Source of the DNA: a virus
Taxonomy: Duplodnaviria; Heunggongvirae; Uroviricota; Caudoviricetes
Length of the DNA stretch: 50,997 nt
Strand: one strand, 5' to 3'
IMG/VR virus record: IMGVR_UViG_648276648_000009
Span: 1 to 50,997 of that record
Shown piece by piece: positions 1-50,997 of the stretch. How positions within the stretch are numbered: the first letter of the stretch is position 1; each line of letters starts with the position of its first letter. The notes beneath the pieces were generated by a model. That model saw nothing but the letters and a program-made list of their open reading frames with translations, ran no database searches and was not told where the DNA came from. Both the position numbers and the translations under genes were made by a program.

Positions 1-361
1 CACGGCTTCCCGCTTCTGGTCTGTCGTCAGTACTTTCGCCCAAGAGCCACCTGAAGCGCCTCTTTATCCAGCATGGCTTCGGCAAGCAGCTTCTTGAGTC
101 TGGCGTTCTCTTCCTCAAGCGACTTCAGGCGCTTAACTTCAGGCACCTCCATACCGCCATACTTCTTACGCCAGGTGTAAAACGTGGCATCGGAAATGGC
201 ATGCTTGCGGCAGAGTTCACGGGCGGGTACCCCAGCTTCGGCTTCGCGGAGAATACTGATGATCTGTTCGTCGGAAAAACGCTTCTTCATGGGGATGTCC
301 TCATGTGGCTTATGAAGACATTACTAACATCGGGGTGTACTAATCAACGGGGAGCAGGTCA
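1..361 (-). mobile_element. IS3-family insertion sequence, partial (continues beyond window start); terminus placed near 353-361 where the minus strand reads TGACCTGCTCCCC
   Basis: OrfA-type transposase ORF at 27-290(-); TG-initiated terminus ~70 bp upstream of orfA start; boundary assigned by eye. Confidence 0.6.
27..290 (-). CDS. IS3-family transposase OrfA (HTH DNA-binding subunit)
   Basis: 87-aa ORF MKKRFSDEQIISILREAEAGVPARELCRKHAISDATFYTWRKKYGG... with C-terminal leucine-zipper-like heptads, typical of IS3/IS407-group OrfA. Confidence 0.85.
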   Translation of the reverse strand: MKKRFSDEQIISILREAEAGVPARELCRKHAISDATFYTWRKKYGGMEVPEVKRLKSLEEENARLKKLLAEAMLDKEALQVALGRKY

Positions 362-511
362 GCGTTTTTATGCTTCGCCGTACGGATTTGAAGCCATTTG
401 TCTGGAAGAACGAAATTGGTCCCAGCTCATACGCTCAAACGAGGGGGTGCCACAACCTGGCCTTTTTCTACAAAGACGAGCTTTCTGTGGTTGATATTCA
501 AGGGTTACAAC

Positions 512-1417
512 ATGTTTAAGCACTGGAAAAACATTACTATTTATAAACTTTCTCGTGAGGCGGATCTGACCGACTTAGAAGATAAAAAGAAAATGATCCT
601 TTTCACGCCATGCGGTAGTCAGGATATGGCCAAGTTCGGTTTTGTATCTCCATTTGGTGATAATTCCGAAGTTATCGCTATGCATGGAAATGGTTTTATC
701 CTTGTTGAAGCAAAGCGCGAAACAAAAATTCTTCCCCCGCCGGTTATCCAGCGAGCTATTCAAGAAAAAATTGAAAAACTTGAGCAAGAACAAGCGCGTA
801 AACTGAAGAAAACAGAGAAGGACTCCCTGAAAGACGAAGTTCTGCATTCTCTTCTGCCACGGGCTTTTTCAAAGTTTTCTGTTATCTAGGCGATCTACGA
901 CGGTTCAACTAAACGTATCTATATCAATGCCAGCGCGCGGCAGGCAGAGGATATGCTCGCGCTTATGCGTAAGTCTCTGGGTTCTCTTCCTGTTGTTCCC
1001 CTGAGTGTTGAAAATCCCATTGAATTAACGCTGACCGACTGGGTACGTGATGGTAGTGCTCCACAGGGATTTCAAATGGGGGATGCGGCAGAACTTAAGG
1101 CAGTGCTTGAGGATGGCGGTATTGCCCGGGTGAAAAAGCAGGATTTGGGAAGCGATGAAATTTCCACACACCTGGAAGCTGGCAAGCTCGTCACTAAGTT
1201 GGCACTCGACTGGCAGAACCGCATTAAATTTACACTGGACCATAACTTCAGCCTTACCAGCGTCAAATTTGCGGATGAATTGCTTGAGCAGAACTCTGAT
1301 ATTGATAGTGAAGATGTTGCGCAGCGACTGGACGCAGATTTCTTCCTGTTGACCAGTGAAATTTCGTGCCTGGTTGATGCTCTGGTAAATGCCCTTGGTG
1401 GAGAGGCTAAGCAGTGA
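512..1417 (+). CDS. hrdC: RdgC-like recombination-associated protein (P1 HrdC homolog), interrupted by an in-frame TAG at 887-889; ORFs 398-889 and 953-1417 are in the same frame
   Basis: N-terminal part ([16 protein letters not shown]...[12 protein letters not shown]) and C-terminal part ([40 protein letters not shown]...) both align to E. coli RdgC as recalled; single in-frame amber codon between them. Confidence 0.75.
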
Positions 1418-3678
1418 AAGAGCTGTGCTATGGATCTGTTTGCAGTGGAATTGAAGCCGCGAGTATTGCCTGGGAACCGTTGGGTATGCGTCCGGTGTGG
1501 TTTGCTGAAATCGAGTCTTTTCCATCTGCCGTTCTTGCGCACCGCTGGCCCCATGTCGCCAACCTTGGCGACATGACAAAACTTGCCAAAAAAGTCCTGG
1601 CTGGGGAAATCGAATCCCCTGATGTGCTCGTCGGGGGTACGCCTTGTCAGGCATTCAGTATCGCGGGCTTACGTGGTGGGCTTGATGATGAACGCGGCGC
1701 GCTAACTTTGAAGTATGTGGAGCTTGCAAATGCAATTGACGACAAACGGTCTGAGTCCTTCCTCAAACCGACAGTTATCGTCTGGGAAAATGTCCCAGGA
1801 GTCCTGTCATCGGCAGATAACGCCTTCGGATGTTTCCTTGCCGGATTGGCTGGAGAAGATGCGCCATTTGAACCAGGTGATCGACCTGAATCAGGAAAAA
1901 GTAACGCGTTCTGGCGGTGGGATGGCAAAACCGGTTGCCATGCTCCAAAGTGGCCGCAGTGTGGTTGTATTTATGGACCGCAGCGAAAGGTGGCCTGGAG
2001 AATCCTTGATGCCCAATACTTCGGAGTGGCACAACGACGCCGACGCGTGTTTGTTGTCGCAAGTGCTCGAACAGACCTCGATCCCGCAACGGTACTTTTT
2101 GAGTTCAAAGGCGTGCGCCGGAATATTGCGCCGAGCCGAAAAAAGAAGGAAATCGCTTCCGCCATTATTGCAAATGGCGCTGCAATCAGTGGCGAAAGCC
2201 TAAATCCATGCCTACACGCTGACATGCCACCCGGTATGAAATCGACGAAAGCCGTAAACGCTTTCAGGATGGCAGCATTTGGGGAATATATTGACGATGA
2301 AACCGCATCGACAGTAAAGGCAAGAGATTTTAAAGATGCCACTGACCTTGCCGTTTTTAGCAGCACAGGAGCAGGTTTTTGGTCAGAAGGGCATGGTACA
2401 TTGCGGGCACGTGAGCAAGAAAGCCATGAGCATCTTGTTACATTGGCTTTTCCTGAGCGTATGAGCGGTACACAACATGCTGCAACTAAGAATACTTCAC
2501 CATCTCTAATGGCTAAAAATCCAACAGCTGTTTGCTATGAAGTAAGAAACGCAGAAGTAGCTGTCCGCCGTCTTACCCCTGTCGAATGTGAAAGGCTGCA
2601 AGGTTTTCCTGATGGGCATACGTTGATCCCGACGGAAAAGCGTAAAAAAGTTAATTCAGATGAACTGGCATATCTTCGCAATCACTATCCAGATTTAAGC
2701 GAAGAAGAGGCCGCGATGCTTGCAGCTGACGGACCGCGTTACAAAGCGATCGGCAATAGTATGGCAATACCAGTAATGCGCTGGATTGGCGATCGGATTA
2801 CTAAGTCCGTATGTCGGCAGAAAGAAGGAAGTGAAACAAAAGAGCGAAAAGTTAAACCAGCGGCAGAATTCGAACGGTCCATATTCAAATGGGCTGGTGG
2901 AAAATTTGGTGTTCTGGAACAAATCTTTCGCTATTTGCCAGAAGGGAAGCGCCTGATTGAACCTTTCGTTGGTGGCGGAGCTGTCTTCATGAATGCCGGA
3001 TACCAGGAAAATCTGCTAAATGATGTGAATGCTGACCTGATTAACTTTTACAAGACTCTGCAACGCGAGGCGCATTCACTTATCACTCTGGCACATCGTT
3101 TCTTCCAGGACTACAACACACAGGAAGGATACCTGGCAGTACGGAATGCGTTTAACAAACAAGTCTATGATGATTTACATCGCGCAGCGGCGTTTTTGTT
3201 CCTGAACCGACATTGTTTTAACGGATTGACGCGTTACAACCAGGCCGGTGAGTTCAATGTCGGTTATGGGAAGTATAAAACTCCGTATTTCCCATTACAG
3301 GAGATGGAAGCCTTCCTCGGTGCGGAAGGGCGGTCTGAGTTTGTATGCGGTGATTTTGCAGCGGTGATTGAAGCTGCCGGAGAAGGAGATGTCATCTTTT
3401 GCGATCCGCCGTATGAACCGCTTCCAAATACAGAGGGATTCACGAACTATTCCGGTCATGACTTTAAGTTTGAAGAGCAAAAACGCCTGGTGTCTCTGTT
3501 GACGGATGCTCATCGTCGAGGTGCAAAGGTTCTCATTACTAACAGTGGCGCGCCAAACATCAGAGAGCTTTATCATGACAGTGGCTTCAGAGTGGAACCT
3601 CTTTTTGCCAGACGTTCTGTGTCTTGTAAGGGGGACACTCGAGGTGTAGCTCATGACGTTTTGGGTATATTGCTCTAA
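1414..3678 (+). CDS. dmt: Bifunctional DNA methyltransferase: N-terminal C5-cytosine MTase domain (PCQ and ENV motifs), C-terminal Dam-like N6-adenine MTase domain (DPPY motif)
   Basis: 754-aa ORF; [12 protein letters not shown] and VWENVPG motifs, then FCDPPYEP; GTG start overlaps hrdC stop (GTGA). Confidence 0.9.
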
Positions 3679-3698
3679 TAAATTTATTAGTGTAATAT
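3669..3698 (+). promoter_or_regulatory. C1 operator (exact ATTGCTCTAATAAATTT, 3669-3685) overlapping a sigma70-like promoter (-35 TTGCTC, 17-bp spacer, -10 TAATAT) facing the tRNA/tci/ban region
   Basis: Exact match to the 17-bp P1 C1 operator consensus; promoter hexamers read directly. Confidence 0.6.
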
Positions 3699-3859
3699 CG
3701 CCTCAATGAATCGTGATTTATAGAGCGATTTAGCTGTTAGCCGCGACAGGCGCGGCGGTAAGCATGGCTGGGCCTAGTCCTCCCAGACAAACCACCGAGT
3801 TGCCAGGTTGACCATGCGCCTAAGTGGCAACTCCGAAGTGCGTTACGAGCTTCCAGTTT

Positions 3860-3887
3860 GCCCATCTTCGGGTGGGCGTTTTTTTTC
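3860..3887 (+). terminator. Rho-independent terminator-like hairpin followed by T8
   Basis: GCCCATC-TTCG-GGTGGGC stem-loop then TTTTTTTT. Confidence 0.5.
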
Positions 3888-4067
3888 AGGGTTTTCGTCA
3901 TGGTTAGCGACTTTGCGGCGGTTTAGAAACTGACCATTAAAGTAAATGCAAACGATGATCTGATGATGGTAGCGGCCTAAGAAGCCAGATGCCACGGGGT
4001 ATGAGTCGTCCCCCGTCAAAAAATCGACCGCAGAGTGTCCCCGTCTGTGTATTAGGGAACGGGGAGG

Positions 4068-4148
4068 CACAACAGGTAAGGGCGCTGGTGTGATTAACCA
4101 GATGAACGAGAAGGGGCCATCTGTTGGTCAGCGTCCTTTCCTGTTGCG
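4068..4148 (+). repeat. Structured hairpin element R0 of the tRNA-array repeat family (5' ACAACAGGTAAGGG ... 3' CCTTTCCTGTTGCG)
   Basis: Long imperfect inverted repeat sharing the ACAGGTAAGGG arm with R1, R2 and R4. Confidence 0.5.
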
Positions 4149-4351
4149 TTTTCTTTTCAGCGTAACAGCGGTGCTTAACAGCACTTTGGGTACAGTTCCA
4201 CGAATTTACGGGTATATCCCGTCATGCTGAAAGCGCTAATCACGCTGGAAGCCAGGGTTGTGCATCCCCTGTTACCGAATTGCAGCCAGGGCGCGGTGCG
4301 CCGAAAAGCATACGGAGGTGGAAGCCCTCGCCGGAGACGTACCCGGCAAGT

Positions 4352-4427
4352 GATGGTGTAGCTCAGCGGTTAGAGCGGTTGACTGTTAATCAACGGGTCG
4401 ATGGTTCAAATCCATCCACCATCGCCA
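4352..4427 (+). tRNA. tRNA-Asn (anticodon GUU)
   Basis: 76-nt cloverleaf: acceptor GATGGTG/CACCATC, anticodon loop CTGTTAA, T-loop GGTTCAAATCC, 3' CCA encoded. Confidence 0.9.
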
Positions 4428-4429
4428 AT

Positions 4430-4505
4430 GCCGGTTTAGCTCAGTTGGTAGAGCGCCTGCCTTGTAAGCAGGATGTCAGCGGTTCGAGTCCGTTAATCGG
4501 CACCA
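4430..4505 (+). tRNA. tRNA-Thr (anticodon UGU)
   Basis: 76 nt; close to E. coli tRNA-Thr as recalled; anticodon loop CTTGTAA; T-loop GGTTCGAGTCC; CCA encoded. Confidence 0.9.
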
Positions 4506-4506
4506 G

Positions 4507-4616
4507 CACAACAGGTAAGGGTATTTTGCGACGTCGGAGATCGCCGAGCTTGGCAGAGGGTTCGAATCCCTACGAAGTACCCTTACCGTTGTGATGAATG
4601 CGCAGGCTGATGCGCG
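4507..4616 (+). repeat. Structured element R1: long stem ACAACAGGTAAGGGTA/TACCCTTACCGTTGTG enclosing a canonical T-arm-like hairpin (GAGGGTTCGAATCCCTAC), followed by a GCGCAGGCTGATGCGCG hairpin
   Basis: Inverted repeats and T-loop motif read directly; no anticodon arm, so not called a tRNA. Confidence 0.5.
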
Positions 4617-4716
4617 AAAGACATTGCAGCTATTGCGGAAAAGAGCTGTTCGGCGGGGCAATTAAACGCCCGTGAGAGTCTGAAATAACCGCAAGCCGGA
4701 GATCAGCACCGGTCAT

Positions 4717-4810
4717 CACAACACAACAGGTAAGGGCATTCTCCCTTATGGGGCTTGGCTTAAATGCATCGAGTGCTCTTACCGTTGTGATGAAGTGCAG
4801 CTCTTTGAAG
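4717..4810 (+). repeat. Structured element R2 of the same family (ACAACAGGTAAGGGCA ... TGCTCTTACCGTTGTGATGAAG)
   Basis: Shares both stem arms and the GTGATGAA tail with R1. Confidence 0.5.
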
Positions 4811-4928
4811 CAACCAGAAGATAAGCATCTGGCTTCACAACATAAACCGCAGGAACGACCAATAAACGGTAGTCCGTATGGAGAACACCCCGTTGAGGAA
4901 GAGGCCTGGCCGGAACCGTAACCGGCAC

Positions 4929-5047
4929 TACAACGTTGAGAACACTGGCGTAACGGGGTCATATCCCAATCTACGAATAAATGTTGCGTTGCAGCGTGAC
5001 AACCAGTGTTCTCAACATTGTGGTGAATGCACAGGCTGATGTGCCGC
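4929..5047 (+). repeat. Structured element R3 (CAACGTTGAGAACACTG ... CAGTGTTCTCAACATTG stem, internal GGGGTCATATCCCAATCTAC, GTGGTGAATGCACAGGCTGATGTGCC tail)
   Basis: 17-bp perfect inverted repeat with T-arm-like internal hairpin; tail matches R1. Confidence 0.5.
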
Positions 5048-5203
5048 AACTACAGTAGTGCGCGCTTTGCGGGGCTTGCTACAACCCTGTGTCGGAGTTC
5101 AGCACCGACCATCACAGTTTGATTCTCTGGCATGAGCATAACGCTGAAATAAGTCCAGTCTGGTGCGGCCCGATCACCCGCCGTTAGCTCCACGAAACGG
5201 AGC

Positions 5204-5306
5204 ACGTAACAGGTAAGAGCATTCTCCTGTAACGGGTTCATATCCCAATCTACAGGTCCACCAGGAATGCTCTTTCCGTTGCGGTGAATGCGGCTAAGCG
5301 CACGCG
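5204..5306 (+). repeat. Structured element R4 (ACGTAACAGGTAAGAGCA ... TGCTCTTTCCGTTGCGGTGAATGCGG, internal GGGTTCATATCCCAATCTAC)
   Basis: Same arm and tail motifs as R1-R3. Confidence 0.5.
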
Positions 5307-5432
5307 GGGAAATGGTTATATCTGTCCATTATTTCTCCTTATTTCCCCGTCCATGGTGGATAACCAGCCAAAGGACACCGGGAAGCACCCGGCACCGCAA
5401 CCTTATTTCCCAACCAGTAATGAGGTTAATAA

Positions 5433-5858
5433 ATGCTCGGCATTCTCAAAAAGAAATTCCGCAAAGCGGCTGGCGGAGTCAAGAAGATGGAAAACCGTGA
5501 TGCGGTGGAAGCGACTGTCTGGGGCGCATATTCCATTGCATACTCTGACGGCACCTGCGATGCGAAAGAAATTGCAGTGTTGGAAAAAACCATTGCAGCA
5601 CTTCCTGCCTTTGCGCCGTTCTCCGGTGAAATTGCCCAGATGAGCGCCAATATTCGCGCTCAATATGAAGCCTCGCCGCGCCGAGCGAATGCCCAGGCTT
5701 TACGTGAACTGGCTGACGTGTCTGGAACTAATGATGCGGTAGATGTTCTGTGCCTATGCATTGATATTGCTGACCAGGATGGCATTGGGGCAGAAGAGCA
5801 GGAGCAATTGAAGAAAATTGCCCAGGCTCTTCAATTGCCACTGGAACAGTATATCTGA
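5433..5858 (+). CDS. tciA: TerB-like tellurite-resistance family protein (P1 TciA-like)
   Basis: 141-aa ORF with SD; acidic TerB-like composition; sits upstream of two small membrane ORFs and tRNA-CAU as in the P1 tci cluster. Confidence 0.7.
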   Translation: MLGILKKKFRKAAGGVKKMENRDAVEATVWGAYSIAYSDGTCDAKEIAVLEKTIAALPAFAPFSGEIAQMSANIRAQYEASPRRANAQALRELADVSGTNDAVDVLCLCIDIADQDGIGAEEQEQLKKIAQALQLPLEQYI

Positions 5859-6022
5859 TGGTTATAAAAGCACGTCTAATTCTGGCTTTGGTTTTTCTCG
5901 TGCTATCTGTGCTGGTGGATTTCACCAGCACAATCCTGTCGGTTTTATCCGACGGGGCGTTGGTAGCAGTAGCTGTAACATTGGTATGGCCGATATTAAA
6001 AACAGCTTCTAAGGATCAGTGA
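5858..6022 (+). CDS. Small membrane protein, 54 aa (TciB-like)
   Basis: ATG overlaps tciA stop (TGATG); MVIKARLILALVFLVLSVLVDFTSTILSVL... single TM segment; below the ORF-track length cut-off. Confidence 0.55.
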   Translation: MVIKARLILALVFLVLSVLVDFTSTILSVLSDGALVAVAVTLVWPILKTASKDQ

Positions 6023-6129
6023 TGGGCTTCTGGGATTTTGCTGACAAGCATCCAATTGTTCTCGTTGTCATTGCTGGCATAGTTGTAGGCGGTATTGCTG
6101 GCGTCATAGAAGCACTCAGGAAACAGTAA
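6022..6129 (+). CDS. Small membrane protein, 35 aa (TciC-like)
   Basis: ATG overlaps preceding stop (TGATG); MGFWDFADKHPIVLVVIAGIVVGGIAGVIEALRKQ. Confidence 0.5.
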   Translation: MGFWDFADKHPIVLVVIAGIVVGGIAGVIEALRKQ

Positions 6130-6132
6130 TCC

Positions 6133-6208
6133 GGCCCTTTAGCTCAGTGGTTAGAGCTGGCGACTCATAATCGCACGGTCACCGGTTCAAGTCCGGTAGG
6201 GGCCACCA
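6133..6208 (+). tRNA. tRNA with CAU anticodon, most likely tRNA-Ile2 (lysidine-type) rather than Met
   Basis: 76 nt; near-identical to E. coli ileX-type tRNA as recalled; anticodon loop CTCATAA; CCA encoded. Confidence 0.85.
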
Positions 6209-6450
6209 TATTTGGTTGTAACACGGCGTCTGGCACATGCGTCGTTAGCGGTCTGGTGACGTTAAAAGGGGGGAACCTTGCCCCTAGCTCAGGCAACGAA
6301 CCAGGTAGCCGGAATGTGCAAGCCACCGTTTGTTGTTTCTCGGGTAAAGGGATTCACCATCCTGGCGATTCGGTGTGACAGCCGGGAAGAGTCCGGCGCA
6401 TTAATCCTGATTTTCTGGTGATGACTCATATCGTTAGGAGTGATTTGAGT

Positions 6451-6495
6451 ATGCCGATTATATCTGACATTCAGCACGCCTGGGTGGAGTGCTAA
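6451..6495 (+). CDS. 14-codon upstream ORF (MPIISDIQHAWVEC) whose TAA overlaps the ban ATG (TAATG); candidate translational-coupling leader
   Basis: AGGAG 10 nt upstream of the ATG; stop/start overlap read directly. Confidence 0.35.
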   Translation: MPIISDIQHAWVEC

Positions 6496-7859
6496 TGTCT
6501 GCATCCCCTCTTGAATCCATGCCAAATTCCCTTAGTGCAGAACAAGCTGTACTTGGTGGCTTAATGCTTGATAACTGCCGCTGGGATGAAGTTGCAGATC
6601 GTATAGTTGCTGATGATTTTTATACCAGTGCTCATCGTGAAATTTTCAGTGAGATGGAGAGGTTATTAAGTCATGGCAAACCGATTGATTTGATAACACT
6701 TGCTGAAGCACTTGAACAGAACGGTAAATTAGAACGCGCCGGTGGTTTTGCGTACCTTGCGGAGATGTCAAAGAACACGCCCAGCGCGGCAAATATTTGT
6801 GCTTATGCGGATATCGTTCGTGAACGCGCGGTTGTTCGTGAAATGATTTCCGTCGCAAATGAAATAGCCGAAGCTGGATATGCGCAGGATGGCAGGGGCA
6901 GCAATGAATTGCTGGATATGGCCGAGCGCCGCGTTTTTGAAATAGCTGAAAAACGACAAAAGAGCGGTAGTGGTCCAAAAGATATCGCCAGCATTCTCGA
7001 TGCAACGGTATCTCGCATAGAAGAGTTGTTTCAGCGACCACATGATGGTGTAACGGGGCTTGATACGGGATTTACCGATCTCAATAAGAAGACGGCAGGG
7101 CTTCAGCCGTCCGATCTCATCATTGTCGCCGCCCGCCCATCTATGGGGAAGACCACGTTTGCGATGAATCTCGTCGAAAATGCTGCAGTTCGTAACGATA
7201 AGCCCGTATTGGTTTTTAGCCTTGAGATGCCGAGCCACCAGCTGATGATGCGCTCACTGGCTTCTCTTGCACGCGTTGATCAGACTCGTATTAGAACGGG
7301 GCAACTTAACGACGATGATTGGGCGCGGGTTTCTGGCGCAATGGGGATTCTGTTGGACAAGCAGAATATTTTTATTGATGACTCAAGCGCCCTGACACCT
7401 ACAGAGCTTCGTTCCCGCGCTCGTCGTGTTTATAAAGAAAATGGTGGTTTGAGCATGATTATGATCGACTACCTGCAACTTATGCGCGTCCCCGAGCTGC
7501 AAGATAACCGAACGCTGGAAATTGCCGAGATTTCTCGCTCACTGAAGGCTTTGGCGAAGGAATTACAAGTACCAGTGGTGGCATTGTCACAACTTAATCG
7601 ATCGCTTGAACAGCGTGCGGACAAACGACCGGTAAATTCAGATTTACGTGAATCAGGAGCAATTGAGCAGGACGCAGACCTGATCATGTTTCTGTATCGC
7701 GACGAAGTTTATCACCCGGATAGCGAAATGAAGGGAATTGCCGAGGTAATTATCGGTAAGCAACGAAATGGCCCAATTGGCACGGTGAGATTGGCTTTTA
7801 ACGGTCAGTATTCACGATTTGATAACTATGCTGGTGCTGACTGGCAAGAGGATTATTAA
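6495..7859 (+). CDS. ban: Replicative DNA helicase, DnaB family (P1 Ban)
   Basis: DnaB N-terminal domain and Walker A (ARPSMGKTTFAMNL); ORF track starts at GTG 6489, ATG at 6495 has the better SD. Confidence 0.9.
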   Translation: MSASPLESMPNSLSAEQAVLGGLMLDNCRWDEVADRIVADDFYTSAHREIFSEMERLLSHGKPIDLITLAEALEQNGKLERAGGFAYLAEMSKNTPSAANICAYADIVRERAVVREMISVANEIAEAGYAQDGRGSNELLDMAERRVFEIAEKRQKSGSGPKDIASILDATVSRIEELFQRPHDGVTGLDTGFTDLNKKTAGLQPSDLIIVAARPSMGKTTFAMNLVENAAVRNDKPVLVFSLEMPSHQLMMRSLASLARVDQTRIRTGQLNDDDWARVSGAMGILLDKQNIFIDDSSALTPTELRSRARRVYKENGGLSMIMIDYLQLMRVPELQDNRTLEIAEISRSLKALAKELQVPVVALSQLNRSLEQRADKRPVNSDLRESGAIEQDADLIMFLYRDEVYHPDSEMKGIAEVIIGKQRNGPIGTVRLAFNGQYSRFDNYAGADWQEDY

Positions 7860-7882
7860 TGCAATGGAATGAGGAAAAGCCG

Positions 7883-8857
7883 ATGAACATCCTGATCATT
7901 GGGCGAAAATTTGCAGCCATCAGTGATGTGAAAACATATACGGAAATGTGGTCTTATAACCTGGCCTGCGCCTTTAGTGAGGCAGGGGTAACATTGCAAT
8001 ACCATCGTCCATATTCCCCTGGCGTCGAAAGCCCCGAGGATTATGTTGAAGCTGTGTTGACTGCTGCGACAGCATGTTCTGCGAAGGCCATTTTGGCACC
8101 AGGATTGAGGTATTTTACTACGGTACCCAGGGAAATAGGCATGCAACTGTGTCGCCGATTCTCTGGATGGGTAGCCCAGGTATATGACGGTTCTATGCTG
8201 GATTCGGCACCAGTCGATATTACTTTTACTGTCCGCGATGATACCTGGCGGTACCTGGATAATCCCGGTCGGTTAGAACGTCATAATCGCTTTAACAAAC
8301 ATGTTGGATGGGCAGCGAATCAGGAGCTGTTCCATCTGGAAACCAAAACGGACGATGTTCTGCGTATTTTTGTAGACCACGCTGCATTTGATGTTAGTGG
8401 TTTTGATCACTCCTTAAGTATCCTTATGAACCTTCAGCGTCTGACCGTTCCGTATGAGGCCAGAACGTTGACTGATGACGGATTGGTTACCATTGATCCG
8501 GGGAATATTTCGGTAACTCCATACAGGCGGACGCCGGTGCCAGCAACCGAATTTGCAGCTGAATTGCGTAAGAGTGACGTTTTTATCGTTACGCATCCCG
8601 AAAGCCTTGGATTAACTGTTCTTGAGGCGGCAATGTGTGGGGCGTTGGTATTAACGCCTCCCGATTGCCTTCCGCCAGATCGCCTGGCTTTGGTGAACCA
8701 TATGGTTATCAAGTCGCGGATTGATTGGGATGAGGTTATTGCTCGCGTTGATCGCGTGAAAAATGCTGAAAAGGTCCAGTGTCACACCTGGTCGGCAATT
8801 GCGGAAAAGATGCTTGAGACGTTTATCACGCAGAAACCGTCGCGCGGTAACGGATAA
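7883..8857 (+). CDS. Putative glycosyltransferase (GT-B-like C-terminal motif ESLGLTVLEAAMCGALVLTPP)
   Basis: ORF 7859-8857; internal ATG at 7883 preceded by GAGGA; TAATG overlap with ban stop. Confidence 0.6.
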   Translation: MNILIIGRKFAAISDVKTYTEMWSYNLACAFSEAGVTLQYHRPYSPGVESPEDYVEAVLTAATACSAKAILAPGLRYFTTVPREIGMQLCRRFSGWVAQVYDGSMLDSAPVDITFTVRDDTWRYLDNPGRLERHNRFNKHVGWAANQELFHLETKTDDVLRIFVDHAAFDVSGFDHSLSILMNLQRLTVPYEARTLTDDGLVTIDPGNISVTPYRRTPVPATEFAAELRKSDVFIVTHPESLGLTVLEAAMCGALVLTPPDCLPPDRLALVNHMVIKSRIDWDEVIARVDRVKNAEKVQCHTWSAIAEKMLETFITQKPSRGNG

Positions 8858-8880
8858 AAAATTGAACCCGTCATAACAGA

Positions 8881-8903
8881 AAAGCCCGAACGCCGGGCTT
8901 TTC

Positions 8904-8905
<2 letters not shown>
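8881..8905. terminator. Bidirectional rho-independent terminator between convergent genes (A-run, GCCCG-AACGC-CGGGC hairpin, T-run)
   Basis: Read directly between the 7883-8857(+) and 8904-9536(-) genes. Confidence 0.55.
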
Positions 8906-12050
<3,145 letters not shown>

Positions 12051-24264: not shown

Positions 24265-25817
24265 TTCTGCACCTCGCAGCCTTCAATTTCAGCCACAATC
24301 GCATCAATATCTTTACGCAACTGGTCGATTTTGCTGACCGTGATTTTCAGCTCTGCATTCAACTCAGCGATATCGATAATTTCGCGAGTATCTTTCGCTT
24401 CAACATAGCTGCTCACCGACAGGTTATAGTCATTAGCAACAACGGTCTCAAACGCGACTGATTTCGCCAGATGAGCAACATCTTCCTTGCTGGCAAATAC
24501 CTGCATAATCTGTTCGATATGGGCATCGGTCAGGATATTGTTGTTGGTCTCTTTTTTGAATAGTTCGCTGGCGTCAATAAACTGAACTTTTGTATCTGTT
24601 TTATGTTTAGACAACACCAGAATGTTTACGGCAATGGTGGTGCCAAAGAACAGGTTCGGTGCCAGTGAAATCACGGTTTCGACATAGTTATTATCAACCA
24701 GATACTGACGGATTTTCTGCTCCGCGCCGCCACGGTAAAAAATACCCGGGAAGCAAACAATCGCAGCACGACCTTTGGCAGAAAGATAGTTCAGCGCATG
24801 TAGTACAAAGGCGAAGTCAGCTTTTGATTTGGGGGCCAGAACGCCAGCCGGGGCAAAACGTTCATCGTTAATCAGCGTCGGGTCATCGCTGCCAATCCAT
24901 TTCACCGAATACGGCGGGTTAGAAACGATGGCATCAAACGGTTTTTCATCTCTGAAGTGTGGTTCAGTCAGCGTATTGCCCAGCTTGATATCAAACTTGT
25001 CGTAGTTGATGTTGTGCAAAAACATGTTCATACGCGCCAGGTTATAGGTCGTATGGTTGATTTCCTGACCAAAAAAACCTTCTTCGATGATATGGTCATC
25101 AAACTGTTTTTTAGCCTGCAACAACAGCGAACCGGAGCCTGCTGCCGGGTCGTAGATTTTGTTAACGTGGGTCTGCCCGTGCATAGCCAGTTGTGCAATC
25201 AGCTTAGAGACGTGCTGCGGTGTAAAGAACTCGCCGCCGGACTTACCGGCATTCGCGGCATAGTTAGAAATCAGGAACTCATAGGCGTCACCGAACAGAT
25301 CAATCTGATGTTCGGTGAAGTCACCAAGTTTTAACCCTTCAACCCCTTTCAGAACCGCAGCCAGGCGGGCATTTTTATCTTTAACGGTGTTACCCAGGCG
25401 GTTACTGGTGGTATCGAAATCAGCAAACAAACCTTTGATGTCTGCTTCTGAAGGGTAGCCGTAAGCAGAACTTTCGATAGCAACGAAGATACTGTTTAAA
25501 TCTGCATTCAGTCTGTCATTGGTATTTGCTTTCGCAGCTACGTTGCAGAAAAGCTGGCTTGGGTAGATGAAGTAGCCTTTGGTTTTGATGGCATCGTCTT
25601 TAATGTCATCAGTAATTACGCTGTCATCCAGTGCTGCATAACAGATGCTGTCATCATCGGCTTCCATATAGCTGGAAAAATTTTCGCTGATAAAACGATA
25701 AAAAAGCGCGCCCAGAACGTACTGCTTAAAATCCCATCCATCGACTGAACCCCTGACATCGTTAGCAATTTGCCAGATCTGGCGATGAAGTTCTGCACGT
25801 TGTTGAATACTTGTCAT
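24261..25817 (-). CDS. hsdM: Type I N6-adenine methyltransferase subunit (HsdM)
   Basis: 518 aa; AdoMet motif [10 protein letters not shown] and catalytic NPPY. Confidence 0.92.
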
Positions 25818-26355
25818 TTTCTTCCACTTATTTCAGGCTTAAGTAATTGGCGGTGATTCTACAGCAACTTTGATGCTTTAGCAGTTCGGACATTAGGCAA
25901 CGAATGACCTAATTAGAGCTTTTTGGAAAAGCGGTATTGTCGGTGCGATGATAGCTATGTTTGGGTTCGCGATGGTGCAATACAATGACGGTGAAAAGGT
26001 AAGCATCCAGTCTGATGGCTGGTATGGGCTGGATAGCCTGCAAAAAACCGCAGATAAAGCCTGTCAGCAATATGGAAAGTCTAAAGCCGTATATCAGCAT
26101 AGCGCGAACGCTAATCCACATCTCGCGCCCGGCACGGGCGTTCAGAACACTATTTGGAAATGCGAACCATAACGCAGGTTGGCTTTTTACATCTTGGGCC
26201 GAATACTGATTCCGCGCTAAGTTGTTTGTGCGGAAGTGACACTGTGGAGCTTAGAAATAGTAAATACTGGTGGGCAACAAATTGAGCCTTCACACGCTCA
26301 CCAGCACACACAAAAAATGGTTAAACAGCAAGGGAATTAATATCTCAGCGCGACA

Positions 26356-26493
26356 TTAAATAAGCCAGCGCACGCCTCTGTTTATCACTGACTTGAAAAA
26401 CCATATCAGAACCACGATGAAGACAATCGCCAGCACTTGGCTAAGAACAGGCGCATTTAAAAATGCACTTAGAAACTGAAAAAATACAATCAT
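26356..26493 (-). CDS. 45-aa hydrophobic peptide (MIVFFQFLSAFLNAPVLSQVLAIVFIVVLIWFFKSVINRGVRWLI); candidate small membrane protein
   Basis: GAGGA SD 9 nt upstream on the minus strand; single predicted TM helix. Confidence 0.35.
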   Translation of the reverse strand: MIVFFQFLSAFLNAPVLSQVLAIVFIVVLIWFFKSVINRGVRWLI

Positions 26494-26961
26494 CAGGGTA
26501 ATCCTCGTCAAATGTAAAGCTGTGTGCTCTCACGTTGACGTAGAAACCCAACCTCTATATAGTTGGATTCGGTGAAAGAAAGTCGTTAACGTGAACTTAC
26601 GGCACATGTTTTCGGTATAAAAATCAGGGAACTGTGAATTCCTTGATGTAGTTGGGGCCTGTAATGCAGGCCCTATCTATTAATGTCATGATTACATCTC
26701 AAATTTTCTCCTTATCATTATTATTTAATAAAATTCAATTAATAAAATATCCATTTCCTGTGTGTGCAAACACAGTATGAGGAAAATGGCCTCGTTGCAA
26801 GTGCATAACTTTGTGGATAACTCTGAAGGCGAATTTACATTTCGGCGCACCGCAAGCCAGATAAGCTGTGCGCAAAAAGCAATGGGGTGAGAAAAAAACT
26901 TTGAAGATATTGCGGCGACTAAATAATAGCCGTTATTCAATTATTCTGGATGGGATTTAAT

Positions 26962-27201
26962 ATGAACGAATGGAACATAGCAGCCAAAAGCCAGGAAGAA
27001 AGGAATAAAGTTAACGTTGACCTGGCTGCCAGGGGGGTTGCCTACAAAGAGCGATTGAACATACCTGTCATAGCTGAACAGGTAGCCCGCGAGCAACCAG
27101 AGAATCTGCGCACCTATTTCATGGAACGTCTACGGCACTACCGGCAGTTAAGCCTCCAGTTGCCAAAAGGGAACGATCCGGCATATCAGAAAACAGAATA
27201 G
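26962..27201 (+). CDS. hot: DNA polymerase III theta-subunit homolog (P1 Hot)
   Basis: [32 protein letters not shown] matches HolE theta; ORF track start 26950, internal ATG 26962 aligns better. Confidence 0.85.
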
Positions 27202-27212
27202 TTGTTAGGCTA

Positions 27213-27575
27213 TTACGCAATGCCCGCGCCATTCATAGCGGGTTTTAAGCCATATTCACCGTTGTAGAAATTACTCATGTTCCATTCATTGGGAAGCTCT
27301 TTTCTGTCCAATGTATAGTGGCGTACGATATAACGATCTTCATCTTCTTCGATGGACAGGCGGACATAGCCAATGTGAATTACCGATACGGGCGGCGTCC
27401 GTATTGCATAGATGTCGCGGAGATATACCGGTAGCTCGACAAATGCGTCAGGTGCATCTGTGATGCTCATTTTTTCACAGTATTCATATAACGCATCGTT
27501 GATATCGTTAAGAGATTCATGATCGTATATTTCCAGGTAATTACCGCGATCGCGATGGTACTCGATTTTAGCCAT
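27213..27575 (-). CDS. Hypothetical protein, 120 aa
   Basis: ORF directly abutting the upstream 194-aa gene (TGA then ATG). Confidence 0.55.
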   Translation of the reverse strand: MAKIEYHRDRGNYLEIYDHESLNDINDALYEYCEKMSITDAPDAFVELPVYLRDIYAIRTPPVSVIHIGYVRLSIEEDEDRYIVRHYTLDRKELPNEWNMSNFYNGEYGLKPAMNGAGIA

Positions 27576-28160
27576 TCAAAATCCCCTGTTATCGTTTTGC
27601 ATTTCTCTAATCCGGTTCAGAACTACTTCATGCTGGGCTTGGATAGCGGCTTTTTCGTTTTCAAGTCGGGCAATAGACATCTCTAATTCTTTGCTGTACC
27701 AGGCGAGTTGGGCCAGGTTCATCCGGTTGTGGTCGAGAGTTGGAGACACTTCGACGCGATCCCTTTCTTCCTGCTTTAATGAGAAGAGATTCATCTCATC
27801 CCTAGAGGAAAATTCAGCAACAATTTCTTGTTGATGATCCGGTCGCTGCGGCATCCTCGCCAGTATAAATGGCGGTTCTTTTGAAAACATGAATGTCGGT
27901 TCATAACGTGTTTTTACCCAGCTTGCCTGCTGTCTTTCGGCAAGTTCACAGGCTTCATCATAGTTATTTGCCAAACCAAGCACGGATGGACGGTCCCACG
28001 CCCCACCATTCAGACAATAAACTACAATTTTCCCGTCAGGTTGTGTAACCCCATATGGATGGTCCCACCAGGCGTCCAACTGAGCTTTAGAGCGTTTCTC
28101 GTTAGGAGTGCAGTCAAAATTTTTGGGCAATACAGGATCGAGAGGAATGCGGGCAGGCAT
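27576..28160 (-). CDS. Hypothetical protein, 194 aa, divergent from humD
   Basis: ORF; shares an intergenic region containing a LexA box with humD. Confidence 0.55.
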   Translation of the reverse strand: MPARIPLDPVLPKNFDCTPNEKRSKAQLDAWWDHPYGVTQPDGKIVVYCLNGGAWDRPSVLGLANNYDEACELAERQQASWVKTRYEPTFMFSKEPPFILARMPQRPDHQQEIVAEFSSRDEMNLFSLKQEERDRVEVSPTLDHNRMNLAQLAWYSKELEMSIARLENEKAAIQAQHEVVLNRIREMQNDNRGF

Positions 28161-28295
28161 AGCTAATTCCTTATTAACTGATTGGCAACGAGGTTACGCT
28201 GATCCGTTGGTGATGAATAGTAGCAAAGCGCACAAAATCATCTGCGGTGGTTGATGTACATAACGCGTTTGCACCAAAGGTGTCTCTTTAATGTA

Positions 28296-28315
28296 TACTG
28301 TATAAATGAACAGTA
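28296..28315. promoter_or_regulatory. LexA (SOS) box TACTGTATAAATGAACAGTA
   Basis: CTGT-N8-ACAG palindrome 20 bp upstream of the humD start. Confidence 0.8.
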
Positions 28316-28334
28316 TTATTGAGGTGAAAACGCT

Positions 28335-28724
28335 ATGGGCTTCCCTTCTCCTGCGGCGGATTATGTTGAAAGCAGAATTTCTCTTGATCAGCAACTAATC
28401 AGGCATCCATCAGCGACCTACTTCATGCGGGCGGCAGACAGCCATCACCGCGAGGGAATATTGCAGGGTGCTTTGCTGGTGGTTGATTCTTCGCTTACTC
28501 CAGTTGATGGTTCGCTGCTTGTGTGCGCTATGGAGGGTGAATATCGCATAAAGAGATACCGAAAGTATCCGCGCCAGCACCTGGAGGATTTAAGCACCGG
28601 GAAGAAAGAGGCGTTACCAGTAGATGACGATGGTTACACGGGCAGTAATGCTGTTTTTGGTGTGATCACTCATGTCATCAATGATGCCCGAAGTGGGGAA
28701 TTTGATGATTGTCCGGTTATTTAA
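28335..28724 (+). CDS. humD: UmuD'-like S24 peptidase-family protein (P1 HumD)
   Basis: 129 aa with LexA/UmuD-type C-terminal domain; SOS box upstream. Confidence 0.85.
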   Translation: MGFPSPAADYVESRISLDQQLIRHPSATYFMRAADSHHREGILQGALLVVDSSLTPVDGSLLVCAMEGEYRIKRYRKYPRQHLEDLSTGKKEALPVDDDGYTGSNAVFGVITHVINDARSGEFDDCPVI

Positions 28725-28796
28725 GCTGCAAAGTGCTGGTGCTTTATGCCTGTGAAGTTTATAATTGTGTACACATAACGAGTACACGAGGTGTTT

Positions 28797-29018
28797 ATGC
28801 AATCCATTAACTTCCGTACCGCGCGCGGCAACCTTTCTGAAGTGCTCAACAATGTTGAAGCCGGGGAAGAGGTTGAAATCACCCGCAGAGGCCGTGAGCC
28901 AGCAGTAATTGTCAGCAAGGCTACTTTTGAAGCCTACAAAAAAGCGGCGCTGGATGCTGAATTTGCATCCCTGTTTGACACCCTGGACTCCACCAACAAG
29001 GAACTGGTTAACCGATAA
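28797..29018 (+). CDS. phd: Phd antitoxin
   Basis: [73 protein letters not shown], 73 aa from internal ATG. Confidence 0.95.
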
Positions 29019-29398
29019 TGAGGCATATATCACCGGAAGAACTTATTGCGCTTCATGATGCGAATATAAACCGCTACGGCGGCCTGCCGGGAATGTCAGA
29101 TCCGGGTAGGGCAGAGGCCATTATCGGGAGAGTTCAGGCCAGAGTTGCCTACGAAGATATCACCGACCTTTTCGAAGTCTCCGCCACCTACCTGGTGGCT
29201 ACTGCGAGAGGGCATATATTCAATGATGCCAATAAGCGTACCGCGCTAAACAGTGCGCTGCTATTTCTACGCCGTAACGGGGTGCAGGTATTTGATTCAC
29301 CAGAACTGGCAGACCTTACCGTAGGGGCTGCGACCGGAGAGATATCTGTATCTTCTGTCGCCGACACGTTACGTAGATTGTATGGTTCTGCGGAGTAG
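29018..29398 (+). CDS. doc: Doc toxin (Fic-fold kinase)
   Basis: 126 aa; ATG overlaps phd stop (TAATG); [11 protein letters not shown] Fic-like motif. Confidence 0.95.
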
Positions 29399-29582
29399 AT
29401 TAATGGCACGTAAATACAACAAATTGTCCCGTGAAGCGTTAAAGATGCTTCTTGATGGCGTGAGTCGCCGCGAGGTAAAGCAATACCTGGTTGGTAAGCA
29501 AATTGGTGCCAGGACAGCTATTGCTGTGTTATGCCGTCAGGAAATGGTTGTGCTTAAACAGAGAATGCCGGGCAGCAGATAA
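29382..29582 (+). CDS. Small post-doc ORF (pdcA-like)
   Basis: 66-aa ORF overlapping the doc 3' end. Confidence 0.45.
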
Positions 29583-29609
29583 AGCCCAATCAGTGATTAA
29601 AGGTGTGAT

Positions 29610-30653
29610 GTGAAAGCCGTAATTACTCCCTTTGTACAGAAAGAGCTTGGCCTCGCCACGTTCAAAGTGGATCAGGAGGTCAGAAAGCTGGTGGAGGCTG
29701 GCCGTAAATTTATTATGGAGCCGGTGCCGCGTGAGTTAATCGAGCACATGGACGACGGCCTCGTTGTTTCCGAGCAAACTATGGCAACAAATGAGGCGTT
29801 GCAGCCGTTTTTTAACAGCGATGAACTGTTTCGCCGTATTGGTGGAATTGACGCGCTGGTGGCGTGGTTGCGTAGGAAAGAGGGTCAATGCCAGGCCGCA
29901 GATCGTAGTTGGTGTGACAACCATATTGTCCACGCTGAACGAGACAATAGCGCGGTGTTGTTGTGCTGGCATCACGATAACCATTATCGGATGCGTGGTT
30001 TTAATGAGCTGAAAGAAACGCTGCACAATAATCGCGTTAACTGGATACTGGATGTCGCCCGTCAGGAAATGGGCCTTTCAAATAGCCATGATTTAAGTAT
30101 TCAGGAGCTGTGCTGGTGGGCTTTCATGCGCAACATGATGCACCTGATGCCGGAAGAAGTCTGCCGCATATCAATAAATAAGATGAAGGCTACTCCGCAG
30201 GATAGCGGACCTCTGAAAGAGGCGGATATTCGCCCGTATGACGATCGCGCTACAGCATATGTTCAGATGATGGAAGAACGCGCCGCGCCGATGCGTGCAA
30301 AAGTATGCCCTGTGGATGTTGACTCCGACCCAGGTATGGCGCATTTCAAGATACCAAAACTTCAATCGCTAAAATTGCCCGAGTACATGGACTTTGTGGC
30401 TTCCCGTCCATGCTGTGGCTGTGGAGCTGCGGGAGCTGGCGCTCACATTACGCCTTATATCGTTCGTCATAGTCGATTATGCGCGCATGACATTTATGCT
30501 ATTCCTCTGTGCCAGTCATGCCAGCGTGATATTGAGCGTGACCGCGATAATTGGGAGAAGACGCACGGTAGGCTGGCGATGCATCAACGATTGTTCTTTG
30601 ATTACGCGCTTGGAGTCGGCGCTATCACAAGTCATTCGTCGAGTGTTAGATAA
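29610..30653 (+). CDS. Hypothetical Cys-rich protein (pdcB-like)
   Basis: 347 aa; C-terminal CCGCG...CAHD...CQSCQ cysteine cluster. Confidence 0.7.
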
Positions 30654-30654
30654 A

Positions 30655-30671
30655 ATTGCTCTAATGTATTG
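30655..30671 (+). promoter_or_regulatory. C1 operator (ATTGCTCTAATGTATTG) directly after the pdcB stop
   Basis: 14/17 match. Confidence 0.5.
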
Positions 30672-30741
30672 CTATTTCTTTAATCTAGGGTATTATATTC
30701 GACGTTGATTAGTTGACATGGGCTAATCAGTAGGTGACAGG

Positions 30742-31194
30742 ATGTTACTTAACTGGCAGGGACGCCACTTCATGGAAATAAATCACTCACGAATAACATC
30801 GTACGAGATTGCGGATTACATGATCCGCACTAAATCTCTTCTATCAGCGAAAGAACTCGCAGCAATTCTTGAAAAGGAATACCCGCATCTGGATGTCGAT
30901 AAGCGCGATGTTTATCTGCGCTTAAAGGCTATCGCTGTGTCTAAGTATTCGTCTGTTTTGATTGATGACAGTACACGCCCACGTAGATTTCAGATCCACT
31001 CTCTGAATCCTGAATTCTTTCGCCGCAGTCGCGCTCCGCGCCGGTTTGATGAAAAACTCCAGAACGAACTCTATATGACGCAGGACGAAAAGGAACGCCG
31101 GGAGCACCAGCCTTGGGTAATGGCGCGTCAACTTTTCAATAAGGTGGTCCGTCAGCACCGTCATTACGGTAATGCCACATCCGCACGTATCTGA
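30742..31194 (+). CDS. lpa: Late promoter activator (P1 Lpa/gp10-like)
   Basis: 150-aa ORF immediately upstream of pacA, as in P1. Confidence 0.7.
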   Translation: MLLNWQGRHFMEINHSRITSYEIADYMIRTKSLLSAKELAAILEKEYPHLDVDKRDVYLRLKAIAVSKYSSVLIDDSTRPRRFQIHSLNPEFFRRSRAPRRFDEKLQNELYMTQDEKERREHQPWVMARQLFNKVVRQHRHYGNATSARI

Positions 31195-31280
31195 TTGATT
31201 GCTTGCCCGTTCCGGGCCTTTTGACATGTGACTTTCGTTACCCTCGCGTCAAAAAGAGTTTTATACGAAAGGAAGCATAA

Positions 31281-32474
31281 GTGACCTGGGACGATCACAA
31301 GAAGAATTTTGCTCGCCTGGCGCGAGATGGTGGTTACACCATCGCACAATATGCCGCCGAGTTTAATCTCAACCCAAACACCGCACGTCGTTATCTCCGT
31401 GCATTCAAAGAAGACACCGGAACAGCGGACAGCCGTAAGCCAAATAAGCCTGTCAGGAAACCACTAAAAAGCATGATCATTGATCACGCTAATGATCAAC
31501 GTGCAGGTGATCACGTTGTGGCTGAAATGGCTGAAAAACAAAGAGTTAATGCTGTTGTCAGTGCCGCAGTCGAGAACGCTAAGCGCCAAAATAAGCGCAT
31601 AAATGATCGTTCTGATGATCATGACGTGATCACCCGCGCCCACCGTACCTTACGTGATCGCCTGGAACGCGACACCCTGGATGATGATGGTGAACGCTTT
31701 GAATTCGAAGCTGGCGATTACCTGATAGATAACGTTGAAGCGCGGAAGGCCGCGCGCGCTATGTTGCGTCGGTCCGGGGCCGATGTTCTGGAAACCACAC
31801 TTCTGGAAAAGTCTCTTTCTCATCTCCTTATGCTGGAGAACGCCAGGGATACGTGTATTCGCCTGGTGCAGGAAATGCGCGATCAGCAAAAAGACGATGA
31901 TGAAGGTACTCCGCCTGAATACCGTATCGCGAGCATGCTAAACAGCTGTTCCGCGCAGATAAGCAGCCTGATCAACACCATTTACAGCATCCGGAATAAC
32001 TATCGAAAAGAAAGCCGGGAGGCGGAAAAGCACGCTTTGTCTATGGGGCAAGCTGGCATTGTTAAGCTGGCATACGAACGAAAGCGTGAAAATAACTGGT
32101 CAGTGCTGGAAGCAGCTGAATTCATCGAGGCGCATGGCGGGAAAGTGCCGCCCCTGATGCTGGAGCAAATCAAAGCCGATCTGCGTGCTCCTAAGACAAA
32201 TACCGATGATGAGGAAAGGCAAACTGCCGTCGGTGGCCCTTCTCTTGAAGATCTGGACAAAGTTGCGCGAGAACGGGCCGCCAACCGCCGCGCCGATGCT
32301 GCATTGTGGATTGAGCAACGTAGGGAAGAAATCGCCGATATCGTTGATACAGGCGGTTATGGAGATGTTGATACTGAAGGTGTATCAAACGAACCATGGC
32401 TGGAACAAGACCTGGACGAAGACGAGGAGGAAGACGAAGAAGTTACCCGCAAGCTATACGGGGATGATGATTAA
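31281..32474 (+). CDS. pacA: Terminase/pacase small subunit PacA
   Basis: 397 aa, GTG start; contains the pac hexamer cluster; acidic C-terminus. Confidence 0.92.
31474..31632 (+). promoter_or_regulatory. P1 pac site: two clusters of TGATCA/G hexamers (4 left, 3 right) carrying Dam GATC sites, inside pacA
   Basis: Hexamers at 31474, 31481, 31493, 31508 and 31604, 31616, 31627. Confidence 0.85.
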
Positions 32475-33958
32475 TGGCCAGAAGTTGCGTAACGGATCCA
32501 CGTTGGCGCGAGCTGGTGGCGCTATATCGTTATGACTGGATTGCTGCCGCTGATGTTTTGTTCGGCAAAACACCTACCTGGCAGCAGGATCTGATTATTG
32601 AGTCTGTGCAGGAACAGGGTAGCAAGACATCTGTTTCGTCTGGTCACGGTACCGGGAAATCAGACATGACTTCTATCATGATCATGTTGTTCATAATCAT
32701 GTATCCCGGTGCCCGCGCCATTATCGTTGCGAACAAAATTCAGCAGGTAATGACCGGTATATTCAAGTACATCAAGATAAACTGGGCTACTGCCACCAGC
32801 CGTTTTCCATGGCTTGCTGATTATTTTGTTCTGACAGAAACCGCTTTCTATGAGGTTACTGGTAAAGGTGTATGGACTGTAGTACCGAAGGGCTTTCGTC
32901 TGGGAAGTGAAGAAGCTCTCGCCGGTGAACACGCAGATCATCTTCTGTATATTATCGATGAAGCCTCCGGTGTCAGTGATAGAGCTTTCGGTATCATCAC
33001 CGGTGCTCTTACCGGACAGGATAACCGCATCTTATTACTGTCACAGCCTACACGCCCAAGCGGCTATTTCTACGATACTCACCATAAACTGGCCAAGCGT
33101 CCTGGTAACCCTGATGGCGTTTATACGGCGATCACGCTTAACAGTGAGGAATCACCGCTGGTAACGCCAGCATTTATCAAAATGAAGCTGGCGGAGTACG
33201 GCGGGCGTGATAACCCTATGTACATGATTAAGGTACGCGGACTATTCCCTAAATCACAGGATGGCTTCCTTCTTGGACGTGATGAGGTTGAACGTGCGAC
33301 GCGGCGGAAAGTCAAGATTGCCAAAGGATGGGGCTGGCTTGCATGTGTGGACGTTGCTGGTGGTACGGGACGGGATAAGTCCGTTATCAATATCATGATG
33401 GTGTCCGGCCAGAGAAATAAACGCCGTGTAATCAACTATCGAATGCTGGAATACACAGACGTTACAGAAACGCAGCTTGCCGCCAAAATTTTCGCAGAAT
33501 GTAATCCTGAGCGATTCCCAAATATCACCATAGCGATAGACGGCGATGGGCTGGGTAAAGCAACAGCGGATCTGATGTACGAGTATTATGGTATTACCGT
33601 ACAGCGTATACGCTGGGGTAAAAAGATGCATAGCCGTGAAGATAAGAGCCTGTACTTTGATAAACGTGCTTATGCCAATGTTCAAGCCGCAGAGGCCGTA
33701 AAATCTGGTCGTATGAGACTGGATAAGGGTAATGAAACTATTGAGGAAGCGTCGAAAATCCCTGTAGGGATTAACTCCGCAGGTCAATGGAAGGTGATGA
33801 GTAAGGAGGATATGAAGAAAAAACTCAACCTGCACTCACCAGACCATTGGGATACATATTGTTTCGCTATGCTGGCGGATTATGTTCCCCAGGATGAAGT
33901 GCTTAGCGTCGAAGACGAAGCGCAGGTTGATGAAGCTCTGGCATGGCTTAATGAATGA
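32474..33958 (+). CDS. pacB: Terminase large subunit PacB
   Basis: 494 aa; ATPase motif SSGHGTGKS; TAATG coupling to pacA. Confidence 0.92.
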
Positions 33959-33961
33959 ACA

Positions 33962-33978
33962 TTTGCTCTAATGAATTG
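33962..33978 (+). promoter_or_regulatory. C1 operator (TTTGCTCTAATGAATTG) with downstream -10-like TAACTA
   Basis: Core GCTCTAAT conserved; directly after the pacB stop. Confidence 0.5.
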
Positions 33979-34110
33979 TGTTTTTTAACTACCGATGTTA
34001 CATTGAACCTGACCTCTTGCGCCTTGAGGCATTTTCGGTTTATGCTTATCAGGCACCTCATTAAAACGGGTGCCGGGATTGAGACCCCGGATAATGCAAA
34101 AGGCGACACA

Positions 34111-34132
34111 GACGCCAAAAGCGTCTTTTTTT
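34111..34132 (+). terminator. Rho-independent terminator (GACGC-CAAAA-GCGTC then T7)
   Basis: Read directly. Confidence 0.6.
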
Positions 34133-34139
34133 GTGTCAT

Positions 34140-34300
34140 GCCATCGCACAGCCATACGTAGCGTTTAGCTCAGAGATCAATGGTAGTGCTGGCTGGGCTG
34201 CCGAAAGGCAGGCCGGTTCCCTTTTGCGCCGGTAGTCTCAACCCAGTCAGTGCTACCGCCATTGAGATTGAGACCTCACGCGGTAGCTCCTTAAATTAGC
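34140..34300 (+). ncRNA. Structured leader of immI-like module 1; candidate c4-type antisense RNA region
   Basis: Complementary segments CAATGGTAGTGCTGGCTGGG and CCCAGTCAGTGCTACCGCCATTG plus nested hairpins upstream of the icd-like RBS; exact RNA ends not determinable. Confidence 0.35.
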
Positions 34301-34317
34301 AAAAGGAGGCTGCCATT

Positions 34318-34539
34318 GTGGCTACTATCCCTACCCCTGCTCATCCTGAATTTATCTGGCGCTTTTACTCCTGCCAAAAACGTCACTATCACTTCGTTAT
34401 TGCACCGACAGAAGATGAGGCACGTTCTCAGCTTCCTGACGCCCCATGTATTTTCTCTGCCCGTTTTTCCACTGATTCACGCAATTCTCTCAGTTACTGG
34501 TGCCTCCCTGTTAACGCTTCTGCTCAGGAGGGACTATGA
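34318..34539 (+). CDS. icd: Icd-like 73-aa protein, copy 1
   Basis: GTG start after AAAAGGAGG; overlaps the antirepressor start (ATGA); substitutions between the two copies are almost all synonymous in this frame. Confidence 0.65.
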   Translation: MATIPTPAHPEFIWRFYSCQKRHYHFVIAPTEDEARSQLPDAPCIFSARFSTDSRNSLSYWCLPVNASAQEGL

Positions 34540-35648
34540 GAACATCGTTAGTTACCCGTGAAGAGATGATCGAGGCAATTGAACAGCACACTGCCTGTAT
34601 CAGTACCAGGGATATACCTGGCGTTATTGCCAACTACTTCATGATCACCAAACAACTTTACCGGAGAAAGGACAAACACGCAGTTCACCGCATTCTGCTA
34701 ACCGATATCCGTGAATACCTGCTCGAACAGGGTCATCTAAATTACGCAACCGTCGCAGCCGAAGCACGCAAGGAGGCACACAGAATGAAAGCAACTAACG
34801 TTAAATCAGAAAAAATTTATGCACCTTCAGTTCAGGAATCGGAACTGGTGGTTGTTCAGAATCAGCCGGATGAAATTCCCGTTCTGGAATGGCAGGGAGT
34901 ACGTGTCGTGACAACCGAAACTCTTGCTAGAGGGTATGGGGTCGATGAAGCCAATATTCGCAACAATTTGTCTCGCAACCTTGACCGCTTTGAAGAAGGT
35001 AAGCATTACTTTCTTCTAACTGGTTTAAAATTAAGAGAATTTAAGAACAGAGTAACCGGAAGTTACTCTGTTGGTAAGAACGCCAGAAGCCTTACACTCT
35101 GGACAGAGCGCGGCGCTGCACGCATGTCTAAGATCGTGGACACAAATGAAGCATGGGCATTCTTTGAAAAACTGGAAGACAGCTACTTCCGGCAAAAAGA
35201 ACAGCAACCGGTTGCAATCCCCCAAACATTACCAGAAGCCCTACGCCTGGCTGCCGAACTGGCTGAACAAAAGCAGCTTCTGGAACAGAAAGCCCACCAG
35301 CTAAATCAGCAGCTGGTGGCCGCCGCTCCTAAGGTCGATTTTGCCGACCGGGTATCAGTAGCTAAAGGGATCCTGATTGGGAATTTTGCAAAGGTTGTTG
35401 GACTTAAGCAAAATGCGCTGTTTGCCTGGTTACGGGAGAACGGCATCCTGATAGCGTCCGGTGGACGTAAAAATGTGCCGTTCCAGCAGTACATCAACGC
35501 GGGGTATTTCACGGTGAAAGAAGTGGTGCTGGATGATGAAGATGGCTACCAGATACGGTTGACGCCTCAATTAACGGGTAAAGGCCAGCAGTGGTTGACG
35601 CGTAAACTGCTCGATGCTGGCTTGTTAAAACCGGTGGCGGCTGAATAA
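34536..35648 (+). CDS. ant: Phage antirepressor (AntA-like N-terminal domain, ANT/KilAC C-terminal domain), copy 1
   Basis: 370 aa; translationally coupled to the icd-like ORF. Confidence 0.85.
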   Translation: MRTSLVTREEMIEAIEQHTACISTRDIPGVIANYFMITKQLYRRKDKHAVHRILLTDIREYLLEQGHLNYATVAAEARKEAHRMKATNVKSEKIYAPSVQESELVVVQNQPDEIPVLEWQGVRVVTTETLARGYGVDEANIRNNLSRNLDRFEEGKHYFLLTGLKLREFKNRVTGSYSVGKNARSLTLWTERGAARMSKIVDTNEAWAFFEKLEDSYFRQKEQQPVAIPQTLPEALRLAAELAEQKQLLEQKAHQLNQQLVAAAPKVDFADRVSVAKGILIGNFAKVVGLKQNALFAWLRENGILIASGGRKNVPFQQYINAGYFTVKEVVLDDEDGYQIRLTPQLTGKGQQWLTRKLLDAGLLKPVAAE

Positions 35649-35680
35649 TGGAAGAATGCCCGGTTGATGCCGGGCATAAT

Positions 35681-36532
35681 TTATTGCGCGCTTTCGGGGT
35701 TGTCGTTTACTGGCTGCCCCTTCTTGGTTTTACGGCTGCGCGTAACTGATGCGGCTGACTTAACCTTTTTCTCTTCGCGAGTGATGGCAATTTGTTTTTT
35801 TACATTTTCAATATCTGCCAGGCGATATATTTTTGCTTGCGGCCAGCGGTCGCAGATGATCGGTTCTATGGAGTCATAAAGGCTAAATTTTGCTTTTTCG
35901 AATTCACCGTTGATGATAATTCCATCACGGAGAGTTTCATCGCAGATAAACACGCCACACAGTGGCACATGGTAACTAACTGATTTACCATCATTGTAGT
36001 TAGGGCTACTGGAAATGTAGTGGACGCGCAGCATTGTTTCGCTAAAGCCGTGTACGCGCATACGGAATTTTTCATCCTCCGGGTACTGCCTCATTAGCTC
36101 TTTTGTTGCTTCCAGGTTCTCTATGTATTTCGCACTGTGCTCATTGATCCCCGCGCTTTTTTGGATGCGAATGTCCTTATCAATCAGATGAATAATGCGG
36201 CCAGCGGTCATGTTGACGCTGTTCACAGCTTCTGTCTGATAAGTTGTAACCTTGCGCACACCGCGAAGGATGTTAGGCACTGGATATAAAATAGTCTTTG
36301 GGATATTGAGGTCTGGGTACTGTTCCAGTTCCCGCGCCATTAAAGTCCATTTATCAATTTCAGCCTGAATGCTGTCAGTTTCTTTGAACGGTAGAACGAC
36401 AACCGGGCGTACAGGACGACCGTCGCTGGCTGTATCAACGTGTTGGGCGCGTGCAACAGCTTTTTTTAGAAAGAGATCCCTGAAGCTGACGAACTCCTGG
36501 TACAGTTGTTCGCCGTAGACATAATTTATCAT
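35681..36532 (-). CDS. c1: C1 repressor of lysogeny
   Basis: 283 aa starting MINYVYGEQLYQEF, matching P1 C1 as recalled. Confidence 0.95.
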   Translation of the reverse strand: MINYVYGEQLYQEFVSFRDLFLKKAVARAQHVDTASDGRPVRPVVVLPFKETDSIQAEIDKWTLMARELEQYPDLNIPKTILYPVPNILRGVRKVTTYQTEAVNSVNMTAGRIIHLIDKDIRIQKSAGINEHSAKYIENLEATKELMRQYPEDEKFRMRVHGFSETMLRVHYISSSPNYNDGKSVSYHVPLCGVFICDETLRDGIIINGEFEKAKFSLYDSIEPIICDRWPQAKIYRLADIENVKKQIAITREEKKVKSAASVTRSRKTKKGQPVNDNPESAQ

Positions 36533-36626
36533 TGATCCTCCTCCAGAATTGACATGGTCAATAACGCCCGGCTGAGAAAACCGGTCATTACTGACCTATA
36601 TTATAGAGGGATCAAACAAAAATAAT

Positions 36627-36643
36627 AGATTTATTAGTGCATT
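36627..36643 (-). promoter_or_regulatory. C1 operator-like site, reverse orientation (AGATTTATTAGTGCATT), between coi and c1
   Basis: 14/17 match to the reverse consensus. Confidence 0.45.
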
Positions 36644-36852
36644 TATTGTGAGTCTAACTGGTTAGTTGCCATGAGATATTCGATTGTGTCAGTGAGATCA
36701 TCCAGGTCGTCTTGGGTGATGCGGTACTCCTGATTGGATATCTTTGAGTAGTGTTCAGCAATGGCGCGGGCAGCGTCGGTTTCGGCAGGGTCTACAGATA
36801 AAGCGTTAGAGCAATGTCTAACGTCGTCGATGGTTGGTTGAATGAAAGCCAT
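36643..36852 (-). CDS. coi: Coi (C1 inactivator)
   Basis: 69-aa acidic ORF immediately upstream of c1 on the same strand. Confidence 0.8.
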   Translation of the reverse strand: MAFIQPTIDDVRHCSNALSVDPAETDAARAIAEHYSKISNQEYRITQDDLDDLTDTIEYLMATNQLDSQ

Positions 36853-37090
36853 AATTATGCCTCACTGTATTGACAACACAGAGCCTGAAGCTCTGACCTA
36901 CTGTTTCACCCATGATCCATGCTGGGGTAATCTAACAACATTGCGCTGTGTGTAAGATGAGCAATGCATAGCTGTAATGCCGTTGTATAAGGTTTCCCTG
37001 TTTGCTCATTTCCTTCTGAGCCGCTCTACAACGCTGAAGACACATTAAATAGTGAATCCAAAGTCGTATTACGTAACGGCGGCAAAACCA

Positions 37091-37107
37091 TAATTTATTA
37101 GAGCAAT
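37091..37107 (-). promoter_or_regulatory. C1 operator, reverse orientation (TAATTTATTAGAGCAAT)
   Basis: 16/17 match. Confidence 0.65.
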
Positions 37108-37173
37108 TGTCAAACAACTATGAAAAACAATCCAGTTTTTAGCTGGTGGAGTGGGATTTTTCTCTCAAAATTT

Positions 37174-37190
37174 ATTGCTCTAATAATTAT
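37174..37190 (+). promoter_or_regulatory. C1 operator (ATTGCTCTAATAATTAT)
   Basis: 14/17 match, ~45 bp from loxP. Confidence 0.6.
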
Positions 37191-37233
37191 TGATTTTTGT
37201 GCGCAGCTGGACGTAAACTCCTCTTCGGACCTG

Positions 37234-37267
37234 ATAACTTCGTATAGCATACATTATACGAAGTTAT
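37234..37267 (+). other. loxP recombination site (ATAACTTCGTATA-GCATACAT-TATACGAAGTTAT)
   Basis: Exact 34-bp loxP: two 13-bp inverted repeats around an 8-bp spacer. Confidence 0.98.
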
Positions 37268-37338
37268 CTTAAGGGTTATTGAACATGATCAATTTACCTG
37301 TAAATCCATACAGTTCAATACCTTACAGGTCAAATAGT

Positions 37339-37358
37339 GATCACTTGATCATTTGATC
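37339..37358. promoter_or_regulatory. Cluster of three GATC (Dam) sites in TGATCA-like hexamers (GTGATCAC TTGATCAT TTGATCAA) in the cre upstream region
   Basis: Read directly; flanked by inverted repeats. Confidence 0.5.
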
Positions 37359-37455
37359 AAGGTTGCGCTACGTAAAATCTGCGAAATGTTGGCAGTGTTA
37401 GTGCTCCAGATTTCGCGTAGCGCACTTAGCACCACCAATCAATCAGAGGTGAAAA

Positions 37456-37677
37456 ATGGGATATTCAGCTGCTAAAGTGTCCACTCATATTGAGCTTGAG
37501 AAAAACCGTGGTTACTGGCGGGCAAAAGGGTTTGATCGTGATAGTTGTCAACTGTCATTATCGCGCGGTGAAGAGAAAATAGAACGCACGCGCGGTCGCT
37601 GGCGTTTCTATGACGAGAACCATAAACAGGTAAAGGCAGAGCCGATCCTGTACACTTTACTTAAAACCATTATCTGA
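37456..37677 (+). CDS. Hypothetical 73-aa basic protein upstream of cre
   Basis: ORF preceded by GAGGTG SD; ends 8 nt before the cre ATG. Confidence 0.45.
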   Translation: MGYSAAKVSTHIELEKNRGYWRAKGFDRDSCQLSLSRGEEKIERTRGRWRFYDENHKQVKAEPILYTLLKTII

Positions 37678-37684
37678 GTGTTAA

Positions 37685-38716
37685 ATGTCCAATTTACTGA
37701 CCGTACACCAAAATTTGCCTGCATTACCGGTCGATGCAACGAGTGATGAGGTTCGCAAGAACCTGATGGACATGTTCAGGGATCGCCAGGCGTTTTCTGA
37801 GCATACCTGGAAAATGCTTCTGTCCGTTTGCCGGTCGTGGGCGGCATGGTGCAAGTTGAATAACCGGAAGTGGTTTCCCGCAGAACCTGAAGATGTTCGC
37901 GATTATCTTCTATATCTTCAGGCGCGTGGTCTGGCAGTGAAAACTATCCAGCAACATTTGGGCCAGCTAAATATGCTTCATCGTCGGTCCGGTCTGCCAC
38001 GACCAAGTGACAGCAATGCTGTTTCACTGGTCATGCGACGGATCCGAAAAGAAAACGTTGATGCCGGTGAACGTGCAAAACAGGCACTGGCGTTCGAACG
38101 CACTGATTTCGACCAGGTTCGTTCACTCATGGAAAATAGCGATCGCTGCCAGGATATACGTAATCTGGCATTTCTGGGGATTGCTTATAACACCCTGTTA
38201 CGTATAGCCGAAATTTCCAGGATCAGGGTTAAAGATATCTCACGTACTGACGGTGGGAGAATGTTAATCCATATTGGCAGAACGAAAACGCTGGTTAGCA
38301 CCGCTGGTGTAGAGAAGGCACTTAGCCTGGGGGTAACTAAACTGGTTGAGCGATGGATTTCTGTCTCTGGTGTAGCTGATGATCCGAATAACTACCTGTT
38401 TTGCCGCGTCAGAAAAAATGGTGTTGCCGCGCCATCATCCACCAGCCAGCTATCAACTCGCGCCCTGGAAGGGATTTTTGAAGCAACTCACCGATTGATT
38501 TACGGGGCAAAAGATGACTCTGGTCAGCGATACCAGGCCTGGTCTGGACATAGTGCCCGTGTCGGTGCCGCGCGAGATATGGCCCGCGCCGGAGTTTCTA
38601 TACCGGAGATCATGCAAGCTGGTGGCTGGACCAACGTAAATATTGTCATGAACTACATTCGTAACCTGGATAGTGAAACGGGGGCAATGGTGCGCCTGCT
38701 GGAAGATGGCGATTAG
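37685..38716 (+). CDS. cre: Cre site-specific tyrosine recombinase
   Basis: 343 aa, MSNLLTVHQNLPALPVDATSDEVRKNLMDMFRDRQAFSEHTWKMLLSVCRSWAAWCKLNN... Confidence 0.98.
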   Translation: MSNLLTVHQNLPALPVDATSDEVRKNLMDMFRDRQAFSEHTWKMLLSVCRSWAAWCKLNNRKWFPAEPEDVRDYLLYLQARGLAVKTIQQHLGQLNMLHRRSGLPRPSDSNAVSLVMRRIRKENVDAGERAKQALAFERTDFDQVRSLMENSDRCQDIRNLAFLGIAYNTLLRIAEISRIRVKDISRTDGGRMLIHIGRTKTLVSTAGVEKALSLGVTKLVERWISVSGVADDPNNYLFCRVRKNGVAAPSSTSQLSTRALEGIFEATHRLIYGAKDDSGQRYQAWSGHSARVGAARDMARAGVSIPEIMQAGGWTNVNIVMNYIRNLDSETGAMVRLLEDGD

Positions 38717-38733
38717 CCGTTCATTTGCGCTTG

Positions 38734-38750
38734 ATTGCTCTAATTATTTG
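38734..38750 (+). promoter_or_regulatory. C1 operator (ATTGCTCTAATTATTTG)
   Basis: 14/17 match, upstream of the cra-like ORF. Confidence 0.55.
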
Positions 38751-38766
38751 ATATTTATGGTGACAC

Positions 38767-39078
38767 ATGCGGAAGGATTTCAAAATAGACGGAAAATATG
38801 TGGTGCTGTCTGTAAGCTCTCAAATTCAGTCACCATCTGTCATTGTCACCGTAAAGTTGAGCGATAGGATGCCTGATATCGACTCGATATCTGTTGCGTT
38901 CCCCGTTAAAAGCATGCGGAGTGCTGAACATTTTGTGATGAATGCAACGGAGGAGGAAGCGCGGCGCGGGCTTACTAGAGTGATGGGGGAATTTGGCGAA
39001 CTCCTGGGTAAGGTAAACAATGCTCTTTCAATCAGTTCAGCAAGGTCCAAAGCGTTAACAGCTTCCATGATGAAATAA
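38767..39078 (+). CDS. cra: Cre-associated small protein (P1 Cra-like)
   Basis: 103-aa ORF immediately downstream of cre. Confidence 0.6.
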   Translation: MRKDFKIDGKYVVLSVSSQIQSPSVIVTVKLSDRMPDIDSISVAFPVKSMRSAEHFVMNATEEEARRGLTRVMGEFGELLGKVNNALSISSARSKALTASMMK

Positions 39079-39210
39079 AAAAAAGCCTGGCAAGGAGCCA
39101 GGCTGCACAAAAGAGCGGGTTTGTATTCCGCATCCAATCAATCAAGAAGGAGTATAGCACACAGGTACTGAAGTGAAAAAATGTGATTCGCGATAAACAA
39201 AATATCTACC

Positions 39211-39240
39211 ATTGCTCTAATTGATTGCTATAATTTAGCC
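39211..39240 (+). promoter_or_regulatory. C1 operator (ATTGCTCTAATTGATTG) overlapping a second partial copy (ATTGCTATAATTTAGCC) with TATAAT -10 hexamer
   Basis: Read directly upstream of ref. Confidence 0.55.
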
Positions 39241-39294
39241 GCATTTTTTGTCAACTACGAAGACGTTGCCATTACTTCACTCCTTGACATCATT

Positions 39295-39320
39295 GGCGGC
39301 CATTAGGCCGCCTTTTTTTT
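39295..39320 (+). terminator. Hairpin GGCGGCC-ATTA-GGCCGCC followed by T8, 5 bp upstream of the ref ATG (terminator or attenuator-like)
   Basis: Read directly; function uncertain because it abuts a start codon. Confidence 0.4.
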
Positions 39321-39325
39321 GCCAT

Positions 39326-39886
39326 ATGAAAACAATCGAACAAAAACTTGAACAGCGCCGCGAGTGGCAGAAGGCAGCCAGAGAACGAGCGATCGCTCGG
39401 CAACGGGAAAAGTTGGCTGACCCCGCCTGGCGAGAATCGCAATATCAGAAAATGCGGGATTCTATCGACCGCCGTATCGCTAAACAGAAAGAGCGCCCAC
39501 CAGCCAGCAAAACGCGGAAAAGTGCGGTAAAAATAAAATCTCGTGGCTTGAAGGGGCGAACACCGACGGCGGAGGAACGGACCATCGCCAATGCTCTTGG
39601 CACTCTCCCCTGCATTGCCTGCTACATGCATGGAGTAATATCTGAAGAGGTGTCTCTGCACCATATCTCCGGTCGTACCGCGCCGGGTTGTCACAAAAAG
39701 CAATTGCCCCTTTGTAGATGGCACCACCAGCATGCTGCACCGGCTGAAGTAAGAGCAAAATACCCCTGGCTGGTCCCTGTTCATGCCGATGGTGTGGTTG
39801 GAGGCAAGAAAGAATTCACCTTGCTGAACAAGTCAGAGATGGAGTTACTGGCTGACGCCTATGAGATGGCAAACATCATGCACTAA
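39326..39886 (+). CDS. ref: Ref (recombination enhancement function), HNH-type endonuclease
   Basis: 186 aa starting MKTIEQKLEQRREWQKAARERAIARQRE; Cys/His HNH-like cluster. Confidence 0.9.
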   Translation: MKTIEQKLEQRREWQKAARERAIARQREKLADPAWRESQYQKMRDSIDRRIAKQKERPPASKTRKSAVKIKSRGLKGRTPTAEERTIANALGTLPCIACYMHGVISEEVSLHHISGRTAPGCHKKQLPLCRWHHQHAAPAEVRAKYPWLVPVHADGVVGGKKEFTLLNKSEMELLADAYEMANIMH

Positions 39887-40075
39887 TAAATATATTATTT
39901 TTAATGATAAATGATTGACAACTGACAAGTGACTTCAGTCAGAATCATCACATGCCCGGTACGGATGGATCCCTTTTCAAATATTCCATGGACGGCACAG
40001 TCTGAGTACCGGGCGCTACCTTCAGTTGTATTGCTAAGCCGCCGCTGGTGGCTTTTCTTTTTTGTAGGGGGCGCT

Positions 40076-40717
40076 ATGGATAAGAAAATATGCGTTGTTT
40101 CGATGAGCGTCGGCAAACCGGCGTCAATGACTGCTGCATGGATCAATAACGAGCTGATAATGGCTGAGCGGACCAGCTACCCTGAACGCCGCCGCGATAT
40201 GGAACTCCAGCTGCTGCGCGAATTGCGAGAAAAAGAGGATAAGGGTTTTATCGTGCTGGTGGAAGAGGAAAACAGCTTTATTACTGGTCGAGTTGGCCAG
40301 CGTGTAAGGTTGCGCGATCCCTTCATGAACGGCAGGCCGGTACTAATTGAGGCAATGCAGATTTACAAGGAGTTGGAACGCCAGAAAGCGATCAAGTTAC
40401 CGCGCAAAGAATCCGGCAAATACATCCTCCACCAAAGCATCTTCGATTCCGAACATGACAAAAAAGGCGATGAATTTTTCAACATCAACTGGAGCGAAAT
40501 AACGACAGAGCATGTTCTGACGTTACTATGTTGCTTTGCGACGGAATACAACAACGTTGCCAGCGCCGACTACATCAGGGCAATGGATGGAGAAGTTGAG
40601 GCACGCCAGGAACCATCGTTACTAAGCCCTCTGATTAACATAATTCGCGGCACACAGAGACTTGCGGAAAAAAGCGTTCCACATGGAATCTTAACTGGAA
40701 AGGGAAACTATTTTTAA
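40076..40717 (+). CDS. mat: Mat-like protein
   Basis: ORF downstream of ref; internal ATG 40076 preceded by GGGGG SD. Confidence 0.6.
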   Translation: MDKKICVVSMSVGKPASMTAAWINNELIMAERTSYPERRRDMELQLLRELREKEDKGFIVLVEEENSFITGRVGQRVRLRDPFMNGRPVLIEAMQIYKELERQKAIKLPRKESGKYILHQSIFDSEHDKKGDEFFNINWSEITTEHVLTLLCCFATEYNNVASADYIRAMDGEVEARQEPSLLSPLINIIRGTQRLAEKSVPHGILTGKGNYF

Positions 40718-40750
40718 CATCCCCAAATCCTTTTGGGGAACAACTCATTC

Positions 40751-41062
40751 TTACAATAGCGGCCCCATACATTGTCTCCAGGCACTCCCCTCATTACCGT
40801 TATCAAGAAACGTAGAGGTTGCATATGGAATGCCTCTGATTTGTGTTGATATGAATGGACCATCAGACGTCGAAGTTGTACGCAGTTTTGATGTAAGTAC
40901 GTATTTTCCACTGATGCCTTTCTCTGCCAGAGCTTTTGATTTTGTGATAACTAAATCTGCACATTTCTCTGCGGCTACATATTGCGGGTCTTTTTCAGCT
41001 TTTCCGGCACATGCAGTTATCGTTAAAACGATAGCTGCGGCTAACAAATTACCTAGTTTCAT
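40751..41062 (-). CDS. Small lipoprotein (signal peptide with lipobox LTITAC)
   Basis: MKLGNLLAAAIVLTITACAGK... ; sits in the position where P1 carries res-mod. Confidence 0.6.
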   Translation of the reverse strand: MKLGNLLAAAIVLTITACAGKAEKDPQYVAAEKCADLVITKSKALAEKGISGKYVLTSKLRTTSTSDGPFISTQIRGIPYATSTFLDNGNEGSAWRQCMGPLL

Positions 41063-41166
41063 CTGCATACCTTATTAAGTGCATTAAAAACAGTAGGTTG
41101 CCAAGGTTTAAAACAAATTTCAACCCCCCGTGACGCGCAACATGAGCAAAAATAACACACAATCCC

Positions 41167-41199
41167 ATTGCTCTAATAAATTTGATTTATTGGAGCAAA
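41167..41199. promoter_or_regulatory. Inverted pair of C1 operators (exact ATTGCTCTAATAAATTT at 41167-41183, then reverse-oriented ATTTATTGGAGCAAAT)
   Basis: Read directly between the lipoprotein gene and immI-like module 2. Confidence 0.65.
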
Positions 41200-41259
41200 T
41201 AACCTACCATTGCGCACTGCCCTATTGATCTTCCTGTCGTTCAGGCTTATAGTCCCACC

Positions 41260-41495
41260 GTCGTAGCAAATTCTGCGACCGGGTTTGACAGCCTGAATGT
41301 ACATGCGGACAACCGCAGATTTCCGATATTGCGGTATTTTTGTGTCCGTAAACCACGTTACGCCCGAATTATGGTGGGGCGTGATGGGGAGGCTTCGGCC
41401 TGCTGGTTTCATGTACGCCAGTCTGTCAACCCCGTCACGTCCTGCCACCTGTTTGACAGCGGGTAGCAGGTTGTTAAACCTGTACATGAGGCCGT
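41260..41495 (+). ncRNA. Structured leader of immI-like module 2 with a three-element sense/antisense/sense arrangement; candidate c4-type antisense RNA
   Basis: TTGATC-N17-TATAGT promoter at 41226-41254; GTTTGACAGCCTGAATGTACATG (41283-41305) is complementary to CATGTACGCCAGTCTGTCAAC (41406-41430), which can also pair with TTGACAGC...TGTACATGAGG overlapping the icd-like RBS. Confidence 0.4.
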
Positions 41496-41499
41496 AACT

Positions 41500-41721
41500 A
41501 TGGTTAATGCCAATCCTTGCGCACGCCCTGAATTTATCTGGCGCTTTTACTCCTGCCAGAAACGTCACTATCACTTCGTTATTGCACCGACAGAAGATGA
41601 GGCTCGCTCTCAGCTTCCGGATGCTCCCTGCATTTTCTCTGCCCGTTTTTCCACTGATTTGCGCAACTCTCTCAGTTACTGGTGTCTCCCTGTTAACGCT
41701 TCTGCTCAGGAGGGACTATGA
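41500..41721 (+). CDS. icd: Icd-like 73-aa protein, copy 2
   Basis: Identical to copy 1 except the first 9 residues and one S-to-L change; ATGA overlap with the antirepressor. Confidence 0.65.
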   Translation: MVNANPCARPEFIWRFYSCQKRHYHFVIAPTEDEARSQLPDAPCIFSARFSTDLRNSLSYWCLPVNASAQEGL

Positions 41722-42836
41722 GAACGTCATTAGTCACCCGTGAAGAGATGATCGAGGCAATTGAACAGCATACCGCCTGTATCAGTACCAAGGATATACC
41801 GGGCGTTATTGCCAACTACTTCATGATCACCAAACAACTTTACCGGAGAAAGGACAAGAACGCGGTTCACCGTATCCTGTTGTCTGATATCCGCGAATAC
41901 CTGCTCGAACAGGGTCATCTGAATTACGCAACCGTCGCAGCCGAAGCACGCAAGGAGGCACACAGAATGAAAGCAACTAACGTTAAATCAGAAAAAATTT
42001 ATGCACCTTCAGTTCAGGAATCGGAACTGGTGGTTGTTCAGAATCAGCCGGATGAAATTCCCGTTCTGGAATGGCAGGGAGTACGTGTCGTGACAACCGA
42101 AACTCTTGCTAGAGGGTATGGGACAGAAACAATCCGTATTCGCCAAAATCATCATGAGAACAAAGTACGCTTTGTTGAAGGGAAGCACTTTTTCAAAGTT
42201 GAAGGAGAATCATTGCGCGAGTTGAAGCACAGAGTAGCTTTAAACTACTCTGTAAAAATTGCTCGCAATGTTCGCTCACTCACCCTCTGGACAGAACGCG
42301 GCGCAGCCCGCCACGCTAAAATGCTCGAAACCGATCAGGCATGGGCATTCTTTGAAAAACTGGAAGACAGCTACTTCCGACAAAAAGAACAGCAACCGGT
42401 TGCAATCCCCCAGACGCTTCCAGAAGCCCTACGCCTGGCTGCCGAACTGGCTGAACAAAAGCAGCTTCTGGAACAGAAAGCCCACCAGCTAAATCAGCAG
42501 CTGGTGGCCGCCGCTCCTAAAGTCGATTTTGCCGACCGGGTATCAGTAGCTAAAGGGATCCTGATTGGGAATTTTGCAAAGGTTGTTGGACTTAAGCAAA
42601 ACGCGCTGTTTGCCTGGTTACGGGAGAACGGCATCCTGATTGCGTCCGGCGGGCGTAAAAATGTACCGCTCCAGCAATACATCAACGCCGGGTATTTCAC
42701 GGTGAAAGAAGTGGTGCTGGATGATGAAGATGGCTACCAGATACGGTTGACGCCTCAATTAACGGGTAAAGGCCAGCAGTGGTTGACGCGTAAACTGCTC
42801 GATGCTGGCTTGTTAAAACCGGTGGCAGCTGAATAA
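41718..42836 (+). CDS. ant: Phage antirepressor, copy 2 (mosaic: termini near-identical to copy 1, central ~70 aa divergent)
   Basis: 372 aa; direct comparison with 34536-35648. Confidence 0.85.
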   Translation: MRTSLVTREEMIEAIEQHTACISTKDIPGVIANYFMITKQLYRRKDKNAVHRILLSDIREYLLEQGHLNYATVAAEARKEAHRMKATNVKSEKIYAPSVQESELVVVQNQPDEIPVLEWQGVRVVTTETLARGYGTETIRIRQNHHENKVRFVEGKHFFKVEGESLRELKHRVALNYSVKIARNVRSLTLWTERGAARHAKMLETDQAWAFFEKLEDSYFRQKEQQPVAIPQTLPEALRLAAELAEQKQLLEQKAHQLNQQLVAAAPKVDFADRVSVAKGILIGNFAKVVGLKQNALFAWLRENGILIASGGRKNVPLQQYINAGYFTVKEVVLDDEDGYQIRLTPQLTGKGQQWLTRKLLDAGLLKPVAAE

Positions 42837-42967
42837 TGGAAGAATGCCCGGTTGAGATGCCGGGCATGATTAAATGTCTCTTCAGCACATTACCGAAGTT
42901 CAATCTTCAACCAAGAAGTGTACTCGCATACGATTATCGCAATAAAATACTTGAAGTTTTATAAACT

Positions 42968-43441
42968 GTGAGTATCATTGCCCATATGAAAACATCCTAT
43001 TTAACTATATTGGCTTTCCATATTCGCGATTTTCGCGAGAAGTATGGTGTTACTCAATCAGACATTGCATCTGGCCTTGGGATAACAAGTGCCGGTTGGG
43101 GAAAAATTGAAAATGGTAAGTCCTCTCTCTCTGTAGAGAATATGATGAAATTCTGTAAAATTATTAATATTGATGCAACCATACTTCTTGATATTTCCAC
43201 GAAATCGGCAAAAAACTTAATCAAATGTGGATGGAGTGTATCTTATTCTCCTGTTGAGGATGATAATTTAATAGACGGAAAAAATATATTTGCTAAAACA
43301 CATGGAATGAATAACGTCATGAGGAAATTTATAGACGGGAAACTTGGAAGTGTTTTAGACAAAGAATTTGATGACATTATTATGAAATATGCAACATTTT
43401 ATATGGTTGTAGCTAAAAATCTAAGAGATGACTTGATTTAA
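42968..43441 (+). CDS. XRE-family helix-turn-helix regulator with C-terminal extension
   Basis: HTH LTILAFHIRDFREKYGVTQSDIASGLGITSAGWGKIENGKSSLSVENMMKFCKIINI; AT-rich codon usage. Confidence 0.65.
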   Translation: MSIIAHMKTSYLTILAFHIRDFREKYGVTQSDIASGLGITSAGWGKIENGKSSLSVENMMKFCKIINIDATILLDISTKSAKNLIKCGWSVSYSPVEDDNLIDGKNIFAKTHGMNNVMRKFIDGKLGSVLDKEFDDIIMKYATFYMVVAKNLRDDLI

Positions 43442-43456
43442 AAATGGAGTGTACAT

Positions 43457-44209
43457 ATGGCATACAGACAAGACAGCGATCTTGAATTCCTAGCTAAATG
43501 TAGCGACCGTGATCTTGATGATTTAGTTAACCTATTGATTTATGATAACGATGGCAAAAAAAGATGGACTGAAGAGTTATCTAACAATCGACAATATAAG
43601 GAATTTGTACCAAGACATAGCGTATATTGGAGAGAAATTGCTGCTGAAATTCAATGTTATGGTGGAAATACCATAGCAACTCTCTTGCGTGGTGGTAAAG
43701 GGGTCTGCTACAGAGAAATTCTCATTGATGTATGCAATAAGCTAAAGGTTAATTTCAATGCCAAGAGCCGAATAGAGGTTATTGAACAAAATCTTCTATT
43801 AAAAATTCTCAGCGACTCTCTAGATAACATGTCATCCGAAGATATAAAAGTTTTTGCCATGGAACTTGGATTGGATGAAGTTACAAGATTTACTCCTGAG
43901 GCAGTTCTATCTGCCTTCCAATATATTTTCAGGGCCGGCGGTTTCAGATCTTATCAGGTAACTCTTAAATTTGCGAATCTTTTACTAAAAATTTTAATTG
44001 GACGCGGTTTGACACTCGCAGGTAATCAAATACTCGTAAAAGCATTATCTATTTTAACAGGCCCAATTGGTTGGACTATAACAGCCGCATGGACCATTGT
44101 AGATGTGGGAGGAACTGCTTATCGAGTAACAATTCCTGCTGTTATTCAAGTTGCTGTACTAAGGGCGAAAGTCAATAATAATATTAAAGACAGCGATATT
44201 ACCTTGTGA
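43457..44209 (+). CDS. YaaW/DUF3944-like protein with C-terminal glycine-rich hydrophobic segment
   Basis: 250 aa; YDNDGK...CYGGNTIATLLRGG...YREILIDVCNKL and C-terminal VDVGGTAYRVTIPAVIQVAVL resemble YaaW (UPF0174) as recalled; GGAGTG SD. Confidence 0.6.
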   Translation: MAYRQDSDLEFLAKCSDRDLDDLVNLLIYDNDGKKRWTEELSNNRQYKEFVPRHSVYWREIAAEIQCYGGNTIATLLRGGKGVCYREILIDVCNKLKVNFNAKSRIEVIEQNLLLKILSDSLDNMSSEDIKVFAMELGLDEVTRFTPEAVLSAFQYIFRAGGFRSYQVTLKFANLLLKILIGRGLTLAGNQILVKALSILTGPIGWTITAAWTIVDVGGTAYRVTIPAVIQVAVLRAKVNNNIKDSDITL

Positions 44210-44284
44210 TATTATAACTCCATCCATCAAGGAAGAGGTGCTAATCCTCTTCCTGTAATTCTATGATTCCTAAATGTTAATGAG

Positions 44285-44533
44285 TCAATCAGCATTCAGG
44301 AGCAATGCATTATCTATGATGATTTGCTCCCATTCTTCGAATGCCCGATCGCGGACACCCTGGGGAACACTGTTAGTTTTGAAATCGACGACCGTACGCC
44401 ATTTCCCGTCCGGACGGTACATGCGCAGAGCTTTACTTCCCCCTTCCCTGCGCACTTCAACGTTATGCTTATCAGCAAACTCTTGTAATGCTCGTAGCGT
44501 CCCATGCTTTACTGTGTAGTATCGCTTTTTCAA
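44285..44533 (-). CDS. lxc: Small protein, 82 aa, Lxc/Bof-like by size and position
   Basis: ORF downstream of the DarB-like gene on the same strand; assignment by synteny and size only. Confidence 0.5.
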   Translation of the reverse strand: MKKRYYTVKHGTLRALQEFADKHNVEVRREGGSKALRMYRPDGKWRTVVDFKTNSVPQGVRDRAFEEWEQIIIDNALLLNAD

Positions 44534-44970
44534 GTTTTCTCTCCAGCCTGTGCCAAGGCTTCAACTTCCAAATCGTAAGACTCAAACTCATAGTCCTGGT
44601 CGTCAACTTCTTCAGGCACTGGCAGTAAATGCCAGGCTGAGTATATCTGACCATTATCAAAACGCTCCTGGCTGTAGAGCGTCGCGGCTATGAGTGTTAG
44701 CGCCGGGCGGTCATAACGGTAAATTTTGCGAACGTCACGGTCAACGAGACGACCGAAATTACCATAACCGCGCTCCAGTAATAATTTTTTAATTTCCGGC
44801 CAGTATGGACCATAGCTGCGGTACAGGCGGGGATTTTTCAGTAATCGCCCGCGTAGCCCTGACAGGAAGAAATCAACGTATTCGTCTTCTGTCTTTCCTA
44901 ACAACGCTGTACGGAGTACCGCCTCAAGATATGTTTTATTCGGTTTTATTGTATCAGATAGTGTGGCCAT
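44530..44970 (-). CDS. Hypothetical protein, 146 aa (Ulx-like by position)
   Basis: ORF between the DarB-like and Lxc-like genes; 4-nt overlap with the downstream gene. Confidence 0.5.
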   Translation of the reverse strand: MATLSDTIKPNKTYLEAVLRTALLGKTEDEYVDFFLSGLRGRLLKNPRLYRSYGPYWPEIKKLLLERGYGNFGRLVDRDVRKIYRYDRPALTLIAATLYSQERFDNGQIYSAWHLLPVPEEVDDQDYEFESYDLEVEALAQAGEKT

Positions 44971-45003
44971 ATTATGCGACGCCCGGCGAACCGGGCGCTC
45001 CTG

Positions 45004-48000
45004 TTATGCGTATTGTTGGATGACGGCCAGAACGTCCGCCACGTTGTGTTTTGTCTCGATAATCCACCAGTTACCTGGGAAGTCGCTGTTCTTCGCCTTC
45101 GCTGGCAGCCAGCGAGCGCCGAATTTCGCCTTGATTGCGTCTTTCGCACGGAAAAGAACGCCTTTCATGCCTGAGGCTTCCTGAAGCCCAAATACCTCGC
45201 CAGCGGCGAATTTTGGTGCGTACATCATCTTCAGGTCGGCGGTGGATACGCGATAATTCAGACCAAGAGACTGAGCTATGCTGGTGGCATCACCCTGTAT
45301 TGATGATAACTCTTCTTGTTTCTCGTTTCTGGCGGCAATTTCTTCCTCCGTGATGTTGCCAAGGGCCAGGTTTATCCGATCAGCGTCGGCCTGTTTCTCT
45401 TCATCGGTGCGCCCGGCAAGAACCGTGTTAATTCTCTGCAATATCTCCACATGATTCTTGCGCATGCTGAGCAATTCCGGCGTAACCTCGTTAAGATCCA
45501 CCAGCCCAAGGATGGCAAGGTCGGAAAACATTGATACTAGGTTGTAGGTCATGCGATAGCTGAGTTGGCCATAGGCTGATGGCAACTGCACCGCATCCAT
45601 TTGATAGGCATCCATAAATTTAGAGCCGTCGTTTACGACATCCGCAATTGCAGGTGTGATTTTCCCTGTGGTGGCGGCCTCCCTGATTGCTGTTACCCAT
45701 GATTGAGTCAGTGCGGCGACTGCATGATTCAGATTGGCTTCCCGTTCTGCTGCGATGCGCGCGCTTGCTGAGTCCATTGCCTGCTTGATCTCGGCTTTAT
45801 TGCTGTAAATGCCGATGGTGCCAAACTGTGCTGTGGTGATCTCATAATCTGACGCCCGGAACTCATGGGTACCGAAAATGGCATTGGTGACCTCAAGTTC
45901 AGAATCCCCGTTACGAGTAGCCCCCTGGCTTGTTTTCTCCGGCATTTTTGCGATCGCATCCGCTATTTTCTCCTGAATTGCTTCAGGGGATAGCGTATCT
46001 CCGTATGACGCGATTACATCGCCATAATTGGAGCCAAACAATTCAACCAGGAATGTTTCTGCCGAACGGATCTGGCGGTTATTCCCTTCCGACATCATAC
46101 CAAGCACCCATTTTGCAATTGACGACTTCAGCGCGCCGTCACGGCGATCCGGGTAAACCGCATGCTTCAGTGGGGCCGTATAGGAACCAACAAAATCAAT
46201 GCTATAGCCTGACTCTGTAGTCTGAACGCCGTATGAGTCAGTGATTTTGATCATGCCGCGCTGCTGGAAACGGTAGAAATCGTCACAGGAAATGATGTCG
46301 TTAATCCCGGCGATGGAGACGCCACCACTGATTTTCTGCATAACAGCATCTTCATCGGGAGTTACATCAACCTGTTTATCCAGCGTCTTCACATCCCAGT
46401 TACCCGATTTGGTGCCTTTGAAGGTAAAGATGATCTCCACGTCTGCGCGCTGGCTGTCGAAGTCCAGCGACTTAATGCGAACGATATCACCGGCACAATC
46501 ATAGTATTGGCCTACACGCCATGAGCGATCGCCGATAACAAGGAACTCATTCGCATGGTTAACCAGATCAGGATCAACATCCAGAATGCCTTTATTTATT
46601 GCATCCTCCACCAGCGGGCGCAGGCGTTTGATATCCGTCGCGGCCTTCTGAGTACGGTTCAATAATTTCTCATAGCGGGAGATGGCCTGAGAGATATTAG
46701 CCTTGCGCTGAATGGCGCTTTTCAACGACGCGCGATACTGTGCTAACAACATACGGTCTGTGTGATGGACGCTACCCCAGCGGGCTTTCCAGTCTGCGTT
46801 ATCAGCTGCTTTGGCCATTACCGCCTGTTTGAATTTGGCGACGTCGGCGGTGGTCTTTTCAAGTTCCGCTTTGCTTCGCTCCAATTCAGCGGTAAGTACC
46901 TCCACATCCTCACCAGCTGCGTGCTGCGCCTTGATGTAGTTCTGAAGGTCGATAGTAGCCTGTTCTTTCTGGCGAGCGCGTTTCGCAGCTTTCGCCTTAT
47001 CCATTTGAACCTGCATCATTACCAGACGTTCGCCGTCATCCTTCGCGGTATACATCTGCATTTCGATCATGTCATTGGCGTCGGCGTTCTCCATTTCTGA
47101 CTTATCTGAACGGAGGATATCGGAGATCCAGCCTGCTTTACGCTTCAGCGTCTTCAGTCGGTATTCATCGAAAGACCCCTTGCCGCAGTAGTAGTGAACG
47201 CGAACGCTTGCACGGTTGGAGCCAACTCGTGCACCGCGACCGTTACGTTGTGCGATACTGGCTGGTGTCCACGGCAACGTCAGGTGGTGGATATCCGTCG
47301 TTCCTCGATGCAGGTTGATACCCACCTCTGCCTTTTTGTTGCAGATGATGATCGGAGTCCGGCCCTCCTGGAAGTCGGCTGCAATCTTTTCCAGACCGCC
47401 CAACGACATTTCATTTTGCTGCGCGATATAGGCGTCATACAGAGCCATTTGCTCGTTGTATTTCGCTATCTGTGCATCTGTTGGTTCATCCGGTAGCTCT
47501 TTCGGCGGTTTAACCGCTTTCAGTTTCTTACCGGTTTTACCTGCCTCGGCAACCGTCTGAGCATTCAGGATCCCCACCTTTGAAGGTTCAAGGTCTAGAG
47601 CATTGCAGATAATGCGCTTGAGCTTCTGGTGCTGCGTTTTTTCATCGGTGAAGATGACTTGCTTACCTTCCGGGAAAAACTCCTTCAGCGTGGCGATCAG
47701 CTTCGCGTATTTCGGCGTAACGGGGTGAGTTACGGTCAGTTCGTCAATGCCAAACCTGGCCAGGCGCTTATTCACTTCCTGCTCGAACGCTTCCGGAACC
47801 TGCAACTGAATAAACTCGCCCTTATCTATCAGGGAGTATTGCGATTGCTGCGTGATTGAATCATCACTGTCGTCGTCTTCGCTGGTGGCTTGTTTAGGCA
47901 AACTGTCCGCCAGCTGCTGCACCGCATCGGCGTACTCCGGCAGGAAACGATAGGTGATCCGGCGATAGTACAGGTCCATGTCAGTACATACGCGGTCCAT

Positions 48001-50496
48001 ATCCCTGATTATTGAGAAGATCGGACGGGCTTTCTCGTGCTCAATCACGCCGTCTTCATTGACCGAGGTCGTTACGCCATTGTTGGCTTTGGCCGCCGCT
48101 TCCGCCTGCTGACGCAATTCTTCATACGCCGCCAGTTGTTCTTCAGTAAGTGGTGCATCCTGCTGGTGTTCGTCCAGCTCCGGGATCTCCACGGTATCCT
48201 TAACGTCTTCCGCCGTTTTAAGCGTTACCCAGCGATGGAATATACCGCGCAGCGCATCAAGGTTTTCAAAGCCCACCAGCGCCATTTTTTCTTCAACTTC
48301 ACCGCTGATTTTCTGTACCGTTTCCAGCCTGGTCTTGCCGAAGAATTTAACGAAGTCATCAGGACCGTAGATCCCCATCTTCTGCCAGTATTCCTTCGGC
48401 AGCACATGAGAAAGCATGTTGTATGCATCGATCGGGGTGTTAACGACTGGCGTTGCAGTCAGGAGAACCGGTCCGCGCCCACCATTCTTTTTCATCAGGT
48501 ACGCGTTTTTAATTGCCATATCCCGCGCCGATTGCGCCACCGCGCTGGTGGGCAGATAGGCCAGTTGTGACGCTTCGCGACCATTTTTATAGCTATTGCG
48601 GTAGTTGTGACCTTCGTCAGCGATCACACTATCGAAGCCCATATCCTCAAAGTACGGATACTTCTCTGCTTTTTCGGTGCCGGTATCTGAATACTCCGAC
48701 AATACCCGGCGACGCGCGGCCTCTTTGCGGTGGGAGTCGGAGTCCATTGCGCTGGCTACGCGTCCGGCGGCAACGAAGTCATAAAGCATATCCTGTGCAT
48801 GCTCATCTACGGTGTCATCACGTAGCGGAATGCGGGCGTATTGTTCTTTGGTAAACACGACTGCACGGTAATTTGAGTGCGGGATCGCGTTCATCCGCGC
48901 CGTGATAGTGGCTTCATCTGCCAGCTTAAGAGCATCGCGCATAACTGGAGTGCCATCAGTACCAAGAACAGGTTTACCGTTCTCATCGAGCACCGGCACC
49001 TGGCGAATCTGATCGCCATCCATCAGCACATCAAGACCGACGAACAGGTAGTTACTGAATGCCTCTTCACTCAGGAATTCTTTTGCTTCGTAATACCAGT
49101 TTTCCAGCACTGATTTAGGCACTACATACGCAGTACGGGTGGAGCGACCGTTCTCATAGTTGAACGCCTCAAGCGCCAGCGCGGTCGTGGTTTTACCCAG
49201 CCCGGTGCCGAAGCCCAGGATGCCGCGCCCATCTTCGGACAGTCGGCGCACCTCGCTATTCTGGTAATCAAATGGCTGGCGCTTACCGCTTAATCCCTTC
49301 AACCCAAGCGGATCGCCAGAGTGTTCATACGGGATATTGCTATTGAACACATCGTTGTATTTGGCAACCAGTTCATCGTAGCGATCGTGCGTCTTGATCC
49401 ACTTATTGAACTGGTCCTCAAGCAGTGCCATCTGCTCGCGGTAGCCGTTCGCCGTCGCGCTATCTTTGCCACCGATACGCGCACCATTGAGATACTTTTC
49501 CAGCTGTGCCGGGAACCCGGTCGCGTTTTCACCTGATTTACGGTCCCACTCGTAGCGGATCTCGCCTGTTTCTTTATCCTTGCGCTGGACGACACCGTAT
49601 CGGTGCCCGACGAACAGACCATCACCACCGTGATAGGTGTCAGAAACCATTTCGTCGCCTTCCAGCTGCACTGACTGCACATAGCGAAGATCTGGATAGC
49701 CGTTTTCCTGCAAAAATTCCAGAATGACGGAACGGTCGAACCAACGGCTATTGAGCTTAAAGCGGATATTCTCTGCTGGCGTCTTGATGCGCTTCTCTTC
49801 GATCGCTGCCAGCTGATTAAGGACGTTGTTCTTTACTGGACCGTCGGGGAGTGTGGCAAGGAATTCCTGTTTTGGTGCCACTATCTCGTTAATGTCGCCG
49901 CTGGTGGCGCGGGCGAACGGAACAATCCCGCCATACGGTGAAACCGCAATGCCAGGGGTGCTGGCCAATAAATTAAGCAACTCGTCATCACTGGCTGGCA
50001 GTTCGCCGGTAAACGCAAGGCGGAAATCATCGAGCTGGATTGGATCGCGAGTGAGATCACTGTAGAGATAACGCAGGGTGTCCTGATAGCTGGTGGAGTC
50101 ATAACTGGCGCTGGAATCATGCGTAACCAGTTTTCCTGTCAGCTCGTCAGAAATAGTGCCATCCAGCTTAATTGCACCACGGAAAGCAAACCAGGCGCGC
50201 GCACCGCTCCCCGATAATTTCGCTATCGGACCGCGACCGGGGTTACCAAAACGGTCAATCTCTGCCTGCAAACGGGATACCAGAGAAAGGCGCTGCTGTT
50301 CGATTTGTTCAGCACTATGCCCGGCGGCCTTCATGTCCTGATATTCAATTAACATCCGGCCAATCATCGCCCCGCGATACAAGCGTTCACGGTATTTTTC
50401 AGGCTGGCTGTTAATCCAGTCCACCAGCTGCACCATATCGTCGCTGATTGATGTGGTGTACTTATCGCGGACATTTGCCATCTGGGTAAATGTCAT
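45004..50496 (-). CDS. darB: Large DExH/SNF2-type helicase-domain protein (DarB-like defence-against-restriction protein), possibly 5'-truncated by IS26
   Basis: 1830 aa; helicase motifs GFGTGLGKTTTALA, VIADEGHNYRN, QRNGRGARVG; no methyltransferase motif; frame open from the first Met up to the IS26 boundary. Confidence 0.7.
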   Translation of the reverse strand: MTFTQMANVRDKYTTSISDDMVQLVDWINSQPEKYRERLYRGAMIGRMLIEYQDMKAAGHSAEQIEQQRLSLVSRLQAEIDRFGNPGRGPIAKLSGSGARAWFAFRGAIKLDGTISDELTGKLVTHDSSASYDSTSYQDTLRYLYSDLTRDPIQLDDFRLAFTGELPASDDELLNLLASTPGIAVSPYGGIVPFARATSGDINEIVAPKQEFLATLPDGPVKNNVLNQLAAIEEKRIKTPAENIRFKLNSRWFDRSVILEFLQENGYPDLRYVQSVQLEGDEMVSDTYHGGDGLFVGHRYGVVQRKDKETGEIRYEWDRKSGENATGFPAQLEKYLNGARIGGKDSATANGYREQMALLEDQFNKWIKTHDRYDELVAKYNDVFNSNIPYEHSGDPLGLKGLSGKRQPFDYQNSEVRRLSEDGRGILGFGTGLGKTTTALALEAFNYENGRSTRTAYVVPKSVLENWYYEAKEFLSEEAFSNYLFVGLDVLMDGDQIRQVPVLDENGKPVLGTDGTPVMRDALKLADEATITARMNAIPHSNYRAVVFTKEQYARIPLRDDTVDEHAQDMLYDFVAAGRVASAMDSDSHRKEAARRRVLSEYSDTGTEKAEKYPYFEDMGFDSVIADEGHNYRNSYKNGREASQLAYLPTSAVAQSARDMAIKNAYLMKKNGGRGPVLLTATPVVNTPIDAYNMLSHVLPKEYWQKMGIYGPDDFVKFFGKTRLETVQKISGEVEEKMALVGFENLDALRGIFHRWVTLKTAEDVKDTVEIPELDEHQQDAPLTEEQLAAYEELRQQAEAAAKANNGVTTSVNEDGVIEHEKARPIFSIIRDMDRVCTDMDLYYRRITYRFLPEYADAVQQLADSLPKQATSEDDDSDDSITQQSQYSLIDKGEFIQLQVPEAFEQEVNKRLARFGIDELTVTHPVTPKYAKLIATLKEFFPEGKQVIFTDEKTQHQKLKRIICNALDLEPSKVGILNAQTVAEAGKTGKKLKAVKPPKELPDEPTDAQIAKYNEQMALYDAYIAQQNEMSLGGLEKIAADFQEGRTPIIICNKKAEVGINLHRGTTDIHHLTLPWTPASIAQRNGRGARVGSNRASVRVHYYCGKGSFDEYRLKTLKRKAGWISDILRSDKSEMENADANDMIEMQMYTAKDDGERLVMMQVQMDKAKAAKRARQKEQATIDLQNYIKAQHAAGEDVEVLTAELERSKAELEKTTADVAKFKQAVMAKAADNADWKARWGSVHHTDRMLLAQYRASLKSAIQRKANISQAISRYEKLLNRTQKAATDIKRLRPLVEDAINKGILDVDPDLVNHANEFLVIGDRSWRVGQYYDCAGDIVRIKSLDFDSQRADVEIIFTFKGTKSGNWDVKTLDKQVDVTPDEDAVMQKISGGVSIAGINDIISCDDFYRFQQRGMIKITDSYGVQTTESGYSIDFVGSYTAPLKHAVYPDRRDGALKSSIAKWVLGMMSEGNNRQIRSAETFLVELFGSNYGDVIASYGDTLSPEAIQEKIADAIAKMPEKTSQGATRNGDSELEVTNAIFGTHEFRASDYEITTAQFGTIGIYSNKAEIKQAMDSASARIAAEREANLNHAVAALTQSWVTAIREAATTGKITPAIADVVNDGSKFMDAYQMDAVQLPSAYGQLSYRMTYNLVSMFSDLAILGLVDLNEVTPELLSMRKNHVEILQRINTVLAGRTDEEKQADADRINLALGNITEEEIAARNEKQEELSSIQGDATSIAQSLGLNYRVSTADLKMMYAPKFAAGEVFGLQEASGMKGVLFRAKDAIKAKFGARWLPAKAKNSDFPGNWWIIETKHNVADVLAVIQQYA

Positions 50497-50535
50497 GCCG
50501 AGACGGCCTTCTGTTGTAGTCAGGTTACGCTGAAG

Positions 50536-50997
50536 GGCACTGTTGCAAAGTTAGCGATGAGGCAGCCTTTTGTCTTATTCAAAGGCCTTACATTTCAAAA
50601 ACTCTGCTTACCAGGCGCATTTCGCCCAGGGGATCACCATAATAAAATGCTGAGGCCTGGCCTTTGCGTAGTGCACGCATCACCTCAATACCTTTGATGG
50701 TGGCGTAAGCCGTCTTCATGGATTTAAATCCCAGCGTGGCGTTGATTATCCGTTTCAGTTTGCCATGATCGCATTCAATCACGTTGTTCCGGTACTTAAT
50801 CTGTCGGTGTTCAACGTCAGACGGGCACCGGCCTTCGCGTTTGAGCAGAGCAAGCGCGCGACCATAGGCGGGCGCTTTATCCGTGTTGATGAATCGTGGG
50901 ATCTGCCACTTCTTCACGTTGTTGAGGATTTTACCCAGAAACCGGTATGCAGCTTTGCTGTTACGACGGGAGGAGAGATAAAAATCGACAGTGCGGC
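50536..50997 (-). mobile_element. IS26 (IS6 family), partial; terminal inverted repeat GGCACTGTTGCAAA at 50536-50549, element continues beyond window end
   Basis: Characteristic 14-bp IR and Tnp26 C-terminal sequence. Confidence 0.9.
50588..50997 (-). CDS. tnpA: IS26 transposase Tnp26, C-terminal part (N-terminus off-window)
   Basis: ...NVKKWQIPRFINTDKAPAYGRALALLKREGRCPSDVEHRQIKYRNNVIECDHGKLKRI...RLVSRVFEM matches IS26 transposase as recalled. Confidence 0.92.
   Translation of the reverse strand, partial: RTVDFYLSSRRNSKAAYRFLGKILNNVKKWQIPRFINTDKAPAYGRALALLKREGRCPSDVEHRQIKYRNNVIECDHGKLKRIINATLGFKSMKTAYATIKGIEVMRALRKGQASAFYYGDPLGEMRLVSRVFEM

Follow-up and report, generated by a model that had tools for sequence, protein, structure and literature searches.

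Amber mutation at a Dcm site in hrdC of a P1-like plasmid-prophage of Escherichia coli M718

Introduction

The RdgC-like gene hrdC in a P1-like plasmid-prophage of Escherichia coli M718 is interrupted by a TAG codon. This raises the question of whether the locus still provides a functional protein and, if it does not, by which route the gene was lost. The DNA considered here (hereafter the window) is a stretch of 50,997 nt. It runs to the end of scaffold GL884141.1 (GCA_000176575.2) and starts right after an N gap inside an insertion sequence (IS). The original prediction, made from the letters of this stretch, regarded the TAG as a nonsense allele, either a pseudogene or a suppressor-dependent gene, and proposed that premature termination could also lower the translation of the adjacent methyltransferase gene dmt. 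As described below, the P1-like IncY plasmid-prophage of M718 very likely carries a recent loss-of-function amber allele, hrdC(Q126am), that probably originated from deamination of 5-methylcytosine and would be neutral or nearly so.

Results and Discussion

Reading frame of hrdC

The segment 512–1417 of the plus strand is hrdC of P1 with a single in-frame TAG at 887–889. It is 906 nt long and matches hrdC of P1 (AF234172, 65510–66415, 906 nt) in length and register. Its translation gives 301 sense codons, one internal stop (the TAG) and the terminal TGA at 1415–1417. The features of the locus are collected in Table 1.

Table 1. Features of the uhr-hrdC-dmt locus in the window
Feature	Position	Strand	Remarks
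Left-end portion of IS3-family (ISSen4-like) element	1..361	-	orfA at 27–290; terminal inverted repeat ...GGAGCAGGTCA at 361
uhr 3' remnant	362..519	+	last 51 of 94 codons; translation of the remnant matches the Uhr C-terminus
hrdC N-terminal fragment	512..889	+	125 codons and the amber; first half of the centre domain and the tip/finger domain
Mutated Dcm site	886..890	+	CTAGG here, CCAGG in all relatives; T887 is the position of the inner cytosine (the base that Dcm methylates) and the first base of the amber
hrdC C-terminal portion	890..1417	+	codons 127–301 and TGA; in frame, otherwise the same as wild type
dmt, bifunctional C5-cytosine / N6-adenine DNA methyltransferase, 754 aa	1414..3678	+	intact, same as in CP027320.1

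The Pfam profile RdgC (PF04381) matches the N-terminal fragment with profile positions 3–122 (E 2e-36) and the C-terminal part with positions 130–298 (E 2.5e-55), and both pieces are thus collinear with one RdgC domain. Such collinearity had been predicted, as well as the location of the ORFs 398–889 and 953–1417 in one frame, and the ORF list of the plus strand agrees with this. The prediction that the TAG is the sole interruption and stands at a sense codon of RdgC holds as well: there is one internal stop, and codon 126 of hrdC lies opposite Met127 of E. coli RdgC (PDB 2OWL). The TTG at 398 is only the mechanical start of an ORF, the real start of hrdC being the ATG at 512, which overlaps the uhr stop. 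The first in-frame ATG past the TAG is found at 953 and opens an ORF of 154 aa. The TAG at codon 126 breaks the frame, and no single polypeptide runs end to end across PF04381; hrdC of the window is therefore a pseudogene of a member of this family. Among the deposited proteins of E. coli M718 its two parts appear as EGI18622.1 (125 aa) and EGI18623.1 (154 aa). These two 'RdgC' ORFs are to be read as one hrdC pseudogene.

The gene order uhr-hrdC-dmt is preserved together with both gene overlaps, ATGTTTAA at 512–519 and GTGA at 1414–1417, and the segment is collinear with P1 65360–68676. The predicted overlap of the dmt start with the hrdC stop is exactly that of P1 (GTG at 1414, TGA at 1415–1417). 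In P1 and P7 hrdC (AAQ14040.1) is the second gene of a C1-controlled operon; it has ~99.5% nucleotide identity with the gene of the window, the same 906 nt and register, and the same overlaps of the uhr stop with the hrdC start and of the hrdC stop with the dmt GTG. In contrast to P1, codon 126 of the window is TAG instead of CAG, and an IS3-family element takes the place of Odmt/Pdmt along with the first 43 codons of uhr.

Ancestral codon and authenticity of the mutation

Alignment with P1 and its relatives, which the original prediction proposed as a way to the ancestral codon, gives CAG (Gln126) in P1, P7 and phage vB_EcoM-673R5. The wild-type context is ATCCAGGCG in all relatives and ATCTAGGCG in the window, i.e. 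a single C-to-T transition at base 887 converted CAG to TAG. The nearest plasmid is CP027320.1 (E. coli 2014C-3084, IncY). Positions 363–6700 of the window differ from it at base 887 alone, with T in the window and C in the plasmid. One difference in 6.3 kb means that dmt and the rest of hrdC are untouched and that the mutation is recent. There is hardly any doubt that hrdC of the window is a nonsense loss-of-function allele, and this part of the original prediction stands with the ancestral CAG and the one-base difference from the nearest relative.

The rarity of the allele was assessed with a 63-mer centred on the TAG, which was searched against complete E. coli genomes, PLSDB plasmids and phage records. 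No exact match to this TAG-bearing 63-mer was found in 547 matching records from 5,426 complete E. coli genomes, 546 PLSDB plasmids and 18 phages. All matches fall within the 95–99% identity band, and those listed have 98.4% identity (one mismatch). Intact HrdC of 301 aa is present on more than 2,500 contigs, and the two fragments are present on 6 (the 125-aa one) and 56 contigs. Homologues naturally split into two genes at the position of the TAG would speak against a mutant allele, but homologues as a rule encode the unbroken 301-aa HrdC, and the codon is CAG in P1 and P7; a natural two-gene organization was therefore rejected.

It should be considered whether T887 was introduced into the M718 draft by faulty sequencing or assembly, hrdC being really intact. 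The scaffold comes from an old draft and has N gaps, and none of the complete genomes, plasmids and phage records searched contains the allele. OU349840.1 also gives no independent confirmation of the TAG and was rejected in this role: it consists of the same contigs, with the N gap at the same place inside the IS. On the other hand, an independent Logan assembly of run SRR024329 has a sequence of 2,306 nt that includes both the same TAG and the strain-specific IS-uhr junction, which supports the TAG indirectly at the level of the reads, and the identical change occurs in two unrelated assemblies on other haplotypes (see below). Moreover, a change at a known hot-spot base is a biological expectation, whereas typical platform errors are homopolymer indels. 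An error is therefore very unlikely.

Consequences of the mutation for the protein

HrdC with Gln restored at codon 126 aligns end to end with RdgC of E. coli (PDB 2OWL, E 3e-113) and of P. aeruginosa (2OWY, E 4e-66). These proteins are ring-shaped dimeric DNA-binding inhibitors of RecA, and the repaired HrdC covers their conserved gate residues (LLPRAF) as well as the interface region of the base domain. In P. aeruginosa RdgC the centre domain is formed by residues 1–73 and 121–167, the tip (finger) domain by residues 74–120 and the base domain by residues 168–306 (PMC1885664). Two interfaces close the ring, one at the gate (F120) and one at the base or 'horseshoe' (PMC1885664). The residues involved are R118 and F120 at the gate and Q212, E218 and K227 at the horseshoe/base (PMC2965237, PMC1885664), and single substitutions in either interface abolish RdgC function in vivo (PMC2965237).

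In contrast to RdgC, the amber HrdC ends at residue 125 and is devoid of the equivalents of residues 127–303. The 125-aa product keeps the gate motif LLPRAF (114–119) and ends before the base domain. Translation stopping after residue 125 would leave the finger domain, while the remaining half of the centre domain and all of the base domain would be lost, and the truncated HrdC would fail to close the RdgC-type ring dimer around DNA. By analogy with the structure of RdgC, the 125-aa product is almost certainly inactive. It is possible that translation re-initiates at ATG 953 to give a product without the N-terminal half; a Shine-Dalgarno-like AGAGGA is located only 1–2 nt from this ATG, which is poor spacing.

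The suppressor-dependent option of the original prediction would imply a functional allele. The amber could then be decoded by a supE-type (glnV) suppressor of the host or by one that the phage encodes, or be passed by programmed readthrough. A Gln-inserting suppressor acting on the TAG derived from CAG would restore the exact wild-type protein, the 175 codons past the TAG are intact and the same as in the wild type, and tRNA genes do occur in P1-like elements. Intact downstream sequence is, however, expected of any recent mutation, given one difference in 6.3 kb. A suppressor tRNA encoded by the element was looked for and rejected: the three tRNAs found within the 50,997-nt window are tRNA-Asn(GTT), tRNA-Thr(TGT) and one with the CAT anticodon, and none has a CUA anticodon. 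An alternative code with reassigned TAG was rejected as well, as TAG closes 5 of the 30 longest ORFs of the window and is thus a normal stop here. Amber suppressors are rare in natural isolates, and a host supE-type suppressor is unlikely in one. Taken as a whole, a functional allele is hardly credible, and the suppressor-dependent option finds no support.

The tRNA with the CAT anticodon (6133–6208) is assigned as tRNA-Met by ARAGORN. In the P1 record the equivalent gene (trnI) is annotated as tRNA-Ile2, which reads AUA after lysidine modification.

Origin of the mutation at a Dcm site

Base 887 corresponds to the inner cytosine of a Dcm site, which the mutation turned from CCAGG into CTAGG. 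The sequence features of a Dcm hot-spot mutation are present, namely an ancestral CCWGG, a change of its inner C and a C-to-T transition. There are three Dcm sites in hrdC. Six deamination products are possible at these sites; five of them are synonymous, and only that at Q126 creates a stop. For comparison, hrdC has 97 single-base routes to a stop codon, including 22 G:C to A:T transitions.

Between the window and CP027320.1, 7 SNPs fall on inner C/G positions of Dcm sites against 1.4 expected, and five of these seven are CCWGG/CTWGG pairs. CCWGG is found 151 times in the whole window, compared with 76 ± 8 in dinucleotide-preserving shuffles, and this excess would be consistent with residence in a dcm/vsr host. 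Over-representation of CCWGG is a known footprint attributed to Vsr repair, and dcm is carried by most E. coli.

In E. coli, amber hot spots classically arise by deamination of 5-methylcytosine at Dcm sites. Coulondre, Miller, Farabaugh and Gilbert reportedly assigned those of lacI to 5-methylcytosines of Dcm (CCWGG) sites in 1978. In the case of hrdC, Dcm would have methylated the inner cytosine of CCAGG, the resulting 5-methylcytosine at base 887 would have been spontaneously deaminated to thymine, and the T:G mismatch would have escaped very-short-patch repair by Vsr, giving an amber hot spot of the Coulondre-Miller type. The Dcm ambers of lacI agree with that of hrdC in the site (CCAGG), the base (inner C), the change (C to T, CAG to TAG) and independent recurrence. 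They differ in that the lacI hot spots are known from selected laboratory mutants, while the hrdC amber comes from natural plasmid populations and methylation of its site is presumed. On this evidence, the hrdC amber probably came from deamination of 5-methylcytosine.

Recurrence of the amber on other haplotypes

The 31-mer spanning the TAG is TTCTGTTATCTAGGCGATCTACGACGGTTCA, the wild-type counterpart being its C variant. The same T at base 887 is present in GCA_041021585.1 and GCA_030014835.1, two unrelated assemblies with different hrdC haplotypes. In both of them uhr is intact upstream of hrdC; the amber stands in an otherwise intact operon and is therefore independent of the IS background.

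The haplotype of GCA_030014835.1 differs from plasmid NZ_CP023896.1 at base 887 only across 1,801 nt, and the wild-type twin of the M718 haplotype, CP027320.1, likewise differs at base 887 alone. The M718 and GCA_030014835.1 haplotypes are distinguished from each other by 7 other sites in hrdC. With two haplotypes that each part from a wild-type twin at base 887 alone, the mutation recurs, as is to be expected of a hot spot. For the GCA_041021585.1 haplotype no wild-type twin was found in PLSDB, the closest sequence having 98.8% identity, so that its independence is only probable. Judging from these sequences, the Q126 amber of hrdC appears to have at least two independent origins, probably three. 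The change, seen in one member of each of two twin pairs and on a third carrier haplotype, is 1 of the 97 routes to a stop.

Alternatively, the TAG could have a single origin and have reached further P1-like plasmids through homologous recombination, as a shared polymorphism. These plasmids are strongly mosaic, and after 6.3 kb the identity between the window and CP027320.1 falls to ~98–99%. Besides, GCA_041021585.1 and GCA_030014835.1 have common alleles directly downstream of the TAG, and a gene-conversion patch shorter than ~190 nt could in principle move one TAG between haplotypes. This limit follows from the nearest sites distinguishing M718 from GCA_030014835.1, which lie 106 nt upstream and 86 nt downstream of the TAG and argue against a transfer. 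A single origin also has to face the fact that each of these two haplotypes has a twin differing at base 887 only, and that the mutated base is the sole nonsense-generating Dcm position among the 97 routes to a stop. We therefore consider a single origin improbable and favour recurrent mutation at the Dcm site.

Some observations concern contig ends at the same place. Three metagenome/Logan contigs from different samples stop at the window-equivalent position 887 (with C) and two stop at 886; in addition, up to 19 contigs have NCBI partial proteins ending at codons 127–130. Contig ends at the hot-spot C could reflect C/T mixtures within samples that break assembly graphs, and exact-sequence look-up selects such ends.

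State of the uhr-hrdC-dmt operon

According to the GenBank annotation, Pdmt, which is controlled by the C1 operator Odmt (Op68), drives transcription of uhr-hrdC-dmt in P1. In the window, neither Odmt/Op68 nor the sigma-70 promoter Pdmt is found in front of an intact uhr. Instead, similarity to P1-like plasmids begins at 362, and the match to P1 begins at P1 65360, inside uhr (65233–65517). The IS end abuts codon 44 of uhr, the 5'-terminal 127 nt of the gene (first 43 codons) being deleted, and P1 65064–65359 is missing from both the window and the source scaffold. The IS of M718, flanked by the 3' end of upfB on one side and by codon 44 of uhr on the other, is 99.5% identical to annotated members of the IS3-like ISSen4 family. 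Its orfA encodes an 87-aa protein of HTH_Tnp_1 type on the minus strand, and the transposase reads away from hrdC. A matching inverted repeat is present at the other end of the IS in the source scaffold (the IS region includes scaffold segment 1868–2850). The deletion relative to the intact plasmid CP088508.1 amounts to 1,349 bp and takes in upfB almost completely, the upfC region, Odmt/Pdmt and the first 127 nt of uhr. The IS-uhr junction was found in none of the 5,426 complete E. coli genomes. Since Pdmt and the 5' end of uhr are lost to this IS-associated deletion, the whole operon is already crippled. A crude consensus scan of 250–1600 for a promoter that might have taken over from Pdmt revealed no promoter-like site on the plus strand; transcription may still read out from the IS.

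The proposal that lost coupling to hrdC lowers dmt expression draws on the GTGA overlap, which is indeed present. The effect itself is possible and reasonable as a mechanism but finds no support: a Shine-Dalgarno sequence of its own, GGAGAGG, stands 7 nt ahead of the dmt GTG, and no RNA structure that would hide the ribosome-binding site and make coupling obligatory was found (local fold against shuffles, z = 0.73). The output of dmt would drop further through lost coupling and Rho-type polarity over 525 untranslated nt. From the sequence of the locus it can be suggested that dmt expression in M718 is probably low, chiefly owing to the lost promoter, and that the missing promoter probably harms dmt more than the lost coupling does.

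In GCA_030014835.1 (locus 3903–6378) and SRR31486877 (3462–6465) dmt encodes 1,013 aa and not 754 aa, with Hint_2 and LAGLIDADG_3 matches inside the C5-methylase part. This suggests that the longer protein is a methyltransferase with a putative intein.

Other features of the window

The right edge of the window (50536–50997) is an end of IS26. It adjoins an open frame of at least 1,843 codons (45004–50535, minus strand) with SNF2/helicase domains. This frame resembles what we take to be darB on the P1 map, the product of which is presumably ~2,255 aa. In that case IS26 has removed the N-terminal part of the antirestriction gene. Loss of the uhr-hrdC-dmt promoter to one IS and the cut in the putative darB by IS26 suggest that the plasmid-prophage is decaying.

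A complete type I restriction-modification system is located at 19758–25817 (minus strand) and consists of hsdR (1058 aa, EcoR124_C), hsdS (422 aa) and hsdM (518 aa). It lies within a 6.6-kb segment replacing the pmgT-pmgV region of P1 (P1 ~84483–85929). Two paralogous antirepressor-type ORFs with ORF6N and ANT/KilAC domains are found at 34536–35648 (370 aa) and 41718–42836 (372 aa); both segments are missing from CP027320.1.

Dispensability of hrdC

In a genome-wide CRISPRi screen of P1, uhr, hrdC and dmt were all non-essential for lytic growth (PMC10695390). Other lesions of hrdC are also found in P1-like elements. They comprise –1 in a C5 run (gene nt 223–227), –1 in an A6 run (254–259), a +2 insertion at 237, a 79-bp deletion (202–280) and an R81 opal (CGA to TGA). 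All five kinds leave the same 154-aa C-terminal ORF. In addition, hrdC is cut at apparent insertion or IS junctions in some P1-like elements. The 'RdgC1/RdgC2' pairs of vB_EcoM-673R5 and 813R1 likewise consist of an N-terminal fragment and the same 154-aa C-terminal ORF. These disrupted alleles differ from that of M718 in being frameshifts, a deletion, an insertion or the R81 opal; none of them is a Q126 amber. Some of the frameshifts in homopolymers may be sequencing errors.

The Q126am allele would be neutral or nearly so and would persist by drift, because hrdC is expected to be C1-repressed in the prophage and is dispensable for lytic growth. Neutral decay of an accessory gene is the simplest reading of these data. 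It is also conceivable that loss of hrdC is selected, an RdgC-like inhibitor of RecA being costly to the host or the plasmid and the Dcm site supplying mutations fastest. The variety of inactivating lesions (at least six different ones in natural P1-like elements, plus the truncations at IS junctions) could be read in this way, and so could the absence of the operon promoter in M718. Against selection, intact HrdC is far commoner than its fragments (more than 2,500 contigs vs 6 and 56), the P1 operon is annotated as C1-repressed and so should be silent in the prophage state, and several of the frameshifts are in homopolymers and are maybe long-read sequencing errors. Selected loss is accordingly unlikely. 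A more elaborate proposal treats the nonsense-capable Dcm site as a methylation-driven 'fragile codon', at which knockouts are favoured since HrdC is costly, with a convergent, epigenetically biased loss of the gene as the outcome; we regard it as quite unlikely. Neutral decay is thus preferred here.

Biological significance

As a pseudogene produced at a mutational hot spot of the classic type, the hrdC allele of M718 is ordinary and brings nothing new in kind. What is new, on a small scale, is that ambers at Dcm sites, known from textbooks as a laboratory phenomenon, recur in natural P1-like plasmids. The recurrent change at the Dcm site is a homoplasy and could mislead SNP-based typing of plasmids. 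As for the function of the gene, its repeated loss supports HrdC being dispensable for P1-like elements.

Follow-up and report, generated by a model that had tools for sequence, protein, structure and literature searches.

What occupies the roughly 1.2 kb between dmt and tciA (positions 4068-5306) in the P1-type phage DNA studied here, a stretch of 50,997 nucleotides to which we refer as the window? The initial annotation saw no convincing ORF in this interval and described five imperfect copies of a hairpin element of 90-110 nt, with an internal hairpin like a tRNA T-arm, surrounding genes for tRNA-Asn and tRNA-Thr. It offered degenerate tRNAs, processing punctuation and small RNAs as possible identities. 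We have examined the folding of the interval, its covariation and strand bias, and its relatives in other phages, and we favour a reading in which two kinds of self-folding module make up a non-coding RNA leader.

Results

Layout of the locus

The operon begins at a palindromic double operator, an inverted repeat (I2) found by repeat search, with 16-nt arms and a spacing of 0. It contains ATTGCTCTAATAAATTT, which we take to be the P1 C1-operator consensus; a strict sigma-70 scan called no promoter at 3667..3698. The short leader RNA that follows has a fold z of -2.2 and no family match in Rfam, and its initial ~40 nt (ATAGAGCG..AGCTGTT) are common to phages 3M and K751. A terminator scan placed a single terminator, at 3856-3887, on the + strand from the promoter to tciA. 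Co-transcription of the array with the tRNAs had been proposed as probable; it is plausible, but this terminator had been overlooked, and because it is strong and sits between the operator-promoter and the array, co-transcription requires read-through. The abundance of transcripts from this P1 operon is altered in a Δhfq host, an indirect hint that its RNAs may associate with Hfq. A literature search on the P1 ban-operon leader returned nothing relevant.

ARAGORN and the Rfam tRNA model both find tRNA-Asn and tRNA-Thr, as annotated, and one further tRNA at 6133-6208. The hairpin just 5' of tRNA-Asn and the last one in module B (see below) are of one type, which also lies 5' of tRNA-like or scaffold elements in K751 and in locus L017. 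Folded whole, the stretch 4506-5432 has z = -8.0 against shuffles. Fold tests found no structure in the spacers between modules, and the spacer around the 4910..4925 hairpin is unstructured apart from that hairpin. A candidate sixth element at 4158-4282 (GTAACAGCGG…CCCCTGTTAC) was rejected with z = -1.4 on the + strand; it folds better on the - strand and occurs in P1-type genomes only. The name tciA is that used in the annotation of phage JL22.

Table 1. Features from the operator to tciA, in window coordinates.
Feature	Position	Strand	Basis
Palindromic double operator and overlapping promoter of the operon	3667..3698	.	ATATTGCTCTAATAAA/TTTATTAGTGTAATAT
Short leader RNA with strong intrinsic terminator at its end	3704..3887	+	stem 3856-3878 + U8
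tmRNA-derived tag module: GGUUUUCGU, small hairpin, resume codon, tag ORF, pseudoknot(s); no tRNA-like domain	3889..4066	+	
E1 scaffold hairpin, bulge at position 9	4069..4147	+	fold z = -5.5
GCCGGAGACGUACCCGGC hairpin, 4 nt 5' of tRNA-Asn	4330..4347	+	read from sequence
tRNA-Asn (GUU)	4352..4427	+	ARAGORN; Rfam tRNA 74.5 bits
tRNA-Thr (UGU)	4430..4505	+	ARAGORN; Rfam tRNA 72.9 bits
E2 scaffold hairpin	4508..4592	+	fold z = -5.8
B2 cloverleaf-type module closed by GUUGUGAUGA/UCAUCACAAC	4588..4722	+	fold; frame covariation
E3 scaffold hairpin, short insert	4723..4788	+	fold z = -6.1
B3 short form of module B, closing GUUGUGA/UCACAAC, hairpin CCAGAAGAUAAGCAUCUGG	4784..4841	+	repeat families D1, D2
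CCGGAACCGUAACCGG hairpin, 4 nt 5' of E4	4910..4925	+	read from sequence
E4 unbulged scaffold variant (ACAACGUUGAGAACACUGG/CCAGUGUUCUCAACAUUGU), two-hairpin insert	4930..5021	+	fold z = -7.3; inverted repeat I1
B4 module B, compensated hairpins (GCACA/UGUGC, GUCGG/CCGAC)	5017..5117	+	frame covariation
E5 scaffold hairpin (GUAAC-A-GGUAAGAGCAUUC…GAAUGCUCUUUCC-GUUGC)	5206..5282	+	fold z = -5.9; D5; inverted repeat I9
B5 STnc100-like cloverleaf, 5' UTR of tciA	5278..5401	+	fold z = -4.0
tciA, TerB family, first downstream protein-coding gene	5433..5858	+	Pfam TerB 28.4 bits, cut-off 24.4

Module A: one stem frame, different inserts

The five hairpins are real. They all lie on the + strand, confined to 4069-5291, with z scores of -5.5 to -7.3 against dinucleotide shuffles (Table 1), and each is 7-10 kcal/mol more stable on the + than on the - strand. 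They are not, however, copies of one ~100-nt unit, as first described, since only the outer stem is common. The stem forms a conserved frame, ACAAC-A-GGUAAGrGCAUU…AGUGCUCUUaCC-GUUGU, around differing inserts of ~45 nt that are unrelated to one another, save that E4 and E5 have 25 nt in common at 96% identity (repeat family D5). Module A can be defined as an irregular stem of 19-24 bp whose sequence frame is conserved, as are a U·G and, ~6 bp from the base, a bulge or 1x1 loop; its tip carries an interchangeable insert of 30-80 nt. By chance the 51-kb window should hold 0.75 copies of the 5' stem motif and 0.52 of the 3' junction motif; it holds 4 and 5, respectively, and every copy of either is in the array except one stray at 38932.

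Individual elements differ in their relatives. E1, directly 3' of the tag module, has 59 near-identical copies in P1-type loci, and its insert is conserved in the Ackermannviridae phage 3M, the two having GGGCGCTGG..TTAATCAGG in common; E3 has 49 copies in P1-type loci. The insert of E2 consists of a 4-bp capped hairpin and a canonical T-arm (AGGG-UUCGAAU-CCCU) stacked on the stem, a minihelix resembling that of a tRNA or a tRNA-like domain (TLD), and it is found again in Enterobacter phage BUCT554 on a compensated stem. The internal T-arm-like hairpin, which had been taken for a general feature of the elements, is canonical in E2 alone: a 3-bp GGG-UUCAUAU-CCC hairpin takes its place in E4 and E5, and neither the sequence nor the fold of E1 and E3 holds a T-arm or comparable hairpin.

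Module B and its likeness to STnc100

The 3' hairpin and the CCGGAGA…CACCGG motif that had been noted alongside the elements do recur, but they belong to a separate module, B, of which they are the two ends, GTGATGAATGC with its hairpin being the 5' end and CCGGAGAnnnnCACCGG the 3' end. Module B is a cloverleaf with a 9-bp closing helix (GUUGUGrUG/CAyCACAAC), conserved first and last hairpins and an interchangeable middle. Its copies are B2 to B5 (Table 1), and none follows E1. The first hairpin of B2 is GCGCA-GGCUGA-UGCGC and its last is GCCGGAGAUCAGCACCGG; in mEp460 and Stx2 phages, copies 96-98% identical to B2 come immediately after cI. B3 is matched at 83-86% identity in Sashavirus and Bas82 phages. 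Taken alone, B3 (a weak fold, z = -1.5) and B4 (MFE z = -0.3, not significant) fold no better than shuffles.

STnc100 and PasD are prophage Hfq sRNAs, and STnc100 is a validated sRNA family. Judged by sequence and predicted fold, module B appears to belong to the same structural family. B5 aligns with model positions 31-147 of STnc100 in Rfam (RF02076) at 39.2 bits (E = 2e-6), short of the gathering score of 47; the model does not detect B2, B3 or B4, and B2 and B4 are linked to STnc100 by the common frame only. The folds of B2, B4 and B5 contain the closed core of STnc100 type, namely the closing helix, the first hairpin and a last hairpin abutting the 3' strand. We also considered whether one A+B unit equals one STnc100 gene, an idea prompted in Salmonella phage 118970_sal3 by an alignment that was full-length but below threshold. 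It was rejected: 120 canonical STnc100 loci have a promoter upstream and, unlike the P1 arrangement, no scaffold hairpin. The STnc100-like part is module B by itself and not the A+B unit.

Covariation and strand specificity

Covariation across related genomes had been named as a check on the elements, and compensatory changes are present in the frames of both modules. Because the elements aligned were picked for their ability to fold, the percentages of paired cells are inflated; they stand at 95.2% for 36 bulged A scaffolds, 97% for 14 unbulged A scaffolds and 95.5% for a 19-sequence alignment of the B frame. Compensated pairs number 10 of 19 in the bulged set, where the observed score is equalled by none of 500 shuffles, 14 of 19 in the unbulged set, the subtype to which E4 belongs, and 7 of 20 in module B, where they are spread over all three helices.

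The structures are selected on the + strand, that of the tRNAs. Read on this strand, G·U pairs in the stems number 59 and A×C cells 4. A same-strand tRNA lies within 1.5 kb of 35 of the 45 insert types, and co-orientation with tRNAs holds for 35 of the 36 that are informative, the one opposite case being a symmetric hairpin.

Exchange of modules and their distribution

At least 45 types of insert are carried on the one A frame, and at least 10 unrelated middles on the B frame. Inserts are conserved independently of their stems: the same insert may sit on differently compensated stems, as in E2 and BUCT554 or in loci L017 and L035. Such a frame-plus-insert grammar explains why P1-type genomes differ here by whole blocks: they vary among themselves by entire modules, and the spacer from tRNA-Thr to tciA measures 452, 731, 771, 824/825 or 927 nt in different genomes.

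Modules are found also in lambdoid, P22-like, N4-like and Ackermannviridae phages, and the same order of parts is seen in the unrelated K751, 3M, Klebsiella prophages, lambdoid phages and lambda. In the Klebsiella prophages the ncRNA operons start at a promoter and end with a tRNA and a terminator. Lambda has one module, 7 nt past tR'; a literature search on the lambda late leader downstream of tR' returned nothing relevant. Of 5,426 complete E. coli genomes, 412 contain the lambda-type unit without any annotation of it. A scan of species-representative genomes gave 35 matches, ~20 of which are uninformative on host range because they resemble contamination of assemblies by phage lambda (the one checked was 100% identical to lambda). 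PasA was considered as a candidate identity for the lambda-type scaffold element, the two occupying the same neighbourhood, beside the holin gene. Neither the frame-plus-insert logic, nor the spread beyond P1-type phages, nor the tag module described next had been remarked on in the initial annotation.

A tmRNA-derived module 5' of E1

The tag ORF of this module (3948-3980) encodes ANDDLMMVAA*. Homologous modules encode ANDDVVLMAA*, ANDNAFLMAA* and similar peptides, with Ala codons that change synonymously across lineages; the K751 tag, which ends AVA*, is an exception. Of the parts of this locus, the 3889-4066 module alone combines a GCA resume codon, an Ala-Ala-stop ending and conservation at the peptide level. 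Its pseudoknot covaries, in that stem 114-118/129-133 is compensated and the loop pairs downstream in three forms (GUCG:CGAC, CCGA:UCGG and CCAG:CUGG). All tmRNA models (RF00023, RF01850, RF04321) remained below threshold on the module, tmRNA_permuted reaching 26.1 bits on 3874-3980 against a gathering score of 47, and ARAGORN found no tmRNA; the beta_tmRNA model aligns with the tag and pseudoknot of the 3M homologue. In the Klebsiella prophages the -10 element of a promoter lies ~12 nt upstream of the GUUUUCG of the tag module. A literature search on phage tag-only tmRNAs returned nothing relevant.

ORFs and other RNA families

Public records place plp (4630-4962) and a upl-like ORF (5050-5193) on the minus strand. 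The view that the interval lacks a convincing ORF held up: plp, upl, gp73 and gp74 have no Pfam family match, the Cys/Ser-rich Plp translation has neither a signal peptide nor a lipobox, and the length of plp (110, 87, 63 or 52 aa) tracks module content. Pieces of the plp ORF are found separately in unrelated phages. We rejected plp and upl as real genes, and their annotation is probably spurious. Rfam matches to YrlA and to miRNA precursors were also set aside as products of tRNA overlap or of generic long hairpins; the sole match to YrlA/bacterial Y RNA (RF02553; 25.6 bits, gathering 69) spans the two real tRNAs.

Discussion

A proposed polycistronic non-coding leader

We think it somewhat better than even, with a probability of about 0.55, that the region specifies a polycistronic leader of non-coding RNA, made of two self-folding module kinds and read on the + strand with tRNA-Asn and tRNA-Thr, and that the modules are scaffolded small-RNA cassettes. 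Of the identities first proposed, small RNAs or processing signals are the ones to which the evidence points, through covariation, selection on the tRNA strand, co-orientation and the likeness of module B to STnc100; the processing and the function themselves are put forward here as a model. The array would be co-transcribed with the tRNAs by read-through of the 3856-3887 terminator. Because each module joins its own 5' and 3' ends, modules would fold independently and could be gained, lost or swapped by recombination inside the conserved frames. Host RNases would then cut out the tRNAs and also the modules, which would persist as stable small RNAs. The long stems could be cut by RNase III, the single-stranded joints by RNase E, and elements such as E2, with a T-arm stacked on the stem, by RNase P. 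The frames may provide folding insulation, nuclease resistance and processing signals, and the function proper would lie in the inserts, either as base-pairing seeds or as protein-binding mimics such as T-arm minihelices.

Alternative readings

The hairpins could instead be pure punctuation, RNase III sites or protective ends that process and stabilise the tRNAs and the tciA-ban mRNA, with functionless inserts; we regard this as unlikely. The conserved part is indeed a long irregular stem, and outer stems of 15-26 bp are of the kind expected of RNase III substrates, helices of at least ~20 bp that are mostly Watson-Crick. Position fits as well: E2 begins 2 nt after tRNA-Thr, elements in loci L107 and L123 end 2 nt ahead of tRNA-Arg, the modules of lambda and P1 occupy long untranslated leaders right past a terminator, and B5 forms the 5' UTR of tciA. 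Yet inserts are kept across phages while the stems around them change, which would not be expected if the stem alone mattered, and four or five marks in succession with no intervening gene would be redundant.

A bolder version of the cassette reading, which we hold to be improbable, makes the A and B frames with their hypervariable payloads, some of them tRNA-minihelix mimics, and the tag module into an unrecognised RNA cassette system of enterobacterial phages, a diversifying toolkit against the host's translation, tRNA and ribosome-rescue machinery or against defences that target tRNAs. Its members might serve as decoys for SmpB, RNase P, tRNA-modifying enzymes or anticodon nucleases, or as a multi-piece tmRNA working in trans. 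Phages P1, lambda, N4-like phages and Ackermannviridae would share the system, and the tag module would have lost its tRNA-like domain.

Still less probable, to our minds, is a dispersed trans-translation device, in which the tag module, E2-type minihelices and their neighbours make up a multi-piece tmRNA in trans or decoys for SmpB/tmRNA. Widely different phages preserve the tag ORF, with codons that change synonymously, and the pseudoknot covaries. In P1, K751 and the Klebsiella prophages the tag module is followed by A and then B, and in 3M by A. There is also a precedent in the TLD-only RNA of mycobacteriophage DS6A, which inhibits tmRNA. Against this, the search for a tRNA-like partner failed: there is no acceptor strand 5' of GGUUUUCGU, none of 29 distinct tag modules has a free T-arm, acceptor and NCCA complementary to its 5' flank within 2 kb, and E2 lacks G3·U70 and CCA and is missed by the tmRNA models. 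Inserts of the E2 type are, moreover, just one among many.

That the elements are decayed tRNA genes from a larger ancestral cluster is very improbable. They do reside in tRNA clusters, E2 has its canonical T-arm stacked on a 7-bp helix, and T-arms stand at the 3' side of the insert in loci L004, L127, L143 and L244 too. The model searches suggested at the outset nevertheless gave no ARAGORN call and no Rfam tRNA (RF00005) match for any of E1-E5, even at E<=10. The 7-bp helix of E2 is continuous with the scaffold stem, and (A)CCC stands after it in place of CCA. In other phages the stem frame bears mostly inserts devoid of any tRNA feature, and the conserved part is a non-tRNA stem whose compensatory evolution indicates purifying selection, not decay.

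More doubtful again are DNA-level elements, either miniature mobile elements or attC-like single-strand recombination sites moved as cassettes. Close relatives differ in the number and identity of their modules, unrelated phages carry identical ones, and the architecture is attC-like, an imperfect palindrome that ends in conserved AAC…GTT, has an extrahelical base and varies at the tip. RNA is favoured, however, by the strong excess of G·U pairs over A×C cells and by an orientation that does not vary with respect to tRNAs and transcription. The module ends, (C)ACAAC and GTTGTG(A/G), depart from the attC core RYYYAAC/GTTRRRY, since GTTGTGA fails RRR; the flanks show no target-site duplications, which, with insertion in either orientation, would mark a MITE or DNA transposon; and no recombinase adjoins the copies in the annotated loci inspected. 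Least credible of all is the reading that the minus strand encodes the proteins annotated in public records as plp and upl and that the RNA structure is incidental, given ORFs of unstable length and dispersed pieces, the want of Pfam or lipoprotein features, and structure selected on the + strand.

Implications

P1 and lambda are among the most studied of phages, and in them a covarying frame has gone unannotated or has lain under doubtful ORFs (plp, upl, orf-64). The frame-plus-insert grammar offers a handle for locating many further phage small RNAs, and it corrects gene annotation. It also ties the poorly understood STnc100 and PasD sRNAs to a wider module family beside phage tRNA genes. 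The tag-only tmRNA module poses a question of its own: is the coding part functional, or does it disrupt ribosome rescue, when it has no tRNA-like domain of its own?

Comparison with known systems

The tag module resembles the coding piece of phage and beta-proteobacterial tmRNA in its UAAAU-GCA resume context, its 10-codon AND…AA* tag, the placing of the stop codon in a helix and the covarying pseudoknot. It differs from two-piece and permuted tmRNAs (RF01850, RF04321) in having no acceptor stem, T-arm or CCA. The E2 insert resembles a tRNA-like domain that is capped. The tmRNA likeness of the tag module concerns a neighbour of E1, not the five hairpins as a class.

Module B shares with the STnc100 core a closing helix of 7-9 bp that starts GGUGAAU and a first hairpin 3-4 nt further on, and in B5 the last hairpin (CACCGGGArGCACCCGGCACC) abuts the 3' strand of the closing helix, as it does in STnc100. 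STnc100, PasD and module B all come from enterobacterial phages that are temperate, and tRNAs, Q/late leaders and TerB-family genes are frequent neighbours. Canonical STnc100 genes have their own promoter (TTGACT upstream), a single-stranded 3' tail and a terminator (GGCCCCUCUCCGGAGGGGCUUU downstream). The P1 copies, unlike these, are chained within an operon leader, and because they lack such a promoter, seed tail and terminator, the P1 units may not be trans-acting sRNAs at all.

Module A is like integron attC sites in being an imperfect palindrome whose ends are conserved and of AAC/GTT type, with a base that is extrahelical and a terminal structure that varies, and in its association with cassette-like variation. 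Module A parts from attC in failing the core consensus, in having no associated integrase in the annotated loci inspected and in the strand and orientation data, which favour RNA. RNase III hairpins in phage transcripts (the T7 R sites, the lambda N-leader and sib) are irregular stems of at least 20 bp with an internal loop or bulge, and like module A they lie between functional units of a polycistronic phage RNA; we know of no RNase III site with diverse, independently conserved inserts. The tRNA cluster of phage T4 yields the stable RNAs species 1 and 2, the products of two single genes. Likened by description only, these too are structured non-tRNA RNAs co-transcribed and co-processed with tRNAs, as we propose for the P1 modules, which differ from them in forming a frame-plus-insert system.

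Results

The region is 99.6% identical to that of the Punavirus (P1-type) phage JL22, and the array is bounded by dmt on one side and by tciA-tciB-tciC-tRNA(CAT)-ban on the other. Each of the five long hairpins, the A elements E1 to E5, folds far more stably than its dinucleotide shuffles, and in each the + strand fold beats that of the complement by 7-10 kcal/mol. Two stem motifs, with expected counts of 0.75 and 0.52 in the 51-kb window, were found there 4 and 5 times, and all copies but one stray lie within the array. The array of structured hairpins described in the initial annotation is therefore real and not a product of chance. The stretch 4506-5432 as a whole has a fold z of -8.0; the same test found no structure in the spacers 4283-4351, 4841-4925 and 5118-5203. 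The stray copy, TTTGTGATGAATGC at 38932-38945, has one mismatch to the motif at the A/B junction and is probably a chance match.

Features of the array and its flanks
Feature	Position	Strand	Fold z	Description
Double operator	3667-3698			palindromic, with promoter
Leader RNA	3704-3887		-2.2	~180 nt, structured
Terminator	3856-3887	+		intrinsic, strong
Tag module	3889-4066			adjoins E1 on its 5' side
Tag ORF	3948-3980			within tag module
E1	4069-4147	+	-5.5	long hairpin
E2	4508-4592	+	-5.8	long hairpin
B2	4588-4722			module B copy
plp ('plp lipoprotein')	4630-4962	-		public annotation, overlaps RNA modules
E3	4723-4788	+	-6.1	long hairpin
B3	4784-4841			module B copy, short
E4	4930-5021	+	-7.3	long hairpin
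B4	5017-5117			module B copy
'upl'/hypothetical	5050-5241	-		public annotation, overlaps RNA modules
E5	5206-5282	+	-5.9	long hairpin
B5	5278-5401			module B copy

The hairpins had been described as five imperfect copies of one element. They do have the outer stem in common, but otherwise they are not copies of one another. The 3' motif GTGATGAATGC with its hairpin and the motif CCGGAGAnnnnCACCGG are likewise present, but they mark the ends of a domain in its own right, module B, which is closed by the helix GUUGUGrUG/CAyCACAAC and holds at least 10 unrelated middles in a single frame. Recognition of this domain gives the order A2-B2-A3-B3-spacer-A4-B4-spacer-A5-B5-tciA on the 3' side of the tRNAs. 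B5 matches the Rfam family of the prophage sRNA STnc100 at 39.2 bits (E = 2e-6), below the gathering threshold of 47.

None of the A elements matches an Rfam family, and we found no name or description of module A in Rfam 15 or in the literature searched. Membership of the elements among tRNAs, YrlA RNAs, attC sites and MITEs was tested, and they fitted none of these classes. STnc100 could be aligned at full length in a Salmonella phage, where it overlapped an A element, and A was considered as a part of STnc100; this was ruled out by 120 canonical STnc100 loci, which have a promoter and no hairpin at that position, so A is a separate module.

A search pattern demanding both stem halves matched at least 119 viral contigs, in which a constant stem, ACAAC-A-GGUAAGrGCAUU…AGUGCUCUUaCC-GUUGU, encloses ~45 nt of many unrelated types. 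When all fetched loci were scanned independently of stem sequence, 102 unique elements emerged, with 45 insert types of the bulged form. Covariation was computed on stems from which the inserts had been removed, and the compensatory changes that the initial annotation had proposed to look for are there in the bulged A, unbulged A and B frames. The bulged scaffold also conserves irregularities, namely U·G at pair 17-28 in 26 of 36 sequences and U×U at pair 9-36 in 15 of 36.

Covariation in the three frames (percentages paired are biased upward, because elements were selected by foldability)
Frame	Sequences	Cells paired	Pairs compensated	Shuffles reaching observed	Paired when slid
Bulged A	36	95.2%	10/19	0/500	35-65%
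Unbulged A, incl. E4	14	97%	14/19	0/500	33-58%
B	19	95.5%	7/20, in all three helices	0/500	26-57%

Individual modules recur at 83-98% identity in unrelated temperate phages: in mEp460 and Stx2 phages B2 lies just 3' of cI, a P22-like phage carries E2, and phages of Klebsiella, Salmonella and Cronobacter have further modules. An operon of variable content (promoter, optional tag module, A, B, tRNA, terminator) is dedicated to them in Klebsiella prophages, and in the lytic Ackermannviridae 3M and K751 and an N4-like phage the modules lie within long noncoding tRNA clusters. For 35 of the 45 insert types a tRNA is found on the same strand within 1.5 kb; the one opposite case is a symmetric hairpin.

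Other unusual features were seen at these loci. The tRNA cluster of the N4-like Klebsiella phage K60PH164C1 (L125), in a noncoding tract recorded as an RIIA pseudogene, has odd tRNA-like pieces without an ARAGORN call at 1340-1415 and 1908-1973: one is 75 nt, cloverleaf-like, with a GCCA end and an unusual anticodon loop, and a second is ~65 nt, D-arm-less and Cys(GCA)-like, with an ACCA end. A viral contig unrelated to P1 (L022 2236-2365, - strand) has a tRNA-Thr-like gene over 130 nt (Rfam tRNA, 44 bits) with an apparent ~55-nt insertion in the anticodon region, directly 5' of a scaffold element. A third module, CCAGACGATATCTGAGTGrCTwTAAAAACAGATGG…GGTGGAAwCCC, is shared by a Klebsiella prophage, a further viral contig and the N4-like phage, beside scaffold elements in each (L035, L107 and L125, e.g. 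L125 1842-1900). In the lambdoid phages with the B2 copy, matches to isrK and C4 antisense RNA exceed the Rfam gathering scores (L002 1-170, L003 27-103), a few kb from that copy and near the antirepressor gene.

A scan of species representatives (L245-L279) found the lambda version of the element in ~20 assemblies of unrelated taxa (e.g. Pseudomonas, Shewanella, Oceanobacillus, Bradyrhizobium, Kitasatospora, Enterococcus), on contigs of low coverage, several of them ~48.4-48.5 kb; the single locus checked, L264, is 100% identical to lambda. These matches look like lambda spike-in or laboratory contamination, and they led us to the A element of lambda itself (J02459, 44,790-44,866), 7 nt past the tR' U-tract of the pR' 6S transcript. 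There A is followed by a mini-B, the unit (~44,790-44,910; L280 989-1110) lying 5' of S; among 5,426 complete E. coli genomes, 412 carry it without annotation. The unit overlaps the 3' end of the dubious orf-64 and has no Rfam match.

The segment adjoining E1 is a tmRNA-derived tag module. Its reading frame, UAAAU-GCA AAC GAU GAU CUG AUG AUG GUA GCG GCC UAA, encodes ANDDLMMVAA* in the resume context UAAAU-GCA. Homologous tags in Klebsiella prophages, the N4-like phage and Ackermannviridae read ANDDVVLMAA*, ANDNAFLMAA*, ANDNTFLAVA* and close variants, and their Ala codons vary synonymously. The stop codon lies within a helix, the next pseudoknot covaries and has three sequence versions, and tag and pseudoknot together give sub-threshold alignments with the permuted and beta models of tmRNA in Rfam. 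Tag module, A and B follow in this order in P1, K751 and Klebsiella prophages, as do tag module and A in 3M. Of the 5' tRNA-like half the P1-type module retains GGUUUUCGU alone; it lacks an acceptor strand or stem, a T-arm and a CCA of its own. We found no description of a tag-only tmRNA in the literature searched; a tRNA-like domain is a requirement of tmRNA database pipelines, and the phage form that they list as 'TLD-only' inhibits tmRNA.

The promoter upstream is overlapped by a double operator that, from its sequence, we take to be a P1 C1 operator. The sole + strand intrinsic terminator between this promoter and tciA precedes the tag module, so the promoter yields first a terminated RNA of ~180 nt, and the array requires read-through or antitermination. 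This leader RNA matched no Rfam family; its 5' ~40 nt are common to 3M and K751, with a long hairpin there in place of the remainder.

Discussion

The best-supported model, to which we give a probability of a little over one half, is that of a polycistronic leader made up of scaffolded small-RNA cassettes, which are processed along with the tRNAs. It builds on observed structure, covariation, strand preference, modularity, insert conservation, tRNA association and the similarity of B to STnc100. In this model the inserts would be a functional, exchangeable payload, for which the frames would supply folding autonomy together with signals for processing or stability; we infer co-transcription, the identity of the RNases and a payload function. 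In the transcriptome of P1vir in a Δhfq host the levels of tciA, trnA and ban are altered, a change that is unspecific and compatible with the cassette model.

The main rival, that the hairpins are punctuation only, strikes us as unlikely. It has to be set beside inserts whose conservation is independent of the stems around them: E2 and its copy in the Enterobacter phage BUCT554 have identical insert blocks and differently compensated stems, the loci L017 and L035 have the same insert in different stems, and a 25-nt block that includes a 3-bp GGG/CCC hairpin is common to E4 and E5 at 96%. It is less likely that the elements are tRNA relics; the T-arm-like motif ascribed to them is canonical in E2, but only there, E4 and E5 having the 3-bp hairpin and E1 and E3 no such motif. 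DNA-level elements are also a less likely reading. P1-type genomes do vary by whole modules, with different inserts in the slot 3' of tRNA-Thr and a Thr-tciA spacer of 452, 731, 771, 824/825 or 927 nt; the strand asymmetry of the stems, with 59 G·U pairs but only 4 A×C cells, points to RNA, and it supports the pairing of the stems independently of selection by foldability.

That the array is coding sequence is similarly less likely, public annotations notwithstanding. The plp, upl-like, gp73 and gp74 reading frames have no Pfam match, in contrast to tciA, which matches TerB. The Plp translation is rich in Cys/Ser and we found no lipobox in it, the length of the frame (110, 87, 63 or 52 aa) tracks module content, and its parts are found separately in other phages. 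All four frames look incidental and the plp and upl annotations spurious, which bears out the earlier impression that the region has no convincing ORF. A dispersed trans-translation device is also less likely: a partner with T-arm, acceptor and CCA, sought within 2 kb of 29 distinct versions of the tag module, was not found. Genuine phage tmRNAs with nearly the same tag, of the standard as well as the permuted form, occur in viral tRNA clusters.

The array is of more interest than a set of degenerate tRNAs, and it is best classed, with a putative function, among prophage sRNA-type modules. STnc100 and PasD, Hfq-associated prophage sRNAs validated by northern blotting and RIL-seq, have the core architecture of module B, and their genes are often close to Q, tRNAs and TerB genes. 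In lambda, the succession of pR', 6S, tR' and A element has the same layout as the promoter, terminator and array of P1, and lambda 6S and StxS are analogous to the terminated leader RNA of P1.

Follow-up and report, generated by a model that had tools for sequence, protein, structure and literature searches.

Genes and features at the pacB–c1 junction

The DNA analysed here, referred to as the window, is a 50,997-nucleotide stretch comprising positions 1 to 50,997 of the IMG/VR virus record IMGVR_UViG_648276648_000009. At its pacB–c1 junction (33962–35677) the window carries approximately 1.72 kb more than phage P1, where the pacB stop codon and the c1 stop codon are separated by 24 bp, in agreement with the original prediction that c1 directly follows pacB in P1. 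The additional DNA encodes a C1 operator, an IsrK-type element with a terminator, a c4 antisense RNA gene, an icd homologue, an antirepressor gene and a closing terminator hairpin (Table 1). The operator, terminator, structured leader, 73-aa ORF and coupled antirepressor listed in the original prediction were all recovered, each at the position proposed for it. All ORFs of the cassette are intact and overlap correctly, and none of its parts is attributable to chance. The C1 protein encoded next to it is identical to C1.100 of P1 at 281 of 284 aligned positions, stop included (three differ).

It is highly probable, judging from the sequence, that 33962–35677 represents a complete, intact and portable extra immI-type module of about 1.7 kb, consisting of operator, c4, icd and ant1/ant2. 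The full operator-c4-icd-ant set supports the earlier proposal of an immI-like module beside c1. Sequence comparison further identifies the cassette as a mosaic of a P1-type operator, a c4 with recognition loops of the phage D6 type, and an Ant with an ORF6N middle domain.

Table 1. Features of the pacB–c1 cassette, the adjacent c1 gene and the second cassette of the window
Feature	Position	Strand	Evidence and remarks
C1 operator TTTGCTCTAATGAATTG	33962–33978	+	14/17 match to the 17-bp consensus, core TGCTCTAAT intact; positional equivalent of P1 Oc4/Op51
Putative C1-controlled promoter	33976–34004	+	-35 TTGTGT, 17-nt spacer, -10 TACATT; proposed by analogy with P1
Putative second (constitutive) promoter	34017–34046	+	-35 TTGCGC, 18-nt spacer, -10 TATGCT; proposed from D6 alignment
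IsrK-type short RNA / a1-b1 element	34053–34131	+	Rfam isrK RF01394, 59 bits (threshold 50); two hairpins and terminator
a1 TTGAGAC	34079–34085	+	Loop of the second hairpin of the IsrK-type element; exact complement of c4 loop
b1 GCAAAAGG	34096–34103	+	Exact complement of c4 b' loop
Intrinsic terminator after a1/b1	34110–34126 (stem)		Terminator scan; stem followed by T-run
c4 antisense RNA gene, D6-type scaffold	34176–34263	+	Rfam C4 RF01695, 75 bits (gathering score 45), full-length model match
c4 recognition loop b' CCTTTTGC	34220–34227	+	Complementary to target sites
c4 recognition loop a' GTCTCAA	34235–34241	+	Complementary to target sites
C4 target a2 TTGAGAC	34268–34274	+	Exact 7-nt complement of a'
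C4 target b2 GCAAAAGG	34299–34306	+	Exact 8-nt complement of b'; overlaps icd Shine-Dalgarno AAGGAGG (34303–34309)
icd homologue, 73 aa	34318–34539	+	GTG start; 81% identity to P1 Icd over 64 aa, E = 1e-40 (BLASTP)
ant1-type antirepressor, 370 aa	34536–35648	+	62% identity to P1 Ant1; ATGA overlap with icd stop, exactly as in P1
Internal in-frame Ant2-type start	34785 (M84)	+	Shine-Dalgarno AAGGAGG 34770–34776; context near-identical to P1 ant2
Terminator hairpin ATGCCCGG-TTGA-TGCCGGGCAT	35656–35677	.	Terminator scan; between convergent ant and c1; 3' boundary of cassette
c1 repressor gene (context)	35681–36532	-	NCBIfam phage_rep_C1 equivalog, 612 bits; presumed Ant target and operator-binding protein
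Second paralogous cassette (module 2)	41167–42867	+	Rfam c4-a1b1 57.9 bits, C4 70.7 bits
Module 2 operator	41167–41183	+	Operator alignment
Module 2 a1/b1	41285–41305	+	Rfam
Module 2 c4	41367–41452	+	Rfam
Module 2 icd	41500–41721	+	ORF list
Module 2 ant	41718–42836	+	ORF list
Module 2 hairpin	42844–42867	+	

Operator, promoters and terminators

The window contains 14 operator-like sites with at most three mismatches, compared to 0.22 expected by chance. The operator heading the pacB–c1 cassette is among the weaker of these (relatives have a 15/17 match at the same place). It has the intact core, aligns with the operators of P1, P7 and module 2, and is kept in all alleles found at the pacB–c1 locus.

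In a P1-type immI the C1 operator overlaps the promoter of the operon. The same arrangement is predicted here: the 3' end of the operator would lie within the -35 of the putative C1-controlled promoter, as it does in P2c4/P51a of P1. The second putative promoter is equivalent to P1c4/P51b of P1 and to TTGCGC-N18-TATATT of D6, and its predicted start, at about 34053, is where the Rfam isrK match begins. Both are weak by consensus (7/12). A stringent sigma-70 scan upstream of the leader detected no promoter, and both proposals are made solely by positional analogy with P1 and D6. The terminator named in the original prediction corresponds to the stem and T-run following a1/b1, and the hairpin forming the 3' boundary of the cassette is the one that also closes module 2.

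RNA elements of the leader

The hairpins at the start of the leader combine an above-threshold covariance match with a terminal intrinsic terminator, the features that define an IsrK sRNA. These hairpins also give a weak match to the c4-a1b1 model (RF03163; 22 bits, E = 0.0017). The minimum free energy structure of c4 has a value of -46.4 kcal/mol, and 11 of 23 consensus pairs still pair through double changes across c4 scaffolds. Folding of 34053–34330 gave z = -5.6 against shuffles; together with the Rfam C4 match, this bears out the structured leader described earlier. The region 34052–34379 is 95% identical to phage D6 (328 nt).

Complementarity between the leader and the icd ribosome-binding site, which the original prediction had proposed to look for, was found between b' and b2: the loop sequence CCUUUUGC of b' is complementary to GCAAAAGG, a site that overlaps the Shine-Dalgarno sequence. 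The geometry of a2 and b2 matches that of P1, where the corresponding sites are annotated as C4 targets (GenBank). The cassette has the leader of a P1-type immI, a c4 gene with loops complementary to both a1/b1 and a2/b2.

icd and ant

In addition to its identity to P1 Icd, the 73-aa ORF matches NCBIfam phage_ICD_like (NF033153; 49.8 bits, cut-off 25), consistent with its earlier description as Icd-like; a Pfam search with this ORF gave no match. The N-terminus of Icd is D6-like and the remainder resembles that of module 2. The icd start codon is GTG, as opposed to ATG in most alleles.

Coupling of a 73-aa icd to ant, as in a P1-type immI, is evident from the ATGA overlap. A KilAC/ANT domain (PF03374, 109 bits) identifies the downstream product as the coupled antirepressor of the original prediction. 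With two in-frame starts and a KilAC domain, the gene is predicted to give rise to both Ant1 and Ant2, as in P1. P1 Ant shares the N-terminal region (110 aa, Ant1-specific) and the C-terminal KilAC domain. Between the two lies an ORF6N domain (PF10543), not detected in P1 Ant1; it represents the most variable segment of Ant, with 66–100% identity between alleles, whereas C1 is nearly invariant.

Proposed regulation

The immI mechanism of P1 is given in its GenBank annotation and summarised in PMC8546580. It reportedly goes back to studies by Citron, Biere, Heinrich and Schuster. What the sequences show is that the parts are present, intact, homologous to known ones, complementary and co-varying; the following model of promoter use, RNA processing and Ant–C1 binding, and the ecological role proposed from it, extend from there. 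Transcription would proceed from the promoter with its -35 in the C1 operator, which would be repressed in a lysogen, and from a second promoter just downstream. By analogy with P1, the transcript would begin with the IsrK-type element, which would provide two decoy sites (a1, b1) together with a leaky terminator, followed by the c4 RNA; the terminator between a1/b1 and c4 would have to be read through, as is known for P1 and the IsrK of Gifsy-1. C4, processed to about 77 nt as in a P1-type immI, would then pair through a' and b' with a2 and b2 of the same mRNA. As b2 covers the icd ribosome-binding site, translation of icd would be blocked, and the ATGA-coupled ant1/ant2 would also remain unexpressed. 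Should C4 be absent or non-cognate, Icd and Ant would be made, and Ant would inactivate the C1 encoded next to it. A lysogen would be protected against the Ant of incoming phages having any of its c4 types, and the unmatched Ant of an element infecting a lysogen that lacks one of that element's c4 types could break that immunity.

The cassette might instead work mainly by positive control, serving to trigger induction and not to lock immunity. Its short IsrK-type RNA would then act in trans on the read-through transcript, or titrate C4. In Gifsy-1 the inactive isrK-orf45-anrP read-through mRNA is activated in trans by short IsrK, and a processed RNA of about 80 nt complementary to IsrK, STnc1160, lies downstream (PMC4825925). 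In support of such a mechanism, the upstream element scores above the isrK threshold of Rfam, and the sequences of a1 and b1 make them perfect decoys for a' and b'. However, the cassette has a separate icd with b2 on its Shine-Dalgarno sequence, the P1 arrangement in which repression by C4 is established, whereas Gifsy-1 lacks icd and has anrP coupled to an ORF in the c4-like region. We regard predominantly positive control as rather unlikely, but as the most serious of the alternatives. Activation of the Gifsy-1 type and repression by C4 are not mutually exclusive.

It is improbable, to a clearly greater degree, that Ant acts elsewhere than on the resident C1, be it on another repressor, by interference with a co-resident prophage or in a defence or abortive role via Icd. 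This would fit the replacement of the P1 Ant middle region by ORF6N, the variability of this domain between alleles, and the observation that variation in Ant does not obviously track the nearly invariant C1. The conserved Ant1-specific N-terminus and KilAC domain argue against it, as do the C1 operator heading the cassette and the link between Ant and C1 drawn by classical genetics in P1 and P7 (PMC8546580). C1 may still not be the only target of Ant, or may not be its target at all, given that the ORF6N domain is unlike the P1 Ant middle region and variable among alleles. We retain C4 repression of an Ant directed against C1 as the preferred model.

Further cassettes in the window and in relatives

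The window contains a second, paralogous cassette at 41.2–42.9 kb, which the original prediction did not include. This module 2 has a different c4 specificity, with co-varying sites a TTGACAG and b GTACATG. In RCS54_p, which is 100% identical to the window over the pacB–c1 cassette, the place of module 2 is taken by an IS3000 insertion; the best match to module 2 is provided by the plasmid of CH4797 (99.4% identical). In both RCS54_p and the CH4797 plasmid a canonical icd-ant-kilA-repL block coexists with the cassette. The CH4797 plasmid contains three cassettes in all, each of a different specificity. The window does not include the canonical immI locus, and coexistence in its own genome is extrapolated from these nearest relatives.

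A P1-type immI is located between the sim/upf genes and kilA-repL. The cassette, located between pacB and c1, is a paralogous copy at another locus and not the canonical immI. It is an extra copy rather than a moved immI, as relatives keep the canonical immI before kilA-repL. That the cassette is the sole immI, relocated from that position, could be entertained in that the canonical locus lies outside the window and some P1-like plasmids show a single icd-ant place, but it is highly improbable considering RCS54_p and the CH4797 plasmid, the two or three icd-ant places in most sampled carriers (see below) and the two cassettes in the window alone.

Co-variation of loops and targets

In 77 IMG/VR cassettes, changes in the loop sequence are mirrored at all four target sites, exactly in 50 and with single G.U pairs in 27. 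The latter are the 673R5-type alleles, of which 27 of 27 have all four sites and whose targets pair with one G.U. At the pacB–c1 locus alone we found five a/b combinations, on a constant background of c4 scaffold, operator and promoter region. Cognate loop-target duplexes are 3.6–18.6 kcal/mol better than non-cognate ones. The sampled cassettes comprise at least five "a" and at least eight "b" sequences on three c4 scaffolds.

The co-variation of the loops and all four targets across five alleles at one locus indicates selection on the RNA–RNA interaction, and across relatives it suggests a family of immunity specificities that are orthogonal to one another. It is also very hard to reconcile with the idea that the cassette is non-functional and decaying, left over from recombination with a D6-like phage, a reading suggested by its mosaic make-up (leader 95% D6-like over 328 nt, Ant not D6-like), weak promoters and GTG icd start, and contradicted further by the intact, correctly overlapping ORFs and the occurrence of the cassette in 309 plasmids from several genera. 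Both the relocation and the pseudogene readings were rejected, based on the canonical immI of relatives, the intact ORFs and the co-variation.

The D6-type loops of the pacB–c1 cassette match neither module 2 nor the P7-type canonical immI of the closest relatives, suggesting that each cassette is an independent lock-and-key channel. We tentatively propose, with slightly less than even confidence, that portable operator-to-terminator c4-icd-ant cassettes occupy at least four loci (before kilA-repL, between pacB and c1, in the res/mod slot, and inverted between cre and mat), with up to three or more per genome and shuffled loops and targets, in a multi-channel lock-and-key arms race among phage-plasmids in which the pacB–c1 cassette would be one channel, and that the IsrK and c4-a1b1 families would represent the same decoy element.

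Prevalence, prior description and significance

Of 703 P1-like plasmids in PLSDB, 314 have the P1-type junction and 309 (approximately 44%) carry the cassette, with a query coverage of 80% or more. The carriers belong to several genera, and the best 30 of the 309 matches are 98.2–100% identical. Of 29 spread-sampled carriers of a cassette-type icd-ant, 22 have two or three icd-ant places. The cassette is also found between pacB and c1 in phages RCS47 and JL22, and the rarity implied by the original prediction is not upheld.

The insertion itself is not new: Venturini et al. (2019) noted "two short hypothetical orfs" and ant between pacB and c1 of RCS47. This was the only study found in a literature search on multiple c4 cassettes in phage-plasmids that covered few subscription journals, and an earlier description may exist. 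The layer of loop and target co-variation appears to be undescribed. The pacB–c1 cassette is real but largely ordinary, being widespread and already in print. On its own it adds little, as a further copy of a known operon; the pattern to which it belongs could matter.

The textbook example of an antisense RNA that determines immunity specificity is that of P1 and P7. In E. coli and Salmonella, P1-like phage-plasmids are now known to carry resistance genes commonly. Two or three operons of this kind, whose C4 loops do not match one another, are present in about half of the P1-like plasmids. Provided that every cassette is functional, each would decide which P1-like elements are able to share a cell and which can invade it or induce one another there, and would bear on the spread and stability of resistance-carrying elements. 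Furthermore, the cassettes would then constitute a ready natural set of orthogonal RNA repressor-target pairs.

Comparison with known systems

The immI of P1 and P7 has the same order and geometry of all elements: an operator over the -35, a1/b1 with a terminator-like hairpin, a three-helix c4, b2 on the icd Shine-Dalgarno sequence, a 73-aa Icd, the ATGA overlap, an Ant2 start at codon 84 and a KilAC C-terminus. It differs in its location before kilA-repL, to which the pacB–c1 cassette is additional in relatives, and in its 3' end, which is not the terminator hairpin of the cassette. Furthermore, the c4 scaffold and a/b sequences of the cassette are of the D6 type and not those of P1 and P7, its upstream element scores as Rfam isrK instead of c4-a1b1, and its Ant has the ORF6N middle domain.

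RCS47, pTZ20_1P and other P1-like phage-plasmids have the same genes in the same position. In RCS47, 91% of the query is matched at 95% identity, and the large ORF bears the annotation ant. The b specificity of RCS47 (b1, b' and b2) is GTCAAAGG, compared to GCAAAAGG in the window, and it has a different ORF6N allele. Published descriptions of the RCS47-type insertion make no mention of c4, the operator or the target sites.

In D6, the a1/b1, c4, a2/b2 and first icd codons are 95% identical to those of the window, and the recognition loops are identical. D6 lacks a P1-type C1 operator upstream, however, and its genomic context, ref ... pmgF, is different. The cassette shares the D6-type c4 and targets but not the antirepressor, which in D6 is of the Rha family (Phage_pRha match) and 23% identical to the ORF6N and KilAC Ant of the window.

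The isrK-orf45-anrP operon of Salmonella Gifsy-1 likewise has an isrK-model RNA and a C4/CI-like processed RNA followed by an antirepressor gene. Its leaky terminator, giving short and long transcripts, is a further likeness, although in the cassette this is a prediction. Gifsy-1 has neither icd nor a C1 operator, and the regulation published for it is that the short RNA acts as an activator (PMC4825925). Such activation in trans of antirepressor translation, and binding of Hfq, are known for Gifsy-1 only (PMC4825925). The CI RNA of P4 (seqA/seqB/seqC) is also an antisense RNA from the leader of its own operon with complementary sites up- and downstream, and Hershko-Shalev et al. considered P4 seqA a structural homologue of IsrK and compared STnc1160 to CI RNA (PMC4825925). 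In P4, however, CI causes premature transcription termination of the replication operon rather than blocking translation of an antirepressor (PMC4825925).

Cassette between pacB and c1

The window was identified as a P1-like phage-plasmid, and its C1 differs from P1 C1.100 at 3 aligned positions. The stop codons of pacB and c1, which are 24 bp apart in P1, are separated by 1722 bp in the window. The original prediction of an immI-type module in this interval was confirmed, with all the listed elements found (Table). Icd shares 81% identity with P1 Icd over 64 aa (E 1e-40) and matches the NCBIfam model phage_ICD_like, and the start of ant overlaps the icd stop as ATGA. The encoded Ant is 62% identical to P1 Ant1, with the N-terminal part conserved, and carries an ORF6N domain (PF10543) mid-protein and a KilAC domain (PF03374), whereas the middle of P1 Ant is unrelated sequence. 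Codon 84 of ant is an ATG after AAGGAGG, a context equal to that of the P1 ant2 start.

The cassette operator aligns with Oc4/Op51 of P1 and P7. Consensus C1 operator matches number 14 in the window, against 0.22 expected from shuffles; 12 further operator-like sites (at most 3 mismatches) are spread over it, in keeping with P1, whose C1 regulon is dispersed. Putative promoter 1 equals the C1-controlled P2c4/P51a of P1 in geometry and hexamer quality, and putative promoter 2 has a counterpart in phage D6 (TTGCGC-N18-TATATT). Neither was called by a stringent scan upstream of the leader.

Positions of features in the window
Feature	Position	Strand	Remark
IS1222 frameshift element	1-60	-	left window edge
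Further C1-operator-like sites	3669-3696, 13728, 17352-17417, 19493, 30655, 36627, 37091, 37174, 38734, 39211		first is a bivalent pair
Three tRNA genes	4352-4424, 4430-4502, 6133-6205	+	tRNA-Asn, tRNA-Thr, tRNA-Ile by CH4797 plasmid annotation
pacA	31281-32474	+
pacB	32474-33958	+
C1 operator	33962-33978		TTTGCTCTAATGAATTG; 14/17 of consensus, TGCTCTAAT core unbroken
Putative promoter 1			-35-like TTGTGT over operator 3' end, TACATT 17 nt downstream
Putative promoter 2	34017-34046		TTGCGC-N18-TATGCT
isrK and c4-a1b1 model matches	34040-34131	+	same two hairpins
D6-like segment	34052-34379		a1/b1, c4, a2/b2, first icd codons
isrK-type RNA	34053-34131
a1; b1	34079-34085; 34096-34103
Terminator stem	34110-34126		followed by T-run
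c4	34176-34263
'ash family protein' CDS	34180-34299	+	39 aa; overlaps c4 RNA gene
b'; a'	34220-34227; 34235-34241
a2; b2	34268-34274; 34299-34306
icd Shine-Dalgarno	34303-34309
icd	34318-34539		73 aa
ant	34536-35648		370 aa
ORF6N	34940-35130		Ant residues about 135-200
3' hairpin	35656-35677		between ant and convergent c1; terminator scan
c1	35681-36532	-	NCBIfam C1 equivalog, 612 bits
coi	36643-36852	-
loxP	about 37235
cre	37685-38716	+
Second cassette	41167-42867	+	between mat and lxc; res-mod slot of P1
Helix-turn-helix protein (157 aa), YaaW/DUF3944 protein (250 aa)	42968-44209	+	3' of second cassette
darB	45004-50496		1830 aa
IS26 terminal repeat GGCACTGTTGCAAA and IS26-like transposase	50536-50549 and 50588-50917	-	right window edge

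The darB ORF of the window is shorter than the 2255-aa gene of the CH4797 plasmid, a relative, and is probably 5'-truncated by IS26.

Leader RNAs

The predicted fold of the full leader is much more stable than those of shuffled sequences (z = -5.6). The leader holds an isrK-type RNA (Rfam, 59 bits; threshold 50), whose 3' end is an intrinsic terminator, and an end-to-end match to Rfam C4 (75 bits against 45). In the predicted C4 fold the recognition segment b' (CCUUUUGC) lies in a hairpin loop and a' (GUCUCAA) is single-stranded. Both have exact complements upstream (a1, b1) and downstream (a2, b2) of c4. The suggested complementarity of the leader to the icd ribosome binding site was borne out, as b2 overlaps the Shine-Dalgarno and b' pairs with it there. 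Judged by its sequence, the antisense circuit is intact. With c4, the Icd homology, the ATGA-coupled ant and the a/b complementarity all present, the immI-like interpretation is supported, including the proposed similarity of the 73-aa ORF and leader to P1 icd and c4. In the P1 GenBank annotation the a/b sites are the targets by which C4 represses translation of icd-ant; the roles of c4 RNA and Ant1/Ant2 are summarised in PMC8546580.

The first two hairpins of the isrK-type RNA also gave a weak c4-a1b1 match (22 bits, E 0.0017). Because the isrK model (RF01394), which passed its threshold, and the c4-a1b1 model (RF03163) recognise one and the same pair of hairpins, it seems that the IsrK family represents the a1/b1 decoy of D6-type c4 modules. 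Rfam places C4 and c4-a1b1 in clan CL00128 and gives none for isrK.

RefSeq/PGAP annotates an 'ash family protein' CDS over c4 in relatives (for example CH4797 plasmid 23601-23720). The ORF of the window had no match in NCBIfam, and is either a spurious call or a counterpart of Gifsy-1 orf45.

Second cassette and co-variation of recognition sequences

The second cassette has a perfect C1 operator, Rfam matches to c4-a1b1 (57.9 bits) and C4 (70.7 bits), a 73-aa icd and a 372-aa ant. Its 'a' sequence (TTGACAG) is P1-type and its 'b' (GTACATG) is new; a1, a' and a2 match mutually, as do b1, b' and b2. Crude loop-target duplex energies were -29 to -33 kcal/mol for cognate vs -14 to -25.5 kcal/mol for non-cognate pairs. 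The block 3' of this cassette is rare, being at least 80% covered in 4 PLSDB records and 7 E. coli genomes.

P1, P7, D6 and the second cassette carry different sequences at the same a/b positions, with all sites changing together in each. Using an Icd alignment we retrieved 79 IMG/VR loci, and 77 cassettes were scored for sites. The loop matched at all four target sites in every one of the 77, exactly in 50 and with single G.U pairs in 27 (673R5 type). Three c4 scaffolds were distinguished (P1/P7, D6 and 673R5-type), within which essentially only a' and b' vary; comparing the three, 11 of 23 consensus pairs show double substitutions with pairing kept. That loop and target co-vary strongly indicates selection on the RNA-RNA interaction, and argues against reading the cassette as a dead remnant. 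Five a/b combinations occur at pacB-c1 alone, over which the upstream operator and promoter region is conserved.

Recognition sequences at pacB-c1 among IMG/VR loci
a	b	Loci
TTGAGAC	GCAAAAGG (window type)	13
TTGAGAC	GTCAAAGG (RCS47 type)	7
TTGGAAC	GCAAAAGG	7
TTGGAAC	GTCAAAGG	4
TTGGCCT	GTCTAAGG (673R5 type)	27

The other variable part among alleles is the Ant ORF6N domain, the most divergent segment of otherwise 95-100% identical cassettes. This divergence was seen in phage RCS47, the second cassette and IMG/VR alleles (66-100% identity) while C1 is nearly invariant, which suggests domain swapping or diversifying selection.

Cassettes lay at pacB-c1, in the mat-lxc slot (L075, L076), inverted between cre and mat (L083, L086) and before kilA-repL (L039, L057), thus at no fewer than four loci in P1-like elements (L013-L091), with many a/b combinations; some contigs have a D6-type c4 at the canonical immI position. 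In L020 (IMGVR_UViG_2698536372_000019) two tandem cassettes directly follow pacB (icd starts 3501 and 5067), and as this 42 kb contig also gives L084 and L088, it holds at least four.

Proposed working

By homology with P1, the promoter that overlaps the operator would be repressed by C1 in a lysogen. Processing of the leader would give C4, which would pair with a2 and b2 and block icd translation, leaving ant1/ant2 unexpressed; without a matching C4, Ant would be made and C1 inactivated. Because the loops of the pacB-c1 cassette differ from those of the second cassette and of the canonical, P7-type immI in relatives, we infer that every cassette has a specificity of its own, giving the resident prophage one more lock and an infecting phage one more key. 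In Gifsy-1, the antirepressor gene downstream of isrK is activated in trans by short IsrK, and the region downstream also yields a processed RNA complementary to IsrK (PMC4825925). Given this precedent and the match of the a1/b1 element to the isrK model, the isrK-type RNA could plausibly act as a decoy or an activator, which is compatible with the C4 model.

Frequency and relation to known systems

The arrangement had also been thought unusual. This is not supported, since the cassette is common (309 PLSDB records with at least 80% of an 1801-nt query), annotated and mentioned in the literature. Identity to the query was 98.2-100% among the 30 PLSDB matches listed; an uninterrupted P1-type pacB-c1 junction was found in 314 of 703 records. 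The cassette is also present in phages RCS47, in whose record the large ORF bears the name 'ant', and JL22, and RefSeq names at this locus are 'Icd-like protein' and 'antirepressor Ant'. Venturini et al. mention the insertion, naming RCS47, and also report that pSvP1 carries homologues of icd-ant1/2 in its res-mod slot (PMC6906374). In the literature searched, we found no analysis of the c4 gene, operator or target sites of these copies.

A relocated immI was rejected: RCS54_p has a 100% identical cassette plus the canonical icd-ant-kilA-repL block, and the CH4797 plasmid, the closest match to the second cassette (99.4% identity), carries three cassettes, at pacB-c1 (D6-type), at mat-lxc and at the canonical position (P7-type). 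The pacB-c1 cassette is best filed as a further c4-icd-ant member at a non-canonical locus. A query with the icd-ant 5' region hit 1042 places in 682 PLSDB records, and among 29 sampled carriers of cassette-type sequence 17 had two such places and 5 had three. The multi-cassette, combinatorial-specificity pattern may be the new part.

The D6-like segment is 95% identical to phage D6 and shares its recognition sequences, whereas D6 is without a P1-type operator and encodes an unrelated antirepressor of the Rha family. The remaining icd and ant are nearest to the second cassette (Icd 89%, Ant 90% identity). The two cassettes share their 3' terminator hairpin, whereas P1 and P7 immI end differently. 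From these alignments, the pacB-c1 unit is a mosaic cassette bounded by operator and hairpin, with a leader like that of D6 and an icd-ant like that of the second cassette.

Follow-up and report, generated by a model that had tools for sequence, protein, structure and literature searches.

The direct repeats around c1 and cre in a P1-like phage-plasmid are the bodies of two immI-type operons with different C4 RNAs

The stretch of DNA analysed here (the window: 50,997 nucleotides, record IMGVR_UViG_648276648_000009) is part of a P1-like (IncY) phage-plasmid, in which two icd/antirepressor (ant) gene pairs flank c1, coi, loxP, cra, cre, c8, ref and mat. This geometry raises the question whether homologous recombination between the duplicated genes would excise the repressor and the Cre/loxP system, as proposed in a preliminary description, or whether they have another origin and role. 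We found that the repeats are the icd-ant-terminator bodies of two separate and complete immI-type operons, and not a simple duplication. The main biological point is that each copy has a different C4 antisense RNA and different targets.

Comparison of the window with itself by BLAST recovered one non-trivial match, a direct-repeat pair (34345-35681 versus 41527-42871) with 89.7% identity over 1349 aligned nucleotides (5 gap openings, E = 0), and a repeat search placed the copies 7182-7188 nucleotides apart in the same orientation. The ~1.3-kb direct repeats and their ~7.2-kb spacing are thus as initially described, and the span given then (34316-42836) was correct to within about 35 nucleotides per end (actual span 34345-42871). 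The near-identity over long stretches is that of the arms: in the alignment of the copies the left arm (about 34345-34930) is about 95% identical and the right arm (about 35130-35681) about 95-97%, whereas the centre (about 34930-35130) is about 55-60% identical and differs by 6 nucleotides in length. The longest exact runs are 201, 137, 101, 80 and 56 bp. The 5' boundary lies about 27 nucleotides into icd, which leaves the regulatory heads outside, and the 3' boundary just past a terminator-like hairpin downstream of ant. As the two-copy layout is present in at least 8 complete plasmids that were sequenced independently, it is no assembly artefact.

34345-35681, plus strand: direct repeat copy 1, with icd from about codon 10, ant and the hairpin at 35656-35677 (self-BLAST, alignment, hairpin search)
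34930-35130, plus strand: divergent centre of copy 1, Ant residues about 132-198, i.e. the ORF6N domain; allele 1 of 9 (alignment, allele comparison)
41527-42871, plus strand: direct repeat copy 2, with the terminator hairpin at 42844-42867 (self-BLAST, alignment)

Between the copies c1, coi, loxP, cre, ref and mat are located as described before, but cra, listed earlier after cre, is the ORF upstream of cre, and the gene after cre is c8.

35681-36532, minus strand: c1 repressor, 283 aa, convergent with ant copy 1 (ORF list, annotation, C1 comparison)
36643-36852, minus strand: coi (C1 inactivator), 69 aa (ORF list, PHROG)
37234-37267, plus strand: loxP, exact canonical 34-bp site (site search)
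37456-37677, plus strand: cra, 73-codon ORF (ORF list)
37685-38716, plus strand: cre (ORF list, annotation)
38767-39078, plus strand: c8, the gene after cre (ORF list, annotation)
about 39326-39886, plus strand: ref (ORF list, PHROG)
about 40076-40717, plus strand: mat (ORF list, PHROG)

The regulatory heads of the two modules are mutually unrelated in sequence. In both, alignment with the annotated immI of P1 and P7 brings the operator, promoter, a1/b1, C4, a2/b2 and icd start into register, and each operon runs from a C1 operator and promoter through a leader with the a1/b1 decoy or target sites, C4 and the a2/b2 sites across the icd ribosome-binding site to icd and ant. The preliminary description was right about the duplicated body, yet missed that the two copies belong to whole immI operons with different C4 RNAs and targets. 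Module 1, between pacB and c1, has the following features (all on the plus strand).

33962-33978: C1-operator-like site TTTGCTCTAATGAATTG (14/17 match to the 17-bp P1 operator consensus)
34053-34131: isrK-like leader (Rfam isrK RF01394, 59 bits versus a gathering score of 50)
34079-34085: a1 target, TTGAGAC (sequence read)
34096-34103: b1 target, GCAAAAGG (sequence read)
34110-34126: terminator hairpin and T-run, end of the leader (terminator search)
34176-34263: C4 antisense RNA (Rfam C4 RF01695, 75 bits versus a gathering score of 45; fold)
34268-34309: a2/b2 target region (sequence read; duplex energies)
34268-34274: a2 target (sequence read)
34299-34306: b2 target, overlapping the icd Shine-Dalgarno sequence AGGAGG (sequence read)
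34318-34539: icd copy 1, 73 aa, GTG start; stop overlaps the ant start (ATGA) (ORF list)
34536-35648: ant copy 1, 370 aa; ORF6N at aa 116-200, KilAC at aa 258-359 (Pfam)

The operator-like site, with its 3 mismatches to the consensus, aligns with Op51/Oc4 of P1 and P7, and the promoter hexamers identified by alignment are weak (TTGCGC/TATGCT). Icd copy 1 belongs to PHROG 1426 (1.7e-45) and is 81% identical to P1 Icd (tblastn); ant copy 1 belongs to PHROG 63, anti-repressor Ant (1e-135), and has an internal Ant2-type start at 34785 preceded by the Shine-Dalgarno sequence AAGGAGG. Module 2, which follows mat, is composed as follows (plus strand).

41167-41183: C1 operator ATTGCTCTAATAAATTT, perfect consensus (consensus search)
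41225-41253: sigma-70-like promoter (promoter scan)
41247-41299: leader, c4-a1b1 (Rfam RF03163, 57.9 bits versus 46.7)
41285-41291: a1 target, TTGACAG (sequence read)
41298-41305: b1 target, TGTACATG, running slightly beyond the Rfam match (sequence read)
41367-41452: C4 antisense RNA (Rfam C4, 70.7 bits versus 45; fold; alignment with P1/P7 C4)
41453-41491: a2/b2 target region (sequence read, duplex energies)
41453-41459: a2 target (sequence read)
41482-41489: b2 target, overlapping the icd Shine-Dalgarno sequence (sequence read)
41500-41721: icd copy 2, 73 aa (ORF list, tblastn)
41718-42836: ant copy 2, 372 aa, ORF6N and KilAC (Pfam, PHROG)

Here the operator aligns with Op51 of P1 and P7, and the Ant2-type start lies at 41967. 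Both icd-ant pairs are intact, with the ATGA overlap and the Ant2 start conserved.

In the predicted folds, the C4 of module 1 has the b' loop CCUUUUGC and a single-stranded a' element GUCUCAA, and that of module 2 the b' loop CAUGUAC and the a' element CUGUCAA; neither b' loop is of the P1 or the P7 type. Each C4 (loops and a') matches the targets of its own module only. Ranked roughly by duplex energies that partly include flanking stem bases, the targets of module 1 pair at -25 kcal/mol with their cognate C4 versus -11 with that of module 2, cognate duplexes overall range from -25 to -29, and the cross value of -11 is weaker than those between P1 and P7 (-16.5 to -19.4). P1 and P7 are heteroimmune by experiment, and since the C4 loops differ and each fits its own targets only, one would predict weaker cross-repression between the modules than between these two phages. 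Within a table of 24 modules, changes in the b' loops and a' stretches are matched by changes in the targets. All four targets match the module's own C4 in 14 of 14 P1/P7-type heads in this automated table; for type-1 (isrK-like) heads the table recovers the pairing in part, and direct reading confirmed the targets for module 1 of the window alone. Modules that reside together in one genome always differ in C4 specificity.

By analogy with P1 and P7, C4 would pair with a2/b2 and thereby block the translation of icd and, via translational coupling, the synthesis of Ant. Because both recognition elements differ between the two C4 RNAs, each should silence its own operon only, and the element would carry two antirepressor switches that are insulated from each other and differ in immunity specificity. 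That C4 represses and that the modules are orthogonal in vivo is predicted from sequence and this analogy, and the Ants of both operons presumably inactivate C1.

Rather than being new in kind, this arrangement represents an already known immunity system in variant form. The specificity of the C4 antisense RNA determines P1/P7 heteroimmunity, and the window modules share with P1/P7 immI (c4-icd-ant1/2) the element order, including icd-ant coupling and the internal Ant2 start, as well as the confinement of specificity to two short elements, each changing in step with its targets. The module 2 head shows about 78-87% identity to that of P1/P7 and has the a' element of P1. Unlike in P1/P7, several immI-type operons coexist per genome, neither window copy has kilA-repL next to it, copy 1 is convergent with c1, and copy 2 has an HTH gene and a JukA-like gene downstream. 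A separate observation is that the Ant proteins are overall only about 56% identical to P1 Ant1 and have an ORF6N middle domain that is absent there, so that their target might not be C1.

In the Salmonella prophage Gifsy-1, the isrK-orf45-anrP locus has a C4-like region of processed RNA and a small upstream ORF whose translation is coupled to that of an antirepressor through an AUGA overlap (Hershko-Shalev et al. 2016, PMC4825925). Module 1 shares this layout, and its leader passes the Rfam isrK threshold and has its own terminator. The short ORF of the window is nevertheless a clear Icd homologue, its antirepressor has the N- and C-termini of P1 Ant, and the locus adjoins c1 in a P1-type plasmid prophage. 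IsrK acts in trans as an activator, a role that the short terminated leader of module 1 might or might not share. The plasmid prophage of phage D6 also has two icd-containing modules, one with a head 92% identical to that of module 1 and an identical C4 loop, the other with a head resembling that of module 2, but the module-1-type head precedes a Rha-type antirepressor instead of ORF6N-KilAC, and the genomic positions differ. Both insertion sites have already been reported: ant lies between pacB and c1 in RCS47 and pTZ20_1P, and icd-ant homologues take the place of res-mod in pSvP1, p95NR1A and p95JB1 (Venturini et al. 2019, PMC6906374), with sites and gene content that match those of the window. 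In p95NR1A (CP021340) we found both flanking copies present, as in the window. The passages of PMC6906374 considered here treat the extra ant copies as gene-content differences, and contain no analysis of C4 specificities, of the repeat geometry around immC/cre, of ORF6N alleles or of recombination between the copies.

RecA-dependent exchange needs a minimum homology of roughly 25 bp, and as the exact runs of 201, 137 and 101 bp far exceed this length, the copies are competent for recombination; their identity is neither too low nor too interrupted for RecA. A trace of such exchange is found in the closest relative, NZ_JBRBPT010000003.1: across 10.2 kb, 16 substitutions and one IS21 insertion, located in mat, separate it from the window. 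Fifteen of the 16 substitutions fall within one short tract, where copy 2 of the relative has the copy-1 base at 15/15 informative sites. The tract is a gene-conversion footprint.

41771-41921, plus strand: conversion tract, 151 bp; maximum extent about 41736-42122 (comparison of the relative with the window)

The past mosaic exchange suspected from the divergent centre is borne out more widely. The Ant centre (ORF6N domain) occurs as 9 discrete alleles in 20 modules, with 50-92% nucleotide identity and found at either position. In the arms, the polymorphic sites are arranged as block mosaics when plasmids are compared, and arm identity is independent of position and of genome.

It could be argued that the repeats are a programmed or selected substrate, on which a RecA crossover would release the segment c1-coi-loxP-cre-ref-mat as a circle while a chimeric ant remains, for instance for irreversible lytic commitment or the production of virulent variants, as in the original reading. 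The direct orientation, the arms of about 590 and 550 nucleotides at 95-97% identity with exact runs of up to 201 bp, the demonstrated exchange between the copies and the presence between them of the gene for Ref, a RecA-dependent recombination enhancer, would all suit such a switch. However, neither 5,426 complete E. coli genomes nor 829 query-matching PLSDB records contain the deletion junction (pacB-ant-HTH), and the circle/duplication junction (mat-ant-c1) was not found in 5,426 genomes either. Recombination between the copies is therefore seen as a conversion tract in a relative but not as an excision product in these databases, and the observed footprints are of the non-crossover type only. 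The deletion product would lack c1, and so could not persist as a plasmid prophage, and mat, which the literature counts among the genes essential for the maturation of particles (PMC10695390, Table 2); it is probably lethal or a dead end. The crossover removes c1 and mat and the excised circle has no replicon, so that excision is to be seen as a hazard and not as a function. In addition, the position-1 junction (pacB/c1) is occupied in at least 121 genomes, the position-2 junction (after mat, where P1 has res-mod) in 15 of 5,426 and both in about 8; with most P1-like plasmids having one flanking copy or none, the flanking geometry is not conserved. We regard a programmed excision switch as very improbable.

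A different doubt concerns the function of the modules, one or both of which may be inert passengers, i.e. decaying remnants of prophage recombination in a repeat without regulatory meaning. Pseudogene ant copies occur in several relatives (an internal stop at position 1 of NZ_CP077568.1, a split gene at position 2 of NZ_JBTZPE010000003.1, a frameshift in phage 673R5), which suggests that extra modules may be dispensable; P1 manages with a single immI, and position 2 is rarely filled. Against decay, all four icd and ant genes of the window are intact, the module 2 operator has a perfect consensus and position 1 is filled in at least 121 genomes. Furthermore, every C4 of the P1/P7-type heads is perfectly complementary to its own four targets despite differing loop alleles, as is that of module 1 by direct reading, a compensatory pattern that is not as expected under drift and makes us consider passenger status unlikely. 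We find it just as doubtful that the extra Ants are cross-induction weapons, silenced by C4 in lysogeny and aimed through the hypervariable ORF6N domain at repressors of other prophages or competitors. Across 11 elements C1 keeps at least 98.9% identity and the Ant centre is highly variable, so that Ant variation does not track C1; Ant/Roi-type genes of Stx phages and other lambdoid phages contain sequence similar to the ORF6N middle, and the head of module 1 is of the isrK family described in the Gifsy-1 antirepressor locus (PMC4825925). Yet conservation with P1 Ant is high in both the Ant1-specific N-terminal part and the C-terminal KilAC domain, and both operons retain C1 operators.

Two insulated immI operons with recombining bodies are, as a whole, the explanation that we consider best and likely to be correct. 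The shared coding body would then be a by-product of modular design that serves as a substrate for homologous recombination, with gene conversion and the shuffling of ORF6N alleles between positions as the natural outcome. The two closest complete relatives, NZ_CP101271.1 and NZ_JBRBPT010000003.1, have a third, canonical P7-type immI adjoining kilA-repL, with a C4 identical to that of P7, and counting this kilA-repL-linked operon the element of the window probably has three antirepressor switches. Multiple modules may be of ecological benefit: a resident plasmid should be able to silence a larger range of immI types among incoming relatives, and an invading copy should always bring an Ant beyond the control of the resident's C4 set.

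The DNA belongs to a P1-like IncY phage-plasmid, with pacA and pacB upstream of the first of two icd-ant copies and a darB-like gene downstream of the region under study. Hundreds of E. coli plasmids match the window, and some 700-900 of 5,426 complete E. coli genomes match parts of the region. Comparison of the window with itself yields one long repeat pair only, 34345-35681 (copy 1) and 41527-42871 (copy 2), which lie in direct orientation and share 89.7% identity over 1349 aligned nt; that direct repeats flank the stretch from c1 to mat, as stated in the preliminary description, is thereby borne out. Identity between the copies is about 95% in the left arm (about 590 nt), 55-60% in the centre (about 200 nt, with a 6-nt length difference) and 95-97% in the right arm (about 550 nt), and the exact runs that are shared measure 201, 137, 101 and 80 bp. 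The 5' limit of the repeat lies about 27 nt within icd, and the 3' limit just past a terminator-like hairpin downstream of ant. The region between the copies is as described earlier, except for the place of cra, which lies upstream of cre; the gene 3' of cre is c8.

Features between the two copies, in order
c1 and coi, minus strand
37234-37267, loxP, exact site, the only recombinase site found between the repeats
cra, cre, c8, ref and mat, in that order after loxP

Each copy is the body of a complete immI-type operon, i.e. of more than icd-ant alone; we refer to these operons as module 1 and module 2, and to the regulatory part 5' of icd as the head. Family assignments were made via Pfam, PHROGs and Rfam and are unambiguous. 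Both heads line up in register with the immI annotation of P1 and P7 at the C1 operator (Op51/Oc4), promoters, a1/b1, C4, a2/b2 and icd start.

Regulatory features of the two heads
33962-33978, module 1, candidate C1-operator-like site, 14/17 to the consensus, aligned with the annotated P1/P7 operator
34053-34131, module 1, isrK-type leader 5' of C4 (Rfam RF01394, 59 bits against a gathering threshold of 50)
34110-34126, module 1, terminator hairpin of this leader, followed by T7
34176-34263, module 1, C4 antisense RNA (Rfam RF01695, 75.0 bits against a gathering threshold of 45)
41167-41183, module 2, candidate C1 operator, perfect match to the consensus (17/17), aligned with the annotated P1/P7 operator
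41247-41299, module 2, c4-a1b1 leader 5' of C4 (Rfam)
41367-41452, module 2, C4 antisense RNA (Rfam RF01695, 70.7 bits against a gathering threshold of 45)

The minimum free energy folds of both C4 RNAs agree with those of P1 and P7 C4. Both icd genes encode 73 aa, their stop codons overlap the ant start as ATGA (34536-34539 and 41718-41721), ant is intact in both modules (370 aa in copy 1, 372 aa in copy 2), and an internal Ant2-type start (AAGGAGG-N8-ATG, at 34785 and 41967) aligns with the annotated ant2 start of P1. The two heads have almost no sequence in common and both lie outside the repeat; downstream, the next gene is the convergent c1 after copy 1, and an HTH gene followed by a JukA-like gene after copy 2. 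RefSeq/PLSDB records of relatives mis-annotate the module 1 C4 RNA, giving in its place a small CDS named 'ash family protein' that is in some cases marked as a pseudogene (for instance at 12282-12401 of L001 and 581-700 of L006, two loci of RefSeq relatives), and leave the RNA genes themselves without annotation.

The classic example of a small antisense RNA that sets the specificity of phage immunity is the heteroimmunity of P1 and P7. It is established that two short elements of C4, which base-pair with a1/b1 and a2/b2, carry this specificity, and the P1 and P7 records annotate C4 elements with these pairings.

C4 specificity elements (b' loop; a') and targets in the window
P1: b' loop CACUAAC; a' CUGUCAA
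P7: b' loop CACAAUC; a' CUGCUAA
Module 1: b' loop CCUUUUGC; a' GUCUCAA
Module 1, a targets: TTGAGAC at 34079 and 34268, pairing with a' GUCUCAA
Module 1, b targets: GCAAAAGG at 34096 and 34299, pairing with b'; the site at 34299 overlaps AGGAGG
Module 2: b' loop CAUGUAC; a' CUGUCAA
Module 2, a targets: TTGACAG at 41285 and 41453
Module 2, b targets: GTACATG(A) at 41299 and 41482; the site at 41482 overlaps GAGG

In each module a1, b1, a2 and b2 match their own C4 exactly, and b2 overlaps the Shine-Dalgarno sequence of icd. Duplex energies of cognate C4-target pairs range from -25 to -29 kcal/mol, as against -11 kcal/mol for the cross between modules 1 and 2, which is weaker than the cross between P1 and P7 (-16.5 to -19.4 kcal/mol). 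We tabulated C4 elements and targets for 24 modules, drawn from 14 elements. Where the head is of the P1/P7 type (14 of these 24 modules), the loop differs per allele and all four targets change along with it. For the isrK-type heads the automated table finds the pairing in part, the full match having been read directly for module 1 of the window only. The P1-type head comes with at least five b' and two a' alleles in the few genomes examined, and the isrK-type head in no fewer than three variants; in every genome shared by modules in the table the co-resident modules differ in specificity. Because the targets co-change with the loops across alleles, this trans-compensatory pattern argues that the C4 RNAs are functional. 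The more informative reading of the region is one in which the element would stack insulated immI switches, of different predicted antisense specificities, around immC.

The likeness to P1/P7 immI extends to the C4 fold, the pairing of a'/b' with b2 over the ribosome-binding site of icd, the coupling of icd to ant and the Ant2 start, all of which are present here, and as in P1/P7, Ant would inactivate C1 and C4 would block Ant synthesis. In P1 and P7, however, kilA-repL lies immediately downstream of immI and sim upstream, a linkage that neither copy in the window has. The system is a variant, with stacked modules, of a well-known one. Module 1 alone additionally has a head of the isrK family, whose short terminated leader in Gifsy-1 activates translation of the coupled orf45-antirepressor pair in trans (PMC4825925): it shares a leader of the ~77-nt type, an intrinsic terminator, and then a short ORF (icd) and an antirepressor (ant).

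Neither kilA nor repL is present in the window, whereas its two closest complete relatives (NZ_CP101271.1 and NZ_JBRBPT010000003.1) carry a canonical immI beside kilA-repL, whose C4 is the same as in P7. The genome from which the window derives thus probably holds a third immI module, the canonical copy having been read in the relatives only. NZ_CP077568.1 has three modules around immC alone, and phage D6 has two. The third module of NZ_CP077568.1 (L008; 5706-7242, minus strand) lies inverted between c8 and mat, where it replaces ref; it has a C4 specificity of its own (CACAAGU/CUGUCAA), and its Ant is of the P1 type, lacking ORF6N. The ant gene in the pacB-c1 gap (position 1) of this plasmid contains an internal stop. 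Such inverted module copies could cause the cre side of the region to invert. Among complete E. coli genomes the junction of pacB with module 1 occurs in 121 and that of mat with module 2 in 15, both together occur in about 8 of those that have either copy, and two plasmids have module 2 without module 1. Venturini et al. 2019 (PMC6906374) place ant between pacB and c1 in pTZ20_1P and RCS47, and icd-ant homologues plus a regulator in the place of res-mod, i.e. after mat (position 2), in pSvP1, CP021340 and CP021336. A survey of 77 P1-like plasmids (PMC9603915) leaves icd, ant and immunity unmentioned, and within the portions of the literature that were searched we found no analysis of C4 specificities, of an ORF6N allele series or of recombination between the copies.

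The divergent centre of the repeat encodes Ant residues ~132-198, the core of the ORF6N domain. Conservation with P1 Ant (overall identity 55-56%) covers the N-terminal 87 aa and the C-terminal KilAC region, whereas the ORF6N middle region has no counterpart there. Within 20 non-canonical modules the centre falls into 9 discrete alleles (50-92% nucleotide identity), which are independent of position: the allele of copy 2 is found at position 1 in NZ_CP077568.1, NZ_CP021340.1 and phage 673R5, and that of copy 1 at position 1 in NZ_CP101271.1, NZ_JBRBPT010000003.1 and JL22. The variation of the Ant centre thus does not track C1, which in these elements is conserved at 98.9% identity or more.

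How did two such bodies come to lie in one element, and do they recombine? An assembly artefact or a simple tandem-type duplication can be rejected because the heads are wholly different and 8 or more independent complete plasmids share the layout. Nor does intragenomic homogenisation act as a general trend, in that the arms of co-resident copies (95.6% identity left, 96.6% right) are no more alike than those of different genomes, whether compared at the same position (95.5% and 97.2%) or at different positions (95.0% and 96.3%). Exchange as such is evident: the sites that separate copies 1 and 2 of the window are biallelic across plasmids, in blocks, and the closest relative, NZ_JBRBPT010000003.1 of strain CH4797, departs from window positions 33600-43800 only by an IS21 insertion in mat and by 16 substitutions, of which 15 are clustered. 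The insertion, an IS21-family element (ISSso4-like istA/istB), lies at window position ~40181-40186; mat of the window is intact. All 15 sites at which copy 2 of this plasmid differs from copy 2 of the window lie in 41771-41921, and it has the copy-1 base at 15/15 of these, with the copy-2 state at the other 15 informative left-arm sites; copy 1 is the same in both plasmids. We read this tract, from the aligned copies, as gene conversion between these repeats over 151 to ~387 bp, and it is the single exchange that is clearly intragenomic. Together with the biallelic blocks and the centre alleles that are unlinked to position, it upholds the earlier suggestion of past mosaic exchange between the copies.

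The same description had proposed that homologous recombination between the repeats would excise the intervening region as a circle and leave a chimeric antirepressor. The 15/15-site tract supports recombination in the form of conversion, but the products of excision were not encountered. A 3.8-kb query for the deletion junction (pacB-head 1-icd-ant-HTH-JukA-like, at least 80% query coverage) found no place in the 5,426 complete E. coli genomes or in 829 matching PLSDB records, and a 4.2-kb query for the reciprocal circle or duplication (mat-head 2-icd-ant-c1) found none in the 5,426 genomes; such queries address lineages in which copy 2 is followed by the HTH and JukA-like genes, and are blind to deletions in lineages without them and to rare subpopulations in culture. 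A deletion would take out c1 and mat, and the excised circle would be without a replicon, so that the crossover is presumably counter-selected. The mat gene is listed as essential, although its knock-down by CRISPRi left an efficiency of plating of 0.28 (PMC10695390). Excision is thus probably a dead end. The arrangement also differs from programmed excision and invertible-segment systems, in that the repeats are 1.3-kb coding sequences rather than short att- or lox-type sites, and in that the flanking geometry is not conserved (about 8 genomes among the carriers of either copy). We found no sign that the repeats are recognized by a dedicated site-specific recombinase, a single loxP being the only recombinase site found between them.

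Several further features of the window and its relatives were recorded. The interval from mat to the module 2 head holds a conserved ORF of 105 aa (40751-41068, minus strand; PHROG 16031, no Pfam match), and the same stretch is present, at ~89% identity, in many P1-like plasmids without module 2. Following ant copy 2, at 42968-44209, where P1 has the EcoP1I res-mod genes, there are genes for an HTH_3 regulator (157 aa) and a DUF3944/YaaW-like protein (250 aa) that matches PADLOC JukA (E = 1e-65); a JukB-like partner was not detected among the neighbouring small ORFs. This pair may be anti-phage defence cargo taken up in exchange for the restriction system. The darB-like methylase/helicase ORF (45004-50997, minus strand) spans only 1830 aa from a start at 50496, and its 5' end appears to be truncated or replaced in the window, because the frame upstream of this start (50497-50997) is full of stops and the gene in relatives measures 6768 nt. 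At 1-60 (minus strand) the left edge of the window cuts an IS3-family (IS1222-type) ribosomal frameshift element, and an IS copy therefore adjoins the window start. Three tRNA genes (Asn-GTT, Thr-TGT and Met/Ile-CAT) lie at 4352-4505 and 6133-6208; P1 likewise has a small set of tRNA genes.

For the biology of these elements the recombination hazard, i.e. loss of c1 through mat, is minor unless it occurs at a measurable rate. The shared 1.3-kb bodies may mislead assembly and typing, and they mark the region around c1 and cre as one with ongoing gene conversion. A tentative broader view, to which we give less than even credence, is that P1-like phage-plasmids stack orthogonal immI switches whose C4/target pairs diversify combinatorially in a frequency-dependent arms race over superinfection immunity, with the icd-ant body as a recombining cassette and the hypervariable ORF6N perhaps retargeting Ant to other repressors. 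Many P1-like plasmids are reported to carry resistance genes. If one element indeed holds two or three insulated C4/Ant switches, these would constitute a natural array of mutually orthogonal RNA-target pairs, open to direct testing, and would help to explain the coexistence and displacement of the P1-like plasmids that are very common in E. coli.

Follow-up and report, generated by a model that had tools for sequence, protein, structure and literature searches.

What occupies the interval between mat and lxc of a P1-like phage-plasmid when the res and mod genes found there in the P1 reference are missing, and what might such a cargo do? The window, i.e., the whole stretch of 50,997 nucleotides analyzed in this work, shares two blocks of homology with P1 (BLASTN, NC_005856 positions 1-20000 vs. 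the window): P1 1-3469 corresponds to 37251-40718 (95.8% identity) and P1 9752-16003, with lxc included, to 44287-50538 (98.1%). Since the first block ends at 40718 and the second restarts at 44287, the stretch without P1 homology is 40719-44286, practically identical to the interval 40718-44284 delimited in an earlier, sequence-only reading of this DNA. The homology is lost at the stop codon of mat and regained at that of lxc; the two genes are convergent, and their stop codons delimit the slot. The idea, put forward in the same reading, that the slot carries a cargo different from res-mod is borne out: Res (970 aa) of the P1 type III system (EcoP1I type) and an IS5-free Mod (653 aa, rebuilt by taking IS5 out of P1 mod) gave no TBLASTN match (E ≤ 0.01) in the whole 51-kb window, and thus no res-mod pair inside 40718-44284, while the same queries retrieved full-length matches in eight related loci. 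The IS1 that it placed in the P1 slot does not belong there; indeed, the P1 reference is a mod749::IS5 strain, in which the slot contains res and a mod gene interrupted by IS5, and IS1 maps to isaA-IS1-isaB, at 21.5-24.2 kb. The three components that it had recognized, namely a leftward lipoprotein gene, a second immI-like module (the other c4-icd-ant copy of the window being located at 33962-35648) and an XRE/YaaW-like cassette, are all present (Table 1).

Table 1. Features of the mat-lxc slot and of its flanks (positions refer to the window).
Feature	Position	Strand	Basis or remarks
mat, maturation control, left flank of the slot	39965..40717	+	250 aa; Mat annotation in P1 and relatives
Hairpin CCCCAAATCCTTTTGGGG separating mat from the convergent lipoprotein gene	40722..40739	.	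Read from the sequence
Orphan lipoprotein gene	40751..41068	-	105 aa; RefSeq start two codons later (103 aa)
C1 repressor operator ATTGCTCTAATAAATTT, Oc4/Op51 equivalent	41167..41183	+	0 mismatches to consensus; aligns with annotated Oc4 of P1 and P7
Promoter-like site TTGATC-17-TATAGT	41225..41253	+	Consensus match only; aligned with P1c4 (P51b) of P1
c4-a1b1 region, upstream c4 RNA targets	41247..41305	+	Rfam RF03163, 57.9 bits vs. gathering score 46.7
a1 TTGACAG; b1 GTACATG	41285-41291; 41299-41305		Exact complements of the module's own c4 loops
c4 antisense RNA	41367..41452	+	Rfam RF01695, full model, 70.7 bits vs. gathering score 45
c4 recognition loops b' CATGTAC; a' CTGTCAA	41410-41416; 41423-41429
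a2/b2 downstream targets (a2 41453-41459; b2 41482-41489, GTACATGA)	41453..41489	+
icd, cell-division inhibitor	41500..41721	+	73 aa; NCBIfam phage_ICD_like 2.6e-13
ant1, anti-repressor	41718..42836	+	372 aa; Pfam ORF6N and ANT/KilAC; phrog_63 anti-repressor 1e-131
Hairpin GCCCGGTTGAGATGCCGGGC, right end of the lipoprotein+immI insertion	42847..42866	.	Comparison with p95JB1A and with the empty site
Nested XRE-jukA cassette	42867..44286	+	GC about 33-39%
Cassette promoter-like site	42951-42978
XRE regulator (HTH)	42986-43441		151 aa
jukA/YaaW (DUF3944)	43457-44209		250 aa
Cassette terminator-like hairpin	44231-44253
lxc, modulator of C1, right flank of the slot	44285..44533	-	lxc annotation in P1
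ulx, after lxc and followed by darB	44530-44970

The comparison of the mat-to-lxc synteny across P1-like elements, i.e., the 72 IMG/VR P1-like loci having both mat and lxc, revealed 10 states of the interval sharing no DNA similarity, with a size ranging from 29-39 bp (empty) up to about 5.09 kb (res-mod), so that the term “variable cargo hotspot” used in the sequence-only reading appears justified. These states are empty, res-mod, CapRel-SJ46-type, SIR2, PIN, DUF2971, GNAT, a YaaC pair, EAL+AraC and the window's own cargo; res-mod was found in 8 of the 72 loci and the CapRel-SJ46 type in 11, counts that should not be read as frequencies because the IMG/VR loci are not dereplicated. Five states, plus R-M, match defence families, the defence cargos including the CapRel-SJ46 type (which in phage SJ46 lies in this very slot), SIR2, PIN, DUF2971/PDC-S31 and type III R-M; GNAT and EAL+AraC are non-defence cargos. 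Hence, of the suggestion that the genes residing here are candidates for host-range or defence functions, the defence part stands, through JukA and the many defence cargos, and nothing in the present analysis supports the part concerning an adsorption-type host range. The mat-lxc interval is therefore a real cargo hot spot, and one that has already been published: the RD-1 hot spot was defined as P1 3,469-9,749, exactly the mat-lxc interval, and, according to the searchable passages of that paper, RD-1 of pSvP1 holds the same seven-ORF cargo as the window (Venturini et al. 2019, PMC6906374). The pSvP1 sequence is 96.8% identical to the window over the entire slot. The same slot content is also harbored by the UMNF18 plasmid. 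The finding itself is thus ordinary, given the publication of the hot spot and its cargo in 2019 and the commonness of the arrangement in E. coli assemblies. The passages searched in PMC6906374, which predates the description of Juk, name for this cargo neither a c4 RNA, nor its code, nor the identity of YaaW with JukA.

The organization of the cargo suggests two insertions, an immI-like immunity module on the left and, nested, an XRE-jukA cassette on the right. At the left end, the hairpin CCCCAAATCCTTTTGGGG is likely to act as a bidirectional terminator for the two genes that converge on it. The lipoprotein gene that follows encodes a protein with a signal-peptide-like N-terminus, in which LTITAC was taken by eye as a putative lipobox; it matches over its full length phrog_16031, a family of unknown function, and found no match in Pfam, NCBIfam or PADLOC. 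The members of its family are small (roughly 80-130 aa) and share two invariant cysteines, and the close homologues, where labelled, are from E. coli. A search with its AlphaFold2 model (pLDDT 84) gave no similar folds, and BLASTP detected no similarity to SimA, SimB or SimC (best E-value 3.3), the likeness to P1 sim being limited to the position and to the orientation divergent from the c4 promoter. The protein would be periplasmic or located in the outer membrane, and divergently transcribed from the position that sim has in P1; a role in superinfection exclusion is only a guess.

The rest of the left insertion is, judging from its parts, a complete immI module, comprising operator, a1/b1, c4 RNA, a2/b2, icd and ant1/ant2. 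The window contains 14 operator-like sites, whereas chance alone would yield 0.22. The c4 RNA aligns with the annotated c4 of both P1 and P7, the equivalent of the mature 77-nt molecule lying at about 41373-41449, and its predicted fold (minimum free energy -45.1 kcal/mol, z = -5.9) exposes b' in a hairpin loop and leaves a' single-stranded. The targets a2 and b2, too, are exact complements of a' and b', the match extending over 7-8 nt at each of the four target sites, and b2 overlaps the Shine-Dalgarno sequence of icd. The icd product aligns from end to end with the P1 and P7 Icd proteins, and ant1 overlaps icd by 4 nt; in P1 icd and ant are translationally coupled. The internal in-frame start of ant2 is also kept (AAGGAGG, then ATG at 41967). 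In the P1/P7 type of module, C1 is bound and inactivated by Ant1/Ant2, and RNase P processes the c4 RNA. Ant1 is 59.6% identical to its P1 counterpart, with conserved N- and C-terminal parts and a different middle, the ORF6N domain; since this domain differs from that of P1, the target of Ant could differ from C1. The module does not lie at the canonical immI location (from sim to kilA-repL; P1 48.1-49.7 kb), a site that falls outside the window. By analogy with P1 and P7, a C1-repressible promoter would give a transcript carrying the c4 RNA, icd and ant1/ant2, and the c4 loops a' and b' would pair with a1/b1 and a2/b2; as b2 covers the icd ribosome-binding site, c4 would silence the translation of icd and ant.

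What distinguishes this module from those of P1 and P7 is its code. The a element is of the P1 type, but the b' loop reads CATGTAC, vs. CACTAAC in P1 and CACAATC in P7, and both of its targets, b1 and b2, carry exactly compensating changes. The same behavior is displayed by the whole set of modules: 34 of them embed 11 loop-code combinations, each with exactly complementary a1/b1 and a2/b2 sites, and at least 11 two-element codes can be recognized, the P1 scaffold having five b' and two a' variants and the isrK-linked scaffold two of each. Over seven code types, pairing was observed in 105 of 105 cells for a2/b2 and in 98 of 98 for a1/b1, eight pairs being changed on both sides and none on one side only; in the control with slid partners, 27-47% of the cells paired and compensatory pairs were absent. 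Accessory c4-icd-ant modules occur, besides the canonical site, between pacB and c1 (where the other copy of the window lies), between ref and mat, between mat and lxc and, in one locus (L041), about 6.5 kb downstream of mat. Copies sharing the same element always differ in code (the window, L041, L045, L056, L091 and CH4797), and the plasmid of CH4797 (99.5% identical) harbors three modules with three codes. Besides, three loci (L044-L046) have the slot architecture of the window with another c4 code (CGTAAGT/CTGCTAA vs. CATGTAC/CTGTCAA). Since the new b' and both its targets compensate each other, the slot module should be orthogonal to the other immI modules of the element. In a lysogen, the prophage would thereby gain immunity to further immI types, and, during infection, the module would supply an anti-repressor escaping the control of any resident prophage without the cognate c4. 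On this basis we tentatively propose, as an idea with somewhat less than even chances of being correct, that P1-like phage-plasmids possess a combinatorial antisense “lock-and-key” immunity, in which orthogonal c4 codes are stacked up to three per element. If this were true, stacking would broaden the range of relatives to which a prophage is immune and would arm an infecting phage with anti-repressors beyond the silencing capacity of the resident one, in an RNA-coded arms race between related phage-plasmids. We found no description of stacked immI modules with orthogonal antisense codes in the searchable literature, to which P1-like work in subscription journals did not belong.

Other explanations of the accessory immI were also considered. 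The module might mainly tune the element's own lysis-lysogeny decision or induction through the dosage of Ant and Icd, rather than the competition with relatives; this would fit with its perfect C1 operator, as in the native immI, and with the P1 annotation, according to which Ant acts on C1. However, a dosage role predicts neither the diversification of the c4 codes nor the presence of different codes within one element, and we consider it rather unlikely. It is less probable still that the extra c4-icd-ant arose incidentally, through recombination among related P1-like elements, and persists as a redundant or decaying duplicate devoid of any specific function. Indeed, the slot copy and the pacB-c1 copy are about 90% identical, and copies do recombine, as in the locus L096, where the order is pacB, a pacB-type c4, ant, XRE, jukA and lxc, with c1 through mat missing; nevertheless, all the parts of the slot module, from the operator and the promoter-like site to the c4 fold, icd, ant1 and the ant2 start, are intact, and neither a variation concentrated in the recognition elements and compensated every time at three separate sites, nor the differing codes among copies of one element, is expected for a drifting duplicate.

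A further question concerns the way in which cargo enters the slot. The site is that of a terminator flanked by two well-conserved convergent genes, mat and lxc, between which the cargo sits. The cargo breakpoints coincide with the stop codons of the two genes, and the plasmid p95JB1A is informative in this respect, its cargo consisting of the lipoprotein gene and immI only; after ant come the hairpin GCCCGGTTGAGATGCCGGGC and the empty-site tail, which abuts lxc. This hairpin is, from the comparison with p95JB1A and the empty site, a leftover of the empty-site terminator. The homology of the window to p95JB1A breaks off at 42866 and returns at 44287, and this nested junction, together with the low GC content, indicates that XRE-jukA was acquired separately. 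From the junctions, we infer that cargo is probably exchanged between co-resident relatives via homologous recombination in the flanks. Delivery by a dedicated mobile-element mechanism (a transposon, an integron-like cassette or site-specific recombination) appears improbable, to about the same degree as the decaying duplicate: many cargos do end beside a conserved GCCCGG...CCGGGC hairpin by lxc, which might in principle serve as a recombination site, and IS elements are frequent on P1-like plasmids, but no junction sequence is common to the different cargo states, the left junction included, the slot shows no terminal inverted repeats, target duplications or flanking repeats beyond short chance matches, no transposase or integrase ORF exists within 40718-44284, and, relative to the hairpin, XRE-jukA and the other cargos occupy opposite sides. 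It is very probable that the mat-lxc interval is a site of cargo exchange in P1-like phage-plasmids, which in the window bears two nested insertions in place of res-mod.

The right insertion very probably represents a single-gene Juk system under XRE regulation. The two genes are 15 bp apart. JukA matches the PADLOC JukA profile (1.2e-65, positions 4-241 of 245) and two Pfam domains, an N-terminal DUF3944 (PF13099, 4.5e-14) and a Cbp3-like chaperone domain (PF03981, 3.3e-8). It shares 73% of its residues, from end to end and with no gaps, with JukA of Escherichia marmotae (WP_121372120), and the identity between the XRE protein and that of the corresponding Jo6 operon amounts to 66%. The PADLOC matches of the XRE protein belong to HTH, control-protein and similar DNA-binding families. 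As the sole cassette neighbour of jukA is this 151-aa protein, no jukB effector was found. In the assembly collection, 598 blocks index the exact JukA protein; at all 10 places shown it adjoins lxc, and at nine of these 10 it lies within an intact mat-lxc interval. The Jo6 XRE-jukA operon protected Pseudomonas aeruginosa PAO1 from phiKZ-like phages, the immunity was kept after the deletion of XRE, JukA alone being enough, and the JukA proteins enumerated by the authors include WP_000331517, which is identical to JukA of the window (Li et al. 2022 preprint, 10.1101/2022.09.17.508391). By homology, JukA of the window is thus predicted to be an anti-jumbo-phage protein; the protective effect was demonstrated with the E. 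marmotae homologue (73% identity), expressed in another host species and challenged with Pseudomonas phages. JukA of the window would sense proteins ejected by nucleus-forming jumbo phages, stopping the infection early, and the XRE protein would regulate the operon. That the pair is instead a toxin-antitoxin or plasmid-addiction module stabilizing the plasmid is the least probable of the alternatives considered here, since the tight pairing of the two genes, the occurrence of addiction modules such as phd-doc on P1-like plasmids and the weak, sub-threshold matches of the XRE protein to HTH antitoxin families such as HipB, HigA and MqsA are set against HTH scores far under the curated cut-offs, the immunity conferred by JukA without the XRE gene in the tested Escherichia operon and the likeness of JukA to a Cbp3-like chaperone and to no known toxin.

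As regards the known systems, pSvP1 carries, in the passages searched, a type I R-M system elsewhere on the plasmid, as the window does (PMC6906374). CapRel-SJ46 occupies the identical mat-lxc slot in phage SJ46, but it is a fused toxSAS toxin-antitoxin, unrelated in protein and mechanism to the cargo of the window, from which it is absent (Zhang et al. 2022, PMC9712102). The cassette resembles the XRE-paired, single-gene variant of Juk in having the same gene order, XRE then jukA, the DUF3944 and Cbp3-like domains and no JukB; both the window and the Jo6 operons reside on phage-plasmids of roughly 94-100 kb, the latter at a different locus, between portal and head genes, of another phage-plasmid.

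The left insertion shares with immI of P1 and P7 the C1 operator, the promoter position, the c4 fold and both pairs of target sites, a1/b1 and a2/b2, the latter over the ribosome-binding site of icd. Also in common are icd itself, ant1 with the internal ant2 start and the conserved KilAC C-terminus. The insertion differs from immI of these phages in lying between mat and lxc rather than between sim and kilA, in having an unrelated lipoprotein gene where they have simABC and in the ORF6N domain that replaces the middle domain of P1 Ant. The slot as a whole recalls the hot spots of defence genes in phage P2 and in the satellite P4 reportedly described by Rousset et al. in 2022 (ref. 41 of PMC10879196): in both cases, mutually exclusive and mostly defensive cargos occupy one constant position amid conserved phage genes. 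Those hot spots belong to another phage family and have other flanks, and the P1 slot additionally accommodates modules for immunity between phages (immI) and genes unrelated to defence (GNAT, EAL+AraC).

The window holds part of a P1-like phage-plasmid, with the genes around the interval under study in the order cre, c8, ref, mat, cargo, lxc, ulx, and darB. BLASTN comparison with P1 (NC_005856) gave two blocks, P1 1-3469 aligning to window 37251-40718 and P1 9752-16003 to window 44287-50538, and homology breaks off at the stop codons of mat and lxc, two convergent genes. The intervening 6.3 kb of P1, which carries res and mod with IS5 inside, has as its counterpart 3.57 kb of unrelated DNA. 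A sequence-only reading had placed different cargo in this slot, at 40718-44284, and its coordinates were correct to within two bases; the leftward lipoprotein gene, the second immI-like module, and the XRE/YaaW cassette that it listed were all located there. Of the content that it ascribed to canonical P1, res and mod were right, and IS1 was not, since the reference has IS5 in mod and IS1 elsewhere. TBLASTN with P1 Res and IS5-free Mod revealed neither genes nor remnants in the 51-kb window, the slot included, and identical queries recovered complete res/mod copies in related loci. [quoted passage not shown]

Features of the window (strand given where reported)
Feature	Position	Strand	Remarks
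IS1222 ribosomal frameshift element	1-60	-	Rfam; crosses the window edge
Three tRNA genes	4352-4502, 6133-6205		Rfam tRNA
Type I restriction-modification system	19758-25817	-	HsdR 1058 aa (EcoR124 type), HsdS 422 aa, HsdM 518 aa
pacB-c1 immI-like module	33962-35648		P1 has only 24 bp here; includes icd and a 370-aa Ant
Its operator-like site	33962-33978		3 mismatches
Its isrK	34053-34131		Rfam
Its C4	34176-34263		Rfam
cre	37685-38716		
mat	39965-40717		
Lipoprotein gene	40751-41068	-	105 aa, signal-peptide-like N-terminus, LTITAC
Slot immI-like module	41167-42836		complete
C1 operator	41167-41183		perfect match
Upstream targets a1/b1	41247-41299		Rfam c4-a1b1
c4 RNA	41367-41452		Rfam C4
Downstream target a2	41453-41459		
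Downstream target b2	41482-41489		overlaps icd Shine-Dalgarno
icd	41500-41721		
ant1	41718-42836		internal ant2 ribosome-binding site and ATG conserved
XRE-jukA cassette	42867-44286		
lxc	44285-44533	-	
ORF after the end of darB homology	50588-50917	-	C-terminal part, IS26/IS240-family transposase

The synteny of the mat-lxc interval was compared in 80 IMG/VR loci encoding Mat, taken with 10-kb flanks, and the interval was measured in the 72 that also have lxc. Clustering resolved ten states with no DNA similarity between them, ranging from an empty site to res-mod. The observation is confirmed, and its interpretation as a hot spot for variable cargo is supported.

States of the mat-lxc interval in 72 loci (not dereplicated; the counts are not frequencies)
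Content	Length (bp)	Loci
Empty, GCCCGG...CCGGGC terminator hairpin only	29-39	10
GNAT acetyltransferase	872-915	10
PIN_12 protein	1044-1054	5
DUF2971 / PADLOC PDC-S31 protein	1196	3
RelA_SpoT / PDC-S33 protein	1266-1271	11
SIR2_2 / PDC-S25 protein	1402-1415	15
YaaC and deoxyribosyltransferase-like gene	1698	4
EAL and AraC	1738-1768	3
Window-type cargo	3560-3567	3 (window additional)
res-mod, at least two specificities	5082-5092	8

Transposon-like ends at the cargo junctions were considered and rejected, as the repeat search returned only short chance matches and the junction comparison revealed no sequence common to the cargo classes. Since the junctions are dissimilar and the slot shows no flanking repeats, transposase, or integrase, we infer that the cargos probably spread via homologous recombination in the conserved mat and lxc flanks.

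Both the hot spot and the window-type cargo have been published before, and they are common in databases and in E. coli phage-plasmids. Indeed, "P1 3,469-9,749 res-mod(IS5)" is RD-1, one of five common regions of difference in the available text of Venturini et al. 2019 (PMC6906374), and pSvP1 (MN510446) covers the whole slot at 96.8% identity. Of 5,426 complete E. coli genomes, 7 have plasmids with this arrangement (best 99.5%, strain CH4797), and the exact JukA protein turns up in 598 indexed blocks of an assembly collection; among the matches listed, the JukA-coding gene adjoins lxc in all ten and the mat-lxc interval is intact in nine of the ten. The immI module, with its new code, and the JukA homologue are likewise known kinds of component.

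The XRE-jukA cassette has its own history. In p95JB1A, only the lipoprotein gene and the immI module are present, ant being followed by the empty-site hairpin and a tail abutting lxc; window homology to this plasmid ends at 42866 and restarts at 44287, which makes the cassette a second, nested insertion. With a GC content of about 33-39%, it is poorer in GC than the remaining slot and flanks (about 41-52%). The YaaW-like protein combines DUF3944 with a Cbp3-like domain and gives a full-length match to the PADLOC JukA model (1.2e-65). YaaW has been renamed JukA and described as the sensor in a defence directed at jumbo phages of the phiKZ-like, nucleus-forming kind, and XRE regulators adjoin jukA; in P. 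aeruginosa PAO1, the Escherichia XRE-jukA operon Jo6 (WP_121372120) gave protection from phiKZ-related phages, JukA alone being sufficient (10.1101/2022.09.17.508391). Partly on this last ground, the reading of XRE and JukA as a toxin-antitoxin pair was judged unlikely. The window JukA shares 73% gapless identity with that of Jo6 (66% for the XRE protein), and WP_000331517, the slot protein annotated in CH4797, is included in the JukA list of the same authors. As the window cassette lacks JukB, it represents a single-gene, XRE-paired Juk variant, and sequence likeness suggests that this allele may be active and have natural targets.

Jo6 itself does not lie in a mat-lxc slot; it belongs to a different phage-plasmid, the 94-kb E. 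marmotae pRHBSTW-00605_3 (L100, 2838-6226), where the small island that holds it, between portal and head genes, also encodes TnpB and a HicA toxin. Thus, one cassette type occupies different hot spots on different phage-plasmids. A validated single-gene Juk variant is now placed on widespread E. coli phage-plasmids, which hints at pressure from nucleus-forming jumbo phages on enterobacteria. Phage SJ46 falls in the RelA_SpoT class, and its mat-lxc gene, annotated "RelA/SpoT family protein", is CapRel-SJ46, an anti-phage system established by experiment (PMC9712102). With CapRel-SJ46 in one relative and a JukA-type gene here, the slot can be regarded as a true island of defence and competition, which makes it reasonable to count the GNAT, YaaC pair, DUF2971, and PIN cargos as candidate new defence genes.

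The lipoprotein, whose lipobox (LTITAC) was read by eye, matched phrog_16031 as its sole family. An exhaustive HMMER search delineated a small family of about 80-130 aa with two invariant cysteines and the motif IPY..ST.LDNG.PGSAWR.CM; where an organism label is given, the close homologues are from E. coli only. It shows no similarity to SimA/B/C. Nevertheless, P1 sim is divergent relative to the c4 promoter and the lipoprotein gene, unrelated in sequence, holds the equivalent place; from this position, one might guess at a role in superinfection exclusion.

The slot immI-like module is complete. The window contains 14 operator-like sites versus 0.22 expected, and the promoter-like site of the module aligns with P1c4. 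The c4 RNA is predicted to fold with -45.1 kcal/mol (z = -5.9), with b' in a hairpin loop and a' single-stranded. Ant retains both ends of P1 Ant1, the N-terminal part and the KilAC C-terminus (59.6% overall identity), with ORF6N in place of the middle domain. A 133-aa ORF at 41173-41574 on the minus strand, antisense over c4 and icd, was discarded as spurious, having no family match and no annotation in a RefSeq relative.

The second module of the window, between pacB and c1, has a different c4 scaffold and its own code, CCTTTTGC/GTCTCAA, alongside CATGTAC/CTGTCAA in the slot; insertion variants at this site are present in many related loci. At least one accessory module lies within 10 kb of mat in 38 of the 80 loci, at four sites: pacB/c1 (isrK-linked scaffold, Rfam isrK and C4), ref/mat (inverted), mat/lxc (the slot module), and, in L041 only, about 6.5 kb downstream of mat. 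The inverted c4-icd(-ant) module just upstream of mat was observed in L014, L017, L030, L037, L041, L042, L045, and L056-L058 (about 9512-9777 or equivalent) and likewise in phage vB_EcoM-Ro157c2YLVW (113-674). These copies share 95-98% identity with the slot copy over the c4 region; taken with the range of sites, this indicates that immI modules move from one intergenic site to another. Moreover, loci L044-L046 have the cargo architecture of the window and yet the slot code CGTAAGT/CTGCTAA, so that modules or recognition segments are exchanged independently of the remaining cargo.

Codes differ within every element with at least two scanned modules (the window, L041, L045, L056, L091, and the CH4797 plasmid); the last, 99.5% identical, adds to both window codes a P7-type code at the canonical site. 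Carrying an orthogonal stacked code is a property of P1-like elements broadly rather than of the slot. Stacking would widen immunity and might also supply anti-repressors that a resident prophage cannot silence. We found no description of stacked or orthogonal immI modules in the searchable literature, subscription journals lying outside the search.

Several rearrangements were seen in the window and its relatives. Contig L096 (GCA_001364295.1, 1-7100) has the order pacB, pacB-type c4, ant, XRE, jukA, lxc, and is without c1, cre, ref, mat, or the lipoprotein gene, as would result from a deletion through recombination between the two ant copies; such a deletion would remove the C1 repressor and Cre. 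In the CH4797 plasmid (L001, 721-3482), the closest complete relative, mat is shortened to 172 aa and follows a partial pseudogene; an IS21-family element (istA/istB, ISSso4 family) separates it from ref and looks to have inserted in the 5' part of mat, a gene that is intact in the window. A DUF4145 gene between ref and mat in L089, L095, and L097 (about 1615-2469) makes this intergenic region a further variable site. In the window, P1 homology in darB ends at 50538 (P1 16003), and an IS insertion appears to have cut the gene down to 1830 of 2255 codons; an IS3-family element occupies the left end, and the tRNA genes are apparently the P1-type phage cluster.

The c4 codes themselves were compared in an alignment of the regulatory regions from P1, P7, and both window copies. 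The slot c4 combines a P1-type a' (CTGTCAA) with a new b', CATGTAC, where P1 has CACTAAC and P7 CACAATC, and both b1 and b2 are altered to match. A scan of P1, P7, the window, and the 80 loci found 34 c4-icd modules with 11 (b', a') combinations, and in all 34 the a1/b1 and a2/b2 targets are exact complements of their own c4 loops. In an alignment of one representative for each of the seven P1-scaffold codes (mean column identity 94%), variation is concentrated in the recognition elements. The loops form standard pairs with a2/b2 in 105 of 105 cells and with a1/b1 in 98 of 98, each with eight both-side and no one-side changes; shifting the partner by 1-3 columns leaves only 27-47% of cells paired and no compensatory pair. 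Such a pattern would be expected of an antisense recognition system that works and is diversifying. Diversification with perfect compensation and stacking within one element offer a directly testable model for the evolution of heteroimmunity through RNA pairing, and the codes a set of naturally orthogonal antisense regulators. The heteroimmunity of P1 and P7 is the classical two-code case (PMC12197685), and the diversity of c4 codes described here extends it.

Follow-up and report, generated by a model that had tools for sequence, protein, structure and literature searches.

Closest described systems

The immI regions of bacteriophages P1 (NC_005856, 48140-49731) and P7 (AF503408, 50853-52448) form the classical heteroimmune pair, in which paired changes at a'/b' and a2/b2 set the immunity specificity. 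A further related system is the IsrK-orf45-anrP locus of Gifsy-1, a lambdoid prophage of Salmonella that has another repressor and, downstream, an AntQ pathway. In this locus, a short terminated sRNA with a1/b1-like sequences precedes a C4-like structure, after which come a small ORF and the antirepressor coupled to it; IsrK was shown experimentally to activate antirepressor translation in trans (PMC4825925). Extra icd-ant genes have already been noted, at gene level, in the P1-like plasmids pSvP1, RCS47 and pTZ20_1P (PMC6906374), and the D6-like pYU39_89 has a second c4-icd region. In the published literature we found no C4 RNA, target-site or specificity-class analysis of these extra icd-ant genes.

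The window analyzed here is the whole stretch of 50,997 nucleotides of the IMG/VR record IMGVR_UViG_648276648_000009. The sequences closest to it, with 97.8-97.9% identity, were found in PLSDB and among complete E. coli genomes. It belongs to a P1-like plasmid prophage and contains two immI-like units, named module 1 and module 2.

Organization of module 2

As read from its sequence, the region 41167-42836 (module 2) is a complete and intact immI cassette of the P1/P7 type, with a C1 operator, two promoters, c4-a1b1, the C4 antisense RNA, icd and ant1/ant2 (Table 1). The order of these parts, the C1 operator, the exact register of the pairing sites and the a-site are those of P1, and P7 shares the architecture and the leader backbone. 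Every ORF of module 2 is intact, both in the window and in the closest plasmid, for which translation confirmed an undamaged ant.

Table 1. Features predicted in modules 1 and 2 of the window.
Feature	Position	Strand	Description and basis
Module 1	33962..35648	+	Companion module; IsrK + C4 leader family
Operator-like site, module 1	33962-33978		Three mismatches to ATTGCTCTAATAAATTT
IsrK, module 1	34053-34131		Rfam isrK RF01394, 59 bits
a1, module 1	34079-34085		Within IsrK
b1, module 1	34096-34103		Within IsrK
C4, module 1	34176-34263		Rfam C4, 75 bits (gathering 45)
b', module 1	34220-34227		Within C4
a', module 1	34235-34241		Within C4
a2, module 1	34268-34274	+	Target
b2/SD, module 1	34299-34309	+	Target
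icd, module 1	34318-34539	+	73 aa, GTG start
ant, module 1	34536-35648	+	370 aa
C1 repressor operator, module 2	41167..41183	+	Perfect ATTGCTCTAATAAATTT consensus, 17 bp; P1 Oc4/Op51 equivalent; aligns with annotated P1 and P7 operators
Putative C1-controlled promoter	41181..41210	+	TTTGAT-18-TACCAT; P2c4/P51a equivalent; position from P1 annotation and alignment; -35 overlaps operator
Promoter	41225..41253	+	TTGATC-17-TATAGT; P1c4/P51b equivalent; promoter scan; aligns with annotated P1 P1c4
c4-a1b1 element	41247..41299	+	Rfam RF03163, 57.9 bits (gathering 46.7)
a1	41285-41291	+	TTGACAG; exact register with annotated P1 sites
b1	41299-41305	+	GTACATG; starts on last base of RF03163 match and extends 6 nt beyond
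Terminator-like hairpin	41313..41344	+	CCGCA...TGCGG then TATTTTTGTG; closes a1b1 element; read from sequence; paired in MFE fold
C4 antisense RNA	41367..41452	+	Rfam RF01695, 70.7 bits (gathering 45), full length 1-87
Predicted mature C4	41373-41449	+	77 nt; register with P1
b' loop	41409-41416	+	UCAUGUAC; register with P1
a'	41423-41429	+	CUGUCAA; register with P1
C4 target region	41453..41489	+	Complementary to a' and b'
a2	41453-41459	+	TTGACAG; complementary to a'
b2	41482-41489	+	GTACATGA; overlaps icd Shine-Dalgarno GAGG (41488-41491)
icd homologue	41500..41721	+	73 aa; 81% identical to P1 Icd
ant1	41718..42836	+	372 aa; 56% identical to P1 Ant1
ant2 start	41967	+	In-frame ATG; SD AAGGAGG (41952-41958), read from sequence
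Hairpin after ant	42844..42867	+	ATGCCCGG...CCGGGCAT; sequence; 3' end of block common to module 1

C1-type sites with up to three mismatches were found 14 times in the window, against 0.22 expected by chance, and both modules lie behind one of them, as the original prediction had proposed. The operator-overlapping promoter of module 2 was not called by the consensus promoter scan, the sequence there having diverged from P1, and P1 has an unrelated sequence from the operator to the second promoter. The second promoter corresponds to P1c4, which is constitutive in P1.

The sense/antisense/sense triplet that had been described in this leader is real, and a1b1, a'b' and a2b2 stand in the exact P1 register. 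The predicted fold of the module 2 C4 RNA is a stem around a pair of hairpins, in which b' occupies a loop and a' remains single-stranded. The hairpin closing the a1b1 element was missed by the terminator scan because its loop is longer than 8 nt; it parallels the IsrK terminator of module 1. Downstream, the stop codon of icd overlaps the start codon of ant through an ATGA (41718-41721). Pfam domains of the module 2 Ant are ORF6N (residues 116-202) and ANT/KilAC (residues 260-361); P1 Ant shares with it the N-terminal and KilAC regions, whereas the middle ORF6N domain is absent from P1 Ant1.

Concerning its location, module 2 is in the slot that holds res/mod in P1, between mat and a darB-like gene; on its upstream side are mat and a lipoprotein-like ORF, and HTH and DUF3944 genes follow it. 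The P1 cassette lies instead between sim and kilA-repL; this canonical immI position is not that of module 2, a difference that is a positional and not a mechanistic trait. Module 1 is inserted at pacB-c1, which is also a non-canonical site; the co-resident C1 is encoded at 35681-36532. The same insertions at these two sites occur in pSvP1 (RD-1) and in pTZ20_1P and RCS47 (pacB-c1), and pSvP1 (NZ_MN510446) matches the lipoprotein-leader junction of module 2 at 92.8%.

Comparison of the two modules

Alignment of 41527-42871 with 34345-35681 gave 89.7% identity. The homology stops at 42871 (blastn boundary) and nothing aligned upstream of 41527. Calculated per 100 nt, identity ranged from 89 to 100% and dropped to 59-66% at 42127-42313. 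At protein level, residues 1-9 of the two Icd are identical at 1/9 positions and the remaining ones at 63/64, while the Ant share 334/373 residues, with divergence limited to residues ~136-206, that is, to the ORF6N domain. These values uphold the earlier claims that the downstream part of icd and the antirepressor termini are nearly identical between modules and that the leaders and the first nine icd codons are unlike.

Module 2 had been singled out for its different leader. The two leaders do differ, but the module 2 leader is ~87% identical to that of P1 (mean column identity against P1 and P7, 91%) and it is module 1 that is divergent. The leader family of module 1 is that of the Gifsy-1 locus, and the sole Rfam isrK match in the window is the one of module 1, module 2 having c4-a1b1 instead. 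The proposed analogy with P1 versus P7 holds in silico as regards distinct specificities and falls short in degree, since the modules are far more unlike than P1 and P7 because one has a P1/P7-type leader and the other an IsrK+C4 leader. Their C4 regions share 57 of 95 aligned positions, both scoring above the Rfam C4 gathering threshold.

Folding and complementarity analysis of both leaders, which had been suggested as a check, indicated that the loops of each C4 are complementary to the upstream and downstream sites of its own leader. With cognate b-sites, the loop-restricted duplex energy was about -15 kcal/mol in module 2 and about -11 kcal/mol in module 1; non-cognate sites gave -5 to -9 kcal/mol. 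Whole-sequence RNAduplex calculations of C4 against the targets were dropped, as they gave -36 to -50 kcal/mol for every pair and were uninformative because the own fold of C4 is ignored; loop-restricted duplexes were used instead. The cognate versus non-cognate energies and the Rfam C4 match in both modules agree in silico with the idea of two immI-like units of different antisense specificity in one genome. In the homologues of module 1, the upstream and downstream complementarity of a and b was kept in 72 of 74 cases.

Predicted specificity code and covariation

The predicted code of module 2 combines an a-site of P1 type with a b-site GUACAUG, and would be orthogonal to the code of module 1, to that of P7 through differences at both sites, and to that of P1 through the b-site. 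Differences between the module 2 leader and those of P1 and P7 are concentrated in the annotated a/b sites. The P1 b-site is GUUAGUG, differing from that of module 2 at 3/7 positions, and this change is present at b1, b' and b2 alike. In the same comparison, which had been proposed as a check, P7, with a = UUAGCAG and b = GAUUGUG (4/7 positions changed), is unlike module 2 at both sites. Module 1 has an IsrK-type code (a = UUGAGAC, b = GCAAAAGG), and neither site of module 2 resembles it.

The identity of a1, a' and a2 between module 2 and P1, together with equal a' duplex energies, raised the possibility that module 2 is a redundant duplicate without independent specificity, which any C4 with the P1 a-site would cross-repress. 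We regard this as very improbable, because the b-site has changed in concert at its three positions, module 1 of the same window has neither site in common with module 2, and contigs exist with cassettes one site apart, which fits a single-site difference being enough. We describe module 2 as a predicted new specificity within an already known system.

Covariation was studied in 52 distinct natural P1-type leaders. Watson-Crick pairing was 100% both for a'b'-a2b2 (15 pairs, 780 cells) and for a1b1-a'b' (14 pairs, 728 cells), against 28-48% in slid controls for a'b'-a2b2 and 26-48% over both interactions. Each interaction has eight covarying pairs, with 168 double-changed cells and no one-sided change. 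Diversity per column was 0.272 at the a/b sites and 0.040 elsewhere. Among the matches listed, P1-type leaders carry at least two a-alleles and at least six b-alleles, and IsrK-type leaders two a-alleles by three b-alleles; the classes observed are at least 11 and 5, respectively. Three of the b-alleles escaped a pattern in which the stem base following the b' loop was held constant, and were found with the conserved 5' half of C4. One locus (L188), where b2 is of a class other than that of b1 and b', was not used, as it could be an assembly chimera: a C4 matching it (L053) is in the same isolate and the two contigs end at an identical base within the repeated leader.

These data also bear on whether module 2 could be a passenger or a decaying relic, recombined into the res/mod slot alongside the HTH and DUF3944 genes without being selected for any function of its own. 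Its situation within the hypervariable region RD-1 (PMC6906374), the presence of the exact lipoprotein-leader junction in just 16 PLSDB records and the two 100-nt blocks that are 100% identical to module 1, suggestive of recent recombination, would agree with such an origin. However, decay would leave one-sided changes, and the three a/b sites are matched in module 2 and in all 52 leaders; moreover, the ORFs are undamaged and the operator has a perfect consensus. For these reasons we consider a relic very improbable.

Co-residence and distribution

The arrangement of two such units in one genome had been presented as unusual. This did not hold: it is common in P1-like plasmids, which have from one to four C4 cassettes each, and the genes had already been noted (PMC6906374). 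Two or more cassettes were found in 52/147 IMG/VR genome or contig bins, the maximum being four on one 97-kb contig. Single contigs hold cassettes that differ at one site, for example aP1/bN, aP1/bP1, aP1/b6 and aP7/bN together. The closest plasmid has, besides module 2, a third immI at the canonical sim/kilA-repL site with the exact P7 specificity. In the first scan, cassettes at the canonical site had the P1 or the P7 b-allele, and those at the mat-side site mostly bN.

None of the 29 co-resident P1-type pairs shared its specificity, against ~3.9 expected, a figure that carries no ancestry correction and in which class is confounded with locus. PLSDB contained 671 P1-type copies in 570 records, and no same-allele duplicates were found there among bN or bP1 copies; three PLSDB records contain bP7 twice, both times combined with one a-allele, and these may be either multimers or real duplicates. 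A same-specificity IsrK pair on contig 3300045988_157941 was discarded, since the identical local offsets of its two loci, 50,185 bp apart, probably mean that a circular contig overlaps itself at its ends. The exact C4 core of module 2 was absent from the sequenced phages in INPHARED, where the aP7/bN version is found only in Ro157c2YLVW.

Stacking of this kind could also be explained if the C4 RNA alone were selected for trans-acting superinfection immunity, icd-ant being kept only as the source leader of C4 and as its cis target. In P1 and P7, C4 works in trans against phage entering the cell (PMC12197685), and stacked C4 of different classes would widen immunity. Nevertheless, ant codes for a full-length protein in which KilAC is conserved, it retains the internal ant2 start and its translation is coupled to that of icd; the ORF6N domain is diversified, not degraded, between co-resident copies. 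We judge this explanation highly improbable, the least probable of the three considered. It is quite probable, from its sequence features, that module 2 is a self-contained accessory immI cassette with its own two-site code.

Proposed mechanism and role

The analysis demonstrates sequence homology, the assignment to RNA families, complementary pairing sites, their covariation at three places and the statistics of co-residence. From homology we infer the processing of the RNA, repression, the binding of Ant to C1 and the ecological role. The roles of P51a and P51b, processing by RNase P and icd-dependent ant expression are known in P1 and also appear in its GenBank annotation. By the same scheme, C1 bound to the perfect operator would switch off the operator-overlapping promoter of module 2, while the TTGATC-17-TATAGT promoter would keep the leader transcribed, and the leader would be processed to a C4 RNA of ~77 nt. 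The b' loop and a' segment of C4 would pair with b2 and a2 of a transcript of the same type, occluding the ribosome-binding site of icd. Since ant translation, coupled to icd by the ATGA overlap, would need that of icd, Ant1/Ant2 would not be made and therefore, in this proposal, C1 would stay active. The a1b1 element, with the same code and a terminator-like end, is most likely a competitor or decoy of C4, by analogy with IsrK in Gifsy-1.

Each added cassette would give its carrier one more C4 'key' silencing incoming phages of that class and one more Ant 'weapon' silenced only by a resident with the matching C4, and for this reason lineages may stack orthogonal cassettes. On a broader reading, an a x b RNA barcode with at least 11 plus 5 classes, up to four orthogonal stacked cassettes, two required contacts and a functional a1b1 would reflect an arms race of immunity and anti-immunity among plasmid prophages. 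Under this reading, if a difference at one site is sufficient, both contacts would be required for repression, and the putative a1b1, being constrained in specificity exactly as the true target is, would be a functional partner of C4, either a decoy or an anti-antisense. We hold the arms-race reading tentatively, giving it somewhat less than an even chance.

Biological meaning

Among antisense RNAs that determine phage immunity, P1/P7 heteroimmunity provides the textbook example and, to our knowledge, only two specificities of P1/P7-type immunity have been studied. The present comparison points to many more specificity classes, arising from two independently varying contacts, and real plasmids hold several of them at once. 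It also offers a natural mutant matrix for asking whether C4 requires both contacts, strong support from comparison for the upstream a1b1 as a genuine partner of C4, and ready-made orthogonal pairs of RNA repressor and target. Finally, P1-like plasmids are important carriers of resistance genes, and the stacked cassettes provide a concrete hypothesis for how mutual exclusion or invasion among these plasmids may be decided.

Genomic context and organization of the two cassettes

A P1-like (Punavirus) plasmid prophage makes up the window, and 14 sites in it resemble the C1 operator, where chance would give 0.22. Its nearest record is the E. coli IncY plasmid pEC21Z048-103K (97.8% identity across 31000-45000), which carries both immI-like cassettes, module 1 (33962-35648) and module 2 (41167-42836), and additionally a third, whose recognition sites are exactly those of P7, in the canonical position at sim/kilA-repL. 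Neither module occupies the P1 immI position: module 1 lies between pacB and c1, and module 2 in the res/mod slot, with mat on one side and a darB-like gene on the other.

Other contents of the window were also recorded. A complete type I restriction-modification system stands where P1 has other genes, the tRNA genes resemble the tRNA region of P1-like phages, and the IS1222 frameshift element indicates an IS3-family element at the window start. The regulator and DUF3944 genes next to module 2 accompany it in the most similar plasmids; a transcriptional regulator is listed in RD-1 of pSvP1 too. The lipoprotein-like ORF resembles in position the outer-membrane lipoprotein gene upf50.5, similarly placed beside the canonical c4 of P7.

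Features of the two cassettes and of the surrounding window
Feature	Position	Evidence	Remark
IS1222 ribosomal frameshift element	1-60	Rfam	minus strand; truncated by window edge
tRNA genes (three)	4352-4502 and 6133-6205	Rfam, 65-75 bits	
hsdR, hsdS, hsdM	19758-25817		minus strand; 1058, 422 and 518 aa
pacA/pacB	in window		
phd/doc-type genes	in window		
isrK element, module 1	34053-34131	Rfam, 59 bits	ends in strong terminator
C4, module 1	34176-34263	Rfam, 75 bits	45 nt past isrK
c1 repressor	35681-36532		minus strand
cre	37685-38716		
105-aa ORF, lipoprotein-like signal (…LTITAC…)	40751-41068		minus strand; just 5' of module 2, diverging from it
C1 operator, module 2	41167-41183		perfect
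Putative promoter	between operator and 41225 promoter		overlaps operator
Promoter TTGATC-17-TATAGT	41225-41253	promoter scan	
c4-a1b1 element	41247-41299	Rfam, 57.9 bits	
Terminator-like hairpin	41313-41344		
C4 RNA, module 2	41367-41452	Rfam, 70.7 bits	
a2 and b2 targets	3' of C4, before icd		b2 overlaps icd Shine-Dalgarno
icd	41500-41721		
ant1	41718-42836		ATGA overlap with icd
ant2 start	41967		in frame; preceded by AAGGAGG
HTH_3 regulator (157 aa) and DUF3944 (250 aa) genes	42968-44209		directly 3' of module 2

As the original prediction described, the two Icd products (from the small ORF coupled to ant) share 63 of 64 residues past the N-terminus and only 1 of the first nine, and the antirepressors are nearly identical at their termini (334/373 residues overall), the differences being confined to residues ~136-206, the ORF6N domain (Pfam). 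DNA homology covers 41527-42871 (89.7%), at 89-100% per 100 nt except in 42127-42313 (59-66%). Two 100-nt stretches of ant, 41927-42026 and 42713-42812, are 100% identical to module 1, suggesting recent exchange between the copies or a common pool. With identical stretches flanking so divergent an ORF6N-coding middle, the pattern suggests that gene conversion has acted between co-resident cassettes while their central domains were kept distinct.

No alignment between the modules extends upstream of 41527, and the leaders do differ as predicted. However, module 2 is not the unusual one: it matches the P1 leader at ~87%, with the annotated P1 sites aligning without register shift, and that of P7 at ~85%, whereas module 1 has an isrK+C4 leader. 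The C4 regions agree at 57 of 95 aligned positions, and two leader families can thus be distinguished, with the C4 fold as sole common feature.

Predicted recognition code of the leaders

When the module 2 leader was compared with P1 and P7 c4, as had been proposed, the three-way alignment diverged chiefly at the sites annotated as a and b, namely the upstream a1/b1, the C4 antisense a'/b' and the C4 targets a2/b2. Module 2 has a P1-type a site (a1/a2 UUGACAG, a' CUGUCAA) and a b site, termed bN (b1/b2 GUACAUG, b' CAUGUAC), that is new with respect to P1 (GUUAGUG) and P7 (GAUUGUG). This change was found at b1, b' and b2 alike, in agreement with the expected sense/antisense/sense triplet. Module 1 carries matching sites of its own (a, UUGAGAC; b, GCAAAAGG), the b site being part of the icd Shine-Dalgarno. 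In the pairwise complementarity analysis, the exposed b' loop gave a diagonal pattern of duplex energies: module 2 paired with its own target at -15.3 kcal/mol, whereas all non-cognate duplexes in which it took part (partners module 1, P1 and P7) ranged from -4.9 to -9.4 kcal/mol. The diagonal duplexes and the separate a/b sets bear out, at sequence level, two immI units of distinct predicted antisense specificity in one genome. The exact C4 core of module 2 was found in no phage genome deposited in INPHARED; one deposited phage, vB_EcoM-Ro157c2YLVW, has bN with a P7-type a site (aP7/bN).

Natural variation and covariation

At least 209 C4 loci were collected by IMG/VR scans with conserved C4 cores. 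Among the matches listed, P1-type leaders presented at least two a-alleles (UGACA, UAGCA) and at least six b-alleles (GAUUGUG, GUUAGUG, GUACAUG, ACUUACG, ACGAAUG, ACUUGUG), in 11 of the 12 combinations. Because the sites are ordered a1-b1...b'-a'...a2-b2, such near-completeness could not arise through simple single crossovers.

Two proposed intermolecular helices were counted in an alignment of 52 distinct P1-type leaders (mean column identity 93%). Both a'b'-a2b2 (15 pairs, 780 cells) and a1b1-a'b' (14 pairs, 728 cells) consisted of 100% standard pairs; sliding the partners by 1-3 columns gave 28-48% and 26-39% pairing, respectively. Each helix had 8 pairs changed on both sides, with 168 double-changed and no one-sided cells, counts that are not independent events since the leaders are mutually related; each specificity class is internally consistent despite this kinship. 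Per-column diversity was 0.272 at the 44 helix columns and 0.040 elsewhere.

The pattern recurred in the IsrK-type modules: among the matches listed there were at least two a- and at least three b-alleles, and in 72 of 74 modules both sites were matched upstream, inside IsrK, and downstream. A lone C4 (IMG/VR 2675903633_000003; b' loop UCUUGAA), whose flanks matched neither P1-type a1b1 nor a2b2 patterns, may represent a further leader family.

Stacking of cassettes

Two or more C4 cassettes were present in 52 of 147 IMG/VR genome or contig bins, three in four bins and four in three bins, among the matches listed. Single ~97-kb P1-like contigs hold four cassettes that all differ in their a/b combination, as in 2703718869_000013 with aP1/bN, aP1/bP1, aP1/b6 and aP7/bN (L017, L071, L087 and L192). 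Another ~97-kb P1-like contig, 2713896909_000009 (L065, L088, L197), is also among the multi-cassette examples. None of the 29 co-resident P1-type pairs in the IMG/VR matches listed had both sites the same, when ~3.9 were expected from allele frequencies (P(0) ~0.016, ignoring ancestry and locus-allele association); certain pairs differed at one site only.

Within PLSDB, 570 records contain 671 copies of the conserved C4 5' half. bN accounted for 60 copies in 57 records, three with both a-versions and none with a same-version duplicate, and bP1 for 120 copies in 120 records. bP7 gave 255 copies in 252 records, none with both a-versions, which implies three records with a same-class duplicate; these are the sole candidate same-specificity duplicates seen in PLSDB. 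The exact lipoprotein-leader junction of module 2 was present in 16 PLSDB records and the pacB-side junction of module 1 in 169.

One locus, L188 (IMG/VR 2565956613_000015), has b1/b' of the ACGAAUG class and a P1-class b2, and the C4 matching this b2 is L053, on contig 000004 of the same isolate. Since both contigs break at the same base of the repeated leader, L188 is perhaps an assembly chimera rather than a case of trans-control between cassettes, and it was left out of the evidence.

Proposed regulation and relation to previous work

All functional statements on the cassettes are read from sequence. By homology with P1, the operator-proximal promoter would be under C1 control and the second would supply C4 in the lysogen. 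C4, its 5' end cut by RNase P, would pair with a2/b2 and block the icd translation required for ant expression; Ant1/Ant2 would inactivate C1. The steps beyond the P1 record annotation reportedly come from P1 work of the Schuster laboratory.

For the upstream element there is an experimental precedent, in which a short IsrK RNA ending in a terminator activates, in trans, the translation of a small ORF and its coupled antirepressor (PMC4825925). The strict a1b1-a'b' covariation is consistent with an IsrK-like activating role for the P1-type a1b1, still labelled "putative" in the P1 record. In addition, the module 1 IsrK contains a1/b1-like sites for the adjoining C4, and the Salmonella Gifsy-1 IsrK sRNA thus apparently corresponds to the a1b1 of a C4 system; the study of IsrK neither mentions phage P1 nor frames the locus in this way (PMC4825925).

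At gene level, the presence of module 2 is already on record. In pSvP1, res-mod is replaced by icd-ant1/2 homologues and a regulator, and in pTZ20_1P and RCS47 the pacB-c1 interval holds an ant gene together with two short ORFs (Venturini et al., 2019, PMC6906374). A second c4-icd region was noted in a D6-like plasmid (PMC6799933). A 2025 review of phage sRNAs describes C4 for P1 and P7 only (PMC12197685), and our literature search, thin on subscription journals, found no published analysis of further C4 specificities or of their co-residence.

The original prediction was essentially right, its description being accurate and its central idea of specificity supported. As judged from its sites, module 2 adds a new specificity to the known P1/P7 immI system; it lies outside the canonical site and has a domain-swapped Ant. 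What appears to be new is the predicted RNA-level picture: a two-site combinatorial code, strict covariation at three places and stacked orthogonal cassettes.

Follow-up and report, generated by a model that had tools for sequence, protein, structure and literature searches.

A P1-like phage-plasmid carries a putative 5'-truncated darB remnant that abuts the terminal repeat of IS26

DarB of phage P1 is a virion protein that enters the host cell together with the phage DNA and shields this DNA in cis from type I restriction of the EcoK/EcoB type (PMC9024508, PMC5512222). With its LPD36–methyltransferase–SF2 helicase arrangement it is the archetype of the 'polyvalent' virion proteins, and among DarB-like proteins the methyltransferase almost always comes as a fusion with the SF2 helicase (Iyer et al., PMC5512222). 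Residues 1–30 of DarB suffice to direct a reporter to the capsid, and deletions at the N-terminus abolish packaging (Gonzales et al., PMC9024508); the mode of action of DarB and the activity of its helicase as a stand-alone protein have not been established (PMC11109961). In P1 (NC_005856), darB occupies positions 10469–17236 of the minus strand and encodes 2255 amino acids (YP_006479.1), and a predicted sigma-70 promoter, PdarB, is annotated at 17292–17322. The insertion sequence variant IS26-v1 is defined as IS26 with the substitution G184N in its transposase Tnp26 (PMC9412624).

The window, by which we mean the whole stretch of DNA that was analysed (50 997 nucleotides), belongs to a P1-like phage-plasmid. 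Its collinearity with P1 runs from approximately nt 65360 to nt 16000, passing over the point where the P1 record ends and begins anew. All features of the dar region lie on the minus strand. The Dar-system accessory gene ulx (44530–44970), located downstream of darB, is intact (144/146 residues identical to P1 Ulx) and is followed by lxc (44285–44533, 82 amino acids), so that the order darB–ulx–lxc is the same as in P1. A second lesion associated with an insertion sequence was noted at the window start, and a complete type I restriction-modification system of the plasmid's own, hsdRSM, was located at 19758–25817.

The ORF of interest, here called darB', comprises 1830 amino acids at 45004–50496 on the minus strand, extends from the first available ATG, which corresponds to Met426 of P1 DarB, to the native stop codon, and covers P1 DarB residues 426–2255. 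When the frame was read from the junction with IS26 and compared with P1 DarB residues 413–2255 by BLASTP, 1823 of the 1843 positions were identical and the alignment was gap-free (approx. 99% identity). The breakpoint and the first Met are separated by 13 leftover darB codons at 50497–50535 on the minus strand (P1 codons 413–425, LQRNLTTTEGRLG), among which no in-frame ATG, GTG or TTG was found. The part missing from darB amounts to 1236 nt, equal to 412 codons, or to 425 residues if counted to the first usable Met. The closest intact allele, found on plasmid pSBF22b, is 99.4% identical over 5532 nt and encodes a DarB of 2255 amino acids that shares its N-terminus (MNKLSMGVF...) with P1 DarB; at least 80% of the retained part of darB was covered in 444 PLSDB records. 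These alignments identify the 1830-aa ORF as what is left of the P1 anti-restriction gene darB after loss of its 5' part, as opposed to a naturally short variant.

For mapping of the breakpoint, positions 49000–50997 were compared with phage genomes by megablast. Homology to P1, P7, SJ46, phi456, RCS47 and others, at 98–99.7% identity, ended at query position 1536, which is window position 50535 and P1 nt 16000, after darB codon 412; the match of three phage records extended to 50538 instead, owing to a chance GC. In hundreds of P1-like plasmids, too, the DNA homology goes no further than 50535. The query beyond the breakpoint matched IS26, and in a three-way alignment of the window, P1 and SJ46 the sequences were near-identical up to the junction and unrelated beyond it. 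The 14-bp terminal inverted repeat of IS26 (50536–50549, GGCACTGTTGCAAA on the plus strand), here the one at the end of the element downstream of tnp26, follows the breakpoint without a gap, its outermost base being 50536. This repeat occurs once in the window, with 0.01 occurrences expected by chance. The darB frame remains open for five further codons within IS26 (L-C-N-S-A) and is then closed by a TAA at 50551–50553 on the minus strand, as located by frame arithmetic.

The IS26 part was compared with annotated IS26. It occupies 50536–50997 on the minus strand, comprises 462 of 820 bp and breaks off where the window and the contig end, so that the 5' 358 bp of the element lie outside the window. 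Of the 462 bases, 459 are identical to canonical IS26. Two differences are adjacent (50742 and 50743) and change Gly184 of Tnp26 to Asn, and the third (50897) is silent. The 3' part of tnp26 encodes Tnp26 residues 100–234 with G184N as the single substitution and has its stop codon at 50588–50590. The 14-bp repeat, the G184N pair and the one silent change fit the published description, from which this copy differs in that 462 of the 820 bp are present here and the far end lies beyond the window; the copy is assigned by sequence to the G184N variant, IS26-v1. The genes tnp26 and darB' are both encoded on the minus strand, the 3' end of tnp26 facing darB'. The stop codon of tnp26 does not lie in the frame of darB'. 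A Tnp26–DarB fusion protein is impossible, because the darB frame is closed by the TAA at 50551–50553. The break of the contig inside IS26 suggests that the genome contains more than one copy of the element.

Domains were assigned by Pfam and by motif searches. The SF2/SNF2 helicase core is retained in the remnant (47221–49275, minus strand, delimited by Pfam matches and motif positions), with Walker A/motif I (GTGLGKT) at residue 430 of the ORF, motif II (DEGH) at 627 and motif VI (QRNGRG) at 1083. Pfam matches in the ORF were to ResIII (residues 408–479), SNF2-rel_dom (E = 2.8e-11) and Helicase_C (1030–1092), and these helicase families were found in both P1 DarB and the window ORF. In intact P1 DarB, an N6_Mtase/Eco57I match covers residues 145–290, with methyltransferase motif I (EPSAGTG) at residue 117 and motif IV (GNVPF) at 179, all of them upstream of the break. 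No N6_Mtase/Eco57I match was obtained by Pfam for the window ORF, from which EPSAGTG and GNVPF are absent, and a motif search of the ORF returned no [ND]PP[YFW] motif (NPPY/DPPY type). The alignment starts at P1 residue 413, so the capsid-targeting signal at residues 1–30 is missing, and PdarB lies upstream of the break in P1 and is likewise absent from the window. As judged by this comparison, the lost part consists of PdarB, the N-terminal 30-residue capsid signal and the N6-adenine methyltransferase module in its entirety, which is of the EcoKI/TaqI-like type. The remnant and P1 DarB are alike in residues 413–2255, including the helicase motifs and the C-terminal region, and in the downstream genes ulx and lxc; they differ in that residues 1–412 (capsid signal, LPD36 region and N6-adenine methyltransferase) and PdarB are replaced by IS26.

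Most of these features had been anticipated in the initial annotation. The complete DExH helicase core of the 1830-aa ORF and the absence of a methyltransferase motif were borne out by the motif and Pfam results, and the size given there for P1 DarB (approx. 2255 amino acids) and the N-terminal position of its methyltransferase agree with the P1 record. The inverted repeat had been placed correctly at 50536. The frame is open from the first Met to IS26, as had been stated, but the interval was given as 14 codons and is in fact 13 (39 bases). The proposal that approximately 425 missing residues include the methyltransferase domain and that the native promoter has gone is upheld, for the window, by the positions of the motifs, the Pfam match and PdarB relative to the break. 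A check for an alignment start near residue 425 of P1 DarB had been suggested, and the alignment begins at residue 413 at the junction, with the first Met at 426. Full-length homologues that start at the same Met and lack a methyltransferase domain, which would have spoken for a different origin, were not what was found: the DarB proteins of P1 and pSBF22b both begin far upstream of that Met.

The junction was then searched for in other records. A 600-bp probe across darB and IS26 was found at ≥80% cover in none of at least 5000 best PLSDB records and in none of the 6252 matching records of RefSeq complete E. coli genomes, and an exact 32-mer of the junction gave no match in IMG/VR, GTDB species representatives or JGI metagenomes. 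A simple insertion would be expected to have produced an 8-bp target duplication, CGCTGAAG; the predicted reciprocal junction (IS26 end, CGCTGAAG and P1 16001 onwards) was likewise without a match in IMG/VR, GTDB representatives and JGI metagenomes. Neither the window nor the 10 kb that lie upstream of it on the source scaffold contained any 20-mer from darB codons 1–412 or any 18-mer from P1 16001–23000 (prt, pro, lyz, ssb, isaA). A protein search with DarB residues 1–412 yielded 77 N-terminal fragments, with an IS26-derived tail in none of the representatives and listed members that were inspected. Twenty predicted 431-aa chimeras, made by joining 20 N-terminal variants to LQRALLQIVGGDKLIIPFC, had no exact match in the protein collection, a weak sign, since the N-terminus of the strain itself may differ from them. 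Across PLSDB, RefSeq complete E. coli, IMG/VR, GTDB representatives and JGI metagenomes, the breakpoint appears to be particular to one strain.

The exact 1830-aa protein is present in only two public records, GL884141.1 (GCA_000176575.2) and OU349840.1. GL884141.1 is a scaffold of 94 906 bp, the last 50 997 bases of which are the window. OU349840.1 is a pseudo-chromosome stitched with gaps of 1000 N, one of which is at the same point as the end of GL884141.1. Since both records stop at the identical position, 462 bp into IS26, they appear to represent, in effect, a single draft contig that was interrupted at a repeat, which gives no independent replicate of the junction. By arithmetic, the scaffold is approximately 6–7 kb short of a full P1-type circle, which is about the interval between the break and the variable hot spot at isaA–IS1. 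This shortfall fits equally well with a further small contig that has IS26 and IS1 at its ends and with an IS26-mediated adjacent deletion.

Because collinearity with P1 codons 413–2255 directly abuts the outermost base of the IS26 repeat, a transposition event of IS26 is indicated. We hold it to be very likely that such an event interrupted darB behind codon 412 in a P1-like phage-plasmid and left a helicase-only, non-functional remnant of recent origin. The event may have been a simple or a composite insertion, an IS26-mediated adjacent deletion or a cointegration. After a simple insertion the 5' fragment of darB would be expected on the far side of IS26, whereas a deletion that took prt along with it would have cost the element its portal and prohead protease genes and left the prophage defective.

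The length of the ORF, its uninterrupted frame and its complete SF2 core would also be expected of a natural helicase-only homologue of DarB, with its true start at the present Met and IS26 landed upstream of an intact gene. This reading is given next to no weight: the 13 codons that precede the Met still belong to darB (codons 413–425), and homology ends only at IS26. In addition, P1 and the closest allele both encode 2255 amino acids with a common N-terminus, every N-terminal homologue found in the protein search carries the N6_Mtase domain, and the methyltransferase–helicase pair is described as a near-obligate fusion (PMC5512222). The natural short form was rejected on the protein alignment, the three-way junction alignment and the intact 2255-aa alleles. 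An assembly artefact, in which the repeat gave rise to a chimeric contig end, would account for the end of the contig within IS26, for the same end in both records that contain the ORF, one of them stitched with 1000-N gaps, and for the absence of the junction from PLSDB, RefSeq complete E. coli, IMG/VR, GTDB representatives and JGI metagenomes. However, mis-joins are expected at arbitrary positions or in shared sequence, and darB and IS26 have no sequence in common that could give rise to one, while the join at the very first base of the terminal repeat is the signature of transposition; an artefact is therefore considered highly improbable.

A functional remnant, in which the truncated gene would be expressed by read-through from tnp26 or from a hybrid promoter of IS26 and the helicase-only protein would act in the lysogen, is rated as highly improbable, too. 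In its favour, tnp26 and darB' share a strand with no terminator-like site between them, the ORF is without decay, and the IS26 repeat contains an outward TTGCAA that could serve as a –35 box; the formation of hybrid promoters by IS26 is reported in PMC9600943, which cites Varani et al. A consensus scan of both strands of 50300–50997, however, returned no sigma-70-like promoter and no terminator-like hairpin. The hexamers 15–18 nt downstream of TTGCAA (TAACCT, AACCTG, ACCTGA and CCTGAC) were judged by eye to be poor –10 boxes, and the Shine-Dalgarno-like GAAGG 10 nt upstream of Met426 is at a suboptimal spacing. Moreover, the one role known for DarB is to act in cis on the DNA with which it was injected, and a product that lacks the capsid signal would be unable to do so; the absence of decay is explained equally well by a recent event. 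A hybrid promoter as the main reading was rejected, as there is no promoter-like site at the junction. Some expression is nevertheless conceivable, given the intact ORF on the same strand as tnp26. It was also considered whether the remnant might be alive, either through read-through from a hyperactive IS26-v1 tnp with a benefit from an SNF2-type translocase, or with loss of DarB selected by way of the plasmid's own hsdRSM, the frame being kept by selection; this we regard as a very long shot.

Under the preferred reading, disruption by IS26 with loss of function, transcription of the remnant would be weak at best and would depend on read-through from the co-oriented tnp26, and translation from Met426 behind GAAGG would probably be poor. 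As packaging needs the N-terminal ~30 residues, any product would be expected to stay outside the P1 capsid and not to be co-injected, and the protection that DarB gives against type I restriction of the EcoK/EcoB type would disappear, as predicted from the published work (PMC9024508). A product without residues 1–425, of approximately 200 kDa, should be non-functional for anti-restriction, whatever its helicase retains.

For an estimate of the age of the break, the remnant was compared codon by codon with intact alleles. There is no frameshift and no internal stop across its 1843 codons. Relative to pSBF22b there are 35 nucleotide differences (27 codons synonymous, 8 non-synonymous), and relative to P1 there are 97 (74 codons synonymous, 20 non-synonymous), a pattern that reads as ordinary between-lineage variation under purifying selection, with no sign of decay after inactivation. 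The intact frame and the predominance of synonymous differences from intact alleles suggest that the break is recent and that this is not an old, decaying pseudogene. The most fitting reading of the remnant is that of a young pseudogene without function.

In annotations, the appropriate label for the ORF is that of a darB pseudogene truncated at its 5' end; 'helicase' and 'N-6 DNA methylase' are not. Any phage particles of this element are predicted to be without DarB and sensitive to restriction of the EcoK/EcoB type, which would narrow the transfer of the element by infection. Together with the lesion at the window start, the disruption of darB fits the known reshaping, sometimes crippling, of P1-like phage-plasmids by IS26 and other insertion sequences. 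Outside annotation its importance is slight, the biology being ordinary and already known: the gene (P1 darB), the insertion sequence (IS26-v1) and the mode of disruption are all familiar, and the case is a usual one among gene disruptions by mobile elements.

Other disrupted alleles of darB, of which public data contain many, differ from the one described here in the position of the break, and an IS26-derived tail was present in none of those inspected. In the annotation of SJ46 the gene is split into two CDS. Among public N-terminal fragments of DarB, collinearity with P1 ends after residues 284, 447, 493, 511, 623, 672 or 732, the end after residue 672 being represented by 84 contigs and that after 732 by 73. 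The split gene of SJ46 and these N-terminal fragments indicate that loss of an intact darB is recurrent.

Several differing truncated alleles of darB were present in public data, which suggests that the gene has been inactivated recurrently in P1-like plasmids. In addition to the remnant analysed here, these alleles were represented by the N-terminal DarB protein fragments P0016, P0172, P0040, P0037, P0010, P0166 and P0145, in which collinearity with P1 DarB was lost after residue 672 (84 contigs) or 732 (73 contigs), and in the remaining fragments after residues 493, 447, 623, 511 and 284. In each fragment, a short unrelated tail followed the collinear part.

The plasmid was found to carry a complete type I restriction-modification system as cargo while darB, its own anti-type-I gene, is disrupted. 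The system is encoded on the minus strand at window positions 19758-25817 and consists of hsdR, hsdS and hsdM (1058, 422 and 518 aa, respectively). Homology to P1 ends at approximately 19682, and the system lies in a region that has no match in P1 but is matched by phage vB_EcoM-673R5.

The IS26 copy abutting the darB remnant was identified as the IS26-v1 variant, for which enhanced activity has been reported, by the two adjacent base changes at 50742-50743 that result in the substitution G184N in Tnp26; a single silent change was also present at 50897. A second IS-associated lesion on the same plasmid is a truncated IS3-family element (window 1-361; 8456-9338 of L009, the scaffold stretch including DNA upstream of the window start), within which the window begins. 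This element comprises a minus-strand orfA (27-290, 87 aa, HTH_Tnp_1) and, just upstream of the window start on the scaffold, an rve fragment of 134 aa. It adjoins P1 nt 65360, a position occupied in other P1-like loci by two genes of 262 and 94 codons' product length (262 aa and 94 aa).

Between 45280 and 50421, the darB remnant contains nine Chi octamers (five in plus and four in minus orientation), in line with the report that darB is rich in Chi and can, when cloned, give protein-independent restriction alleviation (PMC11109961).

The region beside lxc, the gene downstream of darB-ulx, was variable. In P1, type III res/mod genes adjoin lxc, whereas the window contains at the same place (41718-44209) an ORF6N/ANT antirepressor-like gene together with genes encoding a 157-aa HTH_3 regulator and a 250-aa DUF3944 protein. 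The relatives SJ46 and pSBF22b carry a RelA/SpoT-family gene and a SIR2-family gene there, respectively.

The 'chromosome' record OU349840.1 (viewed at 8080-9500 of the locus L003) was found to consist of draft contigs strung together with 1000-N gaps, and the apparent chromosomal location of its P1-like contig, which is neighboured by an rRNA fragment and metA/aceBAK, is therefore no evidence of plasmid integration.
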